Shown: piece by piece, positions 1 to 64,000 of the stretch
How the letters are laid out: each line of letters begins with the position of its first letter
Numbering within the stretch: position 1 is the first letter of the stretch
DNA from: an uncultured Gammaproteobacteria bacterium
GTDB lineage: Bacteria; Pseudomonadota; Gammaproteobacteria; Eutrophobiales; Eutrophobiaceae
Reading direction: 5' to 3'
Length of the DNA: 64,000 bases
Assembly: GCA_938084745.1 (NCBI GenBank)
Contig: CALKEZ010000006.1
Coordinates: 195,007-259,006, forward strand
Position numbers and translations under genes: made by a program
The notes under the pieces: generated by a model
The model's input: only the letters and a program-made list of their open reading frames with translations
Databases searched by the model: none
Told to the model about the DNA's origin: nothing

Positions 1-170
1 AAATAAGCGACGATAAGCGGTAGTCGTTCATCCTCGATAGCCCGAGCCTTTTGAGCGAGACAACCGACAGGAAGATGATATTTATGTATCGGTATAAGCT
101 CACACTCACCTTTCCCGATATTGATGAAGCCGCTATGAGTTACAACAAACGCTTATAAACGCTGAACAGA

Positions 171-1478
171 TTAACCTGTCATCTGGATAGGCTCGAAATA
201 ATCCTTTTCTTCTAGAAAGGAATCTTCCCTGGCGCAGACTTCTTTTACTGCTTGCTCGACTATATCAATCCCTTTATTCAGATTTTCCATACTAATAATC
301 AAGGGACACATGAATTTCACAACATGATCATCGGCACCACTGGTTTCAATTATCAATCCTTTTTGGAAAGCATTATGGGTAATTTTCCCAGCAATTTCGC
401 CACTGACACAATTAATTCCCTGGAACATGCCGCGTCCGCGAGTAGTGAAATTTCCTTCACCATATTTGTTAACAATTGATTGAAGTCTATTGGAGACAAA
501 TTTACCTTTCCGTTTTATTTCATCGGAAAAGTCATTGTCAGACCAGTAATAATCAATTGCCGCTTTTGCGGTAACGAAAGCAAAATTGTTTCCACGAAAC
601 GTACCGTTATGCTCACCGGGCTTCCAATGATCCAGCTCAGGTCGAAACAACACGACAGCAAAAGGCAAGCCGTAACCACCTAGAGATTTAGACATGGTCA
701 CAATATCTGGCGAAATACCGGCTTCTTCAAAACTGAAGTAATCACCAGTACGACCGCAACCGGCTTGTATATCGTCAACGATAAGCAGTACTTCGTGTTT
801 CTTGCAGACCGTCTCCAGGTTTTTTAACCATTCGTAACTGGCCGCATTAATACCGCCTTCACCCTGAACAGTTTCAACAATTACTCCGGCAGGTTTATCA
901 ATACCACTACTTGAGTCTGATAGCACCTTATCGAGATATGCCGTGGTGTCTATGTCATCACCCAAATAACCATCATAGGGCATGCGACTGGAACCATTGA
1001 GACTTACACCCGCTGCACCCCTGTGGTGAGAATTGCCTGTTGTTGCCAACGCGCCAAGACTCACGCCATGAAAACCATTAGTAAAAGAAATGATGTTTTC
1101 ACGACCCGTAACGTTACGCGCTAACTTTAATGCTGCTTCAACAGCATTGGTGCCAGTGGGTCCCGTAAACTGCATGACATAATTCATACCACGCGGTTTA
1201 AGTATCTTTTCATTAAAAGTTTCCAGAAACTCACGCTTGGCCTTGGTGTGTAAATCCAGTCCATGGGTAATACCGTCTTCATGGATATATTCTAAAAGTT
1301 TTTCTTTGAAGAGCGGATTGTTGTGTCCATAATTCAGGGTGCCTGCCCCGGCAAGAAAATCAAGATATTGATTGCCTTCTTCATCGTAGAGCATCTCACC
1401 TTGTGCTTTATTAAAAACACGTGGGAACGCACGAGCATAAGATTGGACTTCCGATTCTATCTCATCAAAAATTTTCAT
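171..1478 (-). CDS. ectB: Diaminobutyrate--2-oxoglutarate transaminase (ectoine pathway, EctB)
   Basis: 435-aa ORF with class-III PLP aminotransferase regions ([36 protein letters not shown]). It lies directly downstream of an EctA-like gene. Confidence 0.9.
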
Positions 1479-1538
1479 AATAAATTCTCCTGAATTTCTT
1501 TTTCATTTGTTACTTTTCAATAACAACACTACAAATGA

Positions 1539-2033
1539 TTATTTGGCATTACCTGAGGTAAAAGGACCGATTCTTATCAAGTATTCAGAATCATGCTGTC
1601 CGTCAAAATGACGTTCATGATCGAATACCCGCGATTCCTGCATTCCTGCATTCAGGTCATCTGCCAAACGCTTGAATAATGACCGCGATGCTTGATTAGA
1701 CTCGGTAATGGTTGTTTCTATATTCGCTATGCGATTACATTGAGGACGTTGAAGTATGTGCTGTAACATCTTATTGGCGATCCCGAGACCGCGTCTTTCC
1801 TGATCAACTGCGACTTGCCAAATAAACAAGGTATCGATCCGTTCAGGGATGATATATCCCGAAATAAAACCGACTAACTCCCCGTCATACTCGGCTGCAA
1901 CTGAGGTCTTAGCAAAATGACTACATTGCAGCAAATTACAGTAAACAGAGTTTGGGTCTAACGGTGGACAATTCGCGACTAAACGAAACACCGACATTCC
2001 ATCCTCAGACATTGGTAAACGTAGTGTTAGCAT
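1539..2033 (-). CDS. ectA: L-2,4-diaminobutyrate acetyltransferase (EctA, GNAT fold)
   Basis: 164-aa ORF with an EctA-like pattern (LDPNSVYCNLLQCSHF, DTLFIWQVAVDQERRGLGIANKML, ETTITESNQAS, LIRIGPF). It sits 60 nt upstream of ectB on the same strand. Confidence 0.9.
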   Translation of the reverse strand: MLTLRLPMSEDGMSVFRLVANCPPLDPNSVYCNLLQCSHFAKTSVAAEYDGELVGFISGYIIPERIDTLFIWQVAVDQERRGLGIANKMLQHILQRPQCNRIANIETTITESNQASRSLFKRLADDLNAGMQESRVFDHERHFDGQHDSEYLIRIGPFTSGNAK

Positions 2034-2481
2034 AGAAATATACCGCTAGCTAAGCACCTGATAACTTTCACATCCATCATATTATTTAGAATACTAATTA
2101 ATTTAATCACTCAACTTACAGATATAAATAGCGCAATACCTATATTAAACCTGTGTTTTGTTTCAGTATTATTTAGTACCTGTTAATTATTTGCATAGTA
2201 CACTAAATATATAAAAAGTCCATGTTTTACAAGGGAATAAGTGTAAATCTCCCCGAAAGATAGCGAAAACCCCTTCAAATTGCTGATCCTTAGTAAAGAC
2301 CATTCTCTGCCCGGCAGACACAATAATAGAAAGGAATGAAGGACCGTATTCTTGAATGATGTCTCAGATCGAGGTTGTGTCAGGTTCATGCTGCGGCTGA
2401 TCCAACGCTATCTGTATCAATTTTATAATTTAAATAGTGAATCACGCTATAATCCAGACTGTTCAATAACCTTATAACGAA

Positions 2482-3000
2482 ATGACAGCGAACCGTATTG
2501 AAGAAGTACTCATTGCCCTGCGCCGGGTTATACGAGCGACTGATTTACATTCCAAACAATTAGTCAAAACAACCGGACTTACCGCCCCGCAAATCTTGTT
2601 GCTGCAAACTATTCGGGACAAAGGCGAAATCACTATTGGTGAAATCGCAAATAAAATGAGTCTTAGCCAGGCAACGGTGACCACCATCATCGATCGGTTA
2701 GAAAAACGTAAGCTCGTCTATCGTCAACGCTCGGAACAAGACAAACGTAAAGTGCATGCAAAATTAACGGATACGGCTACTGAAGTTTTAAAGAGCGCCC
2801 CTATTCCGCTACAAGATCGATTCTCACATCAATTTTCTGATCTTCAGGAATGGGAAAAAACCATGATAATTTCCGCATTACAACGCGTTGCCCAAATGAT
2901 GGATGCGCAGAATATCGACGCATCGCCCATGCTTGATGTAGGTATATTGGACAGGCAGGAAACATCCACAGAAATAACTAATAAAGAGGACGAGACATAA
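2482..3000 (+). CDS. ectR: MarR-family transcriptional regulator, EctR-like (divergent from ectAB)
   Basis: 172-aa ORF with a MarR winged-HTH core (LTAPQILLLQTIRDKGEITIGEIANKMSLSQATVTTIIDRLEKRKLVYRQRSEQDKRKV). It is divergently transcribed from ectA across a 448-bp AT-rich spacer, which is the arrangement known for EctR in halotolerant methylotrophs. Confidence 0.75.
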   Translation: MTANRIEEVLIALRRVIRATDLHSKQLVKTTGLTAPQILLLQTIRDKGEITIGEIANKMSLSQATVTTIIDRLEKRKLVYRQRSEQDKRKVHAKLTDTATEVLKSAPIPLQDRFSHQFSDLQEWEKTMIISALQRVAQMMDAQNIDASPMLDVGILDRQETSTEITNKEDET

Positions 3001-3499
3001 AGGAATGTTGTCTTTCATTTACAATCACAAATTCCATTGAAATAGTCGAGGCCTGATCCGGGCCCATCAAATACGGCAAGCGTTTGCTGATTTCCCAGAT
3101 ATAAAGACCTGACAATGGTCAGGACAATGCTTTTTCCCTGAATAAAGGTTCAAATCTGAACCTTTCCTCCGTTTATTGCTAAAAACCTAGCTATTTCAAG
3201 TAACTAGCAAACCCGCTTCATTCTTCAGTATGTCATTGAATCCTAAAGTATTTCATATCGATGCCGATAAAAACTTAACAAGACAGATTTCGGTTCGGGT
3301 TTAGTCCGTTCAGCAACAGCATAAGTAACGATATAAAGCCATATTTGCAGTGAAAAAGCGGTAAACTGTTTATTAATATGTTTTTTTTTGAGTAATAAAA
3401 AACAGCGATTGATTAGAAACAAGTTCATTAGTGAACCCTTTTCAGATTGCGAGTTAGATTTGAGTAACTAAATTTCATAACCAGTAAAGAACAAGGCCG

Positions 3500-3898
3500 A
3501 TGATAAAAATTGTTTATCGCGAAGGCGAGTTAGAAAATTTGTTAAGCGTTAGAAATAACTTCGTTGATTTAATAGAGCAGTACTCTGATAAATCGCATGA
3601 ACTTAACAGAAGCAAGATGCTAGGCAGTATTTTTGATACCGTTTTTTTTATTGGCATTTGCAATCTACGTGAGCAGATGCCTTCGGTAAAAGAAGTGTAT
3701 TTGAATGTGGGTGACTCAAGGAACAAGTCACTTAGAAACCTGGAATTGCTTGAAGAGATGAAAATTGTATCACGCCAGAATGACCAAGAGGATTCGCGCG
3801 TAAAACGGGTACGATTAACAGACAATTTTAGAAATGATTTTGAGATATTTGTAAAGCAATGGGTAGATTCAAGACAACCTGCTGTCGAATCTGCATAA
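3500..3898 (+). CDS. Small winged-helix (MarR-like) DNA-binding protein, unassigned family
   Basis: 132-aa ORF. The C-terminal half reads like an HTH plus wing (PSVKEVYLNVGDSRNKSLRNLELLEEMKIVSRQNDQEDSRVKRVRLT). It is co-directional with the two downstream paralogs and ends 46 nt before the first. The RBS is weak. Confidence 0.45.
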   Translation: MIKIVYREGELENLLSVRNNFVDLIEQYSDKSHELNRSKMLGSIFDTVFFIGICNLREQMPSVKEVYLNVGDSRNKSLRNLELLEEMKIVSRQNDQEDSRVKRVRLTDNFRNDFEIFVKQWVDSRQPAVESA

Positions 3899-3944
3899 AC
3901 GGAAATGAAGTGAACTACTATTTCAATTTATTGGAGATAACAAG

Positions 3945-4958
3945 ATGAATAACAATGTCGCTATAGATAATTTTATGGAAAGTGATGAACCGAGTACCTG
4001 GCTTGAGAGAGTCACTGAAACATTCCTCAAGAACAGGATTAAACGCGATTTGAAAGCAGCGACTAAAGTTCATCCCTGTATCATTAATAACCAGCGTGTA
4101 CTGGTTCATCAACATGGACTTGAATACAATAATCCGGAAGCCTATGAACAACTCAGGGCATATGCGGAAAAGAACTCTTTTGCAATAAAAGAAGACCAAC
4201 GCGTCAAAGGCAGCAAGATTATCAATTTTGAAAGACGTTTAGCCAATAGTCTCCCCCTATTGTTTCTGGCCAGCGGTATTTTTATGTCTGGTACAGCAGC
4301 TGCGGGCGATATTGGTGGCAAGAAATCCGGTATTAGTGTGATGTCCGATATTGAAGTGACCGGTACCTATGACCGTAATGATCGCGCTTATAGTCAGGAA
4401 GATGGCAAACGTTTTATCACCAACCCTTATGGCGAAACGGAGTCTATCCTTGCGGTCGCTGCAGAGACTAAAGCAAAAGGTAAGCTTAAACGCGTTAGTA
4501 CTCGCAAAATTAAAATGCCTTCTGGCTATGTCGGTGGCTTTATCAATAAGTATGAGCACACCTTTGCAAATGGCCAGACCTTTAGCTACTACGAGGGTGA
4601 CGGATTTGGTGCTCTCGGTTACCACGCGGGTGAAGGCAAGGTCGTGTTGGATGTACTCGTCGGTGGTGGTGCGTTTTCTGCGCCAAAACTGTGGGGACCT
4701 TATGATCAGTTGCTGGGAGATAAAGACAATTCGTCCATGCAGTTAATGATGGGTGATGGCAGTAAAGACGGCATGGGCCTTTTAAAAGCATCGTACGCGA
4801 TTGGTTACACTGCAGTCCTGGCTGAAGAAGATTACTCTAGCCTGGGTAACGCATACGGTACTGCTGTTAATGACACAGTAAGAGAAATGATTGCCAGTGG
4901 CAGCAACCCGAATATGAACCCTCGGCAACTGAAATCAGTGACGGCAAGATCTGATTAG
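3945..4958 (+). CDS. Bitopic membrane protein, paralog A (shared N-domain, TM helix, Gly-rich ectodomain)
   Basis: 337-aa ORF with a good RBS (GGAGATAACAAG before ATG). The N-terminal ~95 aa align to the next gene (VHPCII..LV.QHGLE..P..Y.QL.AYA......KED.R). A hydrophobic helix LPLLFLASGIFMSGTAAAG follows. The C-terminal domain matched no family I recognise. Confidence 0.6.
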   Translation: MNNNVAIDNFMESDEPSTWLERVTETFLKNRIKRDLKAATKVHPCIINNQRVLVHQHGLEYNNPEAYEQLRAYAEKNSFAIKEDQRVKGSKIINFERRLANSLPLLFLASGIFMSGTAAAGDIGGKKSGISVMSDIEVTGTYDRNDRAYSQEDGKRFITNPYGETESILAVAAETKAKGKLKRVSTRKIKMPSGYVGGFINKYEHTFANGQTFSYYEGDGFGALGYHAGEGKVVLDVLVGGGAFSAPKLWGPYDQLLGDKDNSSMQLMMGDGSKDGMGLLKASYAIGYTAVLAEEDYSSLGNAYGTAVNDTVREMIASGSNPNMNPRQLKSVTARSD

Positions 4959-4994
4959 TAATATGCAGCGCATGGACAAGGGAAGCTAATCATC

Positions 4995-5885
4995 ATGAAT
5001 GAAGTAACAAGTGTTTTAAAAGATCTTGGCCGAATCGAAGCACAAAAAAATCAAACCAACTGGATTGATCGGATAGTGCATTCACTGAAGCTAAAGAATA
5101 AACAGCAAGCGATGGTTCACCCTTGTATCATTGATGGACGCCATACACTAGTTTATGAGCATGGCCTGGAACAGAAAGCGCCGGATTCATTCCAACAAAT
5201 AGTTGCGTTTGCCAAGGCACAAGACTACCAGCTAAAGGAAGATCGGCGCTCTGACTTTCTGGAAGGTATTCAGCGTGTCAAGAATCGTCGACGTGCCAAT
5301 GTTGTATCGGTGATGATGTTAACCGCTGGTCTAATGTCGCAAACGGCACAGGCCAAATCGGATGATGCACATGATAATGAGATTTTTGTCAGCAGCGATG
5401 TAACAAGCACGCAAGCTACAGCTGGCTTTGATTTTGACATTGATGCTTACCACACTAAAGAAGAACTTGCTGCTGGGTTACTGGGCTGGATAAACAATCA
5501 TTCATCCTTTAGCTATGATATTAATAATATCCCGGATATTAAAAAAGTCTCTGCCAAGAAAATTGCTGAAGTCGCTTTTGGTGGAGAATTACCCAAGGCA
5601 GTCAACCCGGAGAGCTTAAAAATATTCGGCCTCTATAACTTTAATGAAAAGGCAGTTTATCTGCTCGATTCAATCGACCTTGATAGTAAGGAGGGCAAAG
5701 GCATTCTGTTGCATGAACTGGTTCATTATTTACAATACCAGACAGGGGTAGACAAAGACACACAGTGCAAGAATGAACTCGAATCTCTGGCCTATGTGCT
5801 GGAAGCGAAGTTTCTGGAATCTAATCACCACCGACACAATATTACCGCTTCACATATAGACAAGGTCAGTCAGTGCAGCATTTAA
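4995..5885 (+). CDS. Bitopic membrane protein, paralog B, with HExxH metallopeptidase-like ectodomain
   Basis: 296-aa ORF. It has the same N-domain as paralog A (MVHPCIIDGRHTLVYEHGLE...KEDRR), then a basic stretch plus TM (NRRRANVVSVMMLTAGLMSQTAQA). The C-terminal domain carries GILLHELVHYLQYQ, with HELVH at nt 5712-5726. Confidence 0.6.
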   Translation: MNEVTSVLKDLGRIEAQKNQTNWIDRIVHSLKLKNKQQAMVHPCIIDGRHTLVYEHGLEQKAPDSFQQIVAFAKAQDYQLKEDRRSDFLEGIQRVKNRRRANVVSVMMLTAGLMSQTAQAKSDDAHDNEIFVSSDVTSTQATAGFDFDIDAYHTKEELAAGLLGWINNHSSFSYDINNIPDIKKVSAKKIAEVAFGGELPKAVNPESLKIFGLYNFNEKAVYLLDSIDLDSKEGKGILLHELVHYLQYQTGVDKDTQCKNELESLAYVLEAKFLESNHHRHNITASHIDKVSQCSI

Positions 5886-5925
5886 CAACGCGAGCTTCTA
5901 AAGTCGCTGCCTGATTATTGTAGTT

Positions 5926-6156
5926 CTAGTCGCGGTTTTGCCACCATTCGAGAAATTCAGAAAAACTGACCATGCCCGTATGATTTTTATCAACCTTATC
6001 GAAGATATGTGTCTTTTTGGTCAAATCGATACTGCTGTCTAATTCATCTATCATCAGACAGAACTCATCCCAGCCAATGGTTTCATTTTCATCCGTATCG
6101 TATTTATCAAATCTTTTTCTGATAGCTGCTGTTTCATTTGCAGATAACTTTTTCAT
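5926..6156 (-). CDS. EF-hand calcium-binding protein (two loops)
   Basis: 76-aa ORF with two canonical 12-residue EF loops: DTDENETIGWDE and DKNHTGMVSFSE. Confidence 0.75.
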   Translation of the reverse strand: MKKLSANETAAIRKRFDKYDTDENETIGWDEFCLMIDELDSSIDLTKKTHIFDKVDKNHTGMVSFSEFLEWWQNRD

Positions 6157-6192
6157 TATACTCCCTTGTAATTGAAGGTTGAATTTTTGTAT

Positions 6193-6627
6193 TTATTGGC
6201 AAGCTTTAGGCAGGAGATCCCTGGACAAGTTACCACTACATGACCAGTCTAATTTATCATTTTTAACGCTTGGCTTTAAGATAATTTTTTTTCCATTAAT
6301 ATCCGCTGCAATATTCACCACGTCTTTATTAATAAAATAAACCGTTATCGCCCCGGGACCATCTACGCCAACATCAATATTCTTTACCAGCGATTTGCTG
6401 AAATCAATGTCGATTTTTTTACCTGACTTTTGCCAGTCCCCGACATCAGGCAGTACACCTTTCTCTTGCCAATACTCTTTAACGGCAATTTTGTATTTTA
6501 TCGCTGTAGACAATCCCTGTAAGACCTTGGCAGCATCAGTTAAATCAAGTTTTTTGGAATCCGTAAAAACAAAATTCCAGCTAAGAACAACCGCAAAGAG
6601 AATTAAAGCAATAAGTGTCTTGTTCAT
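6193..6627 (-). CDS. Pilin-domain protein lacking a prepilin (class III) leader
   Basis: 144-aa ORF. Its middle resembles the pilin alpha1-C region (IAVKEYWQEKGVLPD). Its C-terminus has a type IV pilin-like disulfide loop (WSCSGNLSRDLLPKACQ). The N-terminus is an ordinary signal or anchor (MNKTLIALILFAVVLSW) with no G/FTLIE motif. Confidence 0.6.
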   Translation of the reverse strand: MNKTLIALILFAVVLSWNFVFTDSKKLDLTDAAKVLQGLSTAIKYKIAVKEYWQEKGVLPDVGDWQKSGKKIDIDFSKSLVKNIDVGVDGPGAITVYFINKDVVNIAADINGKKIILKPSVKNDKLDWSCSGNLSRDLLPKACQ

Positions 6628-6630
6628 AAT

Positions 6631-7338
6631 TCACGCCTTTGCCATGGCAACCAGTGTTTTGCGTACCTCTCCTGCCGTAGTAACCGATTCATTAAAATTG
6701 ATGCGATGAATCCGTGCGCCAACCCGAAGATGAAACCCTTCGCTATCAATACCCACCATCGCTGGAACCGCTGATGCATCAAGGGGTATAGCAAAAACAT
6801 CACAATAATGCCGGATTGCTTCAAGATGATCGGCATTCATATGATCGAACATTTTTTTCTCTTCATCAAGACTGAATGGATTACTCAACAGAAAATCATC
6901 TTTTTCGATCCAGTAAATTTGACCAAAACCACCGATGAAACGAACACGAACAGGCTTGATACAATAAAAATTGAAATCGTGCGTCTGATGATAACCGCGT
7001 GATTGAGGAAAGAAGTTATAGTAGCGCTCGGCACTATCGGTATCATCCTTATCAAGCAGCTGCGCATCGCCAATGTAGGTAACGCGTCCAACAGTCTGTA
7101 GATCATCGGCCTCACCTTCGGTGACTGTTAATGATACCTTGGGGTCGGATAAGATATTTTTAGTATGCTGGGCGATGGTACTGATCAAAATTATCGGTAG
7201 ACCCGCTTCATTTAAACAATACGGCACTATCGAACCAAACGGATATCCCTCGACATCGACAGAATGTGTACTCAGAATCCCTTGATACTCTGATAATAAT
7301 AGTGCTCTTGCCTGCTTTTCTTTTATGTCTTTATTCAT
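6631..7338 (-). CDS. HugZ-family / pyridoxamine-5-phosphate-oxidase-like protein with DUF2470-type C-terminus
   Basis: 235-aa ORF with a PNPOx-like split barrel (GILSTHSVDVEGYPFGSIVPY, PKVSLTV) and a C-terminal MNADHLEAIRHYC motif typical of DUF2470. Confidence 0.8.
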   Translation of the reverse strand: MNKDIKEKQARALLLSEYQGILSTHSVDVEGYPFGSIVPYCLNEAGLPIILISTIAQHTKNILSDPKVSLTVTEGEADDLQTVGRVTYIGDAQLLDKDDTDSAERYYNFFPQSRGYHQTHDFNFYCIKPVRVRFIGGFGQIYWIEKDDFLLSNPFSLDEEKKMFDHMNADHLEAIRHYCDVFAIPLDASAVPAMVGIDSEGFHLRVGARIHRINFNESVTTAGEVRKTLVAMAKA

Positions 7339-7434
7339 AGAATGATGTTAACAGATATACCTAAAAGCCATATGATGAAAATCAGATAAACGACACGTAT
7401 AAAAAATCCAGTTCTGTAGATGTGGGTAATATAA

Positions 7435-8850
7435 ATGGGTCAAGAAATAGAATCTGATATTTTGTCACCGTATGATTTTAGCGTTTTTTCAAAAAACCTG
7501 AATGATGAAACCCGGCTACTGGCCGATTTTTTCGACAACAACACTTTTTCCAGTGAAGGGCCTGTCGGTGGTTATGAAATCGAGGCAATACTGGTCAACG
7601 GCGCTGGTCAGCCGGCATCGATAAACCAGGACTTTCTGGAAAAAATGAACAACCCCTTAGTCGTGCATGAACTCGCCGCATTTAATGTCGAGATTAACAG
7701 CCTGCCGGTTTACCTGAAAAATAATGCCTTAACACAGATGCAGACGAATCTTCAGGCAACATGGGATGCTTGTCGCGTGGTCGCACGCAATTCCTCAGCT
7801 GATTTAATGATGATCGGCATATTACCGACTCTGCAGGAAGAACAGTTAACGCTGGCAAACATGTCGCAACTCAACCGATATAAGGCATTAAACGAGCAAA
7901 TCTTCAAATTACGAAACGGGCAACCTATCAAGCTAGACATATCAGGCAAGGAAAAAATCAAGGCGACACACCACGACGTTATGTTTGAATCGGCCTGTAC
8001 CTCATTTCAACTTCATTTACAGGTGCCCTACTCCAGAGCCGTCGATTTTTACAATGTTTCGATCATGTTATCGGCACCTATTGTTGCAGCAACCGCAAAC
8101 TCGCCCTACTTGTTTGGTCATGAACTCTGGGATGAAACGCGTATCCCATTGTTTGAACAATCTGTTGAAATCGGTAGCGCTGATTATCGCCGAGTCACTT
8201 TTGGTAGCGGTTATGCACAACATACTCTGATGGAATGCTTTGATGAAAATCTCGCGCATTACCCGGTACTGCTACCATTGAAAGAGCAGGATAGAGACGA
8301 GCACTTAAGCCACTTAAGATTTCATAATGGTACCATCTGGCGCTGGAACCGACCGTTAATCGGTTTTGAAAATAAACAGGCGCCGCACATACGTATTGAA
8401 CATCGTGTCATCGCTGCAGGTCCGAGTGTGATAGACAGTATTGCTAATGCGGCCTTTTATTTTGGTCTGGCACATGCTTATGCCAATGAGGCAGAAAGTC
8501 TTCAGCAAGAACTCCCATTTCAAATAGCCAAGGAGAATTTTTATAACTGTGCTAAACATGGCCTTGATGCAGAACTGTTCTGGCCGGAGCATGGCAAAAC
8601 ATCAGTCAGAAACCTGCTCTTAGATAGATTGATACCGGCGGCGAGAGACGGGCTGAAGGCAATCAATATTAATGTCGATGAAATTGATAGATATATGACG
8701 ATTATTCAGGAACGCGTTAAGAGCCAGCAGAATGGTGCCAATTGGCAACGCCGGTGGGTTCATAGACACGGCAAAAATATGCAAGGCCTGACCTGTGCCT
8801 ATTTGCAACAACAAAACAGCGGCCTGCCAGTACATAAATGGGATGTATAA
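7435..8850 (+). CDS. Glutamate--cysteine-ligase family 2 (GCS2) type carboxylate-amine ligase
   Basis: 471-aa ORF with GCS2-like regions (GGYEIEAILV, TSFQLHLQV, ATANSPYLFGHELWDETRIPLFEQS). Confidence 0.75.
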   Translation: MGQEIESDILSPYDFSVFSKNLNDETRLLADFFDNNTFSSEGPVGGYEIEAILVNGAGQPASINQDFLEKMNNPLVVHELAAFNVEINSLPVYLKNNALTQMQTNLQATWDACRVVARNSSADLMMIGILPTLQEEQLTLANMSQLNRYKALNEQIFKLRNGQPIKLDISGKEKIKATHHDVMFESACTSFQLHLQVPYSRAVDFYNVSIMLSAPIVAATANSPYLFGHELWDETRIPLFEQSVEIGSADYRRVTFGSGYAQHTLMECFDENLAHYPVLLPLKEQDRDEHLSHLRFHNGTIWRWNRPLIGFENKQAPHIRIEHRVIAAGPSVIDSIANAAFYFGLAHAYANEAESLQQELPFQIAKENFYNCAKHGLDAELFWPEHGKTSVRNLLLDRLIPAARDGLKAININVDEIDRYMTIIQERVKSQQNGANWQRRWVHRHGKNMQGLTCAYLQQQNSGLPVHKWDV

Positions 8851-9891
8851 ATGCTAAATATAGTTACTGAATTGAACGAAACGATCCTGGGTTTGCCCGC
8901 GCATCGACTACATGAAGAGTTGCCTGGACCAACACTGGTACAATTAAAAGGCGAACGTGAACCGGAGCTATTTTTATCGGTATTACTGCATGGCAATGAA
9001 AGCACCGGTTGGGAAGTGGTAAGAAATATCCTGAACAAATACCAGGGACAAATGCTGCCACGTTCATTAACCATCTTTATTGGTAATGTCGAAGCAGCAC
9101 GATTCAAGCAACGAAAACTGGAGCATCAAGCTGATTTCAATCGCGTCTGGGGCGATGGCGATAGTACTGAACATAAGATCGTGCAGTCCGTATTGAACAT
9201 CATGCGCCAACGTGACATCTTCATCAGTATCGATATCCATAATAACAATGGACTAAACCCACACTATGCCTGCATCAATAAACTCGATAGACGCTACCTC
9301 AAACTGGCACGCGAATTCAGCCGTATGGTTATCTACTTTATCCGCCCGCAAAACGTGCAAAGTCTGGCTTTTGCCGAGATGTGCCCGGCAGTCACATTGG
9401 AGTGCGGTCAGCCGGGAGATGAATACGGTATTCAATTAGCAACTCAGTATCTCGATAAGATGTTGCAGCTTGATGCACTCGATCCTGAAGCCGACATTGA
9501 ACAAACAACCGATCTCTATCACACCGCCGGGATCATCAAAATTCCTGAAGCATACAATTTTAGCTTCAATGGTGATGATGCCGACATTGAATTTATTAAA
9601 GGTATTGAGAAATTAAACTTCGAAGAAATCATGGCGGATACATTACTTGGGCGCATTAAACCCAACATAGTACAACCACTCATTGTTCTGGATGAAGAAG
9701 GCCACGATATATTTGATCAATACTTTCATGTACAGGACAACAACCTCTACGCTAAAGCAGCCCTAGTGCCTGCCATGTTAACGACAGACAAGAGTATCGT
9801 CAGGCAAGACTGTTTGTGTTACTTGATGGAGCGTTACGATATTAAACAAGGTGAAAAAATATTGAGCGATGATACGCCGCTATGGAGTTGA
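8851..9891 (+). CDS. Succinylglutamate desuccinylase/aspartoacylase (AstE/AspA, M14-like) family protein
   Basis: 346-aa ORF whose ATG directly abuts the TAA stop of the ligase gene. It has a zinc-site-like HGNESTGWE motif and a later IDIHN motif. Confidence 0.75.
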   Translation: MLNIVTELNETILGLPAHRLHEELPGPTLVQLKGEREPELFLSVLLHGNESTGWEVVRNILNKYQGQMLPRSLTIFIGNVEAARFKQRKLEHQADFNRVWGDGDSTEHKIVQSVLNIMRQRDIFISIDIHNNNGLNPHYACINKLDRRYLKLAREFSRMVIYFIRPQNVQSLAFAEMCPAVTLECGQPGDEYGIQLATQYLDKMLQLDALDPEADIEQTTDLYHTAGIIKIPEAYNFSFNGDDADIEFIKGIEKLNFEEIMADTLLGRIKPNIVQPLIVLDEEGHDIFDQYFHVQDNNLYAKAALVPAMLTTDKSIVRQDCLCYLMERYDIKQGEKILSDDTPLWS

Positions 9892-9972
9892 ACTATGTGT
9901 AATTCAGGCTTGCAAATTACTTCCATTAATATGGATAATAAATCACATTAGCATTACTAAGACAAAAAGATC

Positions 9973-10839
9973 ATGAGTAGCTATAGACGATTGAACAATA
10001 CTAACATCGAGATTTTTCCCATCGGCCTCGGAGCAATGCCACTGTCGCTAGAGGGTCGTCCCAGCGAAGCTCAAGCGATCGAGGTGATTAATACCTTTAT
10101 CAATGGTGGTGGCAATTTTATCGACTCGGCTAATGTCTATTGTGTTGATGACAACGATGTTGGACACAATGAAAAATTAATCGCCAAGGCTTTATCTCAA
10201 CATCCAAATGCAAATAACGTCATTGTCGCGACCAAGGGCGGGCTCAGACGCCCCAAGGGTGAATGGACAGTTGATGGCAGTCCGGCATGGTTAAGAGCAT
10301 CGTGCGAAAAGAGTCTGCGCGATCTTAATACCGATTCCATATTCTTATACCAATTACACGCGCCCGATCCGGATATACCGCTAACCGATTCAGTCGGTGA
10401 GTTAGCTAAGCTAAAAGATGAAGGCAAGATTCAATACATCGGTCTATCAAACGTAACGGTTGAGCATATTGAATATGCCCTTTCGATAAAGCACATCATG
10501 TCTGTTCAGAATCGATGCAATCTGTTTGAAAAAACCTCATTCAAAAATGGCGTCATCAAGTTTTGCGAAAACAACAACATCACCTTTATCGCGCATAGCC
10601 CGGTTGGTGGACATTACCAACACGCACAACGTGCAGACAATGTCGTGCTCAAGAAACTCGCTGAAAAATACTCAGTCTCACCGTATCAGATCATGATTAT
10701 GTGGCTGTTACATAAAAGTCCGAACATCTTGCCCATACCAGGAGCTAGTAAAGTAAGCAGTATTGAAGACAGCCTTAAGGCAGAGAGAGTTGAACTGAGT
10801 AAAGAAGATATGCAGTTACTTGAAGCGAATATCAAGTAA
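9973..10839 (+). CDS. Aldo/keto reductase
   Basis: 288-aa ORF with AKR hallmarks (GLGAMPLS, NFIDSANVY, YQLHAPD, IPGASK). Confidence 0.9.
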   Translation: MSSYRRLNNTNIEIFPIGLGAMPLSLEGRPSEAQAIEVINTFINGGGNFIDSANVYCVDDNDVGHNEKLIAKALSQHPNANNVIVATKGGLRRPKGEWTVDGSPAWLRASCEKSLRDLNTDSIFLYQLHAPDPDIPLTDSVGELAKLKDEGKIQYIGLSNVTVEHIEYALSIKHIMSVQNRCNLFEKTSFKNGVIKFCENNNITFIAHSPVGGHYQHAQRADNVVLKKLAEKYSVSPYQIMIMWLLHKSPNILPIPGASKVSSIEDSLKAERVELSKEDMQLLEANIK

Positions 10840-10897
10840 CACGTATTTTAACCTGCCTTATATGAGATACATTCCATATAAATTATGTAAATCACGC

Positions 10898-11095
10898 TTA
10901 AAAATATTTCATCACTTCCATAACTGCTAGAATAAATGTAGACGCAGCGCCAACTATAATTGAAAAATTCACCCACTTTTGGAGTGTTATCTTTTCTTCT
11001 GTTACAAGAGGTTTTTTATCCCAATATAGATTATTAAGTTCATCTATGCCTAAACGATCTAATTCATCTAAACTAATTGTTTTTATATTTGGCAT
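10898..11095 (-). CDS. Small hypothetical tail-anchored membrane protein
   Basis: 65-aa ORF with one C-terminal hydrophobic helix (FSIIVGAASTFILAVMEV). It lies 93 nt downstream of addA on the same strand. No family recognised. Confidence 0.35.
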   Translation of the reverse strand: MPNIKTISLDELDRLGIDELNNLYWDKKPLVTEEKITLQKWVNFSIIVGAASTFILAVMEVMKYF

Positions 11096-11188
11096 ATTAA
11101 GTAACCTTTTTTAAATACTGATTATTTTTAAAGCTAACGACAAATAATTTCATATTGCTTACCTTCACTTAAGTAATATTGATTGAAC

Positions 11189-14100
11189 TTACTGATAAAG
11201 CCACTCCCTCCAACCTTGCAATAATGGAAAGTACAAACCCAGCTTTATATTTTCTTCACCAAGTTGTTTCATCAAGGTTCCATATTTTTCCAATTGTTCC
11301 TGGTAGCGTTCCTGTTCATGATCAAGAAAGGCATCGCGGTTTGCGCCTTCATGGCGACTGGTTTTGTAATCGATGATCCAACGATACCCTTTCTCGTCGA
11401 CAAAGGTTCTATCTAACACGGCATTAGTCAGTTTATCGTTCACTATACCGCTTATGGGGCACTCATTTTGTTGTTGGCTATGCTCTTTTGAGAGTATCCA
11501 TAGTCCTCGTTCGTCAGTAACCATATTGGTTAAGGCGTTAGTTACTTGTTGAACAGCATCGGTTCTTTCGTTCTTTGGTACGCCGAGTTGTCGCAGAGCA
11601 TTATCAAAACCCTGTTGTTCTGCATTGATTCTTTCCGGCGTCCATTTGTCGGTACCCTCTTCTGCGATACATTGAATAGCGTTATGTACTACCGAACCGA
11701 TATGTTTAATCGTTTCCCCTGCCCATTCGAATTCGATCAAGACCGGTTCGGCATCATCTTCAGTCGTCTTTTGCCAGCTGATGCTTGCGGGCAGTTCGGG
11801 ATGTTTCCAGTTTTTAGCAAGACGCTGCGTTTCCTGGTTAATAACCAGATAGGATTCAGCTTCACTCTGCTCCAGAGTCGCTGGCATATGTTTTTCATAT
11901 ACGCTCTTAACCGCAGGCCAGAGATGGCCTAACAGGGAACGTCCTTGTGCATCACAACTTATCTCATCTTTAGTCTCTTTCAGACTGGCGTGACCGATGA
12001 GATGAAGTGTCTTTTTCGTTCGCGTTGTTGCGACATAGAGTAGTCGCGCATCTTCATAACTCTGCTTGGCTTTATCGGTGTTATTAATGTAATCGTAGAT
12101 CGGGCCTTGCATGTTGCCAGCTTCACGTATCGGTGCCAGTACCAGGTCTTCCTGTTGGTTGTTGCGTTGGCGTAATAACCAAACCAGTAAATCACCTTGA
12201 TTGGAACGCGGCGAACGACCCAGCCCCGGCAAGATGACATGATCAAACTCCAGTCCCTTGGCCTTGTGGATGGTCATCACCTGTATTTGATTATCGGCTT
12301 TCAGATCGGGCGCGGCATATAACTGACTGACATCATCGATGAGTTCCTGCAAATCTTCTATGCTCCCGCCTTGATCCAGCGTTTCGAGTAAGGACAAATA
12401 GCTTAAGCAGTTTTCCAGATCGGTTTTGCTCGACAAGGTGGCCGGACCACCTAGCTGTATCCAGAATGCTTCTATGGCATCACGTATGGAGAGACGTTGT
12501 TTCTGCAATAATATTGTTTCGTATTTATTTTTGAAGTTCTGCAAACGTGTTTGTTGCTCCGCTTGCAGTTGCTTCACCAGATCAGCATCACACAAACATT
12601 CCCAAACAGTTCTATCTTTATTTTGATTGCAAAGTGTATATAAGGATTCAAGCGTTAAACCACACCAAGGCGCGCGTAGGCAGGCTAACCAGGCAACCCG
12701 ATCGGCCTGAAACAGGAAGGCGCGGGTTAAGGCGAGTAGATCCTGTATCGCGACCTGACTCCCCAGTCCTTCAATATCGATGGCTTTAAAACCGATATCG
12801 CCATTCCTTAAGGCCGGCACGATCTCGGCCAGATGTGAACGGCTGCGAACCAGTATCGCAATAGTGTCTTCGGGGTTTTGTTGTTTTAGTTCCTGAATGA
12901 TCTCGACCACATGCTCCGATTCTTTTTTATGGGCTTTAGCATAGAGCGGATAAATCCTGACATTATTACTGGAGGCTGTCTTATCAAACGCATCGGCCCG
13001 ACTATAGGCCACCGCACCGGTAATCAAATTGTCCTGCGCCGGAAGAATGTTGTTGAAGCTGTCATTAACCCAATCGACCAGACCCTGTTGCGATCGGAAG
13101 TTCACACTGAGACGTAATGCATTGAGCGGGATATTACCCAATGATGCATCGTGAAATGTTTTGATAAACAAACTCACTTCGGCTTCACGGAAACGATAGA
13201 TTGATTGCATCGGATCGCCGACCAGAAACAGGCTGCGTCCATCATCCATCGACCATTCCCGCGTTAAGCGTTGCAGCAGTCGATACTGGTTCATGGATAT
13301 ATCCTGATACTCGTCCACCAGTAAATGTTTAATGTGGTAATCGAGTTGTAGTGCCAGTTCTGTCGGCGACTCATCCGTGCCGAGTGCATTCACTGCCGAT
13401 TCTGCGATGCCGATAAAATCCATTTGATTTCGTTCGGCAAAGATTAAACGTAACTGCACTGCGGCGAGTTTGAGTAACTCGCATAAGGCATTAACGATTA
13501 ACCATTCTGCATCAGTATAGGTAGCGGGCGGTAAGGTAACGACGCTTGCCAGGCTCTGTTGCAAGCCATCCACCTTCTGCAATTCCGTGAGTAAGGCTTG
13601 TACCTGTTTTTTCTTGCGCGTACGTTCATCGGCTTCCAGCTTGTTACCGCTCGCTGGGGGAAAACCATTTTTAACCGTATGTTGTTTACGCCAGCTGCCG
13701 GTTTTCGTTAACAGCAGTTCACTAATAGCACGCCAGTATTGCAGATCATTGGCTTTGCCATCCGGCATCGTGGTTATTGATAAACATGAGGTAATCGGAT
13801 TATCCGGATCGGACTCGCTTAAATGCTTTGCTGCAAAATCCAGTAGCTCCAGCAATTCACTTTCAAATTCTTTCGGGAACGATAACGCGGTGACGCTTAA
13901 TTGATCTTCAATCAACCTGACCAATGCCTCTTCCATATCACTGCGATCATGTTCATATACAACATAACTTAACCATTGATCGCGTTTCTTCAGCATATCG
14001 ACGATCAGATTTTTAATGCGCGGCAGATCGTTATCCAGATGAAACACGAGATTCGCGATCGCATCTGACCAGCCTGCGCCACTTTCCAGTTCAGCCAGGG

Positions 14101-14584
14101 TATTGATAGCGGCTTGCTGGTATAAATGTTCTGCGTCTTCCAGTGTTTCGGGTTGCGTACCAAGTCTGGCCAACATCGGCATTTGGCGCGTTAAGTAAGC
14201 GCAAAAGGAATCAATTGTTTGTAAGCGTAAGCGACTGGGGTTTTCACTAAGCTGCCAAGCCTTTTCCTGATCCCGCTTGAGTGCCGCTTGTGCTAACACG
14301 AAAGTCGTTTTGTCGTGATCGGATTCAGGTTCGGTGTTGTTCGCTTTATGCTGCGCTGCCATCGATAAGGCATCGAGGATTCGCCCTTGCATCTCAGCCG
14401 CTGCTTTGCGGGTGAAGGTGATCGCAATAATTTCTTCCGGGGCATCGACCAACGCTAACAATCTTAAATAACGTTGAATCAATAAGCCGGTTTTACCTGA
14501 GCCGGCCGGTGCCTGAATTATGAACGATTGATCCGGCGCTAGCGCTTTATGTCTTGCTTCGCTATCAACAACCGGACTAGACAT
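11189..14584 (-). CDS. addA: AddA-type UvrD-family helicase with C-terminal PD-(D/E)XK nuclease
   Basis: 1131-aa ORF with Walker A (APAGSGKTG), DExx box (LLVDEYQDIS), further SF1 motifs and a C-terminal nuclease motif (WIIDYKTS). Confidence 0.85.
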   Translation of the reverse strand: MSSPVVDSEARHKALAPDQSFIIQAPAGSGKTGLLIQRYLRLLALVDAPEEIIAITFTRKAAAEMQGRILDALSMAAQHKANNTEPESDHDKTTFVLAQAALKRDQEKAWQLSENPSRLRLQTIDSFCAYLTRQMPMLARLGTQPETLEDAEHLYQQAAINTLAELESGAGWSDAIANLVFHLDNDLPRIKNLIVDMLKKRDQWLSYVVYEHDRSDMEEALVRLIEDQLSVTALSFPKEFESELLELLDFAAKHLSESDPDNPITSCLSITTMPDGKANDLQYWRAISELLLTKTGSWRKQHTVKNGFPPASGNKLEADERTRKKKQVQALLTELQKVDGLQQSLASVVTLPPATYTDAEWLIVNALCELLKLAAVQLRLIFAERNQMDFIGIAESAVNALGTDESPTELALQLDYHIKHLLVDEYQDISMNQYRLLQRLTREWSMDDGRSLFLVGDPMQSIYRFREAEVSLFIKTFHDASLGNIPLNALRLSVNFRSQQGLVDWVNDSFNNILPAQDNLITGAVAYSRADAFDKTASSNNVRIYPLYAKAHKKESEHVVEIIQELKQQNPEDTIAILVRSRSHLAEIVPALRNGDIGFKAIDIEGLGSQVAIQDLLALTRAFLFQADRVAWLACLRAPWCGLTLESLYTLCNQNKDRTVWECLCDADLVKQLQAEQQTRLQNFKNKYETILLQKQRLSIRDAIEAFWIQLGGPATLSSKTDLENCLSYLSLLETLDQGGSIEDLQELIDDVSQLYAAPDLKADNQIQVMTIHKAKGLEFDHVILPGLGRSPRSNQGDLLVWLLRQRNNQQEDLVLAPIREAGNMQGPIYDYINNTDKAKQSYEDARLLYVATTRTKKTLHLIGHASLKETKDEISCDAQGRSLLGHLWPAVKSVYEKHMPATLEQSEAESYLVINQETQRLAKNWKHPELPASISWQKTTEDDAEPVLIEFEWAGETIKHIGSVVHNAIQCIAEEGTDKWTPERINAEQQGFDNALRQLGVPKNERTDAVQQVTNALTNMVTDERGLWILSKEHSQQQNECPISGIVNDKLTNAVLDRTFVDEKGYRWIIDYKTSRHEGANRDAFLDHEQERYQEQLEKYGTLMKQLGEENIKLGLYFPLLQGWREWLYQ

Positions 14585-17255
14585 TGTTCTCGTCCTCCAG
14601 TTGATTCACTTCATCCGGGTTTTCGACCCGTCCATGAATGCGGCATAAGGCATGGAGATCACAATAGCGACAGGCGCGGATTGTGGGCTCAACAATAGCC
14701 TTGCCGTTACGAAAATCATTCGCGAGTCGAATCAGGATCTGTTCCCAGGCATTGAGTTTATCTTGCCACAACAAGTCAGGGTCTGCTTTTATGCCCGGCA
14801 AGATGTCATTGGCTTCGGCCTGTCCGACAAAGCCCAGCTTGCCACGCTTTAGACTGGCAAAGGCAATGGCAGCGACTTCCTGTTTGCTGGTGACTGCATA
14901 TAACGGCAATTGCGGATCATTGGGACGGTCTGACTCCCAATCATTTTTACTCACGGGGCCAGTTTTATAATCGATAATGACGCAACGTCCATCGGCTAAT
15001 TCATCGATACGATCCACGCGCAGGTTTAATTCAATATCTTCAAACACGATCTCTTGCCATTTTTCTGTGGCAATTACCTTAAAACCACCACGATCTTTTT
15101 CAACCAATAACCATTCTTTTAATAGTTGTTCGAGTCGTTGTTGTTCCAGCACGGTAAACCGATCCGTAAACGTTTCCGGTTGCTGTGAAATTTGAAGTTT
15201 GATTGCTTCGTGTACCACCGAACGGACGATCTTTGTCAGTTCAGTTTCTGATCGGTAGTCCTGATTGTCGGAGGACTTCAGGCGTTGCCAGAGATATTGC
15301 AAGGCGCGATGGACCAAATTGCCGCGTTCTGCCGCACTTAGACCGATATCACTTTGCTGTAATGACTCAGCGTATAAACGATGTCTGGCAAACGCTCTGA
15401 ATGGACAACCGGACTGATCTTTAAACAAGGCGCTGCCACCAGTGGTCAGTTTGCCCGTGGGAATCTCTGGCGCTTGCACATCATAGAATGATTCAAGTTC
15501 GGAAGATGCTAATAGCGTGTCTTTATAATCTTCGCCGACTTGATGATCATTGTTATTGCTTCCTGTGTCGCTACTTATCAAGGGGCTTGGACGACAGAGT
15601 CGATCACCTTCCTGTTTGGCAAAGCTGAAGATCACTTCCTTTGCCGATGCCGTTAGTTTTTGCGTGACATGCCTTGCCAGATTCAGTTGTGTTTCGGCAC
15701 TGGCATCGGGAATATTATAATCACGCTGACAGGTTATCGGTACGAAGGCATTAAGCTGTTTTAATTGTGGCCAGTGATCATCCTGCATACCCATAATCCA
15801 CAGGTAATCAAACTGCATTCCGGCCGCTGCCGTCATACCCAGAATTTGAATCGGTGTTTCTGTGGTTTCCGGTTGAAATTGGGTTTCGCCAAGCAGGCGA
15901 TTTAACTGGAATAAAGCGGTGCTGAAACTGACTGGTTGAGTCAAGCCATCCAGACTGCCCAATTGCGTTAAAGCAGATTGCCATGCTTGCAGTGTCTGAT
16001 GTTCATCACTGTTTAGCTTGCGTTCGCCGGGCCAACCAAAAGCACTTAACCATTCGGAGAAACTCATGGTCCAGTCGCGTAAAGTTTGTTTCTTCGCGTG
16101 ACTTAAAAACGATATCTCAAAGGTTTTTAATAATTGAATAAAGCCTTCGCATTGCTCGTGTTCCTTACAACGTTCTTCTGCTATCCAGTACAAGGTTTTA
16201 AAACCGAGTTGTTGTTCACCGATACGTCTGAGTACCGCATCAAATTTTGCACGTGCGGCCGCCTCTTCAGTTACACCGGCAATAAAAGGGGAATGCAATA
16301 AAGCGCTCAGTGTATTCATAGACACCTTGCGTTTACCCAGACCCAACAGGTTTATTGCAGTATAGATCAGCGGATAACTGGATAAGGGTTTGCCTAATGA
16401 TATGGAATACGGTTTGTGTTGTGGTGCACTGGATTCAAGCCATTTGTGTGGTGTCAGTACCGAGGCGAAGCCATATTCAAGCTGTTCACGAATGCTGCTG
16501 AGATTGGGGGCAATAATGCCTATCGTTTCATTCTTATTATTATCCAGCAACGCTTGCAGGTGATGCTTTGCCCAACAGGCCGCAGACCAGATCTCGGCCT
16601 GCTTGTCGCTTTGTTCACGCAACGTCACCGTTTCATTTCGGGGTTCAGGGTTACGTTCTTCAACATCGATACCAATATCAATAAATGCCTGTTTCAACTT
16701 AAGTTGTTGGGCCGTTAATTGGTCAAAATCATAAAAGACTATTTTCTTTAGCCTGGTTTTAAGTTCAGTAACATGTGATCGGATGTAATCGGGTAATACC
16801 GCATCATCAAGCCAGGCGTTGTCTTGCTTTTGTTTCTCATAACTATCAGCCCACTGTTTGAAGGCAAAGGCATCTTCCGATAAATAAACGCCTTCCGGAA
16901 AAATCGGCACACCCCATTGCTGGCATAATTGGTAGGCCTGCGCTGCTTGTTTCGCTGTCGCTGTTACTTGCAGTAGTTGATCTTTGTATTTTGAGTTACT
17001 GATGATCTCTTGCCAGAGCCATTGCTGTTGCAGGTTGTTTAATACGCTAACCTTGGCGTCCGTTCGAAAGGAGAGTGCTTCGAAACTGCGCTTACACCAG
17101 GCTGTCCACGGTAAACAATCCGGCGTCTGCCAGGCCTGCCTACCCTGCGCCAATTGCTGTGTCGCGTATTGGTAACGGAGATAACGACTCAAACGTTGTG
17201 TCGGTGTAATAATCGTAGCGCCATCGCTTATCAGGTCGCTGAGCGTATTATCCAT
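14577..17255 (-). CDS. addB: AddB-type PD-(D/E)XK nuclease subunit with C-terminal Cys cluster
   Basis: 892-aa ORF that overlaps addA by 8 nt. It has a nuclease motif (VIIDYKTG) and a terminal cysteine cluster (ACRYCDLHALC) typical of the AddB iron-sulfur staple. Confidence 0.8.
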   Translation of the reverse strand: MDNTLSDLISDGATIITPTQRLSRYLRYQYATQQLAQGRQAWQTPDCLPWTAWCKRSFEALSFRTDAKVSVLNNLQQQWLWQEIISNSKYKDQLLQVTATAKQAAQAYQLCQQWGVPIFPEGVYLSEDAFAFKQWADSYEKQKQDNAWLDDAVLPDYIRSHVTELKTRLKKIVFYDFDQLTAQQLKLKQAFIDIGIDVEERNPEPRNETVTLREQSDKQAEIWSAACWAKHHLQALLDNNKNETIGIIAPNLSSIREQLEYGFASVLTPHKWLESSAPQHKPYSISLGKPLSSYPLIYTAINLLGLGKRKVSMNTLSALLHSPFIAGVTEEAAARAKFDAVLRRIGEQQLGFKTLYWIAEERCKEHEQCEGFIQLLKTFEISFLSHAKKQTLRDWTMSFSEWLSAFGWPGERKLNSDEHQTLQAWQSALTQLGSLDGLTQPVSFSTALFQLNRLLGETQFQPETTETPIQILGMTAAAGMQFDYLWIMGMQDDHWPQLKQLNAFVPITCQRDYNIPDASAETQLNLARHVTQKLTASAKEVIFSFAKQEGDRLCRPSPLISSDTGSNNNDHQVGEDYKDTLLASSELESFYDVQAPEIPTGKLTTGGSALFKDQSGCPFRAFARHRLYAESLQQSDIGLSAAERGNLVHRALQYLWQRLKSSDNQDYRSETELTKIVRSVVHEAIKLQISQQPETFTDRFTVLEQQRLEQLLKEWLLVEKDRGGFKVIATEKWQEIVFEDIELNLRVDRIDELADGRCVIIDYKTGPVSKNDWESDRPNDPQLPLYAVTSKQEVAAIAFASLKRGKLGFVGQAEANDILPGIKADPDLLWQDKLNAWEQILIRLANDFRNGKAIVEPTIRACRYCDLHALCRIHGRVENPDEVNQLEDENNV

Positions 17256-17389
17256 GTGTTATTGGTGTCATCCTTATGTATGAGTAGATTTAGAATGAAC
17301 TCGTCTGTCATAGACAAGTCGCATTGGCATTATAAACTGACAATGTTAACCTTGTGACATAAAGACGAATAATATACTTTCTCTCGCCC

Positions 17390-18400
17390 ATGCCAGAGAA
17401 TCTTATGCAAATACCTAATTATCATACACCGCAGAAAGAAATAGCCTGCATGACTATCATGCCGACTCGGGTGATGCCTGATATGATTGATGATGTCCGT
17501 GGATCATTGTTAAGAACACCACGCAGTTTATCACCAAAATATTTCTATGATGAGCGTGGCTCAGAGTTGTTCGACCAGATTTGCTCTACTCCGGAATACT
17601 ATCCCACGCGCACTGAAAATCGCCTGTTAGCCAAATATGCTGTCGATATCATTAATAAAACCAGACCGGATCAGATCCTCGAGCTCGGCAGTGGTTATTC
17701 GACAAAAACACGCCGCCTGTTTGATGCTTGCGAGACTGCCTCACAGAGTTGTGTCTATGCACCACTGGATGTGTGTGAAGAAGTCTTGATTGAATCAGCA
17801 CAGAAACTTTCCGAAGAATATGAATGGCTAGGCCTGAAACCGTTACTGGGCGACTATCATGGTGGTTTGGGTAATTTACCTGCATCCACGGGCTCACATC
17901 TGTTTGTTTTTCTAGGCAGTACCATTGGTAATTTTGAGCAGGCTGAAGCATTAGACTTTATTAAAGAGGTCTACAAAGCCATGCGTTATGGTGATCACCT
18001 CTTAATTGGTGTTGACCGCGTGAAAGAAAATCATGTTTTAAATGCCGCTTATAATGATGCCCAGGGAATCACTGCTGAGTTTAACCTTAATGTCTTACAT
18101 GTATTAAACCGGGAATTGAATGCTAATTTTAATATTGACGCATTCACCCACTCGGCGGTATTCAATGCTGATAAGGAACGTATCGAAATGCGGCTGATCT
18201 CCAATACAAATCAAAAAGTGCAGATTGATGTTCTGGACGAAACTATCCAGTTTGATCGCGGCGATGACATACTGACTGAAATCAGCCAGAAATATACGCA
18301 CATGGGGATTGAAACTATGTTGTCGGAAGCCAATTTTTCAATTACTGATCACTACGAAGATGAGGATGCCTATTTCTCTCTGGTGCTCGCGTCCAAATAA
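17390..18400 (+). CDS. egtD: EgtD-like L-histidine N-alpha-methyltransferase
   Basis: 336-aa ORF with the family N-terminal signature (SLSPKYFYDERGSELFDQICSTPEYYPTRTE) and a SAM-binding motif (ILELGSG). The true start is more likely the internal Met at nt 17450. Confidence 0.8.
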   Translation: MPENLMQIPNYHTPQKEIACMTIMPTRVMPDMIDDVRGSLLRTPRSLSPKYFYDERGSELFDQICSTPEYYPTRTENRLLAKYAVDIINKTRPDQILELGSGYSTKTRRLFDACETASQSCVYAPLDVCEEVLIESAQKLSEEYEWLGLKPLLGDYHGGLGNLPASTGSHLFVFLGSTIGNFEQAEALDFIKEVYKAMRYGDHLLIGVDRVKENHVLNAAYNDAQGITAEFNLNVLHVLNRELNANFNIDAFTHSAVFNADKERIEMRLISNTNQKVQIDVLDETIQFDRGDDILTEISQKYTHMGIETMLSEANFSITDHYEDEDAYFSLVLASK

Positions 18401-18411
18401 AACGCGTTAAG

Positions 18412-19098
18412 TCAGTCGTCCGCTAACCATTTACTCGATATCTGCTCTGCCAAAGCAGGGTTATCAATATACGGGTTTCGATTTCCCTGTATTTCCTCGA
18501 TTAGATTATTACGCAACATTTCCTGCTTACTGGGTGGATCAAAACGATTCCAGCGCTTTAATTCTTCCAGCATGCTTTTCGCTACCGAGACGCCATATTG
18601 GGTATGCATATAAAAAATGGCGCGCGCAATATTACCGCGGGCAATGGGCCTTGGTTCCGAGACACCCAGATGACGTTCAAAATCGCAATTGTCATAACGC
18701 CAATCCTCTCCCTCGACCATGCCAAACAGGGTATCGCGTCTTGCCACATCCACCTCTTGCCAGACGGGATAGAGATTATGCATATCCGCTTCCATACGGG
18801 TAAATCGTGATTTTTCATCCAGCCGACATTGACGACGACTATTACACTCCATCGAACTTAGCATCCAACTTACCGGATAGACCTGTTCAATAACAAATAA
18901 GCGATCCTCGGTTAATGCTGCAGCAGGATCAAAACGATAGCCGCAATACAACGACCAACCACCATTGGAATATAACTCATTCCAGAAAGTATTCAGGGCG
19001 ATTTCGTCGTAGTTTTCAACAGGTAAGGTCCCGGCAAGAGTAATGTTGGAGACACTGAGCAGGCAGAAAAGGGAGATTATCTTTAGTGGTCGAAACAC
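18412..19098 (-). CDS. Endonuclease I family extracellular/periplasmic DNase
   Basis: Endonuclease-I-like motifs are present (LYCGYRF, IEQVYPVSW, DMHNLYPVWQEVDVARRD, ARGNIARAIFYM). The tracked ORF runs to 19191. A GTG at 19098 gives a clean signal peptide (M-FRPLKIISLFCLLSVSNITLAG), a family-typical ~229 aa, and room for the divergent mltF promoter. Confidence 0.8.
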   Translation of the reverse strand: MFRPLKIISLFCLLSVSNITLAGTLPVENYDEIALNTFWNELYSNGGWSLYCGYRFDPAAALTEDRLFVIEQVYPVSWMLSSMECNSRRQCRLDEKSRFTRMEADMHNLYPVWQEVDVARRDTLFGMVEGEDWRYDNCDFERHLGVSEPRPIARGNIARAIFYMHTQYGVSVAKSMLEELKRWNRFDPPSKQEMLRNNLIEEIQGNRNPYIDNPALAEQISSKWLADD

Positions 19099-19214
19099 AT
19101 TGATTATTATGAGTTTTAAATTATTGTAGGCAACATGATATACCAGACCACTGAAAAATGTGAACATTACAGTCCATAACCATCTAAACAACAGGTTTTA
19201 CTAAATACGCTGAG

Positions 19215-20648
19215 ATGACGTTCCTCTACCATGGGTTAAGCCCCCTCCTGATCCGAATTTGCTTGATAAGTCTATTGGCGAGCCTTGGTGCTTGTTCAGA
19301 TGGGCTGTCGCAACTGGAACGTATACAGTCACGCGGCATATTGCGGATTGCGATAATACCCACGCCGCCTTTGTTCTTCCCCGATGAATCGCTTATTAAA
19401 GGTTATGATTACGAGATCATCTCCAGCTATGCCAGATCCATCGGTACCGAGCTGGAAATCTTCCGCGCGGAAAATATCAGTGACATCGTTACCCTGTTGA
19501 AACAGGGCAAGGCTCATATCGGTATTGCCGGTAATTCCCCTACTTACCCTGATGACGATATTATTGGCAGCACAGCCTATGACGAAGATAAATGGCATGT
19601 CATAGGTAATCGCGCGAATAAATTACCGAGGTCGCTCGACGAAATAACACCGAGCACCATTATCGTTGCCAAAGGCAGTAAACCGGCATTAGTCATCGCA
19701 AATTTAAAAGCGGCAAATCCATCTCTTTTTTGGCTGGAATTACCCAACGGCAATACCCGACAAGTACTGGAGCAGGTGAATTTAAATAATTTCAAGCTCA
19801 GTATCATCAATGCCGAAGTCTATAAATATTACCGATACCTCTACCCTGAAATTAAAGTCGCTTTCACACTGGAAAAAAAATATCCTTCTCGTTGGCTAAC
19901 TTATAAAAGCGAAGACGTCTCTATTTTAAGTTCGGTTAATCGATTTATTAACCAATATAAGCAAAGCGGTAAACTGGAAAAGCGCTTTAACACCTACTTC
20001 AGGCATCTGAACGTTTTTAACTACACGGATAGTGTTTATTATTTAAAACAAATCAAGAAGAAACTTCCCCGTTATAGCGCCTATTTTAAAAATGCGGCAA
20101 AGGATAATGAATTCGATGAACGATTCCTGGCAGCTATCAGTTACCAGGAATCCCATTGGAATGAAAAAGCCCGTTCGCATACTGGTGTTCGCGGTTTAAT
20201 GATGCTCACCAATGACACAGCCAAACGGGTTGGCGTCAAGAATCGTCTGGATCCTGAACAAAGTATCATGGGCGGTGCAAGGTATCTGAATATATTAAAA
20301 GCCTCGTTACCCGAAAGAATCCTTGAGCCGGATCGTTCATGGATGACACTGGCAGCCTATAATATCGGTTTAGGTCATTTGGAAGATGCCCGCATCCTGA
20401 CTCAAAAAAACGGAGATGATCCTAACCTGTGGATTGATGTTGAAAAACATTTACCTAAACTGAGTCAAAAGGCATGGTATAAAAAAACAAAATACGGATA
20501 TGCTCGAGGTCATGAACCTGTTGCATTTGTCAGAAGAATAAGACGTTACTACGATATATTACGTTTATATCAGCAGGAAGAAATACTGGAAAAATTTGAT
20601 CAACCACTTGAACTGGAAAAATTAAAATTCATCTCACCTGCGTTATAA
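19215..20648 (+). CDS. mltF: Membrane-bound lytic murein transglycosylase F
   Basis: 477-aa ORF with a lipobox (LLASLGAC), an N-terminal solute-binding-like domain and a C-terminal SLT domain with catalytic-Glu context (ISYQESHWN). Confidence 0.9.
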   Translation: MTFLYHGLSPLLIRICLISLLASLGACSDGLSQLERIQSRGILRIAIIPTPPLFFPDESLIKGYDYEIISSYARSIGTELEIFRAENISDIVTLLKQGKAHIGIAGNSPTYPDDDIIGSTAYDEDKWHVIGNRANKLPRSLDEITPSTIIVAKGSKPALVIANLKAANPSLFWLELPNGNTRQVLEQVNLNNFKLSIINAEVYKYYRYLYPEIKVAFTLEKKYPSRWLTYKSEDVSILSSVNRFINQYKQSGKLEKRFNTYFRHLNVFNYTDSVYYLKQIKKKLPRYSAYFKNAAKDNEFDERFLAAISYQESHWNEKARSHTGVRGLMMLTNDTAKRVGVKNRLDPEQSIMGGARYLNILKASLPERILEPDRSWMTLAAYNIGLGHLEDARILTQKNGDDPNLWIDVEKHLPKLSQKAWYKKTKYGYARGHEPVAFVRRIRRYYDILRLYQQEEILEKFDQPLELEKLKFISPAL

Positions 20649-20654
20649 GCCGTG

Positions 20655-21908
20655 TTATACAATCGTGCTATTTTCATTACCGTAGCTCTGTCTAAACTGA
20701 CTAACCAATACCTCTGCTTCCGAGACTTGCCCTTCCGATAATTTATCACGCACACATTTTAATGCATTAACCATTTGTGGATCAGTGCCATCATTCGCCA
20801 GATATAACCAGGCATAGGCGCGGATATAGTCTTGCTCAACGCCGATGCCCTTTGCATAACGCACGCCGAGCATATGCTGCGCTTTTTGAAAGCCTTGTCG
20901 TGCCGCTTTTTCAAACCACATACACGCTGTTGTTTCATTTTTATAGACGCCTGTTCCGTTCATATAAAGATGACCCAGCCGATATTGCGCCTTTACATAA
21001 CCTGCTTCAGCAGCCTTGATATAATGTTTTACGGCCTCTACTTCATTAACCGGAACACCTAGACCATTTGCATGTAATTTACCTAACTGATAGTTCGCTT
21101 TAGCATAAGATTGTTTTGCTGCTAACTGGAAACATTTTTCAGCTGCTTTAAAATCCTGAGGCACACCCAGACCATTAATATAGCAAAGCCCCATATTAAA
21201 TTGCGCCCGTGCATAACCTTGCTCGGCAGCGAGTCGATGCCATTTAAACGCCTCTTGATCATCTTGAGGTACGCCTATGCCGCCAGCATACATCAAGGCT
21301 AAATTGTATTGCGCCTTGGCATAACCTTGATTTGCAGCTTCGAGATACCAACGTACTGCTGCTGCTTCATCTTTTTCCGTACCCTGACCTTGGGCCAACA
21401 TTAAGCCGGCATTAAGCTGTGCTTTCATGTGCCCTTGTTTTGCAGCGCGTAAATACCAGCTCACAGCTTCACGATAATTTTTTTGAGTGCCTATGCCTTT
21501 TGAATACATATAAGCGAGGTTGTAGCGTGCGCCAGCATGACCTTGTTCCGCAGATTTAAAATACCAGTCAAAGGCCTGCTTATAATCCTTTTCTACACCG
21601 AGACCATTTTGATAACACCAGGCAAGATTCGCTTGTGCGCTGACGTTATTCGCCTCTGCAGATTGTTTTAATAATGAGGTTGCTTTCGTGTGATCTTCAG
21701 GGACACCTATTCCACGTAGATACATTTCACCAAGACGCGATTGTGCCCTGCTTGAATTTTGTTCAGCTGCTTGACGATACCAATATGCGGCTTGCCCCAG
21801 ATCCATTGGAACACCCAAACCGTTCTCATATAGATCGGCTAATTGCAACTGGGCATCAACATCACCGGCCTGAGCATCATTGTTTAGTCTTATTAACTGC
21901 TCTTTCAT
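20655..21908 (-). CDS. Sel1-repeat (SLR/TPR-like) protein, no signal peptide
   Basis: 417-aa ORF made almost entirely of ~36-aa repeats (A.YNLA.MY..G.GV.QD...A..WY.KAAEQG). Confidence 0.85.
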   Translation of the reverse strand: MKEQLIRLNNDAQAGDVDAQLQLADLYENGLGVPMDLGQAAYWYRQAAEQNSSRAQSRLGEMYLRGIGVPEDHTKATSLLKQSAEANNVSAQANLAWCYQNGLGVEKDYKQAFDWYFKSAEQGHAGARYNLAYMYSKGIGTQKNYREAVSWYLRAAKQGHMKAQLNAGLMLAQGQGTEKDEAAAVRWYLEAANQGYAKAQYNLALMYAGGIGVPQDDQEAFKWHRLAAEQGYARAQFNMGLCYINGLGVPQDFKAAEKCFQLAAKQSYAKANYQLGKLHANGLGVPVNEVEAVKHYIKAAEAGYVKAQYRLGHLYMNGTGVYKNETTACMWFEKAARQGFQKAQHMLGVRYAKGIGVEQDYIRAYAWLYLANDGTDPQMVNALKCVRDKLSEGQVSEAEVLVSQFRQSYGNENSTIV

Positions 21909-21989
21909 ACAACCATAACGTTCCTTAAACGAAACTCCTTTTAAAAAGCTTAGTCTCTAACAAGCTGACTTGTATAGTAAATAATAGTT

Positions 21990-22065
21990 AACCTGTCTAA
22001 TAGATTCCACAACCTGAACCTGTATTGTAAATACAGGCACAAACCTGTGCCTCCATTACAACCTG
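21990..22065. repeat. Cluster of five AACCTG hexamers with two overlapping hairpins in a divergent promoter region
   Basis: AACCTG occurs at 21990, 22011, 22017, 22042 and 22060. One inverted repeat is CCTGTAT (22019-22025) / ATACAGG (22031-22037). A second is AGGCAC (22035-22040) / GTGCCT (22047-22052), and it shares 3 nt with the first. Confidence 0.5.
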
Positions 22066-22347
22066 CCTTAAAGGGTGAGGTCTTAACTCTCGGTTCAGTA
22101 GAATTAAGAATTATTATTAACAATTTTCAAAAAGTAGCGCAAATTAATCCAGATATAACGATGCTTGATCTGATCTGGTTTTAGTGCGTATTGATAAAAG
22201 AGAAACCACAGCGTTTAAAGCGTATTGAGAGACAAACATCTTTAAAACCCGTTCAGATGCTATGTAAAATCCTGTTTTCTATAGTAAATCACCATTATTA
22301 AGTATCAAATTCATACCTGCTGTATCACATCTGATAGACTCTAAAAC

Positions 22348-23346
22348 ATGACAAAAGAAACTACTGAACACAGCTACAGCCTGCTTGATCCGGACATGAT
22401 CATCAATGCAATTGAGTCTTTAGGCTATATTTCCGATGGCCGGATACTTGCCCTCAATAGTTATGAAAACCGGGTTTATCAAGTCGGTCTGGAGGATGAA
22501 AAACCGATTATCGTAAAATTTTATCGTTTCGGTCGCTGGACAGACGAGATGATCAAGGAAGAACATACTTTTACACTGGAACTGGCAGAAGCAGAGATTC
22601 CGGTCGTACCACCGTTGTTAATCAACAATAAAAGCCTGTTTACATATAGTGACTATCGTTTTGCAATCTATCCCCGTTTTGGTGGCTATGCGCCAGAACT
22701 GGATAACCCGGATCACCTGTTGCAACTCGGCAGAATACTGGCCCAGATACACAATATTGGTGAAACCAGTACTTTTAAAAAACGACCGAGTATCAATGTT
22801 GAAGATTACGTAATAAAACCGGTACGCTTTTTGTTGGAAAATAATTTTATTCCTGATTACCTGAAAGATGCCTACACAACACTTAATGATGATCTTATTA
22901 TTAGAATACAGCACTGCTTTGATAAGGCCGGGGATTATAAAAGCCTAAGGCTACATGGTGATTGTCATCAGGGTAATATTTTAACTCGCGATGATAATTT
23001 CCATATCGTCGACTTTGATGATTCTCGATCAGGTCCAGCGGTACAGGATATCTGGATGTTTCTCTCCGGTGATCGAAATTACATGACGGCAAGACTGAAC
23101 GATTTTATGGAAGGTTATAACGAGTTCCGTGACTTTGACCCGCGTGAACTACATTTAATTGAGGCACTGAGGACGTTACGGCTAATACATTATTCAGGCT
23201 GGCTGGCGGCACGTTGGGATGATCCTGCTTTTCCAATTTCATTTCCTTTTTTCAACGAACAACGTTATTGGGAAGAGCAGATATTAATCTTGCGTGAACA
23301 GGCTTCATTAATGGAGGAGCCTTCCATTGAATGGAAACGATACTAA
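22348..23346 (+). CDS. srkA: Stress-response Ser/Thr kinase SrkA (YihE/RdoA family)
   Basis: 332-aa ORF with an APH/kinase-like catalytic loop (LHGDCHQGNIL, VDFDD) and a YihE-like N-terminus (NSYENRVYQVGLEDEKPIIVKFYR). Confidence 0.85.
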   Translation: MTKETTEHSYSLLDPDMIINAIESLGYISDGRILALNSYENRVYQVGLEDEKPIIVKFYRFGRWTDEMIKEEHTFTLELAEAEIPVVPPLLINNKSLFTYSDYRFAIYPRFGGYAPELDNPDHLLQLGRILAQIHNIGETSTFKKRPSINVEDYVIKPVRFLLENNFIPDYLKDAYTTLNDDLIIRIQHCFDKAGDYKSLRLHGDCHQGNILTRDDNFHIVDFDDSRSGPAVQDIWMFLSGDRNYMTARLNDFMEGYNEFRDFDPRELHLIEALRTLRLIHYSGWLAARWDDPAFPISFPFFNEQRYWEEQILILREQASLMEEPSIEWKRY

Positions 23347-23469
23347 TTAATTAGGGATACCACGATTAATATAAAAACACCTGACACTAAAATAGCAGCA
23401 AACGAGGATGCTGTAAAAGAATATAACTGGCAATACATCTTCGATGTCGCAAAGCGACATAAACACCAA

Positions 23470-25194
23470 TTGATCCTGGCCAATATCATTGCTGTTATCG
23501 CGACATTGGCCAGCGTTCCCGTTCCTTTGTTAATGCCATTACTGGTAGATGAAGTACTGCTGAATAAACCGGGGATTGTTGTTAACTTCATCAATAGTAT
23601 CACCCCCGCATTATGGCACAGCCCTGTGCTATACATTGTTTTTATTCTTATGCTGACGTTGTTATTACGCCTGATCGCATTAGTACTCAATGTATTTCAA
23701 ACGCGTCAATTTACGATTATTGCCAAGGATGTGATTTTCCTTATTCGTAAAACGCTATTATCGCGGCTTAACAGCGTGTCGATGTCAGAATATGAAACGC
23801 TGGGTAGCGGAACAGTAGCGTCATATTTTGTAACAGATCTGGCGACGGTGGATGACTTTGTTGGATCGACCGTCAGTAAACTATTAGTGGCTGTTCTGAC
23901 GATTATTGGCGTTGCCATAATATTACTCATCATGCATTGGCAAATGGCCCTGCTTATTTTATTTGCCAATCCCATTGTGATTTATTTCACCACGGTACTC
24001 GGAAAAAAGGTAAAAGAGCTTAAGAAAAACGAGAACTCCGCCTTTGCGATCTTTCAACAATCCTTGATCGAAACGCTTGATTCCATTCATCAGATACGCG
24101 CCAGCAATCGAGAAAAACACTATCTGAAACGCATTATAGAGCAGGCCAGTGCGGTGAAAGATCATGGTATTGCATTCGCCTGGAAAAGCGATGCCGCTAA
24201 CCGCCTGAGTTTTGTCGTGTTTCTGTTTGGCTTTGATATCTTTCGCGCAGTAGCGATGATGATGGTGGTGTTCTCCGGCCTGACGATAGGCCAGATGTTT
24301 GCGGTGTTTGGTTACCTCTGGTTCATGATGGGACCGGTTCAGGAAATACTGAATATTCAATATGCGTGTTACAGCGCGAAGGCTGCCTTGACGCGTATCA
24401 ATGTTTTGCTGAAGCTCGAGCAAGAACCCAGCTATCCGCATATTTTTAATCCGTTTGAAAATAAAAACACCGTTGGCATTACTATTTCTGATCTTCACTT
24501 TGCCTATGGCGATGGCCCGGATGTGTTGAATGGGATTAATCTTGATATTAAGCCAGGCGAGAAAATTGCGTTGGTTGGCGCAAGTGGCGGTGGCAAGTCT
24601 ACTCTCGTGCAGGTTTTAATCGGACTATACCCGCCCAAAAGTGGCACTATTTTCTATGATGAAACGCCTGTAACACAAATTGGCATGGATGTAGTACGAG
24701 AACATGTTGCTACTGTCTTACAAAACCCGGCGCTGTTTAACGACACCGTCAGAATCAATTTAACACTAGGCCGAGAGTTGGAAGATGCGCAATTGTGGCA
24801 TGCCCTTGAGATTGCACAATTGAAGGAAACCGTTGAGAAACTGCCGAATAAACTGGACACCATCGTCGGACGCCAGGGCGTTCGCTTATCAGGTGGGCAG
24901 CGACAACGACTGGCTATTGCCCGCATGGTCTTGAGTGAACCAAACGTCGTCATCCTTGATGAAGCTACGTCGGCTCTGGATGCGGAAACAGAATATCATT
25001 TGCATACTGCCCTTGCGGATTTTCTAAAGGACAAAACAACGATTATCGTTGCGCATAGACTCAGCGCCATTAAACAGGCTAACCATGTCTATGTTTTTGA
25101 GGCGGGGACTATTGGTGAACAAGGCACACATAAAGAACTACTCTCTCAGGATGGGCTGTATGCCAAGCTATATGGGGTGAGACAGTCCCACTAA
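23470..25194 (+). CDS. ABC exporter, fused permease/ATPase (MsbA-like type)
   Basis: It has six-TM N-terminal hydrophobic segments, Walker A (GASGGGKST), ABC signature (LSGGQRQR) and Walker B (VILDEATSALD). TTG at 23470 is the first canonical start, but the frame is open and protein-like back to 23347. Confidence 0.85.
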   Translation: MILANIIAVIATLASVPVPLLMPLLVDEVLLNKPGIVVNFINSITPALWHSPVLYIVFILMLTLLLRLIALVLNVFQTRQFTIIAKDVIFLIRKTLLSRLNSVSMSEYETLGSGTVASYFVTDLATVDDFVGSTVSKLLVAVLTIIGVAIILLIMHWQMALLILFANPIVIYFTTVLGKKVKELKKNENSAFAIFQQSLIETLDSIHQIRASNREKHYLKRIIEQASAVKDHGIAFAWKSDAANRLSFVVFLFGFDIFRAVAMMMVVFSGLTIGQMFAVFGYLWFMMGPVQEILNIQYACYSAKAALTRINVLLKLEQEPSYPHIFNPFENKNTVGITISDLHFAYGDGPDVLNGINLDIKPGEKIALVGASGGGKSTLVQVLIGLYPPKSGTIFYDETPVTQIGMDVVREHVATVLQNPALFNDTVRINLTLGRELEDAQLWHALEIAQLKETVEKLPNKLDTIVGRQGVRLSGGQRQRLAIARMVLSEPNVVILDEATSALDAETEYHLHTALADFLKDKTTIIVAHRLSAIKQANHVYVFEAGTIGEQGTHKELLSQDGLYAKLYGVRQSH

Positions 25195-25237
25195 TGAGGC
25201 CCAGGCAACTATCGCTAGATGCGATCATGTTATAGCG

Positions 25238-27214
25238 TTAAAAAGCCAGCTGAAACCCGACCATAAGTGATCTTCCCATGATAGGTGCGCGATCTTTTAT
25301 AAATGACGTATGTAAACGTCCGTCTTCATTTAGCAAGTTAGTTGCCTTAGCAAAAACATTCAAACTTTGTTCACCCGCCAAGATATCATAATTTGCATTT
25401 AGCCCCAGTACCGAATAACCACCTGTATCTGTTTCAAGTGCAGCATTATCTTTTTGAGCAAGGATATTTGTAAAATCGATCCCGACATTAAATTCTTTAA
25501 AAGTATAATCAAGACTTGTGCCGAACCTTGCCGGTGATATTCGCGGTAAATTATCACCGTTTTCTCGCTCAGCCCTTACATAATCGCTAAACAAGTTCAT
25601 ATCTAATTGCCCATTGTTTCCTGAATACAGGTTGATGCCTATCTCAGCTTCAAAACCGTAAAAGATGACATTGTCCTGCTGAAATTGAACCAGCAAGAAA
25701 TCTCCAGCTGCGATTCCTGAGTCATCAACTTTATCTACAACACTATCATTATTTCTATCCAATCCTTTTAAGAAAATGAAATCTTCTACATAGTTTACGA
25801 ACAGATTCAAATTCAATTGCCCTGATCGATATTGATGCCGAAATGACAAGTCCATGCTATTTGCGGTTTCAACATCCAGTCCCACCTGTCCGAGTTCAAA
25901 TGTTGCTGTTGCAACATGAGGGCCACTGGCAAATAGTTCTTCGGCTGCCGGCGCACGTTGGCTACGGCCAATAGTTAAACCTAATGATGTATCTTCCAGA
26001 AAATCCCAATGGATACCTGAAGACACACTATACATGGTGTTAACAACCTTTGAGGCATTGCCGGGTTTATCTTCCTGGTGTTCAAAACGCGCACCAATCT
26101 CCAGCTGTAGTGAATCCGAAATATCTACGTTTTCCAGAATAAATACAGCTGCTGTTTTTGTCTTGGTTTTTGGAAGAAAAGCTTCATCACCAACAGCACT
26201 GATATTCCGATAACCTAACTGTGTACCAATAACACCACTAAACATTCCCATTGGTTCATGTTGAATTTCGATGCGGCTATCCATCTGGTCATTACTAAAT
26301 ACCGTTCCTGGTAGTCCTGCAGTTTCAAATTCAGTATGAGCGTAATTGTTATGACCGACTTGTAGAGTGACGGCCTTTATACCCGCAAAGGGATTATTGA
26401 TTTGTCCGGACAGATCAATGCGATCTTGCTGAGCATCAATAAATGGAAGTTCTGCAGGATCTGCCGGGTTTAAAGGCACACCATGTGTCGAGTCGAAGCG
26501 TCCATAGGCAACGCCCAGAAACCCCCAACTATCAACATACGACGTACCAATATTAAAATTTTGTGTGTCATAAAAACTATTGTCAATTTGACCTTTCTTG
26601 GTAGCATAGTTTTTCGCGTCACGCTTCGTAGCATCAAGGTGAAAAGCTATTTTTTTATATCCTCCTTCAGTCTGAATTGAGAATAACTTTTCAAGTGAAT
26701 TAACGTTAAAACTGGAATTAATCCTGTTCTCGAATTCCGGAACAAATTCGGGAATGCGGTTAGTGACAACATTAACCAGTCCTCCTGATGCTTGACTACC
26801 ATAGAGTAAAGTTGAAGGCCCCCTGAATATTTCTATTTGCTCTGCTTGAATGGGCTCTACTGTAACGGCATGATCGGCACTGATAGTAGATACATCGAGA
26901 GACCCGATGCCATTTTCCAGCATGAGCACTCTTGAGCCACCAAGCCCTCGAATTATTGGTCTACTCGCAAGTGGGCTAAAACGATTTGTCGTTACACCCG
27001 GAATGTCCGATAAAGTTTCCCCGATAGTTTGAGCTTGTCTTTTACGAAGTGCTTCATCACTCAGGATAGTCACCGGTTGTGCAATATGTTCAAGGCTCTG
27101 TAAGCCAATCGGCCTGGCTGTAACAGTAAAGTCATCAAGCGTTGTTGTTTCTTCAGAATAAATATTTTGTGTAAGACTACCCAGTAACATTATACCTGCG
27201 TAATGCAATTTCAT
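25238..27214 (-). CDS. TonB-dependent outer-membrane receptor
   Basis: 658-aa ORF with a signal peptide, a plug domain (DDFTVTA, IEIFRGPSTLLYGSQASGGLVNVVT), a beta-barrel repeat character and a terminal aromatic residue (GFQLAF). Confidence 0.9.
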   Translation of the reverse strand: MKLHYAGIMLLGSLTQNIYSEETTTLDDFTVTARPIGLQSLEHIAQPVTILSDEALRKRQAQTIGETLSDIPGVTTNRFSPLASRPIIRGLGGSRVLMLENGIGSLDVSTISADHAVTVEPIQAEQIEIFRGPSTLLYGSQASGGLVNVVTNRIPEFVPEFENRINSSFNVNSLEKLFSIQTEGGYKKIAFHLDATKRDAKNYATKKGQIDNSFYDTQNFNIGTSYVDSWGFLGVAYGRFDSTHGVPLNPADPAELPFIDAQQDRIDLSGQINNPFAGIKAVTLQVGHNNYAHTEFETAGLPGTVFSNDQMDSRIEIQHEPMGMFSGVIGTQLGYRNISAVGDEAFLPKTKTKTAAVFILENVDISDSLQLEIGARFEHQEDKPGNASKVVNTMYSVSSGIHWDFLEDTSLGLTIGRSQRAPAAEELFASGPHVATATFELGQVGLDVETANSMDLSFRHQYRSGQLNLNLFVNYVEDFIFLKGLDRNNDSVVDKVDDSGIAAGDFLLVQFQQDNVIFYGFEAEIGINLYSGNNGQLDMNLFSDYVRAERENGDNLPRISPARFGTSLDYTFKEFNVGIDFTNILAQKDNAALETDTGGYSVLGLNANYDILAGEQSLNVFAKATNLLNEDGRLHTSFIKDRAPIMGRSLMVGFQLAF

Positions 27215-27283
27215 TTCAAATCTCCCGTAATAACAAAATAATGGGCTCGAGTCTGAAGCCCATATAAAACCAGTTGGATGTTA

Positions 27284-27562
27284 TTAAGAGAAGGTCGGGG
27301 GGCTACGGATGCTACAAAGTGAGAGTGGCTTTAAATCATATATAATATGATTAGCGAAGGGTGTTTCGTAGTTACTGAGAACAAGTTTAATTAAAACTGG
27401 CGAATGAGTGATTGCATTACTGCTATCGTTTGCATGTACACATATCAGGCATTGTTTGTGATCATCAAGAACTAATTGATGCTCGATAGCATGCGCAAGT
27501 GTCACGCATTGCGACAACAATAAAAATAAAATCAGGGTCTTAATACTTACGTTTTTTCTCAT
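27284..27562 (-). CDS. Small secreted His/Cys-motif protein upstream of the TonB-dependent receptor (possibly DUF2946-like)
   Basis: The start is taken at the internal Met, which gives a signal peptide (MRKNVSIKTLILFLLLSQCVTLAHA). The mature part has HAIEH and CLICVH motifs. It lies 69 nt upstream of the receptor gene. The family call is tentative. Confidence 0.4.
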   Translation of the reverse strand: MRKNVSIKTLILFLLLSQCVTLAHAIEHQLVLDDHKQCLICVHANDSSNAITHSPVLIKLVLSNYETPFANHIIYDLKPLSLCSIRSPPTFS

Positions 27563-27752
27563 TTCTGTATTTTTAAAAAAGTACCAGCACAATCAATATT
27601 AACGAATGTCGATTTTATTGTCGATAGAGAAACATTAAGTAGACTAGTAAACCTGTTGATTATGTCCGGTAGCTACAAGTTAACACTACATTTTTTCCTG
27701 CCATCTAAGCTTCAAAAAAACAGCTGGTTTTTATTTACTGTCTTTTGGCGAA

Positions 27753-28616
27753 TTACACATCCGCATTAATCTTGATGTGCCAGGGTTCGTAACGCACACC
27801 CAATTTATTGTCCTCCGGGTAGCGTAACTTCAGGTAGCCTAGTTCAGAAAGTCGCTTATAGACTTCAGTCTCGGTAAAGGAACCGGTAAAATTTAATTTC
27901 CCGTATCCCGCCTGGCCAACATCAAAATCACCATTGCCGTGAAATGAGTAACCGGGCGGCGCGAGTGATCGTGAAGCCAGCGACAGATTACCCTTACTTT
28001 CATAGGTTTTATTCAGAAACAACAGAAACTGTTTCATCACGCTACGGATACCGGAAGTCAGAATAACCTTATCACCCAGCTCTTTTTTTATATTTTGATA
28101 TATCTCGATGGATCGCTCTTTGTATAGATAATTACCACTACGCGGAATTTTTATCACATCCTTCTTTTTAACCTGGTCAGTGATTTCTTTTAACGGTTTC
28201 TGTCCCATGAAGCCATAACGCTGGCCATCTTCATAAAAAACTAATTCCAGAAAATCGAGTTCAGCTTTTGTAAATTCACCCACTTTGGAATAATTGCGCG
28301 CAAGCGCCAGGCCATCAGGAAAATTCAGGATATTAAAATTGCCATGCCCAACCAGTCGTTGAAGGCGTCTCAGGCGCATGACGGTAGATTCAAATATGGT
28401 GTAGAGTTCATAGTCAATGATGACATCATCTTCGTGAGGCTCATTAAAATTATGTATCTTATGCAAATAATCTTTCAAGCGTTCATCTGTATTTTCATCT
28501 GTACAGACAAACGGCCCTTCAACCGTTTTTGCAAGTAGCTCCGGAGCAAGGCCAAGACCAAGACATCCCAGCCCCATTGTCTTTAATAGATACCGTCTCT
28601 TCATGTGTTTAACCAT
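27753..28616 (-). CDS. M15-family (VanY/D-Ala-D-Ala carboxypeptidase-like) peptidase with Tat-type signal
   Basis: 287-aa ORF with a twin-arginine leader (MKRRYLLKTMGLGCLGLGLA) and M15 motifs (SGIRS, SFHGNGDFDV, EPWHI). The start may be the Met 4 codons in. Confidence 0.8.
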   Translation of the reverse strand: MVKHMKRRYLLKTMGLGCLGLGLAPELLAKTVEGPFVCTDENTDERLKDYLHKIHNFNEPHEDDVIIDYELYTIFESTVMRLRRLQRLVGHGNFNILNFPDGLALARNYSKVGEFTKAELDFLELVFYEDGQRYGFMGQKPLKEITDQVKKKDVIKIPRSGNYLYKERSIEIYQNIKKELGDKVILTSGIRSVMKQFLLFLNKTYESKGNLSLASRSLAPPGYSFHGNGDFDVGQAGYGKLNFTGSFTETEVYKRLSELGYLKLRYPEDNKLGVRYEPWHIKINADV

Positions 28617-29123
28617 TAAGATTTATTGTTCTTATTAATCATCACCAGCATAACAGTTTTTTTCTTTATTTGAACGAAGAAAAACTGCCTTCCGTTAATC
28701 CCATGACTATTTTTTAAATCATTACCTACGTCATTGATTATTGACGTTTAAATGCGATGAACTGACTTATCAATACGACCAGATTCGGTTATTTGCCTAT
28801 GCGTATTGATGGGGCGACAGTTTCATCGCCACTTTGTTTTATCGCTTTTTTAAGCTCCTTATTTCAGCATAAAACAAGCTAAACTGACGTTCTATTAAAG
28901 AACTAATATTGGCCTCACTGGTGTGAGGAATGTGTGGCACTTTTAGACTTGTCGATGCATGACTGAATACATCCGGATTTGAGCTCAGATAAGCTGGAAC
29001 GCTTGCAACCGAAAGCGAAATCTCTTTATTCTTGTTAGTATAAGAGGGCATCAACTTAAATAGCATCAAGAAACAATATTCATATTATAGATCAATTTAT
29101 TTTTCATAATTCATTAAATTTTA

Positions 29124-30137
29124 ATGCAAAAAGTCTTCCTGATTATCCTCGTTCTGGTAAGTGTTTGTGCCTGCCAAAGTCAGAATAAGGACTTACTCAC
29201 TATCAGCAACTTGACGATGGGGACAAGCTATTCCATCAAGATTGTAGCCAATGACATAAAGTACGATAAACGTGCCTTAAAGAAGGATATTGAGACCATT
29301 CTGGCAAAGATTAATCAGGCAATGTCGACGTATATAGATGACTCGGAGTTATCCCGTTTTAACCATACGAAAAGTACCGCTTGGCAGAGCATATCTGATG
29401 ATCTGTATGAGGTAATTGAACATGGCATTCGCATCAGTATATTGTCTGATGGTGCTTTTGATATCACGGTCGGTCCGCTGGTTAATCTTTGGGGGTTTGG
29501 TCCCGATCCGTTCACACAGAATATTCCATCTGATTTGGAGATAGCGTCTATAAAACAACATACCGGTTACGCGAAATTAAGCTTTGATAAATCCTCCAAA
29601 CTAATAGCCAAGTCTGATCCCGATATCATGCTTGATCTATCCGGCATTGCCAAAGGCTACGCTGTAGACAAGATTGCACAGTATCTGGACGGACACGGTT
29701 TTAACAATTACTTGGTAGAAATAGGTGGTGAACTCATAGGGAAAGGAACCAATGCAGCAGAACAAAGCTGGAAGATTGGTATCGAAAAAGCTAATCCGCT
29801 TAGTCGTATTGTACAAGCAATAGTGGGGCTGGACAATATCGCCATGGCAACGTCCGGAGATTACCGAAACTATTTTGAAAAGGATGGTGTGCGTTATTCC
29901 CATACCATTAATCCGGTTACGGGCAAACCAATCACCCATACACTGGCCTCTGTCACTGTACTCACTGCTTCTGCGATGCATGCCGATGCTCTGGCAACAG
30001 CGTTTATGGTTTCCGGACCGGAAAAATCATTGTCATTGGCGAATGAACTCGGTGTTGCACTTTATATGCTCATCAAAACCAAATCAGGATTTGAAGAACG
30101 TTATAATCATCTGTTTAAGCCTTATCTGATACATTGA
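29124..30137 (+). CDS. apbE: FAD:protein FMN transferase ApbE
   Basis: 337-aa ORF with a lipoprotein-type leader and ApbE motifs (FDITVGPLVNLWGFGP, DLSGIAKGYAVD, MATSGDYRNYF, HTINPVTG). Confidence 0.9.
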   Translation: MQKVFLIILVLVSVCACQSQNKDLLTISNLTMGTSYSIKIVANDIKYDKRALKKDIETILAKINQAMSTYIDDSELSRFNHTKSTAWQSISDDLYEVIEHGIRISILSDGAFDITVGPLVNLWGFGPDPFTQNIPSDLEIASIKQHTGYAKLSFDKSSKLIAKSDPDIMLDLSGIAKGYAVDKIAQYLDGHGFNNYLVEIGGELIGKGTNAAEQSWKIGIEKANPLSRIVQAIVGLDNIAMATSGDYRNYFEKDGVRYSHTINPVTGKPITHTLASVTVLTASAMHADALATAFMVSGPEKSLSLANELGVALYMLIKTKSGFEERYNHLFKPYLIH

Positions 30138-30176
30138 GAGTATTTTGCTATACAGGCGTCCCGGAGGTGGGGATTT

Positions 30177-30506
30177 ATGAATGAGATTATCTTTCTGGGA
30201 TTACTTGGCCTCGCCGTCTGGTTTTGGCAAGATGCGTTGCGTGCGCGGGAATTGGCGGTAAGTCGTTCACGTCGCTATTGCCAGAATATTAATTATCAAT
30301 TCCTGGATGAGTCTGTCGCGATGATTTCGCTGAAGCCGGGACGAGATTCTTACGGTAATTTTGCCTTTCACCGTTATTACCATTTTGAATTCAGTCCGGA
30401 TGGACATCATCGTTATAATGGCACAGCACATTTAATTGGCCATTATCTGCAATCAATACAGCTTGATCATCCAGATGGTATAATTATAGATGGAAAAAAT
30501 GATTAA
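30177..30506 (+). CDS. DUF3301-family small membrane-anchored protein
   Basis: 109-aa ORF with an N-terminal helix followed by the pattern WQDALRARELA...CQ...YQFLDESVAM...FHRYYHFEFS.DG typical of DUF3301. Confidence 0.7.
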   Translation: MNEIIFLGLLGLAVWFWQDALRARELAVSRSRRYCQNINYQFLDESVAMISLKPGRDSYGNFAFHRYYHFEFSPDGHHRYNGTAHLIGHYLQSIQLDHPDGIIIDGKND

Positions 30507-30536
30507 TATTTAATTATGTAATTGGAGATTTGAACT

Positions 30537-31019
30537 ATGCCTTCATTTGATGTTGTTTCTGAAATTGATCAACACGAACTCAGCAATGCGATCGATCAGG
30601 CAAACCGGGAAATCAGTAATCGTTTTGATTTCAAGGGTACAGACTCAAAGGTTGAATTAGTCGATAACAACTTGACGATAATCTCAACCTCTGAATTTCA
30701 GATTAAACAGATTCACGACATACTTGAGAACAAAATCGTAAAGCGTGGTATTGATATCCGCTGTCTTGAATACGGCGACATTAGTGAAGGTCATAAAGAG
30801 GCGCGTCAAACCGTAGCGATAAAAAAAGGCGTTGATACGGAACTTGCGAGAAAAATCGTTAAGATGATCAAGAGTAGCAAACTAAAAGTTCAAGCTGCCA
30901 TTCAAGGCGATCAGGTACGCATCACCGGCAAGAAGCGAGACGACTTGCAAGAAACCATTGCTGCAATAAAAGAAGCTAAATTTGAACTACCCTTGCAATA
31001 TATAAACTTTAGGGACTAA
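30537..31019 (+). CDS. yajQ: YajQ-family nucleotide (c-di-GMP)-binding protein
   Basis: 160-aa ORF with a YajQ/UPF0234 start (MPSFDVVSEIDQHELSNAIDQANREISNRFDFKGT) and the family-typical length. Confidence 0.9.
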   Translation: MPSFDVVSEIDQHELSNAIDQANREISNRFDFKGTDSKVELVDNNLTIISTSEFQIKQIHDILENKIVKRGIDIRCLEYGDISEGHKEARQTVAIKKGVDTELARKIVKMIKSSKLKVQAAIQGDQVRITGKKRDDLQETIAAIKEAKFELPLQYINFRD

Positions 31020-31029
31020 TAAAACCACC

Positions 31030-31860
31030 ATGTCACAAGTGTTCGACCTACATACACATTCGACAGCCTCTGACGGTATCTTGTCGCCAGAATTGCTGGT
31101 AGAAAAAGCAAGCCATGTTGGTATCAACACACTTGCATTAACGGATCACGACACTGTTGCTGGATTGGCTGCTGCACAACTCGCTGCAAAAAAACATAAC
31201 ATCTCGCTGATCAATGGCATTGAGTTATCCAGCCAATGGGATAGCAAAACAATACATATTGTTGGCTTAAATATTAACGTGAATAGTGAAGCAATCATTA
31301 ATGCCACGGTTCATCTGAATCAACTCCGCGAAGAACGTGCGATTAAAATGGGTGAAAAATTAAAAAAGATCGGTATCCATGGTGCCTATGAAAATGCAAA
31401 ACGCATTGCTGCCGGTGGTACAGTCACTCGACAACATTTCTCAACCTTTCTTGTTGAGAATGGCCATGCTAAAAATCAGACCGATGTATTTAAACGTTAC
31501 CTGGTTAATAACAAACCCGGTTATGCCTCGGTAGAATGGCCTGGTCTCGAAGAGACCATTGCGCAAATTAATAATGCCGGTGGTGTAGCAGTAATAGCAC
31601 ATCCATTACGTTATAAAATAACAGCCACAAAGTTGCGCAACATGATTAAAGATTTCAAAGCTTTAGGCGGTAAGGCGATTGAGGTCGTAACTGGCCATAA
31701 CCAGTCAACCGAGATCCAATTGGCGACCAATTATGCCAAACGATATGATGTTGCTGCGTCAGTCGGTTCTGATTTTCATAGTGGTAATACGGCCTGGGGA
31801 CAGCTGGGTAAACTCGCTGTTTTACCTCAGGGCCTGACACCTGTCTGGGAATTGTGGTGA
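31030..31860 (+). CDS. PHP-domain phosphoesterase (TrpH/YciV-type)
   Basis: 276-aa ORF with the PHP metal site (DLHTHSTASDG, ALTDHDT, IAHP, GSDFH). Confidence 0.85.
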   Translation: MSQVFDLHTHSTASDGILSPELLVEKASHVGINTLALTDHDTVAGLAAAQLAAKKHNISLINGIELSSQWDSKTIHIVGLNINVNSEAIINATVHLNQLREERAIKMGEKLKKIGIHGAYENAKRIAAGGTVTRQHFSTFLVENGHAKNQTDVFKRYLVNNKPGYASVEWPGLEETIAQINNAGGVAVIAHPLRYKITATKLRNMIKDFKALGGKAIEVVTGHNQSTEIQLATNYAKRYDVAASVGSDFHSGNTAWGQLGKLAVLPQGLTPVWELW

Positions 31861-32060
31861 ATCGCCGCTATTAGTTTGCACCCCGCCGACAAAATCAACC
31901 GTTAATATAAATGCAAATGTCCTTAGGCATGCATGTTGTCTCATTAGAGCGACGTAAAAGCTGTTTTAATTCGCTTTAATCCTGTAATTATCGGTAGCAC
32001 CCTCGCAAAAAAAATCTTATCTAACTGATTTTATTGTTATTTATTCCCAACTTATTTACT

Positions 32061-32076
32061 TGGCACGGCGATTGTA
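32061..32076 (+). promoter_or_regulatory. Candidate sigma54 (-24/-12) promoter
   Basis: The sequence is TGGCAC-GGCGA-TTGT with correct spacing, 41 nt upstream of the 32117 ATG. The -12 element is GT rather than the conserved GC. Confidence 0.3.
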
Positions 32077-32116
32077 ATAGATAATGTTATTACTAACCTT
32101 GAGATGAATATATCCT

Positions 32117-32410
32117 ATGAAGGAACTACTGGAAATTGCAGAAGATGAAAAAGTGTTGCTTTGGGAGTTATTTTATTATGAAAAGATGCTTGATGATAAT
32201 GAAGAGATTCTGCTTAACGACCTGCACTATTACGAGGAAAGAATCCGGTCCATTGGCAAAACCAGGTCAACTATAGAAGTAGCGTTACTAACCATTTACA
32301 TGAAACACATTAAAAATATAAGAACATTACTATTGAACTTGCAAAACAATAGACATGACAAATTAAAGAAACAAATACAGGATTTATCGATTAAGCAATC
32401 CGGCACCTGA
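32117..32410 (+). CDS. Hypothetical helical protein
   Basis: 97-aa ORF in an AT-rich islet. No family recognised. The only support is ORF length and the possible upstream promoter. Confidence 0.3.
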   Translation: MKELLEIAEDEKVLLWELFYYEKMLDDNEEILLNDLHYYEERIRSIGKTRSTIEVALLTIYMKHIKNIRTLLLNLQNNRHDKLKKQIQDLSIKQSGT

Positions 32411-32415
32411 GAGGA

Positions 32416-33651
32416 TCATTCTAAAAAATCAGTGTGTTGTTTAAATCCTAGCTCTCTGATTTTTTGACTGGCAAGCGGCGATATCCTGCCCAGGCTCAAC
32501 ACTTCCCAACCCTTATAGCCCGAGTTCATTGCATGTGTTGCCTCTTGCGTATATTGGCTTTCATTTTCTTCAGACCAGATCAATAAATCAGCATATTCAA
32601 AAAATACAATACGCCGGGATTCGGTCAATACAGCAGCCCTGCCTTTGTAATTATAAAATGCCGAGAATTTTTCAATTTTATTATAATACTGCAGCAACAT
32701 TTTACTCAGTTGTTCATAGATCAATGTTTTAACATCATCATCTGCAGTCAACACCACTTCTATATATGAATCCAGTCTTGCAACTTTATCCAGTCCGGAA
32801 AGGTAGGTCGTAATCACCGTTTTGTTTGTTGGTGATAAAACAGCATGCTCAATAAAAGCCTTGATTAATTTTTTATTAATTCCCAGCTTTAGAAGAATAT
32901 CAACGTTGTATTCATTCAACTCTGCTAAGGTTTTACTCTTTATTATGTAACTTACCTTGTTATCGAGTTCATTGCGATTCTGCCTGCTCGTAAAATTGCC
33001 ACTCAAACCAGCCCCGGCTGAAACTTTGCCCGATGCACGTGCACTTGCCAGGGTATTCAAAAAAGACTGCACATTGTAATTACTGGAATACATATCAAGA
33101 CCTAGCTGAAATGCAATATTACGCTTATGCCGGGCAATAGTTGGGTCATGCGGTTCAAGGTGCATAGACCGGTTTATTTCTTCACGAACAAAAGGATCTT
33201 CTCCATCAAACGTCGCATCCAGATTAGAGGATAGTTGTCCGGCCAATTTTCGTGCTGTCTTAAAAGGTGACGTCAATATATCAACGGCCGATTCTCCCGA
33301 CACACTTAGCTGACTTCTTAATACATCAGAGATTCCATCATTCTGTTGTGCGTACTGGTCAATCGCTTGAGATAACGTTTTTATCTCGTTAATACGTTTC
33401 TTAAATAACGGTAAAGAAAGTATTTTGTAAGAACCAATATCAGATTCGACGTGAAACTCATAAAAGCCATACTTGATTTCGATAGCGTCAATCCGATGGT
33501 AGGTGGATGACAAATACTCGGAAGACAAAATAATATTGCTATTGATAATCGGATAGGATTCATTGTCCTCAGCTTTAATTAATGAAGAAGTTAACAACAT
33601 CAATATTAAAAAAACCGAACTCAGGTAAAATTTTACGTAATTTATATTCAT
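32416..33651 (-). CDS. Hypothetical exported protein
   Basis: 411-aa ORF with an N-terminal signal or anchor (FYLSSVFLILMLLTSSLIKA). No motif recognised. The region is AT-rich. Confidence 0.6.
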   Translation of the reverse strand: MNINYVKFYLSSVFLILMLLTSSLIKAEDNESYPIINSNIILSSEYLSSTYHRIDAIEIKYGFYEFHVESDIGSYKILSLPLFKKRINEIKTLSQAIDQYAQQNDGISDVLRSQLSVSGESAVDILTSPFKTARKLAGQLSSNLDATFDGEDPFVREEINRSMHLEPHDPTIARHKRNIAFQLGLDMYSSNYNVQSFLNTLASARASGKVSAGAGLSGNFTSRQNRNELDNKVSYIIKSKTLAELNEYNVDILLKLGINKKLIKAFIEHAVLSPTNKTVITTYLSGLDKVARLDSYIEVVLTADDDVKTLIYEQLSKMLLQYYNKIEKFSAFYNYKGRAAVLTESRRIVFFEYADLLIWSEENESQYTQEATHAMNSGYKGWEVLSLGRISPLASQKIRELGFKQHTDFLE

Positions 33652-33699
33652 AAAATTACTTTACCATTCAGATATCAAAATAACTGATCGATATAAACA

Positions 33700-34248
33700 T
33701 CAGATTTTGCCATCCAACCCCATCTGGTAGTATTTATGAATGATGTCTTCCTGGTTCTCTAATAACCAATCAATATCCGGTTCATTATTCATCGCTTTAT
33801 GAATCGCCATCGTTGTTGCCTTCCGATGGATATCGAACAGTATCTTGTGATCCAGATCATCTGCCTTGGCAACCAACGGATTTAGCCAAACAGAAACGAT
33901 AATACCCAAATCATTAGCTTTTTCTTTAGGAATATCACCATTTCTAACAGCATCAAGTACGCCATTTGCGATTGCACCTTGCACAGTACCCATCAGAATA
34001 TTGGTATAGCGTTCTTTGTTAACCGTCACTTTACTGACCATTAATGTTGCCGGTTTAACCATAATATCGGTATTCATGATTGCCAGAACACGTGAGTGCC
34101 CTTTTACCTGATCGCCAATCAAGGTTGCAAAGGCATTTCCAACAGGTCCATCAAGCTCACCAATAACAACCTCAGGTTCTGCGGCTGTACCTGGAGGGCC
34201 CCCGGCAACTAATGCTTCACCTACACGCATAACGATACGATCACTCAT
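33700..34248 (-). CDS. fae: Formaldehyde-activating-enzyme (Fae) family protein
   Basis: 182-aa ORF with Fae-like layout and length (VGEALVAGG...VVIGELDGPVGNAF...KPATLMVSKVTVN...GTVQGAIANGVLDAV..G.IP). I cannot tell whether it is Fae proper or a Fae2/3-type paralog. Confidence 0.75.
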   Translation of the reverse strand: MSDRIVMRVGEALVAGGPPGTAAEPEVVIGELDGPVGNAFATLIGDQVKGHSRVLAIMNTDIMVKPATLMVSKVTVNKERYTNILMGTVQGAIANGVLDAVRNGDIPKEKANDLGIIVSVWLNPLVAKADDLDHKILFDIHRKATTMAIHKAMNNEPDIDWLLENQEDIIHKYYQMGLDGKI

Positions 34249-34341
34249 ATTTTTTTTCTCCCTAGAAAGGTTAAAGATTTAATGATAAGAATAAACAGGA
34301 AATACATTTAAAAGAGACAAAATCAGACATGACGTCAAAAT

Positions 34342-36801
34342 TTAACTGTCTTTGTCTCCTAATTGCTTGGATATATCAGCCAGTAAATCATTGTTTGCAG
34401 CAGCCGCTTTTTGTTTCGCCTGCATTGCTTTTTCCCTGATACGTTTCATATGATCAGCAGTCATCTGAATTTGAGTAACTGATGCTGCTTCTTCTTGTTG
34501 TTTGTCTTCGAAATCAGCCAGATCATTACTTATTCTAGCCAGCCATTCCGCTTCTTGTTGTTTCTTTTTAATCAAATCTGCTTCAACCTCGTGTTGTGCA
34601 GATTCTGTTAATTTTTCCCTATGAATTGCATCTTCAATCTCTCGTTCCGCTTCATAGACTTTCTCTTCTACCGCTTTGATCTCGACTTCTATTTTGTCAC
34701 GTTCTATTTTTGAACTAGTAGATTCCATTTGCTTTTCTTTCAAGGCAGAAGCTTCTTCTAATGCTTCTCGTTTGATCTGTTCTGCTTCCAGCTTGGCTTG
34801 CTGGATTTGTTTCATTGTTTCCTGTATTTTTTTCGCTTCCTCTTCCAGTTTCAAACGCTCTGCTTTTAGTTTTGCTTCTTCTTCAGCACGCGTTTTGTCA
34901 TGCGATGTTTTATATTCCTGAATTATCTTTTCTGCTTCTTCCTTGGCAGCAGCACGCGCGGCTTCGGCAGCAGCCTTTTCTTTTTGCAGGTTTTCAAATT
35001 CCTTGTTATTACGATCATATTGTTCGGCCAGTTTTTTACGTTCCTGCTCAATCTTGACTTTAACTTCAGCTTGTAACTTTCTTTCCCGCGCCTCGTCTTC
35101 TATTTTTTTCTTTTCAGCTTGCTCTTCAAGCAGCTTCCTTGATGCCTCGACCTCAGCAAGTATTTTTTTGGATTCAGCAACTTCCTGCTTGATACGTTCA
35201 GCTTCTTCTAATTGTTTCCTGGCCACTTCTGCTTGCTGTTCCAGTTTCTCGCGCTCTTTACGTATCGCTTCCTCAGCCTCTGCCTTGGCTTTTTGAAGTT
35301 TTTCCATCTCCATGGCATTGTTGTTATAAATCTCTTCAAGTTTCTTTTGTTCAGCTTCCATCTGCGCATCAGCTTCTTGCTTGAGCTTTTTAAGTTTTAA
35401 CTCCTCTTCCGCAGCTTTCTTTTTGGATTCTGCTTCAGCTGCTTTTTTCTGTGCTTCTAATGCTTTTCTTTCTTCCAGTAATTGCTGTTGAGCTGCTTCA
35501 TAGGCTTTTTTCTTTTCCGCATCGGACTCATCTGTTGATGCTTTGGCTTTTTCCATCCTGATTTGTGTTGTTTCAAGTTCAGCATTAAGCATCTCGACTT
35601 TAACGTCGGCATCGTCATCTTCCACCTGACTGACAGGTTCAGCTTCAGGTCTGGTTTCAACTTTGATTTTCGTCTCGGCCGGTTTTGGTGCCTCTGGTGT
35701 TTTAGCTGCGCTGGTGGTTTCAACAAGAGCTTCAGAATTATTTACCAGGCCACCTTCAAGATAAGAAACGGTGTAACCACGTTCAGCTAACAAAAAAGCG
35801 CCGGTGGAACTGCGACTCCCGGTATCGCAATAAAGGATATAATTGCCCGCCGGATCCAGTTTATCTGTATGCAGGCGTAGAGAGTTTAGCGGGATATTTA
35901 TACTTCCCTTAATTGATGATTCCTGAAATTCATTTGGAAATCGTACATCCAGCCATATTGCGCCTTCATTCACCAATGCCGATGCATCGGCGAAGCTTAA
36001 TGATTGTAATGTCGGTTTTTTGATCAGTTCTATGAAGGTCTCTTTTGCAAGTTGCATCAAAACACCATCAGTTATCATGGTCACTGTCGCATTTCGTTTT
36101 GCACTCGAGATCAAGGCCTCTTCGCCGAAGCTGTCACCCGTTGTTAACTCAGCCAGTTTGACATCATTACTTGTCGGCGTCGGTCTTCTTGAAACCGCAC
36201 ATCGCCCCTCAGAAATGATGTAATAATTCTCGCCAATTTCACCTTGTGAGATGACAACATCTCCGGCCTTGAATTCTATCGGCTCCAACAAGGCAAACAG
36301 CTGATGAATATTTGCCATCGGCATCCGGGAAAAGAGTTCCGATTGCAACATCTGCGTCATCCAGTCGGCATCATCATCATCAACACCATCGACCTCATCG
36401 ACTTCCATATCAGCACCCGAGCCAGTCGGTTCTACCGTTGCTTCCTGAGCCAGTAACATTAACTGGTCGAGATTATTACGTTCGATCAGCAGGATTTTGA
36501 GTGGTGTTTTAGCCTTTGCGGAATATTGTCGTGGTTGCAACTGTGCCAGGGCATATTTAGCCCGGTCACTACCGCTTTTAATAACGCTGTCGAGCTGATC
36601 ATTCGCATATAATTCAATTTCACCATCGATGAGATAATAGGAATAATTATCTCTATCACCTTGATTGAAGATGTAGCGGGACTTTTTGACCTCCAGGATT
36701 TGGGCGCTTTTTAGCAACCTTGCCTGAAGATTCGCAGGTAATTCATTGATCGGTATGAGTTCTCTAACCTGTTGTTGCAGTTGATCGTTGGCTTCTGACA
36801 T
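34342..36801 (-). CDS. Two cyclic-nucleotide-binding domains + rhodanese domain + ~410-aa E/K/A-rich helical tail
   Basis: 819-aa ORF. The cNMP-like barrels are at about aa 20-115 and aa 160-262 (GDSFGEEALISSAKRNATV). The rhodanese domain is at aa ~272-352 with active-site loop YCDTGSRSS (Cys325, nt 35827-35829). From about aa 400 (nt 34345-35604) the sequence is charged coiled-coil or single-helix-like. Confidence 0.8.
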   Translation of the reverse strand: MSEANDQLQQQVRELIPINELPANLQARLLKSAQILEVKKSRYIFNQGDRDNYSYYLIDGEIELYANDQLDSVIKSGSDRAKYALAQLQPRQYSAKAKTPLKILLIERNNLDQLMLLAQEATVEPTGSGADMEVDEVDGVDDDDADWMTQMLQSELFSRMPMANIHQLFALLEPIEFKAGDVVISQGEIGENYYIISEGRCAVSRRPTPTSNDVKLAELTTGDSFGEEALISSAKRNATVTMITDGVLMQLAKETFIELIKKPTLQSLSFADASALVNEGAIWLDVRFPNEFQESSIKGSINIPLNSLRLHTDKLDPAGNYILYCDTGSRSSTGAFLLAERGYTVSYLEGGLVNNSEALVETTSAAKTPEAPKPAETKIKVETRPEAEPVSQVEDDDADVKVEMLNAELETTQIRMEKAKASTDESDAEKKKAYEAAQQQLLEERKALEAQKKAAEAESKKKAAEEELKLKKLKQEADAQMEAEQKKLEEIYNNNAMEMEKLQKAKAEAEEAIRKEREKLEQQAEVARKQLEEAERIKQEVAESKKILAEVEASRKLLEEQAEKKKIEDEARERKLQAEVKVKIEQERKKLAEQYDRNNKEFENLQKEKAAAEAARAAAKEEAEKIIQEYKTSHDKTRAEEEAKLKAERLKLEEEAKKIQETMKQIQQAKLEAEQIKREALEEASALKEKQMESTSSKIERDKIEVEIKAVEEKVYEAEREIEDAIHREKLTESAQHEVEADLIKKKQQEAEWLARISNDLADFEDKQQEEAASVTQIQMTADHMKRIREKAMQAKQKAAAANNDLLADISKQLGDKDS

Positions 36802-37014
36802 TGTTTTTTTGTGTAATTATGAGATAACTTATCAATACATTAGTTATAGTCTGGTTCCATCCAAATGGCTAAATATCACCAAAATAGTGTGCCTATTATG
36901 GCTTTTCAACTATAAATTTGATACCTGATGACAGATATGAATTGTAAGCTGTGTTGTCTATGAATGACAGGGCATTTTAAAGCGATTAATCAACCTTAGA
37001 GACATTTTTGCAGC

Positions 37015-37710
37015 ATGTTGAACCCATTTTTTAATATTGAAAATGCCTTAAATCTGGATCACCGTATCTTGGCCTGTTTGGCGGTATTAATGGCGCTCAG
37101 TGTATTATTGACCATACTCGGAATAAGACAACTTTTACGCAAAAAAATAATAATTGCGAGCATTCAAAGCCTGACCGGCGTGACCTTACTTCTGGCAAGC
37201 CTGTTATTACTCTCTATCGCGACTAATTTGTATAGTTATGATCGACTTACCTATGAAGAAAATATTGCGGATCTAACATTCAAACAGCTCGATAAGCAGC
37301 AATTCCTGGTAAAAATAACATATAAAAACAAACCTGAAAGCGATCAATTTCACATTAATGGTGATGAGTGGCAAATAGATGCACGTGTTATTAAATGGCA
37401 TGGTTTGGCACAATTATTAGGCTTAAACGCGCAATACCGTCTGGAAAGAATTAGTGGTCGATATTCTGATATAGAGGATGAGTTGCAAAAGCCGCGCTCC
37501 GTTTATGCGTTGGGACTAAAAGATGAAATTGATTATTGGAAATTGGTCAATGACTATAAAAAATGGCTGCCCTGGGTCGATGCTTATTACGGCAGTGCAG
37601 TCTATTTACCGATGGCTGATAACATAACTTACTCGGTGTCGCTCTCACAAACGGGCTTAATTGCAAGACCAACAGAGAGTTCGCCTCATGAAAAACTGAA
37701 ACGGTGGTAA
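37015..37710 (+). CDS. Hypothetical membrane protein (two N-terminal TM helices)
   Basis: 231-aa ORF with TM segments (ILACLAVLMALSVLLTILGI and LTGVTLLLASLLLLSIA) followed by a soluble domain. No family assigned. Confidence 0.6.
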   Translation: MLNPFFNIENALNLDHRILACLAVLMALSVLLTILGIRQLLRKKIIIASIQSLTGVTLLLASLLLLSIATNLYSYDRLTYEENIADLTFKQLDKQQFLVKITYKNKPESDQFHINGDEWQIDARVIKWHGLAQLLGLNAQYRLERISGRYSDIEDELQKPRSVYALGLKDEIDYWKLVNDYKKWLPWVDAYYGSAVYLPMADNITYSVSLSQTGLIARPTESSPHEKLKRW

Positions 37711-37863
37711 TAGCGTATTTATCAATACGGCGAGAAGTTTATCTAGATCATGCAAACTTTAATACACTGGCGAGGATACGTCGTTAGAGACACATTTGTG
37801 GCAATTTAGTGAATAGCAATAAGTGCCTAATAATTTTGAATAACAGGGACTCGCATAGGTAGT

Positions 37864-39948
37864 TTAGCGGACAGGTAATGTGATGCTGATGCGCACCCCT
37901 TTATTTTCCTCCAGATTTCGTGCTGAAATTGCAGCGCCGTGAAATTCAGCTATCAGGCGTGCGACAAAAAGGCCCAGCCCTAAATGCGGACCCTTGCCGG
38001 AGCGTTCTGAACGAATAGAAACCATGGAATTGAATAAATCGTGCAGCATGTCTTCCGGCAAGCAAGGCCCTTTATTTATCACGTCCAGTTCTATAGCGTT
38101 CACTTTATCTATTAGATCTATAGTTATCGCCTCATCGGCAGCAGAAAAATCGACGGCATTACCAACCAGTTTGTCCAGCATTTGAAAAAACAAGTCCCGG
38201 TTTATTGCGTAAGTTAAATCCGTATCAGGCAAAGTTAATTTGAATGCGTTTTCAGGATAAGCGCTTTGATAACCGGCAACACATTGCGCGAGGAATTCAT
38301 TCAGGTTTGTTGTTTGTTTATCTGCTTCCTGTAAGGCTTGTTCCAGTCGTGCAGCTTCACTCAGCCGCGTAAGTAAAGCTTGTAGTCGATGCAAACCTGC
38401 ATCAGCTGCCTGCAGGGCAATCTTTCGGCCTTCCTCATCCTGTTCGTGTTGTAATCGGTCTAATGACGATTTGACTATCGCCATGGGTGTGCGCAGTTCA
38501 TGCGACAGACGACTTGCCATACCTTCAAGGTAACTATGATACTGCTGCAAGCGATCCAGCATATTGCTAAAACTCCGGGATAATTCACCTATTTCATCGC
38601 TGGCGTTACTTGCTGAAATAGCACCGGTTACTTTGCCATATTCATCAATCGCCATGCTTGTTTGACGATTGAGTTTTATCAGGCGTGAAGACAAGCGACT
38701 GGCAAATAATAAAAGCAGAAAAACGATAACAAAAAAGATTAATAATGTTTTATTGAACAGGCCTGCCAATACCTGCCGTTGCATAATCTGTATATTATTC
38801 GTTGTCTCTTCAACAACAACCGCACCTAGAATTTTATTATCAAACCAGATCGGCGTAGCGGCAGAGACAATGACAGCTTTTCCATCTGGTGAGGAGCGCC
38901 AACGTGTCCGGGTATTGCCGGACAGTGCCTGCTTTACTTCATCGCCTTGCAAGCGGGATGCGCCCGCTAAATCATCTTTAAATTGATCATAGGCAGGGGG
39001 TAATAATAGCGTGTATACAATATTGAATACATTATCGGGAAAATCACGTTTCAAGCTACCATCACTGGCAAGCACCTGGGCTGATTTATCCAATACCCAT
39101 ACCCGCCGGCCTTCACTACGACCTTGCGTATAGATAATATTTTGTATGCGTTTTGATGAACTTATTATTTTTCCGGGTTCTGCATACACCTCTGCACCAA
39201 AGGTGCTGATGACGTTTGCAACATGATCACGATCATCATCCACGTCATAGAAAACAAACCCAAGGTTCTGGCCGAGCATATACACTGGTATTTTAATTTC
39301 AATATTGTAACCGGCGTCAGTTGCTTGCCAAACAGCTGAAGTATTGGTCAGGTTTTTTTGAGTACGCGTTTCTACACCATATTCATCATAGGCTTCTTCA
39401 TATCGAAACGGCCTGATCAATCCCGGACCACTGGGAGCCAGGTAATCACTTTGCATACGTTGATATTTATCACGATAGACTATCGCCACATGATCCCCGT
39501 TGATATGATCAAAGCTATTCAGCGTGGAATAGACCAATACATCATCCTTAACTTGCATCAGCACATAGTAATAATGCTCGTCTTTACTCACTATCAGTTT
39601 AAAGTTATCCGGGTAAGTCGATGATGGGGAATGATACGTATCAGACCAGTCGATATAAAATAACCAGTCATCGGTATAACCGTCCAGCTGCACATTATTA
39701 TTCAATTGGTGTACGTAAAGACTGTTTGTATTTTCATTAAAGCTCGTTTCAAATAAACGAGGCTTGTCATTTAAAGCGCCGGCCACAGCATAGGAGGAAT
39801 CGACCAGTGAGGCTTCCAGGGAATCTCTGAGATAGACCTCCATTTGTCGTAAATAATCGAAGCCCATATAAGGAATAATCAGGACAGCAACTGACAACAA
39901 CATTAACTTGCTGCGCAGGGTAAATTTAATTTTGGCTTGAGACATCAA
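37864..39948 (-). CDS. pdsS: Proteobacterial dedicated sortase system histidine kinase
   Basis: 694-aa ORF with a large periplasmic domain between two TM helices, an H-box (SHELRTPMA) and an ATPase G-box (GLGLFVARLIAEFHG). It is adjacent to the matching response regulator and the sortase/target pair. Confidence 0.8.
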   Translation of the reverse strand: MMSQAKIKFTLRSKLMLLSVAVLIIPYMGFDYLRQMEVYLRDSLEASLVDSSYAVAGALNDKPRLFETSFNENTNSLYVHQLNNNVQLDGYTDDWLFYIDWSDTYHSPSSTYPDNFKLIVSKDEHYYYVLMQVKDDVLVYSTLNSFDHINGDHVAIVYRDKYQRMQSDYLAPSGPGLIRPFRYEEAYDEYGVETRTQKNLTNTSAVWQATDAGYNIEIKIPVYMLGQNLGFVFYDVDDDRDHVANVISTFGAEVYAEPGKIISSSKRIQNIIYTQGRSEGRRVWVLDKSAQVLASDGSLKRDFPDNVFNIVYTLLLPPAYDQFKDDLAGASRLQGDEVKQALSGNTRTRWRSSPDGKAVIVSAATPIWFDNKILGAVVVEETTNNIQIMQRQVLAGLFNKTLLIFFVIVFLLLLFASRLSSRLIKLNRQTSMAIDEYGKVTGAISASNASDEIGELSRSFSNMLDRLQQYHSYLEGMASRLSHELRTPMAIVKSSLDRLQHEQDEEGRKIALQAADAGLHRLQALLTRLSEAARLEQALQEADKQTTNLNEFLAQCVAGYQSAYPENAFKLTLPDTDLTYAINRDLFFQMLDKLVGNAVDFSAADEAITIDLIDKVNAIELDVINKGPCLPEDMLHDLFNSMVSIRSERSGKGPHLGLGLFVARLIAEFHGAAISARNLEENKGVRISITLPVR

Positions 39949-39974
39949 TAGATTTAATATTGTTTATCGTTATA

Positions 39975-40661
39975 TTACGCTTTCCATCGATAACCAACGC
40001 CATATATCGTTTCGATATGATCAAAACCATCATCCAGTTCTTTAAACTTTTTCCGAATGCGTTTTATGTGTGACGTAATCGTGCCGTCATCGACAAAGAT
40101 ATTTGCATCTTGCATTAACTGCTCCCTGTTTTTCACGTGCCCTACTCTTTTTGCCAGTGAATAAACCATCCAGAATTCCGTTAAACTTAAATCAACTACG
40201 GTGCTCTTCCATTCAATTTGAAAACGCTGCGCGTCGATCATTAACGCTTCATGTTTGATTTGGTCAACATCCGTTGCGGTTTGCAATGCCTGGATACGAC
40301 GGAACAAGGCTGCTATACGCGCAAGAATGTGTGGCATGCTGGTGTCTTTACTTAGATAGTCATCCGCACCCAATCGCAAACCTGAAATAGTATCGAAATC
40401 CGAGTCCCGCGCTGTAAGGAATATGATAGGTATGGTTCTTGAAAGTGCGCGTATTTCCCGACAAAGATCAAACCCGGCTTCGACTTCATCGCCAAGACCA
40501 ATATCCAGAAGCGCCAGATCCGGCAACCGTTTGTAAACCGTACTTATAGCGTCTTGCTTGTTATTGCAGGTAATCACGTCATAGCCTTGCTGGCGTATAG
40601 CTAACGCATAGTTTTCGCAGAGTATGGGTTCATCCTCAACGAGGAGAATCTGTTTGGGCAT
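39975..40661 (-). CDS. pdsR: Proteobacterial dedicated sortase system response regulator (OmpR family)
   Basis: 228-aa ORF with a receiver domain (ILLVEDEP, LALLDIGL) and an OmpR-type winged helix (IETIYGVGYRW). Confidence 0.85.
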   Translation of the reverse strand: MPKQILLVEDEPILCENYALAIRQQGYDVITCNNKQDAISTVYKRLPDLALLDIGLGDEVEAGFDLCREIRALSRTIPIIFLTARDSDFDTISGLRLGADDYLSKDTSMPHILARIAALFRRIQALQTATDVDQIKHEALMIDAQRFQIEWKSTVVDLSLTEFWMVYSLAKRVGHVKNREQLMQDANIFVDDGTITSHIKRIRKKFKELDDGFDHIETIYGVGYRWKA

Positions 40662-40862
40662 TAGCTACTCCATGATATTTGTTATACGCCTACTTTAGAG
40701 TGCTTGTCGTAAAAATTGAAGGACCTCGAAGTGATTGCCCTGTTTTTGCCACAATTCATCATCACTTTTCCTGTTTTTCATCCCTTGGCTGCCATTTGCA
40801 TGCTTTTTAATAGTCTCCAGTTTAATCCGAATCAGGGCAGTTTTAAAAAGGAGGCATTCACC

Positions 40863-41114
40863 ATGAAACACATCAAGACATTATCGCTTGTACTTTTATT
40901 GATCACTCAATTCAACCTGAGCGCAAAGGAGGTGAAAGCAGATCCCGATCCGCCCAGGAGAAATGTCGGATTTGGCATCGGCGCAATTATCGGTGGACTG
41001 CTGGCTGGACCACCGGGCGCGATTGTGAGTGCTGCCAGTGGCATGAAGATAGTGAAGCTTGCCTGTTTGACCGCAAGGGAAGAATTAACTTATCGCTTGA
41101 TAAGCGAGGCATGA
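40863..41114 (+). CDS. Small secreted glycine-zipper protein
   Basis: I chose the ATG at 40863, which follows a strong RBS (AAAAAGGAGG, 7 nt spacer), over the tracked 40716 start. The product has a signal peptide (MKHIKTLSLVLLLITQFNLSA) and a glycine zipper (GFGIGAIIGGLLAGPPGAIVSAASG). It ends 6 nt before the sortase-target gene. Confidence 0.5.
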   Translation: MKHIKTLSLVLLLITQFNLSAKEVKADPDPPRRNVGFGIGAIIGGLLAGPPGAIVSAASGMKIVKLACLTAREELTYRLISEA

Positions 41115-41120
41115 AATCAC

Positions 41121-43259
41121 ATGATTAATCATACGCTTTCATCAAATCAATTATTCACGAGTCCACGATTCTTTTTTGCCACAACCGGACTGAGTATTTT
41201 TTTCAACCTGTTACTGATTAGCTGGTTATTACTGAACAGTATCGACGCCACCGCTGATGCTATTACCGAAACAGACGTAGTCGAAAATATCGGTGAACTG
41301 GGGCAAGGCACGCTTTTGTTTAAATATCTTAATCAATATAAAAAAGCGCCACAGTTAACTATTGATGTGCGCATGAAGATCACCGGCATGATCAATCGTG
41401 TCACAGTGATACAAACATTCAGCAACACAACGGATGCCTGGCAGGAAGGTATTTACGTTTTTCCGCTGCCCGAAAATGCAGCCGTTGATCAACTTCGATT
41501 GCGCGTTGGCGAACGTATTGTTGAAGGACAAATAAAAGAGAAACAGGAGGCTAAAAAAACCTACCAGCAAGCAATAAAACAGGGGAAAAAGGCAGCGCTA
41601 ACCGAACAGGAAAGACCCAACGTCTTCACGACCTCAGTCGCTAATATTGCACCACACGAGACAGTAACGGTAGAAATCGAATACCAGCAAATTGTTCACT
41701 ATGATAATGCCGCATTCTCAATACGTTTCCCGATGGTGGTTGGACCACGCTATATACCGGGCCAACAACGTATTAATGGCTTCGCCGGCACCGGCTGGGC
41801 CTTGAATACTGACCAAGTTCCTGACGCAACGCGAATAACACCACCCGTAATAGCGCCGGGAAGTGATCGTAAAAACAAAGTCTCGATTCGAATAGATCTC
41901 GATGCTGGACTGCAACTGGATAAAATTTACAGCCCTTACCATGCTATTCAAATTGATGAGCAAGCCCATCGTTATCAGATCCAATTAAAGCAGGAATTGA
42001 CCCTGGCTAATAAAGATTTCGAATTGATCTGGCTACCGCATACCAGTGATGCACCCAAAGCCGCATTATTCACTGAGAAAGTAAACGGTGAAACCTATGC
42101 CTTGATTATGATGATACCGCCCACTGTTAAAAAAACCGAATCATTAAATCGAGAGATTATTTATGTTATCGATACTTCGGGCTCTATGGGAGGTCAATCA
42201 ATCATACAGGCACGCGCCGCACTTGAACTCGCCTTGACCCGGCTTAAGCCAGGAGATAGGTTTAATATTATTCAATTCAATTCATGGACAGCAAAACTTT
42301 TTAGCCGGTCTGAATTAGTCAGCCCGGCGTCACTGGAACAGGCTTTACATTATGTTCGTTCGTTAGAAGCAAGTGGTGGCACCGAGATGGCAACAGCCTT
42401 ACATGCGGCCTTAGCTAATCAGGGTGAGCATGAAAGTTTACGTCAGATTATCTTTATAACTGATGGCAGTATTGGTAATGAACAAGTCTTATTTGACATC
42501 ATTCAAATGGAACTTGGGCAAAGTCGTCTCTTCACTGTTGGCATTGGATCAGCGCCCAATTCTCATTTTATGCAACGCGCTGCCACTTTTGGTCGTGGCA
42601 CACATTCGTATATCGGCAAACTTGATGAGGTTCAAACACGCATGCAAAGCTTGTTTGAAAAAATCGAGAACCCGATTTTGAAAGATATTCATGTTGATTG
42701 GGGTCAGGTTAACAAGCAAACAAATAACAGCGCAGTAAATATCGATCACTGGCCACAAAAAATACCGGATCTCTATCAAGGCGAACCGCTATTAATTACA
42801 GCAAAAGTCGATGCCCTGCCTGATACTATTTTGATCAGTGGTCACGTTGCTAAACAAGACTGGAACGCAACATTAAACCTGAGCGGCGGACAAAATCGAC
42901 CCGGCATTGCGACGCTATGGGCACGCAACAAGATCGCGGCATTGATGCAACAAAAACGCGATGCTGAATTTGAGTCCACTAAACAAGTCATTATTGCTAC
43001 GGCACTGAAACATCATCTGGTCAGTCAATACACCAGTCTGGTTGCTGTCGATGTGACACCGAGTCGACCGCTGGACAAAAACATCAATACAAACGCTATC
43101 CCCACGCATCTGCCTGCAGGTTGGGATCATACTAAAGTCTTTGGTCAACCCTTCCCGGCAACGGCGACTGATGCGCGTATCAACTTCATCATAGGTCTAG
43201 TGCTTATGTTTATCTCTGTACTTTTATATCTCTGTCGTCGCCGTGAAACCTGTATTTAA
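41121..43259 (+). CDS. Marine proteobacterial sortase target protein (VIT + vWA domains, C-terminal sorting signal)
   Basis: 712-aa ORF with a VIT-like N-domain, a vWA domain with MIDAS (IYVIDTSGSMGG) and a tripartite C-terminal signal (see next feature). Confidence 0.85.
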   Translation: MINHTLSSNQLFTSPRFFFATTGLSIFFNLLLISWLLLNSIDATADAITETDVVENIGELGQGTLLFKYLNQYKKAPQLTIDVRMKITGMINRVTVIQTFSNTTDAWQEGIYVFPLPENAAVDQLRLRVGERIVEGQIKEKQEAKKTYQQAIKQGKKAALTEQERPNVFTTSVANIAPHETVTVEIEYQQIVHYDNAAFSIRFPMVVGPRYIPGQQRINGFAGTGWALNTDQVPDATRITPPVIAPGSDRKNKVSIRIDLDAGLQLDKIYSPYHAIQIDEQAHRYQIQLKQELTLANKDFELIWLPHTSDAPKAALFTEKVNGETYALIMMIPPTVKKTESLNREIIYVIDTSGSMGGQSIIQARAALELALTRLKPGDRFNIIQFNSWTAKLFSRSELVSPASLEQALHYVRSLEASGGTEMATALHAALANQGEHESLRQIIFITDGSIGNEQVLFDIIQMELGQSRLFTVGIGSAPNSHFMQRAATFGRGTHSYIGKLDEVQTRMQSLFEKIENPILKDIHVDWGQVNKQTNNSAVNIDHWPQKIPDLYQGEPLLITAKVDALPDTILISGHVAKQDWNATLNLSGGQNRPGIATLWARNKIAALMQQKRDAEFESTKQVIIATALKHHLVSQYTSLVAVDVTPSRPLDKNINTNAIPTHLPAGWDHTKVFGQPFPATATDARINFIIGLVLMFISVLLYLCRRRETCI
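43152..43259 (+). other. Cell-wall-sorting-type signal: FPATAT motif + hydrophobic helix + basic tail
   Basis: The last 35 aa are FPATAT-DARINFIIGLVLMFISVLLYL-CRRRETCI. The motif is encoded at nt 43152-43169. It resembles the LPxTA/ST-type signal that I recall for this sortase class, with Phe in place of Leu. Confidence 0.6.
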
Positions 43260-43827
43260 AACATTGTTGTTAATCGTCCTCCCCCTCTGCGGCTTTTGGT
43301 TTATAGGCAATGCTGCCTATATCCATGCCAAGGCAGTATGTGCACAACTCCTCCTGGAGACAGCATGGACAGAAACGCTTACTGGTCATAAGGAGGTGAA
43401 ACCCTGGCCATGGGCAGATACCTGGCCTGTTGCTCGTCTTAGTGCACCCGAACTTGGTATTAGTCGCATCGTCCTGGCCGGGGCCAGTGGTTCTTCACTG
43501 GCTTTCGGCCCAGGACACCTTTATGGAAGCACACCACCGGGAGGTGCAGGCAACATTATTATCTCGGGTCACAGAGACACCCATTTTTCATTTCTGCAGA
43601 AACTTAAGCGAGGAGACCATTTACAACTTGAGTCAGACAACACAAAAAAATCTTATCAGATAACAAAAATAGTCATTTTCGATAAAACCAAAACGGCTGT
43701 TATACCGACAGATAGCAAAAACAAATTACTTCTTGTTACCTGTTATCCCTTTGACGCAATACGGGCAGGCGGTCCTTTACGCTACGTTGTTATCGCCGAG
43801 CCTGTTGCCCCCTTTAAGCTAACGTGA
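43243..43827 (+). CDS. Sortase, Gram-negative (class GN / marine proteobacterial) type
   Basis: 194-aa ORF with a GTG start that overlaps the target gene by 17 nt. It has an N-terminal TM anchor and a catalytic triad context (ISGHRDTHF, LLLVTCYPF, GPLRYVV). Confidence 0.85.
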   Translation: MKPVFKTLLLIVLPLCGFWFIGNAAYIHAKAVCAQLLLETAWTETLTGHKEVKPWPWADTWPVARLSAPELGISRIVLAGASGSSLAFGPGHLYGSTPPGGAGNIIISGHRDTHFSFLQKLKRGDHLQLESDNTKKSYQITKIVIFDKTKTAVIPTDSKNKLLLVTCYPFDAIRAGGPLRYVVIAEPVAPFKLT

Positions 43828-43836
43828 GGATCTATT

Positions 43837-45162
43837 ATGTATGCATTATTAAAATCGACTTGCGAAATACCGGTGCCCCTGGAACGCACACTGCGATTAA
43901 CCGAACGCGTTAACCCTGTGTTAGGTAATGACGTCAGGCGGCGTTTACGTTACATGCACTTGCAGAGCTTTGATCAGGAACAGGGTGGATTATTATCACC
44001 GATTAAATTCATTGACCGGGATAGCACAGAATACTCGCTGCTGTTAACAGCCGAGCATGATCGAAATGAGGAGCGCATGGCACGACTAACATTAGATAAC
44101 GCCATGGCATTAAAAGATCCTGTCTGGGGCGGAATCTATCAATATTCCACCCAGGGCAAATGGGACATTCCACACTACCGCAAAACCATAGCCGCCCAGG
44201 CCGGTCACTTACGTTTATATTCACTGGCCTATGCCCAGATGAAACTGAATCGCTATCTTGACGTCACAAACTCGATTCAGTCATATATCAAAGACTTTAT
44301 GACTTCGGCATCAGGCGCATTTTATTCAGGCCAGACCGATTGCATCGCTGATGTAAATCCAAACCATTTCTTTTCGCTGAATGATTCAGATCGAAAGATA
44401 ATTGGCATACCCGAGATAGATAAACGTATCTTGACCAGAGAAAATGGCTGGATGATTGAAGCGCTGGCAACACATTATGAATACTGTGGTGTGCAGGAAA
44501 GTCTGACGATGGCCATCAATGCCAGTCATTGGGTAAATCAATATTGTCGAAAGCACGATGGTGGTTATTCGGGCAGTAACATGACTGATAAACCGATGTG
44601 CCTGTCCGATACGCTGGCAATGGCAAGGGCATTATTACAACTATACCGGGTGACCTTTAATAGGCATTTTTTAGCACAAGCCTGCGAATCGGCGAAGTTC
44701 ATCGAACGGCATTTCAGGAATGCCATTTGTGGTTATAACAGTCGTTTACTGTCGAAAAATGAAACAACTCCACCACGACAAATAGACGAGAACATTTCAC
44801 TCACCCGGTTTAGCAATCTGTTGCATTATTATGCTGAAGATCAACAATACGCAAACATAGCCAAACAGGGATTACGATATTTATCTATACCAGAGATTGC
44901 CACCGCACGCATGGAGGAAGCAGGTATATTACTAATTGACCGCGAAATGTCATTTCAGCCCTTAACCATAACCATAAACGGTAAAAGGCACGATCCTGTC
45001 GTGAATGATTTTATCAAGATCGCTCACCGTCATCACGGCTGGTATAAATTGATAAGACTGAGTTCATCCGGGCCAGTTTCAGCCTCGATAGAGATCGACC
45101 ATATAAAATCAAAACCGGTCACTACAGCGGACAGTTTTCAGCGACTAGTACAAAATCATTAG
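43837..45162 (+). CDS. Hypothetical protein, alpha/alpha-barrel (DUF255 C-terminal / N-acylglucosamine-2-epimerase-like) by pattern
   Basis: 441-aa ORF that starts 9 nt after the sortase stop. It has repeated helical-hairpin segments (AAQAGHLRLYSLAYAQ, GWMIEALATHYEY, LSDTLAMARALLQLYRVT). The fold call is tentative. Confidence 0.55.
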   Translation: MYALLKSTCEIPVPLERTLRLTERVNPVLGNDVRRRLRYMHLQSFDQEQGGLLSPIKFIDRDSTEYSLLLTAEHDRNEERMARLTLDNAMALKDPVWGGIYQYSTQGKWDIPHYRKTIAAQAGHLRLYSLAYAQMKLNRYLDVTNSIQSYIKDFMTSASGAFYSGQTDCIADVNPNHFFSLNDSDRKIIGIPEIDKRILTRENGWMIEALATHYEYCGVQESLTMAINASHWVNQYCRKHDGGYSGSNMTDKPMCLSDTLAMARALLQLYRVTFNRHFLAQACESAKFIERHFRNAICGYNSRLLSKNETTPPRQIDENISLTRFSNLLHYYAEDQQYANIAKQGLRYLSIPEIATARMEEAGILLIDREMSFQPLTITINGKRHDPVVNDFIKIAHRHHGWYKLIRLSSSGPVSASIEIDHIKSKPVTTADSFQRLVQNH

Positions 45163-45312
45163 GCTAAATACTGAACTTGACAGATTAGCTCAACGGGCAG
45201 AGACTCGCGCGCCATGGATACTCGCCCACACCTATTTGCCATTCAGCCTGGTTGCGCTGTGTGCCGAAGAATTATAACGTTTTAGTTAAAAAATATGATT
45301 CACCCGAAAGAG

Positions 45313-45340
45313 CCACAGGTAATAATCCTGTGGTTTTTTT
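45313..45340 (+). terminator. Rho-independent terminator closing the sortase operon
   Basis: The stem is CCACAGG (45313-45319) / CCTGTGG (45327-45333) with a 7-nt loop, followed by T7 (45334-45340). Confidence 0.7.
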
Positions 45341-45360
45341 GCGCGCCACGGAGCACGAGC

Positions 45361-46245
45361 ATGCAACTTATAACAGCCTATATTTCAGTTGTCCTCATTT
45401 GGGCAACCACACCACTCGCCATACAATGGAGTAGCGAATCAGTCGGTTTTTTATTCGGCATTTCAAGCCGCATGCTTCTGGGTGCGATACTGGCACTGGT
45501 TCTGATTATCTTGTTTGGCAAAAAACTCGCTCTCGATCGTAAAGCACTACAAACCTACATTGCCTCAGGTCTCGGTTTATTTTCGGCTATGCTCACAGTT
45601 TATTGGAGTGCACAATTTATACCCTCAGGATGGGTTTCGATCATTTATGGCGTCACACCGATTGTGACCGGTTTATTTGCAATGCAGTTGCTTGGCGAAA
45701 AAGGCCTGAGCCTGTTGCGTGTATTTGCAATCATACTTGGCATTTTGGGGCTCTATGTCATGTTTGAAACCGGGCTCCAATATGGGCCAAAAACAACTTA
45801 CGGCATTATCGGTGTTATCGCATCGTCGGTTTTTTATTCATTAAGCATGGTAATGGTAAAAAAGATCAATGCTGATATCGATACCTACTCAACGGTTACA
45901 GGTGGCTTATTAGTTTCAGGCTTATTATTTGTTGGTGTCTGGAGTATTTCGGGTACGGGTATTCCCGTAACCATACCGGATCGTGTTGGCTGGTCTATTT
46001 TCTACCTTGCAACGATAGGATCACTACTCGGTTTTTTCCTGTTTTATTACGTGCTAAAGCGCATCGAAGCCACGCGAGCGTCATTGATTACTTTAATGAC
46101 CCCCGTCTGTGCCATGTTACTCGGTCATCTTGTTAACGATGAGCCTCTCACCCGCGAGATTATCACCGGTTGCACCTTGATTCTGTCAGGCTTGCTTTTA
46201 TTCGAATTTGAAGGTGCAATACACCGTATAAAAATAGTCAACTAA
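45361..46245 (+). CDS. DMT-superfamily (EamA-type) transporter
   Basis: It has ten hydrophobic segments in two EamA-like halves. The start is set at the ATG at 45361 (MQLITAYISVVLIWATTPLA) because the tracked 45295 start would place a terminator hairpin inside the gene. Confidence 0.8.
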   Translation: MQLITAYISVVLIWATTPLAIQWSSESVGFLFGISSRMLLGAILALVLIILFGKKLALDRKALQTYIASGLGLFSAMLTVYWSAQFIPSGWVSIIYGVTPIVTGLFAMQLLGEKGLSLLRVFAIILGILGLYVMFETGLQYGPKTTYGIIGVIASSVFYSLSMVMVKKINADIDTYSTVTGGLLVSGLLFVGVWSISGTGIPVTIPDRVGWSIFYLATIGSLLGFFLFYYVLKRIEATRASLITLMTPVCAMLLGHLVNDEPLTREIITGCTLILSGLLLFEFEGAIHRIKIVN

Positions 46246-46266
46246 TAAAAATTATGGAGATTTAGC

Positions 46267-47055
46267 ATGAGTGACACTTTTGTAGCATTACTAATTAATA
46301 TTGTTATAGCCGCCGCTATTTTATTTGGCGGAATCTGGCTATCCAAGCAAGCTAAAAAATACATTGTAGTGATTATGGAAAGACGAAATGTAGATGCACT
46401 GCTCGCTTCTTTTTCCAGCAATATAGTCTATGTCGCGCTGGTCGCTTTTGTTGTTATTGCCGCACTCAGTAAACTTGGTATCCAGACAACATCATTTGTC
46501 GCTATCATCGGTGCCGCAGGTTTAGCCGTTGGTTTAGCCTTGCAAGGCTCTTTAGCTAACTTTGCATCTGGCGTTATGATCATCGCCTTTCGTCCCTTTA
46601 AAGTAGGTGACTTTATTGAAGCTGGCGGAGTCGCCGGGGTAGTAGAAGGCATACAAATTTTTTCTACACAGATGCGCACCGGTGACAACAAACAAATTAT
46701 AGTTCCTAACTCTAATATTACCGGTAGCAATATCACGAATTACTCGGCTAAAGATACTCGGCGGGTTGATATGATTTTCGGTGTCGGTTACGGCGATGAC
46801 ATCAAGAAGACAAAGGATGTCTTGACTGAATTAATCGAAAGAGACGATCGAATCCTGAAAGATCCGGCGCCATTGGTTGCGGTCTCTGCTCTTGCCGATA
46901 GCAGTGTTAACTTTGTAGTAAGACCATGGGTTAAATCAGCAGATTACTGGGGGGTTATGTTTGACTTCACGGAAGCCGTAAAATTACGCTTTGATGAAGA
47001 AGGCATCTCAATTCCTTACCCACAACAGGATGTTCATCTGCATAAAGTAGATTGA
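46267..47055 (+). CDS. Small-conductance mechanosensitive channel (MscS family)
   Basis: 262-aa ORF with three N-terminal TM helices and an MscS core (GLALQGSLANFASGVMIIAFRPFKVGDFIE, IIVPNSNI). Confidence 0.85.
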   Translation: MSDTFVALLINIVIAAAILFGGIWLSKQAKKYIVVIMERRNVDALLASFSSNIVYVALVAFVVIAALSKLGIQTTSFVAIIGAAGLAVGLALQGSLANFASGVMIIAFRPFKVGDFIEAGGVAGVVEGIQIFSTQMRTGDNKQIIVPNSNITGSNITNYSAKDTRRVDMIFGVGYGDDIKKTKDVLTELIERDDRILKDPAPLVAVSALADSSVNFVVRPWVKSADYWGVMFDFTEAVKLRFDEEGISIPYPQQDVHLHKVD

Positions 47056-47067
47056 TAAACCTGATAC

Positions 47068-47097
47068 AAAAAAGGGCTATGATTTAGCCCTTTTTTG
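47068..47097 (+). terminator. Rho-independent terminator after the MscS gene (A-tract upstream, so potentially bidirectional)
   Basis: The stem is GGGCTA (47074-47079) / TAGCCC (47085-47090) with loop TGATT, flanked by A6 upstream and T6 (47091-47096) downstream. Confidence 0.75.
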
Positions 47098-47329
47098 TAC
47101 TCAGGATCAGTAAATATAAAACTTCCGCTTGTAAAAACTCGTCTGTTTTAATCAGATGGCATTCATACCCACTGTTCACTCTGAAAGACCTCTCTTTTCG
47201 ACAAATTATTTTTCTTGTCTTGATAAAAATATTTCATTGTACTTATAAATCAATTAACAATATAAATCGCTGAAATCTATAGCGATTATTTTTAAAATAT
47301 TTTTATCAAAAATCTAGAAGGTTAGTTTA

Positions 47330-47533
47330 ATGATTGATACCGATGACACTGATTTTGATGCATCTGAAGACAATGATGATTTCAGTGAGGATATTATCTC
47401 GATTGATGAAAATATGAATAAGGAAATGAACGCGTCAAAAAGAGACGTGCGTGCAGAAATAGAAAAAAGACTTGAAATGATTGCTCTTCGAAAAAAGATG
47501 AGCGATTTTTATGATGACGAATTATTTAATTAA
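47330..47533 (+). CDS. Small highly acidic hypothetical protein
   Basis: 67-aa ORF with an RBS-like AGAAGG upstream. It has an acidic N-half and a charged helix (RAEIEKRLEMIALRKKMSDFYDDELF). No confident family. Confidence 0.35.
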   Translation: MIDTDDTDFDASEDNDDFSEDIISIDENMNKEMNASKRDVRAEIEKRLEMIALRKKMSDFYDDELFN

Positions 47534-47731
47534 TTAAGACAACAAAATGAATTTTTTTAAAGGTAGTGGAAGATGTGGTTTAGCCATCTCTCCGAAGTAT
47601 ACAAATAATGCCACAAAGCAGAAACCCGAGATTCTTGAATCTGCTGTATTTAACGAAGAGTCCATCAGAAAAACTGAGCTCAGCGTGGCTCAAAACAATT
47701 ACCCCTACGGTAAGCTCTATCAAGGCTCGGA

Positions 47732-48574
47732 TTAGACATTTATCCTGCCAGATAGATTCTTGATCATTGATTTACAACGTTCGTTAGTATTATTGTAAAT
47801 AATATACGCATTTCGATTAATTTCAGGCGCATCTTTTACATGAAATAATTCGCCGTTTTCAATATCGCGTTTGACCATTATCTCAGGTAAATAAGCCGTG
47901 CCGTTTTTGCTTTTTATAAAACGCTTGGCAATTCGACCTGCATCAATACGCATTAGCGGTGTCGGAATATCCCTGAAATGTTGACTGTGTGCTTCCGAGA
48001 ATGAAACACCCCAATCTACATAGATGTAGTTTTTTCTGACGGCTTCGTCTGCTTCTAACGCTTGTTCCGATGAAACCATAATGAATTTTATCGGCAAGGT
48101 TTTCATTACTGTGATGTGTGTTTCTTGTGGCAAATTATAGGTGAAACCAAAATCGAGGGTATTATTATTAATCTTCAAATGTATAGAGTCCGCAGTAAGA
48201 ACCTGGCAATTCAAAACAACATCATTATCGCAATCAGTAAATTTTATTAACCAGCGGTTAAGATAGATATCCCATAAACTGGAAACAGCACCAATAGATA
48301 AAGATGTTTTATTTTCATCTTCAATCGCAATATTGGTTTTCACTCGATTCCAGGTATTTAATATATCTTCTGCATATTTAACCAGTTTTTCACCGGCTGC
48401 CGTCGGCCGTATGTTATTTCTGTCACGGCTAAATAGTTTCACCCCCATTTCCTGCTCTAGCTGTCTTATTCTGGCACTCACAGCTGACTGAGTGATGAAT
48501 AAATTATCAGCTGCTTGTCCAAAATGGCGCGTTTTATGTATTTCAAGAAATGTTTTTAAAAGTTCGTCATCCAT
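47732..48574 (-). CDS. LysR-family transcriptional regulator
   Basis: 280-aa ORF with an N-terminal LysR HTH (FGQAADNLFITQSAVSARIRQLEQEMGVKLF). It is divergent from the rimK module. Confidence 0.85.
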   Translation of the reverse strand: MDDELLKTFLEIHKTRHFGQAADNLFITQSAVSARIRQLEQEMGVKLFSRDRNNIRPTAAGEKLVKYAEDILNTWNRVKTNIAIEDENKTSLSIGAVSSLWDIYLNRWLIKFTDCDNDVVLNCQVLTADSIHLKINNNTLDFGFTYNLPQETHITVMKTLPIKFIMVSSEQALEADEAVRKNYIYVDWGVSFSEAHSQHFRDIPTPLMRIDAGRIAKRFIKSKNGTAYLPEIMVKRDIENGELFHVKDAPEINRNAYIIYNNTNERCKSMIKNLSGRINV

Positions 48575-48669
48575 ACTAAATTCATCATCTTTATGTTTAA
48601 ACAGGGGTTTGGATCTTATTACTACGATATACTGATCTGAATCTTATAAACTCTAGCAGCATAATTTTA

Positions 48670-49134
48670 ATGGGAAAAGAACAAATAATTGGCTGGAAAG
48701 AATGGATCTGTCTTCCGGAATTACAAATACCCGCTATAAAAGCCAAAGTTGATACGGGTGCTCGCACCTCGGCATTACACACGTTCTATCTGGAAAAATT
48801 CTCACGGAAGGGCAAAGATCTGGTTAAATTCCATATTCATCCTTTACAGAAAAGAACGGATATTATTATCGAGTGTGAGTCTGAGATCGTGGATAAGCGG
48901 ATTGTGAAAGATTCAGGTGGGCACGAGGAAGAACGCATATTTATCCAGACACCTGTGTTATTGAATGACAAGAAGTGGGATATCGAAGTTAGTTTGACTA
49001 GCCGGGAGAATATGCTTTTTCGACTCTTGCTAGGCAGAACTGCCCAGGTCAGTGGTAACTTACTGGTTGATCCTGCGAAAAAATACATTACGGGTAATGC
49101 CATTGCCCATTCATACAAAGAATTTATTAAATAA
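48670..49134 (+). CDS. Retropepsin-like aspartic protease of the RimK-associated (RimB / 'ATP-dependent zinc protease') family
   Basis: 154-aa ORF with the family start pattern (IGWKEWICLPELQIPAIKAKVDTGARTSALH) and a DTG motif. It ends 9 nt upstream of rimK. Confidence 0.8.
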   Translation: MGKEQIIGWKEWICLPELQIPAIKAKVDTGARTSALHTFYLEKFSRKGKDLVKFHIHPLQKRTDIIIECESEIVDKRIVKDSGGHEEERIFIQTPVLLNDKKWDIEVSLTSRENMLFRLLLGRTAQVSGNLLVDPAKKYITGNAIAHSYKEFIK

Positions 49135-49143
49135 GCGGTGTAA

Positions 49144-50052
49144 ATGAAGATTGCAATATTAACCAGAAATAAAAACCTCTATTCATCAAGACGTTTGATC
49201 GAAGCGGCAGAATCGCGTGGCCATGAGGTACGAGTATTGGATGTATTACGCTGCTATATGAATATCACCTCAGACCGCCCCAGTATTCACTACAAGGGTG
49301 AAGAACTTGGCGAGTTCGATGCTGTCATTCCACGAATCGGTGCATCCGTAACTTTCTATGGTACTGCCGTCCTTAGACAGTTTGAGATGATGGGCGTCTA
49401 TCCATTAAATGAATCGGTGGCCATCTCTCGTTCAAGAGACAAATTACGTTCCTTACAATTATTATCGCGTAAAGGCATCGGCTTACCAGTCAGTGGATTT
49501 GCTAACAGACCAGATGACATTAACGACTTGATAAAGATGGTCGGTGGTGCGCCATTAGTTATTAAACTATTACAAGGCACACAAGGCATTGGTGTCGTTT
49601 TAGCCGAAACGAAAAGTGCGGCGAAAAGTGTTATCGAGTCTTTTCTGGGACTCAAAGCCAGTGTGTTGGTACAACAATTTATTAAAGAAGCTGGCGGTGC
49701 CGACATACGTTGTTTTGTCGTTGGTGAAAAAGTCGTTGCGGCGATGAAACGTCAAGGCGCGGAAGGTGAGTTTCGTTCAAACATACATCGTGGTGGATCA
49801 GCATCATTGGTGACGATTACCGCAGAAGAACGCAAAACGGCATTACGTGCCGCTAATACGATGGGACTTAATGTCTGTGGTGTTGATATATTACGCGCGG
49901 AACGTGGCCCGGTTGTGATGGAAGTGAATTCTTCACCTGGCCTTGAAGGCATTGAAACTGCAACGGGCAAGGATATTGCGGGTGATGTCATCAAGTTTGT
50001 AGAAAAGACCGCCAAAAAAGGAAAAACGGGGACCAAGGGTGGGGGTAAATAA
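49144..50052 (+). CDS. rimK: ATP-grasp ribosomal protein S6--L-glutamate ligase RimK
   Basis: 302-aa ORF with RimK-like sequence throughout (MKIAILTRN...[19 protein letters not shown]-grasp core, [12 protein letters not shown]). Confidence 0.9.
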
Positions 50053-51099
50053 TTGCGCGACCCCATAAACATCGGTAGCACGGCGATTAATCCCGGGACG
50101 CGGCAAACACTTGAAATCCCGGTTCCGAGTCTTTACACACATACCGCGCTGGAATTACCCGTTCATGTTATACACGGCAAGCGATCTGGCCCCGTGTTAT
50201 TTCTGTCCGGGGCGGTACATGGTGATGAAATCAATGGTGTGGAAATAATACGCCGGGTTCTACATACCAAAACAATTACAAAACTCAAAGGAACCTTGAT
50301 TGCCATACCGGTTGTCAACATCTATGGCTTTATAAATCAAACACGTTATTTACCTGACAGACGGGATCTGAATCGTTCTTTTCCAGGCTCGGAAAAAGGT
50401 TCATTAGCCGGACGCATGGCGAATCTTTTTTTAAATGAGATTGTGTCTAAATGTACTCACGGTATAGATTTACATACTGCTGCTATACATCGTGATAACT
50501 TGCCACATATCCGGGCGTATCTGGATGATGAAGAGACGGAACGTATGGCACGTGCCTTTGCCTCACCCGTTATCCTGAATACACCCATCATTGATGGTTC
50601 GCTGCGAAAAGCTTCAGAAAAACTGGGGGCATCGGTTATTGTCTATGAGGCTGGCGAAGCATTGCGCTTTGATGAGTTGTCTATCCGTGCAGGCGTCAGG
50701 GGCATTATTTCGGTGATGCGTGAATTAGGTATGTTACCTGCACTAAAGAATAAACGTAAACCTATTGCACCTGTCGTTGCGCGCTCCAGTACCTGGATAC
50801 GCGCGCCTCAAAGCGGAATATTAAGAGTACAAAAACCATTAGGTTCAAGAATTGAAAAAAACGAATCACTTGGATTTGTCTCTGATCCATTTGGAGAGAA
50901 AGAAGAAAATATTCTGTCTCCTATTGATGGGATAATTATTGGTAGAACCAATATCCCGCTGGTGAATGAAGGCGAAGCCTTGTTTCATATAGCCCAATTT
51001 AAAAGTGCTGAAACTGCAGCGAATAAAGTGGAACGTTTTCAACAAAACCTCGACCCATCAACGGATATTAATTCGCCGGAAGAGCCACCCATTCAATAA
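50053..51099 (+). CDS. Succinylglutamate desuccinylase/aspartoacylase (M14-like) family protein
   Basis: 348-aa ORF with a TTG start immediately after the rimK stop. It has a zinc-site motif (HGDEINGVE) and later DLH and YEAG motifs. Confidence 0.8.
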   Translation: MRDPINIGSTAINPGTRQTLEIPVPSLYTHTALELPVHVIHGKRSGPVLFLSGAVHGDEINGVEIIRRVLHTKTITKLKGTLIAIPVVNIYGFINQTRYLPDRRDLNRSFPGSEKGSLAGRMANLFLNEIVSKCTHGIDLHTAAIHRDNLPHIRAYLDDEETERMARAFASPVILNTPIIDGSLRKASEKLGASVIVYEAGEALRFDELSIRAGVRGIISVMRELGMLPALKNKRKPIAPVVARSSTWIRAPQSGILRVQKPLGSRIEKNESLGFVSDPFGEKEENILSPIDGIIIGRTNIPLVNEGEALFHIAQFKSAETAANKVERFQQNLDPSTDINSPEEPPIQ

Positions 51100-51168
51100 A
51101 CGCATATTTTCATCTTAAGCATCAACTTCAAACTTGAAAACACAATCAACAAATAAACCTGGTTAGCT

Positions 51169-51987
51169 TCAATCCTTAAGAACAGGATATTGCTTTTCAT
51201 ACTGTTCAGCTTTATTTTCCGCTTTTAGTAATTCAAGTTCATTTAAATTCGCTTTAATAATACCCAGGTTTAGTTTTGCCTGATCCATTTCAGCCTTAGC
51301 CGCCAGGTTAAACCAGGCATAAGATTCAATTAGATTTTTTTCTACGCCATTACCCTCGAAATACATTGCACCAAGACTATTTTGCGCTTCCTTTGAACCT
51401 TGCTCCGCAGCAAGTTTGTACCACTTGTAAGCGGTAGCATAGTTCTGTTCAACGCCCTCGCCCAAAAAGTACATTAGCCCCAAGTTATGTTGCGCACCCT
51501 TGCTGCCTAACTCGGCGGCTTTGCTCCACCAGTTGACGGCGACTTTAATGTCTTTCTTAATCCCCTCTCCACGATAATATAACTTTGCCATATTAATCAT
51601 TGAGGGTATGTAATCCTGAGCTGCTGCCTTCTTATACCAATTTACCGCCGTTGCGATATTACGCTCAACCACTATTCCATTATGATAAAACAAACCAACA
51701 TTATGTTGTGCTTTGGGCTCACCATGCTGCGCCGCTTTTTTATACCATTCTAGTGATAAGAAATAATCCTGCTCAACACCCTTGCCTTCGCGGTACATAG
51801 TGCCGAGATAGAATTGCGCCTTCATGTTATTTTCGGCAGCAAGTGCAGTAAACCCTGCCAAGGCTTTTTCATAGTCATCATTTTCATAGTCGGCATATAC
51901 ATCGTCGTATTCAAACGCAGAGACAGAGCCATGATTAAGAATCAAAAACATCAATAAAAAACTGGTACGGATCATTTTTATACTCAA
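51169..51987 (-). CDS. Sel1-repeat protein with signal peptide
   Basis: 272-aa ORF with a signal peptide (SFLLMFLILNHGSVSA) followed by about six Sel1-type repeats. Confidence 0.85.
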   Translation of the reverse strand: MSIKMIRTSFLLMFLILNHGSVSAFEYDDVYADYENDDYEKALAGFTALAAENNMKAQFYLGTMYREGKGVEQDYFLSLEWYKKAAQHGEPKAQHNVGLFYHNGIVVERNIATAVNWYKKAAAQDYIPSMINMAKLYYRGEGIKKDIKVAVNWWSKAAELGSKGAQHNLGLMYFLGEGVEQNYATAYKWYKLAAEQGSKEAQNSLGAMYFEGNGVEKNLIESYAWFNLAAKAEMDQAKLNLGIIKANLNELELLKAENKAEQYEKQYPVLKD

Positions 51988-52130
51988 GGTTAAGGTGATG
52001 TTGTTGAGACTAATGCAGGGATAAAAAATTCACTGTGATGGATTTTTGTCCAGATCAATAGCTTGATTATAGCCCGCTGAAACTTCCGGGATATGACAAC
52101 GCTAACAAACTCTGCTTGATTGAAAGCGGA

Positions 52131-52781
52131 TTAAATTATCAGCGCGTACATTGCGTGTTGAAACCCGTCAATTATTGGCCCGATTATTTTAAACAAGACG
52201 CCACTGGCCAATAAGACAACGAGGATGATTAAACCATAAGGTTCAAGTTTTGCGTAACGAGAAGCGATGGGTTCGGGCAATAGTGAAAAAACTACACGGC
52301 TGCCATCTAATGGCGGCAAAGGAAAAAGATTAAGAATCATTAATAAACTATTAATGACAATTCCCGCCCATGCCATCAAGGTTAAAATATGTGCAGTCCA
52401 GTTACCTTGATCTGCTGCTGTTATAAACAGTTTTGCAATGATCAACCAGAACATGATCATGAGTAAATTTGCCGCAGGACCGGCCAGGGCAACTAAGGCA
52501 ATATCACGCTTGGTATTTTTCAATCGATTCCAGTTTACGGGTACCGGTTTAGCCCAACCAAATATAAAGCCACTGGCAAAAAACATGATTAATGGAACTG
52601 CAATGGTGCCTACAGGATCGATATGTTTTAACGGATTAACCGAAAGCCGCCCCATATCTTTTGCAGTGGTATCGCCGAGCAAACTGGCAACCCAACCATG
52701 ACTTACTTCGTGCAGGGTGATAGCAAACAGTACCGGGATACTCCAGATCAATATTTGATAAGCTGTGGACAGTTCAGACAT
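52131..52781 (-). CDS. Site-2-protease (M50) family membrane metalloprotease, short form
   Basis: 216-aa polytopic ORF with an HExxH in a TM helix (LHEVSHGW) and a downstream LFPLPPLDG motif. Confidence 0.8.
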   Translation of the reverse strand: MSELSTAYQILIWSIPVLFAITLHEVSHGWVASLLGDTTAKDMGRLSVNPLKHIDPVGTIAVPLIMFFASGFIFGWAKPVPVNWNRLKNTKRDIALVALAGPAANLLMIMFWLIIAKLFITAADQGNWTAHILTLMAWAGIVINSLLMILNLFPLPPLDGSRVVFSLLPEPIASRYAKLEPYGLIILVVLLASGVLFKIIGPIIDGFQHAMYALII

Positions 52782-52818
52782 ATTCTAGTCAGACACAACG
52801 TTTGATTAAAACGTCATT

Positions 52819-53667
52819 CTAATCCTGTGAGCCAAGTAGCCAGGCATCACTGTTGGGTGACTTTTCGATCTCTGTTTTACCCAACTGCTTAAAATCAAAT
52901 GCTACCGTATCCAGTAGGTGTGATGGCACAATATTCTGTATGCTGGTAAAAATCGTTTCTGTTCTACCCGGCTTTTGCTTATTCCATTCGGTCAGCATCT
53001 GTTTTATAGCCTGACGCTGCATATTGTCTTGAGAACCACACAAAGTGCATGGAATAATCGGAAAAGCTTTTTCTTCAGCGTACATCTTTATATCAGACTC
53101 AGCACAATAGGCTAAAGGTCGAATGACAACGTTTTCACCATCGTCGCTGAGTAACTTGGCAGGCATTGATTTTAGTTTGCCGCCATAGAACATATTTAAA
53201 AACAGCGTCTCAATAATATCTTCGCGGTGATGCCCTAACGCGATTTTGGTATAACCCTGCTCCTTGGCGAAACGGTAAATAATGCCTCTTCTCAATCTGG
53301 AACACAGACCACAATAGGTTTTATCTTCAGGGATAACCCGTTTTACGACGCTGTAGGTATCTTCTTCGATGATATGATATTCAATACCAAGTTCATTCAG
53401 GTAATCAGGCAATACATGCTCGGGAAACCCGGGTTGTTTTTGGTCCAGATTTACAGCAATCAATTCAAAATCCACCGGTGCATTTCGTTGCAGGCTTTGC
53501 AAAATATCCAGCATCGTATAAGAATCAGCGCCGCCCGATAAACAGACCATCACCCTGTCACCGGCTTCAATCATATTGAAATCGGCAATCGCACGACCGA
53601 CATTGCGCCGCAAGCGTTTTTGCAGCTTGTCGTAATTATATTTTTCTTTTCGCTGTGCGATTGCCAT
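52819..53667 (-). CDS. ttcA: tRNA 2-thiocytidine(32) synthetase TtcA
   Basis: It has a PP-loop (VCLSGGADS), a Cys cluster ([10 protein letters not shown]...CTLCGSQ) and a TtcA-like N-terminus ([21 protein letters not shown]). The start is set at the ATG at 53667, 2 nt after the upstream stop, although the tracked ORF extends to 53697. Confidence 0.9.
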
Positions 53668-53669
53668 TA

Positions 53670-54059
53670 TTAGCCTTGCCTGCCTGCACCTGTACATGGA
53701 TAGCTTTTTGTTAGTGCTTCCAGGGCCAATGTTTGTGCTGCTTCTTTAGAGCGGGAAGATTGACTGCGTAAGTAGGCAATAACATTATCCGTAACCTCTT
53801 CCTTTGGATTCAGTTGCGGATTTATACAGAAAAATGGCTGGCTTTGTTCGGCTTGATGTAACTGCATTACTGTTAGAACCAATCCAACAACGTACTGTTG
53901 GCAACCAGCATTTGGCGCACCTGGCGCTGAACCTGTCTCACAACTCGTCAGTAGTTCTCCCGCTGTTAAAAGCTCGGGTTCTTCCTCAGCGAGGACAGTA
54001 TTTGAATTCAATAATAGTGTGCTCAATAGGATTAAAATTGTTTTCTTTATAAAACTCAT
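53670..54059 (-). CDS. Periplasmic four-Cys protein resembling the Rap1a/Tai immunity family
   Basis: 129-aa ORF with a signal peptide followed by the pattern GELLTSC....GC..YVVG......FCINP....EEV...VIAYL......A...[11 protein letters not shown], which matches my recollection of Rap1a/Tai proteins. Confidence 0.45.
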
Positions 54060-54250
54060 ATCTCTTCCTCAGTAAATTTTCACATAGTGACAATCATTTT
54101 ATCATTGTCGCTGATTATTTTTTCTATGAAAGCGTTCGTTCGTTATGTATTCAATAACGGTTCTTGTGTAGCAAGGACTCTCTTTCGATGCAGAATATGT
54201 CTGAAACGTTCAATAATATATCTGTATTTTTAATATCATTTCGTTACTGT

Positions 54251-54442
54251 TCAGGCTGACCTGGCGAAGCTTATCAAGATAATAACAAACAAAATAACGA
54301 CCGCGATTGGAATCAGGGCCCCTTTCCAATCTGGATTTTCCGCTTGGCGACTTTGTTCGAGTGCCTTTTTGGCGCCTGGCCAAAAAAAGAACAGGATCGC
54401 GAATGCGGCAATTCCGAGTAACACTTGTTCCCAAACAGCCAT
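54251..54442 (-). CDS. Small two-TM membrane protein, hypothetical
   Basis: 63-aa ORF with two clear hydrophobic helices flanking a charged loop. An overlapping 83-aa alternative frame looks non-protein-like. Confidence 0.4.
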   Translation of the reverse strand: MAVWEQVLLGIAAFAILFFFWPGAKKALEQSRQAENPDWKGALIPIAVVILFVIILISFARSA

Positions 54443-54596
54443 GACTAAAACTTACTCCCAAACCAGGATTTGCATCAATATCGCAGTATAACTTTGAAAC
54501 GTTCCTGTAGCACAGATTATCCCCGCATTATTCGACTTCTGTAAGCAACATACTTTAGACTTGAGCATAATACCGATACTTTCCTAAATATATATT

Positions 54597-56570
54597 ATGG
54601 ATCACAGTGCTTTAAATGATGGTTTAACACTACTGGCATTATCCCTACTGGTCGTTTGGACTTTAAAACGACTGAAACTGCCGCCAATTCTGGGTTACCT
54701 GTTTGTAGGAGTCCTGGTAGGACCTTTTGCACTTGCGTGGTTACCCGAAGGCGATAGCATTCAGATGCTGGCAGAAATCGGCGTAGTATTTCTGCTTTTC
54801 ATGATCGGTCTGGAATTCTCTCTTTCACGCCTGATAGCAATGAAGAACACTGTCTTTGGCCTAGGCAGCGTTCAAGTCATTATTTCAACATTATCTGGCG
54901 GCGCGATTGCCTGGCTCACCGGGATTGATTGGCAAGCGGCATTGGTAGTCGGTGGTGCTATGGCTCTATCTTCAACAGCGCTTGTAGCCAAACAATTAAG
55001 TGACCAGCTGGAAATGCAAGCCAGACACGGTCAACTCTCGATCGCCATTTTATTATTCCAGGATCTTGCGGTAGTGCCCTTGCTGGTGATCATCCCGATT
55101 CTCGCTATGGGTGACGAACAGTCATTAACCGGCCCGATATTGATTGCATTAACCAAAGGTTTGCTGGCTTTTATTATTATGTTTCAAAGCGGTCGATGGT
55201 TATTACGTCCTTTTTTTCATCTGGTTGCAGGAACACGATCTGCAGAAATTTTTACACTGGCCACCTTGTTTGTCTCATTAATAGCGGCCTGGTTAACGTA
55301 TCAATTGGGATTATCATTGGCATTAGGTGCTTTTTTAGCCGGACTTATGTTAAGTGAAACAGAATATAAACATCAGGTACAGGCGGATATTCGACCTTTC
55401 AGAGATGTTTTAATGGGACTTTTCTTTATCAGTGTGGGCGCACAATTAGATGTATCAGTCATACTGAAAGAATGGTTCTGGATTGGCTTGTTAACAACAG
55501 GACTTATCATCGGTAAAGGCGCAGTAATCGCAATATTAACCCGTATAGTTGGTTATGAATTGCCTGTCGCTTTTCGTACTGGCCTGATATTGGGCCAAGC
55601 GGGTGAATTCAGTTTTGCCGTGCTGGTCGTCGCCATCAGTAATAATCTGGTAACTTTACAGGAAACACAACCGATCATTGCTGCGGCTTTACTGAGCATG
55701 CTGATCTCTCCGCTATTTATTCGCTACAACAGTCGGATTGCCGAATATTTATTTCGAGGAAGCTACACCAGTGGTTTGAATGCACCACCCAAAGAACTGG
55801 ATTCGGCATGTGAAGACCTATCCCAACATGTTGTCATTTGCGGTTTTGGTCGTATTGGTCAAAACCTGGCCAACATCTTGCGCGAAATGAACATTCCTTA
55901 CGTCGCATTAGATTTGGATCACAGCCTGATACGCGAGGCCTGGGAAGCGGGAGAGAATATATTTTACGGTGACAGTACACATGGCGAAATCTTGCAAAAA
56001 ACTGAGCTGGAAAAGGCCAGCGCGTTAATCATTACCTTTGATGACGCACAGATTGCTGAACATATTATTCAATCTGCCCGTTTCATTAATAAAAAAGTTC
56101 CTATCATTGTGCGTAGCAAGGACGACCGACACATGGATAATCTACATGCACTGGGTGCCAGTAATGTTGTTCCGGAAAGTTTTGAAGCGAGCATGATGCT
56201 GGCAATTCATGTACTGCAACACATGGGCATCTCGACAGATAAATCCATGAAGTTTGTCGCGCGCGCGCGCGAAGATGGCTATCGACGCTTACGCGGTTAT
56301 TTTCGTGGCGAAGACTCATTAGGCATGGATGAACCGGAGGCATTGCGATTACATACCGTCATCTTGTTACCCGATAGTCATGCTGTCGGTAAGTCAATTG
56401 CTGATTTTGATTTCGATAGTATGAATACTTCCCTGATTGCGGTAAGACGAGGACGAGACAGAATAGAACTATTTGATAAAAAATTTCAGTTTGAGAAAGG
56501 TGATGCCATCGTACTTGAGGGTACACAAAGCGCCGTATTAAATGCTGAAAAATACATGCTGACCGGTTGA
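54597..56570 (+). CDS. CPA2-family monovalent cation:proton antiporter with TrkA-N and TrkA-C domains (KefB/KefC-like)
   Basis: 657-aa ORF with a polytopic Na/H-exchanger-type N-domain, a Rossmann motif (VVICGFGRIGQ) and a C-terminal TrkA-C-like segment. Confidence 0.85.
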   Translation: MDHSALNDGLTLLALSLLVVWTLKRLKLPPILGYLFVGVLVGPFALAWLPEGDSIQMLAEIGVVFLLFMIGLEFSLSRLIAMKNTVFGLGSVQVIISTLSGGAIAWLTGIDWQAALVVGGAMALSSTALVAKQLSDQLEMQARHGQLSIAILLFQDLAVVPLLVIIPILAMGDEQSLTGPILIALTKGLLAFIIMFQSGRWLLRPFFHLVAGTRSAEIFTLATLFVSLIAAWLTYQLGLSLALGAFLAGLMLSETEYKHQVQADIRPFRDVLMGLFFISVGAQLDVSVILKEWFWIGLLTTGLIIGKGAVIAILTRIVGYELPVAFRTGLILGQAGEFSFAVLVVAISNNLVTLQETQPIIAAALLSMLISPLFIRYNSRIAEYLFRGSYTSGLNAPPKELDSACEDLSQHVVICGFGRIGQNLANILREMNIPYVALDLDHSLIREAWEAGENIFYGDSTHGEILQKTELEKASALIITFDDAQIAEHIIQSARFINKKVPIIVRSKDDRHMDNLHALGASNVVPESFEASMMLAIHVLQHMGISTDKSMKFVARAREDGYRRLRGYFRGEDSLGMDEPEALRLHTVILLPDSHAVGKSIADFDFDSMNTSLIAVRRGRDRIELFDKKFQFEKGDAIVLEGTQSAVLNAEKYMLTG

Positions 56571-56608
56571 GGATCACCTTCTGGCAGCAGGTCTCTCTCT
56601 ATCATTAT

Positions 56609-56783
56609 GCTCGCGACATGGGATGCAGGTAATTGGAGTTTGTCTGGAACATAAATTCCAACCGTACATCCGTGTACATAATCGCTACTGCGCATCCATG
56701 CGCTCGCGACATACCGTACATCCATGTACATCGTCGCTCCTGCGCATCCATGCGCTCGCGACATACCGTACATCCATGTACAT
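56609..56783. repeat. 52-bp tandem repeat (2 full copies + 1 disrupted copy) carrying paired short palindromes
   Basis: The copies at 56680-56731 and 56732-56783 share an identical 43-nt core (TGCGCATCCATGCGCTCGCGACATACCGTACATCCATGTACAT). A degenerate copy at 56609-56679 is split by a 41-nt insert. Each core holds GCGCAT-CC-ATGCGC and GTACAT-CC-ATGTAC. Confidence 0.85.
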
Positions 56784-56815
56784 AAAAAACCCCGTGTTTG
56801 ACGGGGTTGAATTTT
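56784..56815. terminator. Bidirectional rho-independent terminator (csp gene and antiporter gene converge here)
   Basis: The stem is AACCCCGT (56788-56795) / ACGGGGTT (56801-56808) with loop GTTTG. An A6 tract lies upstream and gives a T-run for the minus-strand csp transcript. ATTTT lies downstream. Confidence 0.75.
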
Positions 56816-56840
56816 GGGCACTACATAAACTGGTTCAGGT

Positions 56841-57047
56841 TCAGGTTTGTACTTCTACCTCTACGGCATGCAATCCCTTCGGCCCTTGTTCTGCTTGATA
56901 TGTAACCGTTTGTCCTTCGTTTAATGTTTTGAAACCATCACTTTTTATCGAAGAATAATGAACAAAAATATCTTCACCGCCACCTTCCGGCTCAATAAAC
57001 CCATAGCCCTTGGATTCACTAAACCATTTTACTTTACCGCTACTCAT
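56841..57047 (-). CDS. Cold-shock protein, CspA family
   Basis: 68-aa ORF with an RNP1 motif (KGYGFI) and an RNP2 motif (IFVHY). A 189-nt AT-rich leader region lies upstream. Confidence 0.9.
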
Positions 57048-57236
57048 TACAACTCTCCCCTACTGAATGATAATTGAACACATATCAGTTGTATTTCGCT
57101 ATACAAATACACTAAAAAGAATGTAACCCTGCCCTGTTTTGAACGTAACATAAGTTACATAATTTTAAAGAATAGTCGAAATATAAAGGAGCTGCCAAGA
57201 AAATATATCTGATTTGACCAGTTTTCAGAGAATCTA

Positions 57237-57587
57237 TTAATTAATATGATCTGTATTCAGGTAATCATTTTGACTATCTGCAATAGATTCCTCATGTTGC
57301 TTTACAACACGAACAACAACAATGGAATCACGATAGAAATCTGAATGTATCGGTACCCGTACCTTTATAGCAGCACGTTCACCACCTCTGCCGTCAGCAT
57401 AAATAATAACGTCGTCAACATTTAAAAATCGCGAATTATATTCCATTCGACCATCTTCATAGACCAATAATATATTGTCTAATGCCGATGATTCGACAAC
57501 ATTATTAACGGGTTGAGTAGAGGTACAAGCCGTATTTAACAAACAGCAAGTGACAATTACTAAGGCATGTGAAATATATTTATTCAT
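57237..57587 (-). CDS. Hypothetical lipoprotein
   Basis: 116-aa ORF with a lipobox (CLLNTAC). No family recognised. The region is AT-rich. Confidence 0.55.
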   Translation of the reverse strand: MNKYISHALVIVTCCLLNTACTSTQPVNNVVESSALDNILLVYEDGRMEYNSRFLNVDDVIIYADGRGGERAAIKVRVPIHSDFYRDSIVVVRVVKQHEESIADSQNDYLNTDHIN

Positions 57588-57819
57588 AATAGTTTACATA
57601 TAGTTATGTGATTAACTTAAACTATATAATAAATATAAAAAAATGGTGTGGACTAAATCACACTATGGTTTATCTACATGAGAACCAGATCTCGTTTTTC
57701 ACTTATTTAAGTGTGACTCAGGTAATATTGTCGTCAGAAATTCTGCCTGAGTATGCTGCCAGAATCATCAATAAGATAAAAACCTTAATTAAAGCTTATG
57801 AGTTTAATCAGTTATTAAA

Positions 57820-59946
57820 TCAAAAACCGGATTCCCTTATAAAAACAGCCGCGACTAATTTATAAGCTCGCTTAAGATAACTTTCGGGATCGCTCTGGAC
57901 ATGGACTACACCACGTATTTCCTGTTCAGCTTTTGCCTCTTCGACCAAACTCATCTCAAATCGTACCCGATACTCAGACTTGTCCGGTACGAGCTTTTGC
58001 AATTCATTCATTGTGACCGGAACTTTACCGCCATAAACAGATGCGATCTCATCCATATCGAAGGTCTGTAAATTAGCGCTTTCGATTTCTCTGACGTAGC
58101 CCCAAACGGAATCAAGCTCAGGGTTATCCGGGATAAATTTTGCGCTAGCCAACAACATGATTCGGGATAATTGTGCCTCTGAAACTACGCCGTCAAAAGT
58201 TGCTCTGACCGGATCAACAACTGTTGCCAGGGGTAATGTTTTATTAATCCAGCGCTTCGCATGCAGTGATTCGTGCACATCATAAACCACACCACTAATA
58301 GGCGCGCGGATTACAAGTTTGTTTTTTTGTTCGAGCAGACCGTTCAACCTTGATCGACTTTCCTGTAACTGCTTAACGATTATCTGGACATTAGACAGTT
58401 CTTCCAGGCTCGCAGCTATCCTTCTGGCCTGCAATTGTAAAATCTCTATTTCCTTTAGCGTAATATCAATTTTGTGTTCCAGCTTTGGTGATCGTAAAAC
58501 CAGTAAAATATCATTTGCTTCAACATATTCATTTTCGCGAATAAAATTGCTTTCAATGTAACCTGGCGCCGAGGCAAATAGAGTAGCCTTTGAACCGCTT
58601 TTAAATACAGCAGGTACTTTAATTGATGTGCCCCATGGGAAAATAACGACTCCCAACAAAACAATGAATATTAACGAAGTAATATAGAAACGTTTTGTTT
58701 TAATAATTTTAGTCCTCATTTCCCACCAACTCCTTATTAACCCGATCACAGGTAAAATTATAAACCAGAGAATTTCTATCAAGAATAAAATGATGCCCAG
58801 TAATTTAAAAAAGAAATAATAGACAAGTATGGCAATACCAATAAACAGGAAGAATCGATACACCCACACGCACCATGCATAAAGGTATAGCTTCTTAAGC
58901 ATTGCGGATGGTAGTGCTTCTGGTGGCCTTAAGTTTAGCCCAAACAGGATTTCAGTTAACTTCCATTTTCCCACATCAAACGAACGCTTCTGTAGATTCT
59001 GGATGCCGAGTAGATCTGAAAAGATATAATAACCATCAAAGCGCATCAGAATATTTGAGTTAATCGCTAGCGATAGTATCCAGCTTGTTGTCGCCATGAT
59101 AAAAGCAGCGCTTTTTAATATGCCATCAGGCAGAAAACCCCAGCAAAATGTGGCAATACAGGCAATATACAATTCCATTATCATACCCGCCGCACCGACA
59201 TGTGCACGCTCCAGAGCAGAGCGTATACGCCAGGTATCGGATGTGTCCGTGTATAAAATAGGAAACATCACCAGTAGAGCCACACCCATGGTCGGAACCT
59301 TGCAGCCGTAGCGAACGGTTGTATAGGCATGTGCAAGTTCATGCAAAATTTTTATAACAACAAGCGAAACGAAATAGAATGCGAGACCTTGCAGATTAAA
59401 AAAATAGAGGAATGTAGAGGTAAAACTATCCCATTGCCGGCCAACGATATAAAGACCGATTAAACCGACGAGCAAAACCAGTGCTGTTGTAGTTGCAGAG
59501 AATAGCGGTTCTACATAGACGAGTGTTTTTCTAAGAAATGATGTTGGCTTCACTAAAGGGATCTTTATAAAAAGATAGTTATGTATCAACCACATCAAAA
59601 AGCCAGGTTTACTGGCTAAATACTGCTCGAGATAATCATTGCTTGAGCCGCTGGTTGGCTCGAGTGTCAAACTATTACCATAGAGAAATGATAATAAGCT
59701 TTGTACATCTTCTTTGCGGACATCAAGTGTTGTTTCTTTTTTTACCCGATCCAGAAGTATACTTGCTTTACCAACAGACCATCTCGAAAGCAATTGAAAT
59801 GCAGTCCAGCCAATTGAAAAATATTTATTTCTGACTGGATCAAATATTATCCAGCTAGGCGAGCCATCCAGTGCCACTGCACCTTCGAGTAGATGTAGAT
59901 CATGACGTAATACCGGCAGAACAATATCTTGTTCAGTCTCATTCAT
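57820..59946 (-). CDS. Fusion protein: PqqD/RRE-like N-domain + M50 (S2P-like) membrane metalloprotease + C-terminal HlyD-type membrane-fusion domain
   Basis: 708-aa ORF. HELAH lies in a TM helix (nt 59329-59343), with a downstream NILMRFDGYY motif and multiple TM helices up to about aa 435. The rest is a barrel-sandwich/coiled-coil MFP-like part (FASAPGYIE...ANDILLVLRSPKLEHKI...APISGVVYDV). Confidence 0.75.
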   Translation of the reverse strand: MNETEQDIVLPVLRHDLHLLEGAVALDGSPSWIIFDPVRNKYFSIGWTAFQLLSRWSVGKASILLDRVKKETTLDVRKEDVQSLLSFLYGNSLTLEPTSGSSNDYLEQYLASKPGFLMWLIHNYLFIKIPLVKPTSFLRKTLVYVEPLFSATTTALVLLVGLIGLYIVGRQWDSFTSTFLYFFNLQGLAFYFVSLVVIKILHELAHAYTTVRYGCKVPTMGVALLVMFPILYTDTSDTWRIRSALERAHVGAAGMIMELYIACIATFCWGFLPDGILKSAAFIMATTSWILSLAINSNILMRFDGYYIFSDLLGIQNLQKRSFDVGKWKLTEILFGLNLRPPEALPSAMLKKLYLYAWCVWVYRFFLFIGIAILVYYFFFKLLGIILFLIEILWFIILPVIGLIRSWWEMRTKIIKTKRFYITSLIFIVLLGVVIFPWGTSIKVPAVFKSGSKATLFASAPGYIESNFIRENEYVEANDILLVLRSPKLEHKIDITLKEIEILQLQARRIAASLEELSNVQIIVKQLQESRSRLNGLLEQKNKLVIRAPISGVVYDVHESLHAKRWINKTLPLATVVDPVRATFDGVVSEAQLSRIMLLASAKFIPDNPELDSVWGYVREIESANLQTFDMDEIASVYGGKVPVTMNELQKLVPDKSEYRVRFEMSLVEEAKAEQEIRGVVHVQSDPESYLKRAYKLVAAVFIRESGF

Positions 59947-61298
59947 ATTCCGAATAATTGTCGAACGTATGAGATGGGACGTCTAAACATATAAAAGAAT
60001 AAGGAAACACGTTCACCGAATATCTTGGCCGTACCTTGTAAACCTATTCTCAATTTATTGTTTTTTATTTGATCAAATTCTGCATAGACCCTGTAAGAAA
60101 GAGTATCCTGATCATATTTTTCTGCTTTATAACTCGACTTGGTCACCGTGGCCTTTATCGGTGACAAAGGATAGGCATCCAGAAAGACTTCCACTTCTGC
60201 GCCTTCTTTTAGTACGATAGCATCATCAATTGAGAGATTTATTTTTAGTTGTATTTGTTCTGTATCGGCAATTTCCATGACTCTCTCACCAACCTGAACC
60301 GGTTTACCAATCCAGTCGGATATATCTGTGTAAATTAACAAACCACTTTTTTCTGCTGTAACATTAATTTTTTCAAGCAATTCAGCTGTGAATTCGGCTT
60401 TGCTTCGATACAGTTCTGTTTGTGCTCTTAGATAAGAAATTTGAGCCTTACTCTTGGCATCCTTAAATGCGCCTTGTGCTGCCTTTCGGTATTCTGCTTC
60501 CGCAACTTCCGTGGTCTTTTTAGCCACGTTATATTCATTGCGTAAATTGGTATCTTCAAGCACAAACAGCACATCACCCTCAACCACCCGCGTATTGGGC
60601 GGAAAGTCTATCTCAGCAATAACGCCATCCATAGGTGAACTCACAATAACAGGCTGTTTTGCTGTAATTTCTGCGGGGGCCAAAGCTGAAAGCTTTATCG
60701 GCTTTATAAAAACCCCGAGTAAAAAAACAACAATAATCCATACCGCAACGGTAACTTTCTTCGGACGATGGTAGAGCCTTCTTTTACTTGTGATAGCGAC
60801 CTGAGCATGCGCATAGGTCTCACCGAGTCGCTTGAACAAGGCAAGCTCATTATCACGCCAGGGCGTCTCTCTAGTGACCCAAAGGCCGCCAATAAAAGTC
60901 CCATCGGGCAATTTTAAAGGCGTCCATAAACCGAAAGGTAATGAAAACTCTTTCCAGCCTTCCTTCAGATTCTCTGGACATTGCGTCTCATCGATCAATC
61001 GCTGGGTAGCAATAGTATCGCTGTCAAACAGACTTTTAAGTGTCTTTTCCAACCATGATGCAAAAGGGGCGTGTTTTTCGATAACGGCCACACTTGATGC
61101 ACAAACAAGTTTGCAGTCTCGTTGTATAGGATGTGATGATAAAAACAAATACGCTTGTCTATAAGGTAACAAACGGCGCGTCTCGTTTACGATCATAAAA
61201 TAAAGCGCATCTGCCGACGGTGCCGCACGCGCCATAGACTCTAACTGGAGTAATTTTGATACTGCCGCAAGTTCTGTTCCTTGAGTTTCTGTTGCCAT
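59943..61298 (-). CDS. Membrane-fusion (HlyD-family) protein with cytoplasmic GAF-like N-domain
   Basis: 451-aa ORF that overlaps the next gene by 4 nt. About 170 aa at the N-terminus are GAF-like (LYFMIVNETRRLLPYRQAYLFL...FGLWTPLKLPDGTFIGGLWVTRETPW). One TM helix follows (VAVWIIVVFLLGVFI), then an HlyD-like part (SSPMDGVIAEIDFPPNTRVVEGDVLFVLED plus coiled coil). Confidence 0.7.
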   Translation of the reverse strand: MATETQGTELAAVSKLLQLESMARAAPSADALYFMIVNETRRLLPYRQAYLFLSSHPIQRDCKLVCASSVAVIEKHAPFASWLEKTLKSLFDSDTIATQRLIDETQCPENLKEGWKEFSLPFGLWTPLKLPDGTFIGGLWVTRETPWRDNELALFKRLGETYAHAQVAITSKRRLYHRPKKVTVAVWIIVVFLLGVFIKPIKLSALAPAEITAKQPVIVSSPMDGVIAEIDFPPNTRVVEGDVLFVLEDTNLRNEYNVAKKTTEVAEAEYRKAAQGAFKDAKSKAQISYLRAQTELYRSKAEFTAELLEKINVTAEKSGLLIYTDISDWIGKPVQVGERVMEIADTEQIQLKINLSIDDAIVLKEGAEVEVFLDAYPLSPIKATVTKSSYKAEKYDQDTLSYRVYAEFDQIKNNKLRIGLQGTAKIFGERVSLFFYMFRRPISYVRQLFGI

Positions 61299-61300
61299 AA

Positions 61301-62077
61301 TTAATTATTGTTTTTATTGAATTGCGCGGTACCGCTCATCCCGGAAAGAACCTCTTCAATATCATCATCAAATTTGCCGGTCAGTTTTATCGTCTGGCTA
61401 ACAGGATCGACGACGGCGCCTATCTTTGCGACTTTGGCATCGAGTATCTTTCCTGTTTCATCAATGATAAATGAAAACGGTTCGCCGACCTTCAACCAGT
61501 TTAACCAGTTGGAAGGAACGATTAATTCTATTTCCAAATCACGGTCATTAAGTATCGACAAAATCTCCCTGTCTACGGGGACCGTCTCATGCTCATTAAT
61601 GGCGACTTCAATCACGCGACCGCTGTAAGGTGCCTTGATTTTACATTGATTCACACGTATCGCTTTCATCGTACGATCGGCTCTTGCTACCTGCATTTCC
61701 GATTTCGATATAGAAACATCTATATCGCTAATAGCGTTTAACGCCAGTAACTCTTTATTGTTCTCATAGATATGTTTTCTGGATTGATATGCCGCATCTG
61801 CCGAGGCCAAATCAGCACGATAAAAGGAGCACTCAAAACCGACCAACACATCACCTTTTTTAAAACGATCACCAGACTTGAAGGGTAACTCATCTATTTT
61901 TGCAGCAATTTCACTTGATATAACCGCTCTGTCGACCGGTTTTATTAGCCCCCTAACATTGTCTGCAACAATTCCCGTAGAGAAAAAATCATCTTCTTCA
62001 GCATATCCAGCCTGAATTCCGGTAAAGATAAATAATAAAAGAGTTAGCGTCTGAATATTCATAACATTAACGTTCAT
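61301..62077 (-). CDS. Short periplasmic adaptor (membrane-fusion/biotin-lipoyl-like) protein
   Basis: 258-aa ORF with a signal peptide and MFP-type lipoyl and beta-barrel segments (ISSEIAAKIDELPFKSGDRFKKGDVLVGFE, APYSGRVIEVAINEHETV). Confidence 0.7.
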   Translation of the reverse strand: MNVNVMNIQTLTLLLFIFTGIQAGYAEEDDFFSTGIVADNVRGLIKPVDRAVISSEIAAKIDELPFKSGDRFKKGDVLVGFECSFYRADLASADAAYQSRKHIYENNKELLALNAISDIDVSISKSEMQVARADRTMKAIRVNQCKIKAPYSGRVIEVAINEHETVPVDREILSILNDRDLEIELIVPSNWLNWLKVGEPFSFIIDETGKILDAKVAKIGAVVDPVSQTIKLTGKFDDDIEEVLSGMSGTAQFNKNNN

Positions 62078-62092
62078 TCAAAATCTCCAAAA

Positions 62093-63595
62093 CTATTCAA
62101 TCTTCATGGAAAAAAGTTGTTCGTGTAAGGACAACCCTTCGAAATATTTCATTATAGAATCTGTTAATGAACTCACACTATCCGTATCGGCATCAATTGG
62201 AAAAGGATCAATTCCTAACGATGCAAAAATACCCGCATAAGCATTTTCGACATCCGAGTAAGCTATGTCATATTTTATCTCGGCAACCATCATATTCATT
62301 TCTTCTCTTATCAGTGATTGTTCAGTCACGGTGTTTTTAGCCACACCTGAGCGTAATTGGTCGAGTATTTTTTGCTGAGTTAAATAGTAGTCCGCTGCTG
62401 TTTTATATTCGCGTTGTGCGTGTTCATATTGAGCCAGGCTTACATGTACCTGAGTCATAATCGCCATGGTTAATGCCAGACGTCTGGCTTCCAGCACATT
62501 TTCTCTTGCGCCCAACTCCCTTTTTGTTGCCGGTAATTTGAAGATATTGAGAAGATTCCAGCTGACCTGAGTACCATAACTCAACCAATTATTATTAAAC
62601 AGGAATGAGTTGCTGCTATAACTTTTACCAAAATTAATATCCAGACCTGGCAATAAACTTAAAATCGCTGCCTTGGCTTCTTTCTTGTTAATCCTTTCTT
62701 CATAAGAGATAGTCCTTATCTCTGGCCTGTTCTCAAGTGCAATTTGCTCCATCATTTCTGGCGAGATATCAACCTTATCAACAATGTCACCACGATCAGG
62801 AATCACTAGCTGATAACTCTCACCGGGGCGTAGATTCATAAGCGCAGCAAGCTGAATTTTTGCTAACGATAAATCTCGTTGCAGCGCCTCAAGCTCGCGT
62901 TTAATCCCAATTAATTCGCGTTGATAGGTTAATGCCGTTAAAGGACGCTCCAGGCGTTTCTTTTCGACTTGTTTGGATTCTTCTATCGCTTGGGAAACGC
63001 GCACTAATAACGCTTCAAGTTTTACAATTAACCGATCATTACTGACAGCACGCCAATAGGCAGTTCTGACATCTTGCACCATACGATTAACGACTTTTCT
63101 TTTTTCTTCTTCCGCAATAAGTACTTTGTCAGCAGCTTGCTTGGCTCTTATGTATGACAAACCAAAATCAAGCACATTCCAGGTCAATGACAAATCAGCA
63201 TTGAAAATGTCACGATTAGATGAGGTCGAAGTCGATAATGACTGTAGGCCTGTTAGTAAAGATTGGCTGGAAGCACCGCTAAAATTATCACGGCCATTAT
63301 AACCGGACTTGGCAACGAGTTGTGGCAATAACTCATAACGAGAAAGATCCAGTTCTGTTTGAGACAGAATTTTTTCTGCAAACTCAAGATGAAAATCGAG
63401 ATTATATTTCAATGCGCGCGCAATGGATTCATACAGCGTAATGGGTTCGACCACAGGATCCTGATTCCATGTAATCAAAACACTATCATTACTCGCCTGG
63501 GCTTTTAATTCGTCATGCGTCAACGGCACCGGAATAAAAGCACACCCCGATACGAGTAAGCATAAAACGACAATATAACAACGGTATTGCATCAT
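62093..63595 (-). CDS. TolC-family outer-membrane factor lipoprotein
   Basis: 500-aa ORF with a lipobox (LLVSGCAF) and the two-fold repeated helical/beta OEP architecture typical of NodT/TolC proteins. Confidence 0.85.
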   Translation of the reverse strand: MMQYRCYIVVLCLLVSGCAFIPVPLTHDELKAQASNDSVLITWNQDPVVEPITLYESIARALKYNLDFHLEFAEKILSQTELDLSRYELLPQLVAKSGYNGRDNFSGASSQSLLTGLQSLSTSTSSNRDIFNADLSLTWNVLDFGLSYIRAKQAADKVLIAEEEKRKVVNRMVQDVRTAYWRAVSNDRLIVKLEALLVRVSQAIEESKQVEKKRLERPLTALTYQRELIGIKRELEALQRDLSLAKIQLAALMNLRPGESYQLVIPDRGDIVDKVDISPEMMEQIALENRPEIRTISYEERINKKEAKAAILSLLPGLDINFGKSYSSNSFLFNNNWLSYGTQVSWNLLNIFKLPATKRELGARENVLEARRLALTMAIMTQVHVSLAQYEHAQREYKTAADYYLTQQKILDQLRSGVAKNTVTEQSLIREEMNMMVAEIKYDIAYSDVENAYAGIFASLGIDPFPIDADTDSVSSLTDSIMKYFEGLSLHEQLFSMKIE

Positions 63596-63732
63596 TCTCA
63601 GCGAACCGTTTTTTTACTTTTATTCATAAACAATGCAGACCGCTTAAATATTTGTGTTGAATGTAACGTCAGAAATTCTTTTGCGCCATATAGGTACATT
63701 AAAGAATATAGAAACGCATTATATTCAATTAT

Positions 63733-64000
63733 CTAGTTAATTAATGCTTTTCTTATCTCGTCTGTTAAATTATCAAACTTAATGGCTTCTTTATCTATTT
63801 GATGCTCGAATAAACTTGCGCCTGCAATAAACTCATCACCGATCTGTTCCAATGCTGCAATTTCGCCACTATTCACATTCACATCAACATACCTGACGAT
63901 CACCGTACCATCACTTAAGGTGACTTCAATACGCAATTCAACTGCGTCTGTTCCTATCGGTGGTTCACCACTGACCAAGCCACCGTTATCATCAATTCGT
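63733..64000 (-). CDS. 3' end of a gene continuing beyond the window (unassigned; possibly a large secreted protein)
   Basis: The frame is open to nt 64000 (..RIDDNGGLVSGEPPIGTDAVELRIEVTLSDGTVIVRYVDVNVNSGE...). The tracked GTG start is probably an artifact of the window edge. It ends 137 nt upstream of the TolC-like gene on the same strand. Confidence 0.5.
   Translation of the reverse strand, partial: RIDDNGGLVSGEPPIGTDAVELRIEVTLSDGTVIVRYVDVNVNSGEIAALEQIGDEFIAGASLFEHQIDKEAIKFDNLTDEIRKALIN

Follow-up and report, generated by a model that had tools for sequence, protein, structure and literature searches.

Gammaproteobacterial proteins with a DUF3579 domain ahead of a signal-peptide-like segment: predicted precursors of periplasmic proteins

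The window, that is, the whole 64-kb stretch of DNA analysed, contains beyond ectR three ORFs, all on the + strand and separated by intergenic gaps of 46 nt (g1-g2) and 36 nt (g2-g3). The first, g1 (3500..3898), encodes a divergent MarR/SlyA-like winged-helix protein of 132 aa; g2 (3945..4958) encodes a 337-aa precursor composed of a DUF3579 domain, a signal-peptide-like segment and an undescribed, predicted periplasmic domain; g3 (4995..5885) encodes a 296-aa precursor with the same first two parts, followed by a DUF6647-type HExxH metallopeptidase domain. A preliminary description of this DNA had proposed a three-gene cluster; the three ORFs are confirmed, and g2 and g3 are conserved, with homologs that form 160 and 181 clusters, respectively, at 90% identity.

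The cluster had also been regarded as a possible accessory insertion in AT-richer DNA. However, low GC content (0.36) is limited to the ectR-g1 spacer and g1; g2 has a value of 0.45 and g3 of 0.42, and the region 3001-6160 as a whole has 0.41, against a window mean of 0.42. Moreover, g1-g2-g3 keep their right flank in relatives: where the g2 homolog is at least 69% identical, the three genes adjoin the same pilin and HugZ-like genes as in the window, with one of these loci, L021, showing no detectable pilin beside the cluster. Since both synteny and GC content contradict it, the accessory-insertion reading was dropped. At loci with 66-67% g2 identity the same site holds g1-g2 without g3, and the distant g2 and g3 homologs are solitary, with no g1 found by tblastn. 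In the 17 loci where tblastn finds g1, this gene lies directly 5' of g2, and it is found only beside g2 homologs at least 61% identical, i.e. in the clade near the window. Co-occurrence of the wHTH gene with the paralogs, raised as a question earlier, thus holds within the close clade, where the genes adjoin, and fails for the distant g2 and g3 homologs, beside which g1 is absent; g1 is therefore no obligate partner, and g1, g2 and g3 are no obligate unit. When the neighbours of distant g2 homologs were clustered, a step in which high-GC loci yielded many spurious ORFs, only housekeeping synteny was seen (BirA, CoaX, NagZ-like, ABC transporter), the sole recurrent non-housekeeping neighbour being an upstream VWA-FHA protein at 8 loci. 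PADLOC and PHROGs scans gave no defence family and no phage family, and an Rfam search over 2000-7500 returned nothing except a chance snoRNA match (E=0.79).

The identification of g1 as a small wHTH protein is borne out by weak MarR/SlyA-type matches in Pfam (HTH_27, E=0.0098, 16.6 bits, under the cut-off of 22.2), in NCBIfam (SlyA, E=5e-4) and in the PDB (SlyA 1lj9, E=0.002). A profile built from 14 orthologs gave 24 matches, 20 of which are MarR/SlyA-family chains (best E=0.002), and SlyA/MarR structures were matched at E=0.002-0.3 with the helix and wing in equivalent position. Like members of this family, g1 has the recognition helix and a wing with a D-x-R...LT motif; unlike them, it reaches none of the family cut-offs and is, at 132 aa, a short protein with a divergent dimerisation region at its N-terminus. 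Upstream of g1, a candidate sigma-70 promoter of the g1-g2-g3 operon (3447..3474, + strand) falls on conserved blocks of the upstream alignment; its -35 hexamer TTGCGA (3447-3452) and -10 hexamer TAAATT (3469-3474), with a 16-nt spacer, were assigned by eye and were not listed by the promoter scan. Just 5' of the -35 hexamer lies a conserved palindrome, GTTCATTAGTGAAC (3423..3436, + strand), whose half-sites are invariant or nearly so in the alignment of 10 orthologous upstream regions. Perfect GTTCA-N4-TGAAC occurs in two copies only in the 64-kb window, both inside the ectR-g1 spacer; the copy at 3148-3161 is included in a perfect 9-bp hairpin 3' of ectR, AAAGGTTCA-AATC-TGAACCTTT (3144..3165, + strand), which may terminate ectR transcription, act as a second operator, or do both. 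The palindrome at 3423..3436 is a candidate operator for g1 or another dimeric regulator; in this clade the conserved GTTCA-N4-TGAAC beside the -35 hexamer is probably the site through which g1 controls the operon.

The products of g2 and g3 are tandem paralogs with a collinear N-terminal module, as previously proposed: BLASTP aligns 180 aa of the two at 29% identity (E=3e-19), and the relationship survives MAFFT alignment. The earlier figure of about 40% identity for the N-domains was an overestimate: aligned by MAFFT among 26 sequences, they show 33%. In that alignment V-H-P-C and single Leu and Arg residues never vary, and K-E-D hardly does; the VHPC motif does occupy the positions read earlier, aa 42-45 (g2) and aa 41-44 (g3). 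No known family had been recognised in this domain, which proved wrong: it matches Pfam DUF3579 (PF12112). The g2 domain (3987..4214, + strand, aa 15-90, predicted cytoplasmic) scores 26.5 bits (E=9e-6), over the gathering cut-off of 25, and a profile of the g2 family picks up PDB 2L9D (E=6.4e-8). The g3 domain (5046..5258, + strand, aa 18-88), modelled with a pLDDT of ~80, reaches on its own 21.8 bits, under the same cut-off, and is tied to DUF3579 by its BLASTP similarity to g2 together with the match of the g3 family profile to 2L9D (E=0.021).

DUF3579 has an NMR structure, 2L9D, and no assigned function, and a search of the literature for DUF3579, PF12112 and 2L9D found nothing; since the family is uncharacterised, it still holds that the N-domain belongs to no well-characterised family. 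Typical members are cytoplasmic proteins of ~100 aa, stand-alone or fused to GNAT, as in Neisseria, and from these architectures the domain is cytoplasmic elsewhere. Stand-alone genes are found in the hcp-hcr-nnrS operon of Acidithiobacillus, by pyrBI in Neisseria and by pssA in Legionella; these contexts differ and give no single functional lead. The W..R, PC, (E/K)EDRR and ERR motifs are common to the stand-alone proteins and to the g2 and g3 N-domains. The latter differ from typical members, which usually lack the His, in having an invariant H-P-C, where 2L9D has K-P-R, and in being placed before a signal-peptide-like segment and an exported domain. The His of H-P-C is largely confined to fused DUF3579 proteins, stand-alone forms having mostly x-P-C or no Cys.

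Each N-domain was previously said to be followed by a basic stretch and a TM helix. The basic and hydrophobic segment is indeed present in both proteins; it is, however, signal-peptide-like rather than similar to a membrane anchor. In g2 the segment is ERRLANSLPLLFLASGIFMSGTAAA (4230..4304, + strand, aa 96-120), which reads ERR-LANS-LPLLFLASGIFM-SGTAAA, and in g3 it is RVKNRRRANVVSVMMLTAGLMSQTAQA (5274..5354, + strand, aa 94-120), which reads KNRRR-AN-VVSVMMLTAGLM-SQTAQA; in both, 11-12 apolar residues are followed by a polar c-region closing in A-x-A, with predicted cleavage after Ala120. All the internal features of a Sec signal peptide are found, namely a basic n-region, an apolar h-region within 7-15 residues, a polar c-region and small residues at -3 and -1; the extreme N-terminal position is not, as a folded domain precedes the segment, which begins near residue 95. 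Among 37 g2 homologs, E96, R97, R98 and P104 never vary; position 120 holds Ala in 35 and Ser in 2, position 118 holds A, V, S, T or L, and positions 119 and 121 onward are variable. All 37 g3 homologs have Ala120; at position 118, 24 of them have A and 13 have V, and the entropy at position 119 is 3.0 bits. In both families the -2 position and everything past +1 are highly variable. The same arrangement is found more widely: a hydrophobic core directly follows the basic RR motif in 80 of 81 fused DUF3579 representatives, and [AVSTL]-x-A follows the core in 67 of the 80, against 55.6 +/- 3.2 in 1000 shuffles (maximum 66) and 22 of 80 in a downstream control window. The uncharged stretch has a median of 18 aa in the fused representatives and measures 20-23 aa in g2 and g3; as a counterpoint to cleavage, 17-23 uncharged residues may be enough for an uncleaved anchor that crosses the membrane.

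Taken together, the shortness of the hydrophobic core and the conservation of the (-3,-1) motif favour signal peptidase cleavage over a stable bitopic anchor, and both proteins are predicted to be cleaved by signal peptidase I after Ala120. An internal start yielding ordinary preproteins was considered and rejected: no in-frame start codon lies just 5' of the hydrophobic segment in g2 or g3, the invariant Val95 of g3 is encoded by GTC, the N-domain is conserved in frame, and the annotated starts of both genes have ribosome-binding sites. A Tat signal was rejected as well, given the absence of the (S/T)-R-R-x-F-L-K consensus: the g2 family has, unlike it, an invariant E-R-R followed by (M/L)-A-K, and the Arg residues of the basic motif vary in g3 (RRR, RHH, KGQ, SSC). 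The ERR motif belongs to the domain, because stand-alone DUF3579 proteins also finish in ERR.

The C-domains of g2 and g3 are unrelated, as had been noted, one being Gly-rich (14% Gly in mature g2) and the other carrying HExxH (HELVH, aa 240-244, nt 5712-5726). The mature domain of g2 (4305..4955, + strand, aa 121-337, predicted periplasmic) is marked by the motifs LWGPYDQ and YYEG(E/D)GF and gave no Pfam and no PDB match; the C-domain is an undescribed domain of ~180 aa. Elsewhere g2-type C-domains are found behind ordinary N-terminal signal peptides, and at L062 and L066 they occur in lipoproteins with a LysM-like C-terminus; both settings point to an extracytoplasmic location.

The mature domain of g3 (5355..5882, + strand, aa 121-296) is a putative zinc metallopeptidase. 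It matches DUF6647 (PF20352) with 21.8 bits and E=1.7e-4, under the cut-off of 24.1, and several full-length g3 homologs carry a precomputed PF20352 match; among 85 representatives PF20352 is matched in 13 at E<=0.01 (best 3e-8). All of 37 homologs keep H240, E241 and H244, as required of an HExxH site, and the invariant E261 and E270 are candidates for the third metal ligand; the domain is probably a zinc protease. DUF6647 has been proposed for clan MA (PMC11467057). AlphaFold2 models, built on 37-sequence alignments, were poor for g2 (pLDDT 49) and moderate for g3 (pLDDT 59); with Foldseek, g2 had no significant PDB match, and the best match of g3 was selecase 4qhj, itself non-significant (E=0.047, probability 0.94). 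With selecase/minigluzincin-type clan MA peptidases g3 shares HELVH, a small alpha/beta fold and Glu residues conserved further downstream; it differs from established DUF6647 members in remaining just under the Pfam cut-off. Cys258 and Cys294 of g3 are invariant, and a Cys pair co-varies in the g2 family, being present together in 22 of 22 and absent together in 15 of 15 sequences; these pairs indicate a periplasmic location for both C-domains, and the indications extend to the calculated pI, which is ~9 for the N-domains and 5.1-5.8 for the mature domains.

Fusions of DUF3579 are not restricted to these two cargo kinds. Most fused representatives carry HExxH peptidase domains, and others a multihaem CxxCH cytochrome or a PagP outer-membrane barrel, cargo that again suggests export from the cytoplasm. 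The PagP and cytochrome fusions are single clusters, each represented by one contig and, at 90% identity, by a single member; g2 and the cytochrome and PagP fusions keep HPC though they have no HExxH. A T2SS-M-type domain (T2SSM_b) occurs in three fused representatives, and cargo of this type is normally membrane-anchored, a further counterpoint to cleavage.

The reading favoured here, given about an even chance of being right, is that g2 and g3 encode Sec-exported periplasmic proteins made from unusual precursors whose DUF3579 domain is left in the cytoplasm. It builds on the paralogy, the DUF3579 membership, the conserved signal-peptide-like anatomy and the periplasmic indications; the cleavage itself we infer from conservation alone. 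The precursor would consist of a folded, mildly basic DUF3579 domain of ~95 aa with an invariant His-Pro-Cys, which would remain cytoplasmic; of a canonical signal peptide, with a basic n-region, an h-region of 11-12 residues and a 6-residue c-region ending in A-x-A; and of the exported domain. Cleavage by signal peptidase I after Ala120 would free a 176-aa clan MA zinc metallopeptidase from g3 and a 217-aa undescribed periplasmic domain from g2, the latter perhaps associated with the cell wall, since paralogs elsewhere carry the LysM-like C-terminus. The 120-aa remnant, DUF3579 plus signal peptide, might then be freed or degraded by signal-peptide-clearing proteases of RseP or SppA type, and the cytoplasmic domain could be a module that couples regulation or targeting to export, His-Pro-Cys being its ligand, metal or redox site.

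A bolder form of the same idea, which we consider unlikely, is that DUF3579(HPC) and the signal peptide constitute a modular 'domain-bearing signal peptide', used for several cargo kinds (two metallopeptidase types, the g2 domain, the cytochrome and PagP), and that the released cytoplasmic domain is an export-coupled signal or regulator acting through His-Pro-Cys. After cleavage by signal peptidase and by a site-2 protease or SppA, one cytoplasmic domain copy would be produced per exported molecule, and bacteria would thus have an equivalent of the long signal peptides that fulfil post-targeting functions in viruses and eukaryotes.

Alternatively, g2 and g3 may be stable N-in bitopic proteins with an uncleaved signal anchor, in which the periplasmic domain senses or acts and DUF3579 transmits in the style of ToxR or of anti-sigma factors, maybe by binding g1. 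The topology fits (N-in, a single hydrophobic segment, a periplasmic C-domain), g1 adjoins in the close clade, the T2SS-M-like domain of three DUF3579 fusions is normally anchored, and the 20-23-aa uncharged stretch of g2 and g3 could just cross the bilayer. However, the resemblance to ToxR-like or anti-sigma-like modules seen in the preliminary description does not hold at the level of domains: Pfam and NCBIfam searches at E<=1 give DUF3579 only for the N-domains, with no OmpR/PhoB-type wHTH and no anti-sigma domain; Pfam gives no hit of ZAS, RskA or RsiV type in g2 or g3, which have a single H-P-C and no C-x2-C in place of the ZAS motif H-x3-C-x2-C. An ECF or other sigma-factor gene is likewise absent from the window neighbourhood and from the locus gene tables examined. 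A stable anchor would also leave unexplained the invariant -1 Ala and the A/V at -3 within a variable linker, its apolar core would have merely 11-12 residues, g1 is missing beside distant homologs, and PagP, which functions only after departure from the inner membrane, is a cargo that requires release. Overall, this reading is rather unlikely.

Regulated proteolysis would reconcile anchoring with the same (-3,-1) signature and topology: the proteins would be anchored at rest, signal peptidase would cut at A-x-A upon a cue, and a site-2 protease would free DUF3579 as the output. Precedents are available, since signal peptidase carries out the site-1 cleavage of RsiV and RsiP, two anti-sigma factors (PMC4183432, PMC8844934), and RseP both clears signal peptides and cleaves FecR (PMC8144685). 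Nevertheless, the released domain is without a known partner, and the PagP, cytochrome and peptidase cargo resemble ordinary exported enzymes, not sensors; such a mechanism is improbable. Least probable of all is a non-signalling DUF3579 that aids export in cis or serves as a pro-domain (for instance as a holdase, as a handle for membrane targeting, or as an inhibitor that resembles a cysteine switch and blocks the peptidases before export) and is degraded after cleavage: HExxH peptidase domains in most fused representatives and the near restriction of the H-P-C His to fused forms agree with it, but HPC is kept in the g2, cytochrome and PagP fusions that lack HExxH, and a zymogen lock in the cytoplasm is not obviously needed for Sec substrates, which traverse the membrane unfolded.

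If the favoured reading, with its cleavage after Ala120, is true, these proteins would exemplify a reusable bacterial precursor design, with a folded cytoplasmic domain ahead of a Sec signal peptide, a layout that to our knowledge is absent from textbooks of protein export, and they would provide the first functional handle on DUF3579, an orphan family with a solved structure. If cleavage is false, they are merely two lineage-restricted, membrane-anchored periplasmic proteins of already catalogued DUFs, of modest interest. The analysis also defines the g2 C-domain, marked by LWGPYDQ, as a putative new family of periplasmic domains, and places DUF6647 peptidases, by prediction, in the periplasm of an abundant uncultured group of marine Gammaproteobacteria.

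Among known transmembrane systems, ToxR and CadC have the same order of parts, i.e. a cytoplasmic N-domain, one hydrophobic segment and a periplasmic domain; g2 and g3 differ in that the OmpR/PhoB-type winged helix is absent, DUF3579 has no DNA-binding signature and the hydrophobic segment looks cleavable. RsiV and RsiP are similar in their N-in single-pass topology, in a signal-peptidase-type site just outside the membrane and in a cytoplasmic N-domain that a site-2 protease could free; conversely, g2 and g3 have neither an anti-sigma domain nor a nearby ECF sigma gene, and their exported parts look enzyme-like instead of resembling ligand receptors. Long signal peptides with post-targeting roles are represented by the ESPR of autotransporters and, in viruses, by MMTV Rem and the arenavirus SSP, with N-terminal extensions of roughly 25 aa for ESPR and of as many as about 100 aa for the viral peptides. 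We know of no ESPR or viral extension that belongs to an independent domain family also occurring stand-alone, and the literature searched contained no case in which several kinds of bacterial cargo carry a folded Pfam domain at this place. What g2 and g3 would share with ESPR, MMTV Rem and the arenavirus SSP is the extra sequence before an n-h-c signal peptide, on the cytoplasmic side after cleavage.

The cluster comprises three co-directional ORFs on the forward strand: g1 (3500-3898, 132 aa), g2 (3945-4958, 337 aa) and g3 (4995-5885, 296 aa), spaced by 46 nt and 36 nt, with Shine-Dalgarno-like sequences ahead of g2 and of g3. As judged from their BLASTP alignment (E=3e-19, 29% identity across 180 aa), g2 and g3 are true paralogs, which upholds the tandem arrangement reported in the preliminary description. 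The VHPC motif lies where it had been placed, at aa 42-45 in g2 and aa 41-44 in g3, while the N-terminal domains, estimated by eye at about 40 percent identity, are 33% identical in an alignment of 26 sequences drawn from both families. This alignment shows V-H-P-C to be invariant, together with a single Leu and a single Arg, and K-E-D to be almost so. Conservation spans the full length of both proteins: at 90% identity there are 160 g2 clusters and 181 g3 clusters, nearly all of them unnamed and from uncultured marine Gammaproteobacteria.

The shared domain, in which no known family had been recognised, is DUF3579 (PF12112): g2 scores 26.5 bits, above the Pfam cut-off of 25, g3 scores 21.8 bits against the same cut-off, and the g2 family profile matches PDB 2L9D (E=6.4e-8), the NMR structure of an uncharacterised protein. 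A literature search on the DUF3579 family found nothing. A profile search of the N-domain among 1.84 billion proteins returned, at E<=1e-3, no more than 154 representatives: some are stand-alone proteins of ~100 aa, which appear to be cytoplasmic, and the others are longer (260-600 aa), with the domain N-terminal; the His of the H-P-C motif is missing from most of the stand-alone members. On Acidithiobacillus plasmids a stand-alone DUF3579 gene closes an hcp-hcr-nnrS operon; on pACF1 of Acidithiobacillus ferrooxidans (L071, 992-5303) the order is hcp, FAD-oxidoreductase, nnrS, DUF3579, the last gene overlapping the nnrS end and with a Crp/Fnr regulator alongside, which hints at a link of the Cys-containing domain to nitrosative or redox stress. 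In Neisseria gonorrhoeae (L069, 4971-5813) a 280-aa ORF, divergent from pyrB- and pyrI-looking genes, joins DUF3579 to a C-terminal GNAT acetyltransferase domain recognised by eye; this record is labelled 'plasmid' in PLSDB, yet at 2.17 Mb it is evidently a chromosome.

In both paralogs the hydrophobic segment runs from a basic motif through an 11-12-residue apolar core into a 6-residue polar stretch that ends in A-x-A at residues 118-120: ERR-LANS-LPLLFLASGIFM-SGTAAA followed by GD in g2, and KNRRR-AN-VVSVMMLTAGLM-SQTAQA followed by KS in g3. Alignments of 37 homologs per protein have Ala at position 120 throughout in g3 (37/37) and in 35/37 in g2, the remaining two having Ser. Position 118 is occupied by A or V and occasionally by S, T or L; variability at position 119 and at every position from 121 on is among the highest in the proteins. 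Such a pattern is the (-3,-1) rule for cleavage by signal peptidase I. The hydrophobic core lies directly behind the RR motif in 80 of 81 DUF3579-fused representatives, with a median uncharged stretch of 18 aa, and [AVSTL]-x-A follows the core in 67 of 80, compared with 55.6 +/- 3.2 (maximum 66) expected from 1000 composition-preserving shuffles and 22 of 80 in a control window 40 residues downstream. No in-frame start codon occurs just 5' of the segment, so mis-called starts of ordinary preproteins do not explain the two ORFs.

The paralogs g2 and g3 are most likely Sec precursors. The folded, mildly basic DUF3579 domain (pI about 9) would remain in the cytoplasm while the signal peptide inserts with its N-terminus inside; we infer that signal peptidase I, acting on a segment whose anatomy and conservation are demonstrated, would cut after Ala120 of both proteins, freeing the g2 domain and, from g3, a zinc peptidase soluble in the periplasm. 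What becomes of the 120-aa remnant, and what it does, can be proposed only from precedent: RseP clears signal peptides (PMC8144685), and signal peptidase is the site-1 protease for RsiV and RsiP (PMC4183432, PMC8844934). By analogy, the DUF3579 domain may plausibly be set free in the cytoplasm, where it would serve as an export-coupled signal.

What follows the DUF3579 module in the fusions is extracytoplasmic cargo, including HExxH domains of two classes, the g2 domain (one copy or a tandem), a multihaem c-type cytochrome and a PagP outer-membrane barrel (52 bits) that would have to be released to get to the outer membrane. The PagP and cytochrome fusions are supporting evidence only, since each is a single-member cluster (90% identity) from a single contig. 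A third, larger class of fusions (P0282, P0288, P0303, P0322, P0344 and about 30 others) has a signal peptide, a linker and a distinct HExxH domain without Pfam match (SPADALLHELLHA...YPY.HE...C..C at the C-terminus).

In the g3 C-domain, HELVH and two Cys are invariant. It matches DUF6647 weakly (21.8 bits, cut-off 24.1), a domain (PF20352) carried by several g3 homologs and proposed for peptidase clan MA (PMC11467057), and its top structural match is selecase, a minimal gluzincin (E=0.047, probability 0.94). A distant g3 homolog (L005, 1-7894) lies directly 3' of a type-I-secretion-like cluster whose products are an OEP, HlyD-like adaptors and two further proteins, one of 5850 aa and one of 712 aa that weakly matches Peptidase_M50, the site-2 protease family; this proximity may be a coincidence.

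The g2 C-domain has no relative in Pfam, NCBIfam or PDB; it forms a small family by itself (238 clusters), strongly conserved, with the motifs YYEG(E/D)GF..LG, LWGPYDQ and DGMG. A Cys pair is both present in 22/22 or both absent in 15/15 members, and this co-occurrence suggests a disulfide and, therefore, a periplasmic location. Two loci, L062 (9983-11694) and L066 (7446-9161), encode tandem paralogs of this domain without DUF3579, one copy behind an ordinary N-terminal signal peptide and the other a lipoprotein with a LysM-like C-terminus. The L066 pair adjoins a 641-aa ORF that, judged by eye, seems to combine FHA repeats with a TM segment and a lytic-transglycosylase-like motif; in 8 further loci, L004 among them, a VWA-FHA protein is encoded 5' of the g2 homolog.

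As for g1, its individual scores are all under family cut-offs, and a profile of 14 orthologs gave consistent matches to MarR and SlyA structures in the helix-wing region; by this profile, g1 is a divergent MarR/SlyA-like winged-helix protein. Ten orthologous regions upstream of g1 have in common a palindrome, GTTCA-N4-TGAAC (3423-3436), a -35-like TTGCGA (3447-3452) and a -10-like TAAATT (3469-3474). The window has just one further perfect copy of the palindrome: it lies in the same ectR-g1 spacer, within a hairpin downstream of ectR (3144-3165; perfect 9-bp stem, 4-nt loop). This hairpin may act as a terminator, as a second operator in common with the palindrome at the g1 promoter, or as both.

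The cluster had been regarded as a possible accessory insertion in AT-richer DNA. Lower GC is confined to the ectR-g1 spacer and g1 (0.36), while 3001-6160 overall has 0.41 against a window mean of 0.42. The cluster is also kept with its neighbours in 13 close loci with g2 homologs of 69% identity or more (L009-L021 and L026): g2-g3 adjoin HugZ-like genes (here 6631-7338) in all of them and, except in L021, pilin genes (here 6193-6627, reverse strand, convergent to g3, 144 aa, without canonical prepilin leader). The EF-hand pair gene (5926-6156, reverse strand, also convergent, 76 aa) was detected in about half, and GCS2 genes in only some. Conversely, ectB (171-1478, reverse), ectA (1539-2033, reverse) and the MarR-type ectR-like gene (2482-3000, forward) were not found by tblastn in flanks of up to 10 kb of related g1-g2-g3 loci; therefore the left flank, with the ectoine genes, is variable and the cluster is not. 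The g1-g2-g3 cluster is a stable feature of this lineage, which speaks for rejecting the accessory-insertion idea. Co-occurrence of g1 with the paralogs holds in 12/13 close loci (the exception is L018); at 66-67% identity to g2, g1-g2 occupy the same site without g3; homologs of g2 and g3 at greater distance occur singly, without g1 and in diverse surroundings.

Databases already list DUF3579 and DUF6647. Apparently new are DUF3579 with H-P-C as a recurrent module before cleavable-looking signal peptides, the g2 C-domain family and the link to a clade-specific MarR-like gene; the significance of the layout hinges on cleavage being proven. The observation made in the preliminary description is confirmed and its interpretation supported in part: the likeness to ToxR and anti-sigma factors is one of topology only, as domain scans revealed neither the DNA-binding nor the anti-sigma domain, and the locus tables no sigma-factor partner. 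Rather, the nearest match to how g2 and g3 work is a Sec preprotein whose signal peptide is extended at its N-terminus, and RsiV-type cleavage by signal peptidase is their closest regulatory analogy.

Follow-up and report, generated by a model that had tools for sequence, protein, structure and literature searches.

Which substrate is handled, and by what driving force, when an operon without an energizing pump combines a protease embedded in the membrane with a TolC-type outer membrane channel and three periplasmic adaptors? This question is raised by a locus at the end of a 64,000-nucleotide stretch of DNA (hereafter the window) from an uncultured gammaproteobacterium. According to the ORF listing, four tightly packed minus-strand ORFs lie downstream of a fifth gene that is cut off by the window end (Table 1), and the spacings from upstream to downstream are 137, 15, and 2 nt, followed by a 4-nt overlap. 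The ORF coordinates thus reproduce exactly the operon-like arrangement of five co-directional genes described in an earlier note made from the sequence alone. A consensus scan found no minus-strand terminator-like site in the 137 nt that separate the truncated gene from the TolC-like gene, and the hairpin beyond the last gene may mark the operon end. The arrangement is not a product of chance, since dozens of species from several phyla show these genes in the same order.

Table 1. Features of the operon and its surroundings (window coordinates).
Feature	Position	Strand	Remarks
Giant adhesin-like gene, C-terminal end (probable cargo)	63733..64000	-	88 codons + stop
Outer membrane factor lipoprotein	62093..63595	-	500 aa; TolC/OEP family
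Short periplasmic adaptor (membrane-fusion protein) with signal peptide	61301..62077	-	258 aa
GAF-like/adaptor fusion	59943..61298	-	451 aa
RRE-like/M50/adaptor fusion	57820..59946	-	708 aa
HELAH, zinc-binding/catalytic motif of the M50 domain	59329..59343	-	translation
MRFDGYY, second S2P motif with third zinc ligand D304	59026..59046	-	translation
Terminator-like hairpin followed by T-run	57646..57663	-	consensus scan only; about 160 nt past the last gene

Two of the initial protein assignments, a TolC-family lipoprotein and a short adaptor, were borne out directly. The 500-aa protein matches Pfam OEP in two stretches (1.8e-36), which places it among the TolC/OEP-family outer membrane factors, and carries a signal sequence with the lipobox LLVSGC; its scores in the NCBIfam TolC and NodT models were far below their cut-offs. 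The 258-aa protein scores above the cut-off of NCBIfam RND_mfp (110 vs. 94.9 bits), matches HlyD_3 (1.2e-16), and has a hydrophobic N-terminal segment (residues 3–21). HlyD_3 is common to all three paralogs, which identifies them as periplasmic adaptors. In the 451-aa fusion, HlyD_3 (1.4e-12) and HlyD_D23 (4.2e-10) match the C-terminal half, where the periplasmic adaptor follows an N-terminal domain (about residues 1–170) and a single transmembrane helix (183–201), and the best Foldseek matches were MacA, MexA, and ZneB. The HlyD part of the fusion proposed earlier thus was recovered by profile searches, whereas its N-terminal domain, which is predicted to be cytoplasmic, can be called GAF-like at a sub-threshold level. 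Pfam GAF or GAF_2 matched this domain in six of eight relatives with E-values of 0.006–0.15, all sub-threshold (four matches spanned nearly the whole profile, and the top score was 17.5 bits vs. a cut-off of 22.4 bits), and the AF2 model (pLDDT 83.5) has a GAF-type alpha/beta N-domain with a topology compatible with GAF.

The 708-aa fusion consists of an RRE-like domain (about residues 18–90), a polytopic M50 domain (about 115–438), and a periplasmic adaptor (about 440–708; HlyD_3 at 545–618, 2.1e-07), and contains at least six hydrophobic segments. It marginally missed the gathering cut-off of Pfam Peptidase_M50 (PF02163; 26.5 vs. 27.2 bits), and a precomputed match to this family is present in many relatives. 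The HExxH motif and the downstream xDG aspartate ligand that define the S2P/M50 proteases are both in place; they recur in 79 of 79 species-level relatives, and the spacing of the latter is correct in each. In an alignment of 64 sequences, H202, E203, and H206 of HELAH as well as R302, F303, D304, G305, and Y306 of MRFDGYY were invariant. A PDB profile search matched the Methanocaldococcus jannaschii S2P at the HExxH region, and no PDZ domain was reported by Pfam. The closest named relatives of the M50 domain are RiPP leader peptidases of the daptide type: NCBIfam daptide_HExxH (NF041824) matches residues 117–400 with 1.1e-34. The earlier note had mentioned database labels referring to the peptide-processing protease YydH, and relatives indeed bear the KEGG-derived label “putative peptide zinc metalloprotease” after that protein. 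With 120 bits, however, the match falls well short of the 300-bit equivalog cut-off, and a RiPP gene context is absent, which places the protein outside the daptide/YydH-type leader peptidases themselves. While the M50 and HlyD parts of the fusion were upheld, the N-domain may be described as RRE-like from its predicted topology and sub-threshold matches. The AF2 model (pLDDT 82.9) shows strands at 18–21, 32–36, and 41–45 followed by helices at 47–54, 61–71, and 78–90, and 3 of 32 relatives gave a match to Pfam PqqD below its cut-off (E-values 0.018–0.22). A PDB profile search with this domain gave nothing significant, and in the Foldseek analysis of the whole protein (best matches MacA, EmrA, AcrA, and MexA) the adaptor domain swamped the N-domain signal.

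That the operon encodes no energizing pump, as had been claimed, was confirmed by the ORF listing, Pfam, and NCBIfam, which revealed no ABC, RND, or MFS gene in it; the operon thus lacks the co-encoded energized transporter of tripartite efflux and type I secretion systems. When ten window ORFs (eight of the largest and two near the operon) were compared to Pfam, the only ABC exporter-type gene was located on the opposite strand at 23470–25194, 33 kb away. The relatives offered no conserved ABC, RND, or MFS partner either. A motif scan detected ABC ATPase motifs in 6 of 84 loci (80 species loci plus four contigs that carry the sequence of the window itself), never adjacent to the module, and no ABC, RND, or MFS gene occurs in the annotated cassettes of Azospirillum, Variovorax, and E. 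coli plasmids.

The absence of the gene quartet from other genomes would have spoken against a functional unit, but the quartet is kept together across the species loci. Wherever a locus is long enough to include both fusion genes, they are practically always neighbors, the short adaptor gene occurs in nearly all loci, and the TolC-like gene (cluster c2) in 59 of 84; in some lineages an adjacent TolC-like gene is missing (e.g., loci L031, L045, L047, L060, and L071). In E. coli, IS1B and ISKpn26 flank the five genes alone, on two distinct plasmid backgrounds, and this cassette was found in 24 of 5,426 complete genomes. The literature yielded no characterized example, as the earlier note had also stated. 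The gene set is thus a widespread, uncharacterized five-gene module.

The fifth, truncated gene had been treated as incidental, a view that had to be abandoned. From 63733 on, its frame remains open up to the end of the window, and it belongs to a cluster of giant genes (c1), a member of which is the direct neighbor of the apparatus in 57 of the 63 species loci that were informative and lies one gene away in two more. Among the 57 adjacent cases, the giant gene is upstream and co-directional as in the window in 21, divergent in 5, downstream in 27, and present on both sides in 4; despite this rearrangement the adjacency spans Gamma-, Alpha-, and Betaproteobacteria, Nitrospirota, and Desulfobulbaceae. 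The C-terminal piece in the window shares 69–73% identity with the C-terminal ends of the upstream genes of loci L005 and L006, and the upstream protein of L006 reaches at least 1,804 aa and contains Big_13, Big_6, and Calx-beta domains. In the close relative L097, the upstream ORFs comprise at least 3,650 aa with Pfam LapA/Big_9, and giants of other relatives contain Big, cadherin, and VCBS repeats. The same annotated layout accompanies a 4,195-aa DUF4347 protein in A. brasilense Sp7, a 16,239-aa tandem-95 protein in V. paradoxus, and a 4,473-aa giant protein on the E. coli plasmids. The truncated gene is the C-terminal end of a gene for a giant repetitive adhesin-like protein, which is the conserved partner and probable cargo of the module. 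The C-termini of these cargos are of two unrelated types, a loose [FL]xxQL tail in proteobacteria vs. a hydrophobic helix in Nitrospira.

An invariant leader motif, LE[PSQ]R-x-x-[FL]-D-[GA]-A, was found in all 43 giants with a visible N-terminus and in the E. coli protein; of its residues, E and R occur in every one of the 43 N-termini, and L, D, and A each in 42. The motif, which the Azospirillum giant also carries, is preceded by a basic stretch of net positive charge and corresponds to NCBIfam NF012209 (LEPR-XLL), with three of four tested relatives scoring above the cut-off. Behind the leader follows DUF4347 (E-values 1e-46 to 1e-105) and then Ig/cadherin/VCBS-type repeats. By extrapolation from these relatives, the giant gene of the window would be expected to carry a LEPR-XLL leader as well.

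We propose, with a probability of about one in two, that the five genes comprise a giant-protein cargo and a dedicated envelope-spanning apparatus for its processing and export or display, in which the M50 protease would clip the leader. This reading proceeds by guilt by association from the directly observed gene content, conservation and mobility as a unit, linkage to the cargo, intact catalytic motifs, and adaptor folds. The leader would be bound by the RRE-like domain of the M50 fusion, possibly with help from the GAF-like domain in the 451-aa fusion, and clipped at the inner membrane by the intramembrane metalloprotease, much as RiPP leaders are removed by its named relatives. The three adaptor paralogs could form a mixed ring docked on the TolC-like lipoprotein and thereby a duct to the surface, with the GAF-like domain gating the process on a small ligand. 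As no ABC, RND, or MFS motor is part of this scheme, candidate driving forces are the proton-motive force or a ratchet in which the repeats fold outside the cell in a Ca-dependent manner. The module would thus point to a so far undescribed route by which huge proteins are exported or displayed. Of the peptide or protein maturation and export initially suggested, it is the protein-processing version that fits the giant cargo, whereas the small-peptide version is unlikely given that no small ORF is conserved.

LapA-type type I secretion (LapB ABC transporter, LapC adaptor, and LapE TolC-like protein, with release by LapG/LapD) is one of the closest known systems. Both feature a giant Ig/cadherin-type repetitive cargo beside a dedicated TolC-like channel and adaptor, a dedicated protease targeting an N-terminal element (cleavage being predicted for the module), and c-di-GMP-type regulators nearby, here in some lineages. 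In contrast to LapA systems, the module has no ABC ATPase, three adaptor paralogs instead of one, and a conserved N-terminal signal, and its protease is an inner-membrane M50–adaptor fusion, whereas LapG is a periplasmic BTLCP cysteine protease; LapG, LapD, or LapB-type genes were found neither in the operon nor as conserved neighbors. An alternative that we consider unlikely is that the giant adhesin is exported otherwise (e.g., by an unlinked type I ABC system) and is kept by the quartet in or beneath the TolC-like channel until its N-terminal anchor is cut by the M50 protease under control of the GAF-like sensor, in functional analogy to LapG/LapD acting on LapA. The missing-motor problem would thereby be avoided, and the LapA-like repertoire of the cargo (Pfam LapA repeats in L097; Big, cadherin, and VCBS elsewhere) and DUF4347, a folded domain placed behind the leader where a retention module would sit, agree with it. 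Fusion of a cytoplasmic GAF-like to a periplasmic domain would suit inside-out signaling, and c-di-GMP or two-component genes (GGDEF-EAL, histidine kinase) adjoin the giant gene in Nitrosomonas and Nitrospira, as a truncated EAL gene does the E. coli cassette. However, a linked ABC system is absent in about 80 loci, the IS-bounded E. coli cassette moves as five genes only, and RTX/HemolysinCabind domains were not detected in three full-length cargos. Moreover, a dedicated TolC-like channel with three adaptors is much machinery for a release switch.

Export with leader removal, the reading preferred here, has a parallel in PCAT systems (C39 peptidase-ABC with an HlyD-type adaptor, e.g., CvaAB-TolC), where substrates also bear a leader, adaptor and TolC complete the duct, and the protease is physically part of the export machine, as proposed for the module. 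The PCAT protease, however, is a cytoplasmic cysteine peptidase on the ABC protein and not a zinc intramembrane M50 protease on an adaptor; the module contains no nucleotide-binding domain, and its cargo has thousands of residues compared to a small bacteriocin. The leaderless DUF4347 proteins of Phaeobacter and Mesorhizobium occur without the quartet, and the one of Mesorhizobium adjoins a “peptidase domain-containing ABC transporter” of the PCAT kind and a type I HlyD adaptor. One leaderless DUF4347 protein beside a peptidase-ABC and LEPR-XLL-led ones beside the M50 quartet fit the earlier idea that intramembrane proteolysis replaces the C39-peptidase/ABC module. Conversely, a leaderless homolog beside an ATP-driven ABC transporter suggests that such cargo normally needs a motor, which speaks against the preferred reading. 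So do the lineages in which no TolC-like gene adjoins the module, the two unrelated types of cargo C-terminus, and the sub-threshold scores of the RRE and GAF assignments.

It is quite improbable that the M50 protein, like RseP and SpoIVFB, acts on a membrane-anchored regulator by regulated intramembrane proteolysis, with adaptors and TolC-like protein serving as envelope sensor and the giant gene as regulated target instead of substrate. S2P-family proteases are classically signaling proteases, and a GAF-like sensor domain and, in some lineages, adjacent regulator genes are at hand, but no conserved anti-sigma, sigma, or transcription-factor gene was found within the module, the invariant leader sits on the giant protein itself, the M50 domain groups with leader peptidases and not with the RseP type, and Pfam showed no PDZ domain in the protein. 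SpoIVFB acting on pro-sigma-K nevertheless sets a precedent for an M50 protease that cuts a weakly hydrophobic N-terminal leader, as it removes a short N-terminal pro-sequence from a substrate without a classical transmembrane segment; it differs from the module in being a Gram-positive sporulation signaling protease without envelope-spanning assembly or adaptor fusion. There is very little to recommend RiPP-like maturation of a short precursor that would be cut by the M50 protease and leave through the adaptor/TolC duct. For this reading speak the resemblance of the M50 domain to the daptide protease, the YydH-derived labels, and the RRE-like topology of the N-domain. The daptide protease and B. 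subtilis YydH share HExxH and xDG with the M50 fusion, whose N-domain may be of the leader-recognition type, but in the module the protease is joined to a periplasmic adaptor within one protein, and its gene is linked to those of a TolC-like and a giant protein. The spacings within the quartet leave no room for a precursor gene, and about 80 loci contain no RiPP precursor and no conserved small ORF or modifying enzyme, the giant gene being the only conserved neighbor.

A small-molecule efflux pump of the ordinary kind, with its inner-membrane transporter encoded at another site and the giant gene adjacent by coincidence, is scarcely credible. The RefSeq and JGI labels (efflux adaptors or “multidrug resistance efflux pump”) speak for it; against it stand the adjacency preserved across phyla, the strictly conserved protease active site, and the habit of known pumps to co-encode adaptor and transporter while TolC can be remote, which is reversed here. 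The adaptor folds do match those of such pumps best (MacA, MexA, AcrA, and EmrA by Foldseek), and TriABC-OpmH and MacAB-TolC accordingly resemble the module in this respect, but they are driven by RND or ABC proteins and move small molecules or small peptides. In TriABC, two different adaptors can share one pump.

The operon comprises four complete ORFs on the minus strand of the window and, upstream of them, a fifth frame that stays open up to the window end. The spacings of 137, 15, and 2 nt and the 4-nt overlap recorded in the earlier note were recovered in the ORF listing, and Pfam and NCBIfam searches of the operon's ORFs agreed with it that no ABC, RND, or MFS gene is encoded there. The four complete genes (referred to as the quartet) code for a TolC-like lipoprotein, a short adaptor, and two fusion proteins with C-terminal adaptor parts. 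The Peptidase_M50 match of the larger fusion lies narrowly below the Pfam threshold of 27.2 bits, and hydropathy analysis placed at least six hydrophobic segments between its residues 140 and 438. A promoter scan yielded no signal better than in shuffled sequence. Among ten selected ORFs of the window, the sole exporter-type ABC gene found by Pfam is located 33 kb away on the opposite strand; this half-transporter lies beside a TonB-dependent receptor gene and nothing ties it to the operon. The lipoprotein-like ORF just 3′ of the operon probably does not belong to the module, as it is kept in the closest relatives only and had no family match. Farther downstream, an ORF of 216 aa comes after a PP-loop ATPase gene; because its syntenic counterparts in three relatives (L095–L097) are annotated as small stand-alone Peptidase_M50 proteins, the neighborhood may hold a second, unrelated M50 protease.

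Features of the operon and of its surroundings in the window
Feature	Position (nt)	Strand	Evidence
AddAB-like helicase/nuclease pair	11189–17255	−	
ABC half-transporter, 574 aa	23470–25194	+	ABC_membrane and ABC_tran
TonB-dependent receptor	25238–27214	−	
Protein with two cNMP-binding domains and a rhodanese domain	34342–36801	−	
VIT and VWA protein	41121–43259	+	
216-aa ORF	52131–52781	−	
PP-loop ATPase	52819–53697	−	
Lipoprotein-like ORF, 116 aa	57237–57587	−	
RRE-like/M50/adaptor fusion, 708 aa	57820–59946	−	HlyD_3; Peptidase_M50, 26.5 bits
MRFDGYY motif of M50 fusion	59026–59046	−	Translation
HELAH motif of M50 fusion	59329–59343	−	Translation
GAF-like/adaptor fusion, 451 aa	59943–61298	−	HlyD_3 and HlyD_D23 in C-terminal half; one transmembrane helix
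Short adaptor, 258 aa	61301–62077	−	NCBIfam RND_mfp above cut-off; signal sequence (hydropathy)
TolC/OEP-family lipoprotein, 500 aa	62093–63595	−	Pfam OEP, 1.8e-36; N-terminal lipobox LLVSGC
C-terminal end of giant gene	63733–64000	−	Frame open up to window end

AlphaFold2 models of the two fusion proteins, for which 62–64 homologues were used, reached pLDDT values of 82.9 (M50 fusion) and 83.5 (GAF-like fusion). Foldseek searches of the PDB with both models retrieved MacA, EmrA, AcrA, MexA, and ZneB with E-values down to 1e-12 and 3e-15, which identifies the C-terminal parts as real adaptors; in the models these parts carry alpha-hairpins of approximately 55 residues. With regard to the N-terminal domains, the best 50 matches of the full-length Foldseek searches were all adaptor structures. 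The N-terminal domain of the M50 fusion (residues 18–90) was modeled as three strands followed by three helices, which is the topology of RRE/PqqD domains. The PqqD profile matched this domain in 3 of 32 relatives at sub-threshold E-values of 0.018–0.22, with two of the matches covering the whole profile, and a profile search of the PDB returned only a non-significant match to the Rio2 winged helix. The N-terminal domain of the 451-aa protein adopts a GAF-type alpha/beta topology in the model, and GAF or GAF_2 was matched by the corresponding domains of six out of eight relatives (E-values of 0.006–0.15, all below the cut-off; four matches near whole-profile). The designations RRE-like and GAF-like are plausible but unproven. 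The best named relative of the M50 domain in NCBIfam was the daptide intramembrane leader peptidase (1.1e-34); as the score of 120 bits is far lower than the equivalog cut-off of 300 bits, the domain belongs to a related subfamily rather than to that family itself. None of the four quartet proteins has a specific model of its own in NCBIfam release 20, and RefSeq gives them only generic names.

The fusion of an M50 protease with an adaptor is widespread. A word-indexed search gave more than 4,400 matches, one identical protein among them, and an exhaustive profile search gave 4,909 clusters at 50% identity (E ≤ 1e-30), of which the best 150 were full length (approximately 650–750 aa) except for one 509-aa fragment. 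At least 566 loci were confirmed in a one-genome-per-species collection. The loci listed include members of the Gammaproteobacteria, Nitrospira (including N. defluvii), Nitrosomonas, Rhizobiaceae, Hyphomicrobiaceae, Sphingomonadales, Pelagibacter, Marinobacter, Halomonas, Pseudomonas, and Desulfobulbaceae. Gene order was compared by tblastn and ORF clustering in 80 fetched loci. The GAF-like fusion is located directly 5′ of the M50 fusion in every locus with upstream sequence, the short adaptor precedes it in nearly all loci, and all of the 79 M50 fusions compared have intact catalytic motifs. Of 84 loci (80 species loci plus four contigs with the window's own sequence), 59 have a TolC-like gene (cluster c2); in some lineages no TolC-like gene adjoins the other genes. 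Loci of the Rhizobiaceae group (L035–L043, L083, and L084) contain extra conserved co-directional genes 3′ of the M50 fusion, namely c6 (approximately 362 aa) and c12 (approximately 387 aa) in most of them and c28–c30 and c34 in a subset; neither c6 nor c12 had a Pfam or NCBIfam match.

The protein fragment encoded by the fifth, incomplete gene of the window is 69–73% identical to the C-terminal ends of the proteins encoded upstream of the apparatus in L005 and L006, its closest relatives. When the 88-aa fragment was used to look for a longer version of the window's giant protein, the search returned only a fragment of 98 aa. The protein of L006 reaches at least 1,804 aa and contains Big_13, Big_6, and Calx-beta domains, and in a relative with identical downstream synteny on a 2.66-Mb contig (L097) the ORFs on the upstream side add up to at least 3,650 aa and match LapA and Big_9 of Pfam. 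Giant genes of this type (cluster c1) directly adjoin the apparatus in 57 of the 63 loci with enough flanking sequence: upstream in the same direction, which is the arrangement of the window (21 loci), upstream and divergent (5), downstream (27), or on both sides (4). In two further loci a single gene lies in between. In the RefSeq annotation of Azospirillum brasilense Sp7, a 4,195-aa DUF4347 protein is followed by a TolC family protein, an RND adaptor, and two HlyD proteins. The giant protein on Escherichia coli plasmids consists of 4,473 aa, and the 48.7-kb cargo gene of Variovorax paradoxus VAI-C (L098; CP063167.1 19413–68132) codes for a “tandem-95 repeat protein” of 16,239 aa. The type II secretion gsp genes lie directly 3′ of the M50 fusion in the latter strain. 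In A. lipoferum 4B, a match to the M50 fusion and one to leader plus DUF4347 were listed on different replicons (NC_016588 and NC_016585), which could represent a split system or an additional copy. Metagenome assemblies end (L005, L006, and L095) or contain a gap (100 N in L096) inside the giant gene, and in L096 and L097 the gene is longer than the 10-kb flank. Since assemblies repeatedly break within this repetitive gene, giant genes are under-represented next to the apparatus, which may be the reason why the association has been overlooked.

All c1 proteins with a visible N-terminus begin with a net-positive stretch followed by the motif L-E-[P/S/Q/A]-R-x-x-[F/L]-D-[G/A]-A-x-x-A-T, which corresponds to the LEPR-XLL leader of NCBIfam (NF012209). 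There are 43 such N-termini in addition to that of the E. coli protein; of the 43, all have E and R, 42 have L, D, and A, and 41 have T. The leader is followed by an acidic linker, DUF4347 (E-values of 1e-46 to 1e-105), and cadherin-like, Big, VCBS, and tandem-95 repeats; RTX domains were not detected in the three full-length giant proteins tested. Only the C-terminal end of the giant gene lies in the window, with its N-terminus beyond nt 64000, and its affiliation to the family suggests that it also bears the leader and DUF4347. A Sec-type signal was rejected by inspection of the sequence alone, as no hydrophobic core was seen in the conserved segment and three of its residues (E, R, and D) are charged. 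DUF4347 was rejected as a specific marker of the system because proteins of Phaeobacter and Mesorhizobium possess it without leader and quartet, and the leader is the better marker. A plasmid-encoded protein of P. inhibens starts directly with DUF4347 and has no quartet nearby, and the leaderless DUF4347 protein on a M. ciceri plasmid adjoins a “peptidase domain-containing ABC transporter” and a type I HlyD adaptor. The Mesorhizobium example suggests a natural swap, in which leaderless DUF4347 cargo is combined with an ABC-type type I system, whereas leader-bearing cargo is combined with the M50 quartet. Two types of cargo C-termini were observed. Proteobacteria including the window have a loose [FL]xxQL tail, whereas the Nitrospira/Nitrosomonas type (seen in L012, L019, L020, L024, L026, L029, L031, L053, and L060) ends with a hydrophobic helix, G.V.WLLRSG.LLASLL...PAW..DPL, and a charged tail. 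The latter is reminiscent of a membrane anchor or a sorting signal at the C-terminus and could itself be a substrate of the S2P type.

The position immediately upstream of the quartet, where an ABC, RND, or MFS gene would have refuted the reading of the earlier note, is occupied by the giant gene, and the annotated cassettes of Azospirillum, Variovorax, and E. coli contain no transporter. A scan of all ORFs in 84 loci for Walker A and signature motifs found ABC ATPases in only six, kilobases away and none of them conserved. The c3 genes adjoining giant genes were considered as ABC exporters and rejected, as they code for PAS-histidine kinases, response regulators, or PAS-GGDEF-EAL proteins. 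Regulators of this type with a shared N-terminal membrane domain are next to the giant gene in L013, L019, L024, L026, L029, L031, L053, and L060, and the remnant of a truncated EAL gene lies beside an E. coli cassette (L094 702–872). These neighbors hint at control of the system by c-di-GMP or a two-component system.

The best-supported interpretation is a dedicated apparatus for the processing and export or display of the giant protein. The leader would be bound in the cytoplasm by the RRE-like domain and possibly also by the GAF-like domain, and would be cut by the M50 protease; the giant protein would then pass through a ring in which the adaptors are mixed and which docks onto the TolC-like lipoprotein. 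There are precedents for the elements of this scheme. In C39-ABC exporters a protease is built into the exporter, as proposed here. Leader cleavage by an M50 protease has parallels in YydH and the daptide protease, which remove leaders, and in SpoIVFB, which takes a non-transmembrane N-terminal pro-sequence off pro-sigma-K. TriABC, with two adaptors in one pump, sets an example for several adaptors in one assembly. To our knowledge, all characterized TolC-dependent machines possess an energized inner-membrane transporter, and the main weakness of the export or display reading is that no inner-membrane channel or energy source was found for a cargo of 1,200–16,000 residues. In its full form, an ABC-independent pathway for surface proteins of up to about 16,000 residues, in which the adaptor-fused M50 protease binds and cuts the LEPR-XLL leader and a ring of three adaptors with a TolC-like channel operates without a known ATPase or antiporter, this reading is given roughly one chance in three. 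The main rival, a retention and release device similar to LapG/LapD that acts on an adhesin exported via another route, would leave export to other machinery; it is considered clearly less likely than the best-supported interpretation. Still lower probabilities go to a signaling device, to the export of small peptides, and to an ordinary efflux pump.

Full-text literature searches on M50/S2P together with HlyD and TolC, on DUF4347, on LEPR-XLL, on tandem-95, and on the KEGG-style name found no description of the system, and the accessible part of a 2021 survey in Chemical Reviews that covers tripartite and type I systems mentions no M50 or S2P components. A 2026 preprint on giant symbiosis proteins describes a different, ABC-type system. 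The module is rated as an undescribed variant of the tripartite TolC/adaptor assembly, with a protease in the place of the transporter and an N-terminal leader on the cargo. If correct, this would reveal a new route across the Gram-negative envelope or a new control over the occupant of a TolC channel, and would explain what three large orphan families do: the fusions of M50 and adaptor (about 4,900 clusters), the LEPR-XLL leader, and the DUF4347 giants. The latter rank with the largest proteins of bacteria and probably serve as adhesins in Nitrospira, Nitrosomonas, SAR11, rhizobia, and Azospirillum, all of which are environmentally important.

On two E. coli plasmids, IS1B and ISKpn26 enclose nothing but the quartet and giant gene, in arrangements that differ between the two plasmids, which indicates that the five genes behave as a self-contained mobile unit. 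Of 5,426 complete E. coli genomes, 24 contain the M50 fusion gene at ≥99% identity, mostly on plasmids. Since the IS-bounded cassette occurs on plasmids of E. coli and Citrobacter, the question of its role can be addressed directly in a tractable host. Plasmids of Hafnia and Kosakonia carry the five genes as well (plasmid loci include L091, NZ_CP030920 109718–129511, and L094, NZ_CP081785), and on pKL53-L it adjoins a sil/pco metal-resistance island.

Follow-up and report, generated by a model that had tools for sequence, protein, structure and literature searches.

RiPP recognition elements (RREs) count as a hallmark of RiPP natural-product pathways and serve as a handle for genome mining. 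In the daptide pathway, the protease MpaP carries an RRE fused N-terminally to a site-2 protease (S2P), which is described as removing the leader (Ren et al. 2023, PMC10036551). For the M50 protease EpeP, a double role in cleaving and exporting its peptide has been suggested (PMC10885120). The window analysed here, a stretch of 64,000 nucleotides from an uncultured gammaproteobacterium, encodes a 708-aa protein whose RRE and S2P half is thus of a kind already known from daptide MpaP, and in which an RRE-type domain, an intact membrane zinc protease and a periplasmic adaptor are joined in one membrane protein. Translation of the ORF at 57820..59946 of the minus strand gives the protein start MNETEQDIVLPVLRHDL, in agreement with the earlier quotation. 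The gene is the last of a four-gene cassette, ordered TolC-like protein, short adaptor, GAF-adaptor, RRE-M50-adaptor, with the following features:

57646..57663, minus strand: terminator-like hairpin and T-run about 160 nt past the stop codon, a possible operon end (consensus scan only)
57820..59946, minus strand: whole gene of the fusion of RRE-like domain, M50 (site-2-type) protease and periplasmic adaptor, 708 aa (ORF, Pfam and NCBIfam matches, AlphaFold2 model, architecture kept in homologs)
57823..58638, minus strand: predicted periplasmic adaptor domain (MFP/HlyD-type), aa 437–708, with alpha-hairpin at aa 487–542 (HlyD_3, Foldseek, profile matches)
58639..58908, minus strand: three extra transmembrane helices TM5–7 leading the chain to the periplasm, aa 347–436 (AlphaFold2 helices 347–378, 381–409 and 418–435; hydropathy and positive-inside counts)
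59008..59499, minus strand: M50/S2P catalytic core, TM1–TM4, aa 150–313, with re-entrant beta-hairpin at aa 220–233 (Pfam, NCBIfam, MjS2P profile match, AlphaFold2)
59032..59061, minus strand: second S2P motif N296-x7-D304-G305, third zinc ligand (N296, D304, G305 and Y306 invariant in homologs)
59329..59343, minus strand: HELAH (H202, E203, H206), zinc-binding and catalytic motif in TM2, aa 202–206 (translation; invariant in 36 and 74 homologs)
59662..59919, minus strand: predicted cytoplasmic RRE/PqqD-like winged-helix domain, aa 10–95 (AlphaFold2 secondary structure, Foldseek, hhalign to a distant homolog)
59943..61298, minus strand: 451-aa protein with cytoplasmic GAF-like domain, one transmembrane helix and MFP domain (Pfam HlyD_3 and HlyD_D23; position conserved)
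61301..62077, minus strand: short periplasmic adaptor, 258 aa, with signal-like N-terminus (RND_mfp 110 bits, HlyD_3; position conserved)
62093..63595, minus strand: TolC-like outer-membrane factor, 500 aa, first cassette gene (Pfam OEP, E 1.8e-36, two repeats; position conserved)
63733..64000, minus strand: last 88 codons of a giant repeat protein, the proposed substrate, whose gene continues beyond the window edge (frame open to the window edge; homology to syntenic giants)

The three-part architecture of the 708-aa protein is preserved over the full length in homologs and is far beyond chance, since more than 4400 homologs were scored, full-length relatives occur in at least 563 species-level genomes, the N-domain alone forms 1325 clusters at 50% identity, and H202, E203, H206, N296, D304 and G305 are invariant in 74 sequences which are 27–43% identical to the query. 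The AlphaFold2 model of the full-length protein has a pLDDT of 81.6. The first-pass annotation had read the protein as a single chain for recognition, proteolysis and adaptor function, and this reading is supported: the two outcomes named there as refuting, an N-domain unlike RREs or winged helices and an MFP-like part in the cytoplasm, were both checked for and neither was observed. In the source databases the protein bears a name of the YydH type, “putative peptide zinc metalloprotease protein”; the PGAP name of homologs is “HlyD family efflux transporter periplasmic adaptor subunit”. Searches of the literature on M50-adaptor and RRE-M50 fusions and on giant-protein families retrieved no functional description; an apparent “M50” in a review on tripartite pumps turned out to be residue M507, not peptidase M50.

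In the AlphaFold2 models of aa 1–118 (pLDDT 77, medium confidence) and of the full-length protein, the N-domain fold spans aa 18–90 and consists of three strands (18–21, 32–36, 41–45) followed by three helices (47–54, 61–71, 78–90), which is the arrangement of a three-stranded sheet and three helices that defines the RRE fold. A Foldseek comparison with 350,542 PDB chains, a check proposed in the first-pass annotation, placed only RREs at ranks 1–6, namely TbiB1 (5v1v/5v1u) and CteB (5wgg/5why), with modest E-values of 0.015–0.08. Three TbiB1 chains matched at E 0.015–0.027, with a probability of 1.0 and a target TM of 0.65–0.68; SuiB followed at rank 36. These matches support the predicted RRE fold of the domain. 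The narrower description as PqqD-type held for the modelled fold but not for sequence-level membership in the Pfam family: a Pfam search of the N-domain at E≤10 returned no match, PqqD (PF05402) included, and just one of 48 diverse N-domains of the family matched PqqD, at E 0.05. Comparison of the family profile with all PDB sequences did not retrieve an RRE. The sequence link to PqqD is indirect: a distant full-length homolog passes the PqqD threshold (26.8 bits, cut-off 23.4), and its N-domain aligns colinearly with that of the window family (hhalign P 1.2e-4, probability 55%). In the sets of 36 and 74 homologs, few parts of the protein are as well conserved as the N-domain.

The residues of the protease core indicate an intact M50 catalytic site, with all catalytic residues present. 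HELAH lies inside a hydrophobic segment modelled as helix 185–212, that is, the HExxH motif is located in a transmembrane helix, and the invariant second motif, N-x7-D-G, has the spacing of the S2P or RseP-type “NxxPxxxLDG” motif. The first-pass claim that both HELAH and NILMRFDGYY (aa 298–307) had been retained was thus borne out, the catalytic residues being invariant in 74 homologs. Peptidase_M50 (PF02163) matched the 708-aa protein with E 4.9e-6 and 26.5 bits, just under the gathering cut-off of 27.2, a threshold that is passed by the homologs from E. coli (34.7) and Azospirillum (30.8). The nearest curated family is daptide_HExxH (NF041824; E 1e-34, 120.3 bits, cut-off 300), which matched homologs with E 1e-43 to 1e-51 and reached into their N-domains; homologs also gave weak NF058609 matches as well as YydH/LiaK matches. 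The family profile matched MjS2P (3b4r) at aa 192–230 with E 0.003. When the full-length model was submitted to Foldseek, adaptor matches dominated and nothing was retrieved on the protease core.

Transmembrane helices are predicted at aa 150–170 (TM1), 186–208 (TM2, with HELAH), 246–271 (TM3) and 276–296 (TM4, leading to N296 and D304-G305), with TM5–7 at 350–436. The earlier count of about six further helices is imprecise: of seven helices in all, five follow the one with HExxH, and three follow the M50 core. In 36 homologs, the predicted cytoplasmic loops contain on average 4.5, 6.4 and 3.3 lysine and arginine residues, and the predicted periplasmic loops 0.08, 0 and 0. Seven helices together with this strong positive-inside pattern place the N-domain on the cytoplasmic and the MFP part on the periplasmic side, as had been anticipated. 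With the HExxH helix directed inwards, as it is in RseP, the active site is expected close to the cytoplasmic surface of the membrane. The last ~270 aa, earlier described as MFP-like with a hairpin, correspond to aa 437–708 (272 aa), which include a modelled alpha-hairpin with helices 487–509 and 514–542. This part matched MacA, EmrA, MexA and AcrA by structure (Foldseek, E about 1e-12) and the MacA/MexA and HlyD chains by profile (about 1e-8), and HlyD_3 is the sole Pfam family above threshold in the 708-aa protein (32.1 bits, cut-off 22.2). Its barrel-sandwich and alpha-hairpin domains, predicted periplasmic site and partner outer-membrane factor are those of the HlyD family, supporting its assignment as a predicted MacA/EmrA-like adaptor in the periplasm.

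The GAF-adaptor gene and the M50 gene overlap in the bases ATGA, which hold the stop codon of the former and the start codon of the latter. The GAF match is weak in the window protein (E 0.006) and above threshold in the Pseudosulfitobacter homolog. The order of the cassette is kept in about 120 loci of Gammaproteobacteria, Alphaproteobacteria, Nitrospirota and Planctomycetota, and it also occurs on plasmids of Azospirillum and E. coli; 24 of 5426 complete E. coli genomes harbor the plasmid-borne system. An OEP/TolC-like gene shares the operon with the M50 gene in nearly all loci. Pfam and NCBIfam searches detected no ABC, RND or MFS pump in the cassette, and ABC genes adjoin it only sporadically (loci L013 and L016). 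A 574-aa ABC exporter encoded at 23470–25194 of the window was dropped as a member of the system, since its gene lies in unrelated surroundings at a distance of over 30 kb. Clustering of all flanking ORFs of at least 30 aa yielded no conserved short precursor ORF or ATPase; the only clusters crossing clades were the giant gene, its reverse-strand ORFs, taken to be artefacts of the giant-gene repeats, and upstream ORFs of ~130 aa, mostly from Nitrospira. Radical SAM, YcaO, lanthipeptide or other peptide-modifying enzymes were not found among the neighbours scanned, nor were an aminotransferase, a decarboxylase, a methyltransferase or short Thr-ending daptide precursors found near the 708-aa gene, and the annotated flanks contain no anti-sigma or ECF sigma gene. 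Candidates in the annotated flanks are lineage-specific (PAS kinases, GGDEF, AAA, sporadic ABC genes, PBP1), with GGDEF and PAS histidine-kinase genes adjoining some Nitrospira cassettes. A SecA-like gene is absent from all cassette loci. A variant cluster of Pseudosulfitobacter comprises a giant, DUF3467, a GAF-MFP protein, a PqqD-M50-MFP protein and a SecA-like protein, the gene of the SecA-like ATPase directly following the M50 gene; this arrangement was seen in the Pseudosulfitobacter variant only.

The partner that recurs at these loci is a giant protein. The window fragment is 73% identical to the C-terminus of an ORF of at least 1804 aa in the syntenic loci L006 and L104, and its C-terminal domain is that of a leader-bearing giant in L065. 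Homology searches with the 88-aa fragment and with a profile of the C-terminal domain retrieved short fragments only and no N-terminus, contigs retrieved for the 708-aa protein spanned just 6 kb, and metagenome contigs of the close lineage break inside the giant gene. As the window edge cuts the giant gene, we infer the leader of the window locus through its homologs. Wherever the N-termini of giants are readable, they show a basic patch followed by LExRxxFD(G/A)AA; in giants adjoining the cassette, the fuller consensus is (S/A)LExR(I/L/M)x(F/L)D(G/A)AA. An ORF with the leader motif starts 93–1705 bp downstream on the same strand in 43 of 121 loci and lies divergently upstream of the cassette in another 10, and in 33 a same-strand ORF that stays open as far as the locus edge terminates immediately upstream. 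Too little flank is available in 32 loci. Neither arrangement was found despite good flanks in three, one of which (L130) has an upstream ORF of 3276 aa. The upstream-type giants of Azospirillum argentinense Az39 (MALEPRFMFDAAGA) and E. coli G5 (FALESRQLFDGAA), both readable over their full length, carry the motif as well; in E. coli G5 the giant is WP_187002617.1 and the RRE-M50-adaptor protein WP_001192442.1. The motif resembles LEPR-XLL; against NF012209 (LEPR-XLL, threshold 17 bits), cassette giants scored 15.3, 14.6 or gave no match, and the giant of the variant cluster scored 33.2. The giants bear DUF4347 and cadherin/Ig repeats. A conserved C-terminal domain of ~90 aa is common to the proteobacterial giants, with RTX repeats in at least one, and the C-terminus of the Nitrospira giants is of another, hydrophobic kind. 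The hydrophobicity of the leader is too low for a classical transmembrane S2P substrate. On the basis of gene neighbourhood, the N-domain is likely to bind the leader at the N-terminus of the adjacent giant rather than a small peptide.

Cassette and tagged giant together suggest that giant surface proteins are processed or exported by an as yet undescribed route. That the cassette serves the neighbouring adhesin-like giant, with the 708-aa protein as its inner-membrane core, is a proposition we consider evenly balanced. The cytoplasmic RRE-like domain would capture the N-terminal leader of the giant, by analogy with RREs, which hold a RiPP leader as an extra strand between strand 3 and helix 3, and with the proposal for MpaP and daptide precursors. 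The M50 site would then remove the leader at the membrane surface, and the three adaptor-type proteins and the TolC-like protein would form a duct in which the giant may be handed on to the cell surface or retained there, with the GAF domain probably acting as a gate that responds to a small ligand. As the sister variant has a SecA-like ATPase gene after the M50 gene, a motor that is Sec-type or encoded separately from the cassette is plausible. We tentatively put forward the more specific possibility of a previously undescribed, widespread pathway for giant proteins in which the RRE reads a LEPR-XLL-type leader, the fused protease cuts it, and a TolC duct with three adaptors operates without an ABC transporter of the cassette.

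If the pairing of leader and RRE is true, it assigns a function to the LEPR-XLL/LExRxxFD tag and to DUF4347-type giants, accounts for a gene that is very common and carries a generic “HlyD family” annotation, and defines a TolC-dependent system with a protease, not a pump, as its inner-membrane component. It would be the first RiPP leader-recognition module used for a secretion substrate of several thousand residues, and the system would form a new class of machines that span the envelope for secretion or anchoring, with a distribution from Nitrospira to E. coli plasmids. It appears that an envelope machine for giant adhesin-like proteins has recruited the RRE fold, fused to a protease of the MpaP kind, and RRE-based mining, given such a pairing, will also collect non-RiPP loci. 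The system is directly testable because it is present on E. coli plasmids and in cultivable Azospirillum.

Against export through the duct, the cassette encodes no energy source, and the shared C-terminal domain and RTX repeats mean that the giants possibly leave by a C-terminal-signal type I system encoded elsewhere. Both observations, together with the GAF domain fused to one adaptor and the GGDEF and PAS histidine-kinase genes beside some Nitrospira cassettes, would fit regulated release, an explanation that we regard as unlikely: the giant would be exported C-terminus first by a type I system, the RRE-held leader would keep the adhesin threaded in the duct, and a GAF-triggered M50 cut would shed it. 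Such a mechanism would resemble the control of LapA by LapD/LapG, with the cut at the inner membrane; the (G/A)AA of the leader is reminiscent of the di-alanine site of LapG. However, an ABC transporter is not consistently nearby, the C-terminus of the Nitrospira giants differs, and the coupling of the M50 gene to a SecA-like ATPase in the sister variant suggests translocation led by the N-terminus. A small peptide encoded elsewhere that is recognized, cut and handed to the TolC duct, in a Gram-negative version of an MpaP/EpeP-type protease with an adaptor, is improbable. The RRE fold of the N-domain, the daptide protease as best curated HMM, the YydH/LiaK matches and the YydH-type database name agree with such RiPP or bacteriocin maturation and export, but the flanks yielded neither a conserved short ORF nor peptide-modifying enzymes, and the score for the daptide model is far from its cut-off. 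This reading is the one nearest to the wording of the first-pass annotation.

Most characterized bacterial S2Ps, RseP and SpoIVFB among them, act in signalling, and DNA binding is common among winged-helix folds; both facts would suit regulated intramembrane proteolysis, in which the M50 site cuts a membrane-tethered regulator, the N-domain is regulatory or binds DNA, and the adaptor senses a TolC-dependent machine. This is very unlikely, given that anti-sigma and ECF sigma genes were not seen in the annotated flanks and that structure comparison matched the N-domain best to RREs rather than to winged helices that bind DNA; moreover, a gene so strictly coupled in translation with two more adaptor genes and a TolC-like gene is more in keeping with a structural part of a conduit. 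Least credible of all is an ordinary efflux adaptor whose N-terminal two thirds merely serve as membrane anchor. The PGAP names and HlyD_3 as sole Pfam family over threshold are in line with it, but HExxH and N-x7-DG are invariant in 74 diverged sequences, the N-domain is among the best-conserved parts, and the cassette lacks a pump gene to adapt to.

Among known systems, MpaP shares with the window protein the N-terminal RRE-type domain preceding an M50/S2P core, the best-scoring curated family, and the proposed task of removing a leader at the membrane. However, the window protein scores far under the equivalog cut-off (120 versus 300), and MpaP lacks the C-terminal adaptor and the extra TM5–7. 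MpaP belongs to Gram-positive RiPP clusters with short precursors (leader ELExMEAP) and tailoring enzymes, whereas the window gene has no short precursors beside it and is accompanied by TolC and adaptor genes and a giant protein. EpeP/YydH, TglG and TmoG of the epipeptide and pearlin pathways are likewise M50 intramembrane proteases that process ribosomal peptides, but the similarity is distant, and a fused RRE or adaptor or a TolC-type duct has not been reported for them.

Peptidase-containing ABC transporters acting with an HlyD adaptor and TolC in the type I export of bacteriocins and microcins, such as CvaAB-TolC, correspond in concept, coupling cytoplasmic leader recognition and cleavage to an adaptor/TolC duct. 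Their peptidase is a C39 cysteine peptidase fused to the ABC transporter, with a separate adaptor, whereas the window system has a zinc S2P fused to the adaptor, no ATPase, and a putative cargo of thousands of residues. Like the system of LapA, LapE, LapG and LapD, it pairs a TolC-like pore with a giant repeat adhesin, includes a small-ligand-sensing domain and presumably involves proteolysis at the N-terminus of the adhesin. In the Lap system, however, the protease LapG is a cysteine enzyme of the periplasm, LapD is a receptor for c-di-GMP, export requires the LapBC ABC/MFP pair, and the Lap proteins lack homology to the cassette proteins. The C-terminal 272 aa share the alpha-hairpin, lipoyl and beta-barrel architecture of MacA, EmrA, HlyD and AcrA, and a TolC-like gene lies alongside. 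In known adaptors, a single transmembrane helix or a lipid provides the anchor, and the partner is an ABC, RND or MFS pump; the window adaptor has a seven-TM protease as its anchor, and the cassette contains no pump gene. Tripartite efflux and type I systems, by contrast, have an ABC, RND or MFS transporter encoded with the adaptor. RseP (PDZ), SpoIVFB (CBS) and MjS2P (3B4R) share HExxH in a transmembrane helix, N-x7-DG and the re-entrant beta-hairpin after the HExxH helix, and RseP and SpoIVFB also have an extramembrane domain selecting substrates, a role predicted for the N-domain of the window protein. Unlike in these proteases, the accessory domain of the window protein is a predicted cytoplasmic RRE fold, and a periplasmic adaptor is covalently joined to the protease.

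The minus-strand ORF at 57820–59946 encodes 708 amino acids, beginning with the residues quoted in the first-pass annotation. It is the last gene of a tightly packed four-gene cassette, encoded entirely on the minus strand, and its start overlaps the stop of the 451-aa gene:

62093–63595, minus strand: TolC-like outer-membrane factor (Pfam OEP, E 1.8e-36)
61301–62077, minus strand: 258-aa periplasmic adaptor, second cassette gene
59943–61298, minus strand: 451-aa protein in which a weakly matching GAF-like domain in the cytoplasm is followed by a single TM helix and an adaptor domain
57820–59946, minus strand: 708-aa RRE-M50-adaptor protein
57663–57646, minus strand: terminator-like hairpin 3' of the cassette (consensus scan only)

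None of the four cassette proteins of the window is an ABC, RND or MFS transporter. Directly 3' of the cassette, a 116-aa lipoprotein-like protein matching no Pfam family is encoded at 57237–57587 (minus strand); its gene is kept at the same position, with 48–67% identity, in the close gammaproteobacterial lineage, and the equivalent position in Azospirillum codes for an “RT0821/Lpp0805 family surface protein”. A stand-alone M50/S2P-type membrane protease of 216 aa with an HEVSHG motif (52131–52781, minus strand), 5 kb from the cassette, appears to be unrelated to it. A strong AT skew (–0.31) marks the 2-kb bin 34001–36000, which falls within an ORF of 819 aa that encodes cyclic-nucleotide-binding and rhodanese domains; a tandem repeat looked for in this bin was not found.

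The N-terminal region of the 708-aa protein had been proposed to resemble PqqD-type RiPP recognition elements (RREs), and structure prediction agrees with this. Two independent AlphaFold2 runs, on residues 1–118 alone (pLDDT 77.2) and on the full chain, both predicted strands 18–21, 32–36 and 41–45, followed by helices 47–54, 61–71 and 78–90. In a Foldseek search of 350,542 PDB chains, ranks 1–6 were occupied by RRE proteins only, namely the lasso-peptide RRE TbiB1 (5v1v, 5v1u; E 0.015–0.027, probability 1.0, target-normalised TM 0.65–0.68) and the RRE-bearing sactisynthase CteB (5wgg, 5why); SuiB followed at rank 36. Because the Foldseek E-values are modest, the likeness concerns the fold and does not prove homology. 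A Pfam scan of the N-domain at E ≤ 10 gave no match, a search of PDB sequences with the family profile found no RRE, and Pfam PqqD was touched by one of 48 diverse family N-domains, at E 0.05.

The middle part of the protein matched Peptidase_M50 (E 4.9e-6; 26.5 bits, just below the 27.2-bit cut-off) and the NCBIfam model of the daptide intramembrane metalloprotease (E 1.1e-34; 120 bits vs. a cut-off of 300), and the family profile aligned with 3B4R, the structure of an archaeal S2P, in the region of the HExxH helix (E 0.003). Translation placed the HELAH motif (59329–59343, minus strand) at residues 202–206 and NILMRFDGYY at residues 298–307. H202, E203, H206, N296, D304 and G305 do not vary among 36 close and 74 distant homologs (27–43% identity), and the spacing N296-x7-D304-G305 is that of the classical S2P second motif. 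It follows that the active site is intact, as the first-pass annotation had claimed. The C-terminal part matched Pfam HlyD_3 (32.1 bits vs. a cut-off of 22.2). In the full-chain model, which was built from a 36-sequence alignment (mean pLDDT 81.6), it comprises beta-barrel/lipoyl-like strands and a long alpha-hairpin (487–509/514–542); Foldseek matches of the model in the PDB included MacA, EmrA, MexA, AcrA and ZneB (E about 1e-12 to 1e-9), and the family profile matched MacA/MexA and HlyD chains at about 1e-8.

Hydropathy and the AlphaFold2 helices indicated seven TM segments (150–170, 186–208, 246–271, 276–296, 350–378, 381–403 and 418–436). There are five after the HExxH helix and three after the M50 core, so that the earlier count of about six further helices was too high. 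Among the 36 homologs, loops 209–245, 297–349 and 404–417 contain on average 4.5, 6.4 and 3.3 K+R residues, as against 0.08, 0 and 0 in loops 171–185, 272–275 and 379–380. Seven segments together with these counts place the N-terminus inside and the C-terminus outside. The predicted topology thus has a cytoplasmic RRE-like domain and a periplasmic adaptor domain, as had been surmised, and the K+R pattern implies that the HExxH helix runs from outside to inside, the orientation of this helix in RseP. Neither of the two outcomes which the first-pass annotation had named as refuting its reading, an N-domain unlike RREs or winged helices and an MFP-like part in the cytoplasm, was observed, and its reading of the domains is supported.

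Virtually every homologous locus of sufficient length preserves the order TolC-like factor, short adaptor, GAF-adaptor, RRE-M50-adaptor, and a gene for a giant repeat protein is a recurrent neighbour. Among 121 cassette loci, 43 have a same-strand ORF with the leader motif starting 93–1705 bp downstream, 10 have one divergently upstream, and in 33 a long same-strand open frame ends just before the TolC-like gene and runs off the locus. Flanks were too short in 32; three loci with good flanks were scored with neither giant type, one of which (L130) has a 3276-aa upstream ORF. The leader consists of M, a K/R-rich patch, about 20–35 residues and (S/A)LL(S/A)LE(P/S/Q)R(I/L/M)(M/A/V)FD(G/A)AAxAT, and upstream-type giants in complete records carry the same leader as downstream-type ones. 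Examples are the Azospirillum Az39 giant, annotated as a DUF4347 protein (N-terminus MMARKRGS...MFAMALEPRFMFDAAGA), and the 3668-aa giant of the E. coli G5 plasmid (MTTIKNRRLRPRAHRFALESRQLFDGAALAE); the 2063-aa giant of Ca. N. defluvii has DUF4347 at 145–309, then cadherin and Big_9 repeats. Cassette giants scored 15.3 and 14.6 bits against the NCBIfam LEPR-XLL N-terminal domain (cut-off 17), of which the leader motif is a relative. The window has a frame upstream of its TolC-like gene that stays open to the edge (63733–64000); its 88 residues form a C-terminal end, 73% identical to that of an ORF of at least 1804 aa in the syntenic loci L006/L104, and share their domain with the leader-bearing giant of the alphaproteobacterial locus L065. 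The N-terminus of the window's giant was sought but not found.

The conserved C-terminal ends of the giants are of two kinds. Those of Nitrospira (L019, L028, L038, L040, L042) have a hydrophobic segment, then PAWRHFDPLPVL and a basic tail, while proteobacterial giants (window 63733–63999, L006, L009, L016, L060, L065, L073, L074) share a domain of about 90 aa with LPxW...PP.G...SGEI; either end may serve as a signal for sorting or secretion. Some genes near the cassette are specific to a lineage: Nitrospira has PAS histidine kinases and a PAS-GGDEF cyclase, and several Alphaproteobacteria have a conserved 634–639-aa AAA ATPase about 2.4 kb downstream (L028 16746–18659; L042 19353–20879; L074 14555–16474).

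A sister system is encoded on a Pseudosulfitobacter plasmid (L145, NZ_CP085155.1 75469–94893; also L147). Its 716-aa PqqD-M50-adaptor protein (26% identity to the 708-aa protein, BLAST E 5e-48), annotated as “PqqD family peptide modification chaperone”, aligns colinearly from N-domain helix 3 to the adaptor hairpin, passes Pfam PqqD with its N-domain (26.8 vs. 23.4 bits) and is covered from position 1 by the daptide protease model; the profile of 48 family N-domains is colinear with this PqqD-positive domain (hhalign P 1.2e-4, probability 55%). The cluster also holds a GAF-adaptor, a DUF3467 protein, a 660-aa SecA-like ATPase whose gene is translationally coupled to the M50 gene (8-nt overlap), and a 12,737-aa giant with Ig domains and a canonical LEPR-XLL N-terminus (LETFEPRVLLSAD; 33.2 bits). 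DUF3467 genes lie divergently upstream (minus strand) of the TolC-like gene in several Nitrospira cassettes (L018 5592–5906; also L019, L020, L023–L025, L027, L059, L061), and none is present in the window; the protein may be a dedicated cytoplasmic partner. Thus, in two diverged versions of the machine, an RRE-type/M50/adaptor protein goes together with a giant bearing a LEPR-type N-terminal tag.

Computation shows the domain folds and the topology, the integrity of the catalytic motifs, the conserved gene order and the leader motif carried by the giants nearby. On this basis we propose that the cytoplasmic RRE-like domain binds the N-terminal leader of the giant, which the M50 site near the cytoplasmic face would cut off; the TolC-like protein, together with the three adaptor-type ones, would build a duct across the periplasm that serves either to export the giant or to hold it, and the GAF domain would gate the process. 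As to the energy source, the SecA-like gene found in the sister system points to an ATPase acting from the cytoplasmic side. The main rival is a LapG/LapD-like scheme with the parts unchanged and the logic turned round: a separate type I system would carry the giant out, its N-terminus would be retained by the RRE and cleavage would free the adhesin. Export of a RiPP is a weak alternative because precursor and tailoring genes are not conserved: clustering of all flanking ORFs of at least 30 aa yielded no conserved short ORF, and the annotated cassette neighbours include no peptide-modifying enzyme. A signalling role or a plain adaptor role of the 708-aa protein fits these data poorly.

More than 4400 proteins match the 708-aa protein at E ≤ 1e-5, the matches listed being full-length relatives of 700–720 aa, and scanning one genome per species gave at least 563 relatives. 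Hosts include Gammaproteobacteria, Nitrospira (including Ca. N. defluvii), Hyphomicrobium, Ahrensia, Novispirillum and Planctomycetota. The N-domain profile recovered 1325 clusters at 50% identity (914 at E ≤ 1e-10); those listed are all about 700 aa or short fragments, with no other architecture among them. Public names are “HlyD family efflux transporter periplasmic adaptor subunit”, “site-2 protease family protein” and “biotin/lipoyl-binding protein”. The gene resides on megaplasmids or chromids in Azospirillum, Variovorax, Tistrella, Magnetospirillum and Cupriavidus metallidurans CH34, is also plasmid-borne in E. coli, Citrobacter and Hafnia, and occurs in 24 of 5426 complete E. coli genomes at ≥99% identity. 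The whole system, with the 3668-aa leader-bearing giant and all four cassette genes, was observed on IncHI1B-type plasmids of E. coli, Citrobacter and Hafnia; on the G5 plasmid (NZ_CP060066.1 20836–38214; L144/L146) IS1/IS5 elements lie on either side of it. The system can be tested directly in hosts that can be cultivated (E. coli with its plasmids, Azospirillum).

Daptide gene clusters were discovered via RRE domains joined to the N-terminal end of a site-2 protease, and removal of the daptide leader is assigned to MpaP, an intramembrane peptidase that depends on an RRE (PMC10036551); the epipeptide pathway's M50 protease, EpeP, is believed to export its product as well as cleave it (PMC10885120). 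Given these precedents, the RRE and S2P half of the fusion is of a known kind. Full-text searches found no published description of the further fusion with a periplasmic adaptor, of a TolC cassette lacking an ABC protein or of a connection with LEPR/DUF4347 giants, although their coverage may miss some. At the sequence level the 708-aa protein falls outside Pfam PqqD and the daptide equivalog; its folds are those of an RRE and of an adaptor, and it carries the S2P motifs. It is best seen as an MpaP-type RRE-S2P protease with three added TM helices and a periplasmic adaptor, encoded in a TolC cassette that has no pump and goes along with giant LEPR-tagged surface proteins.
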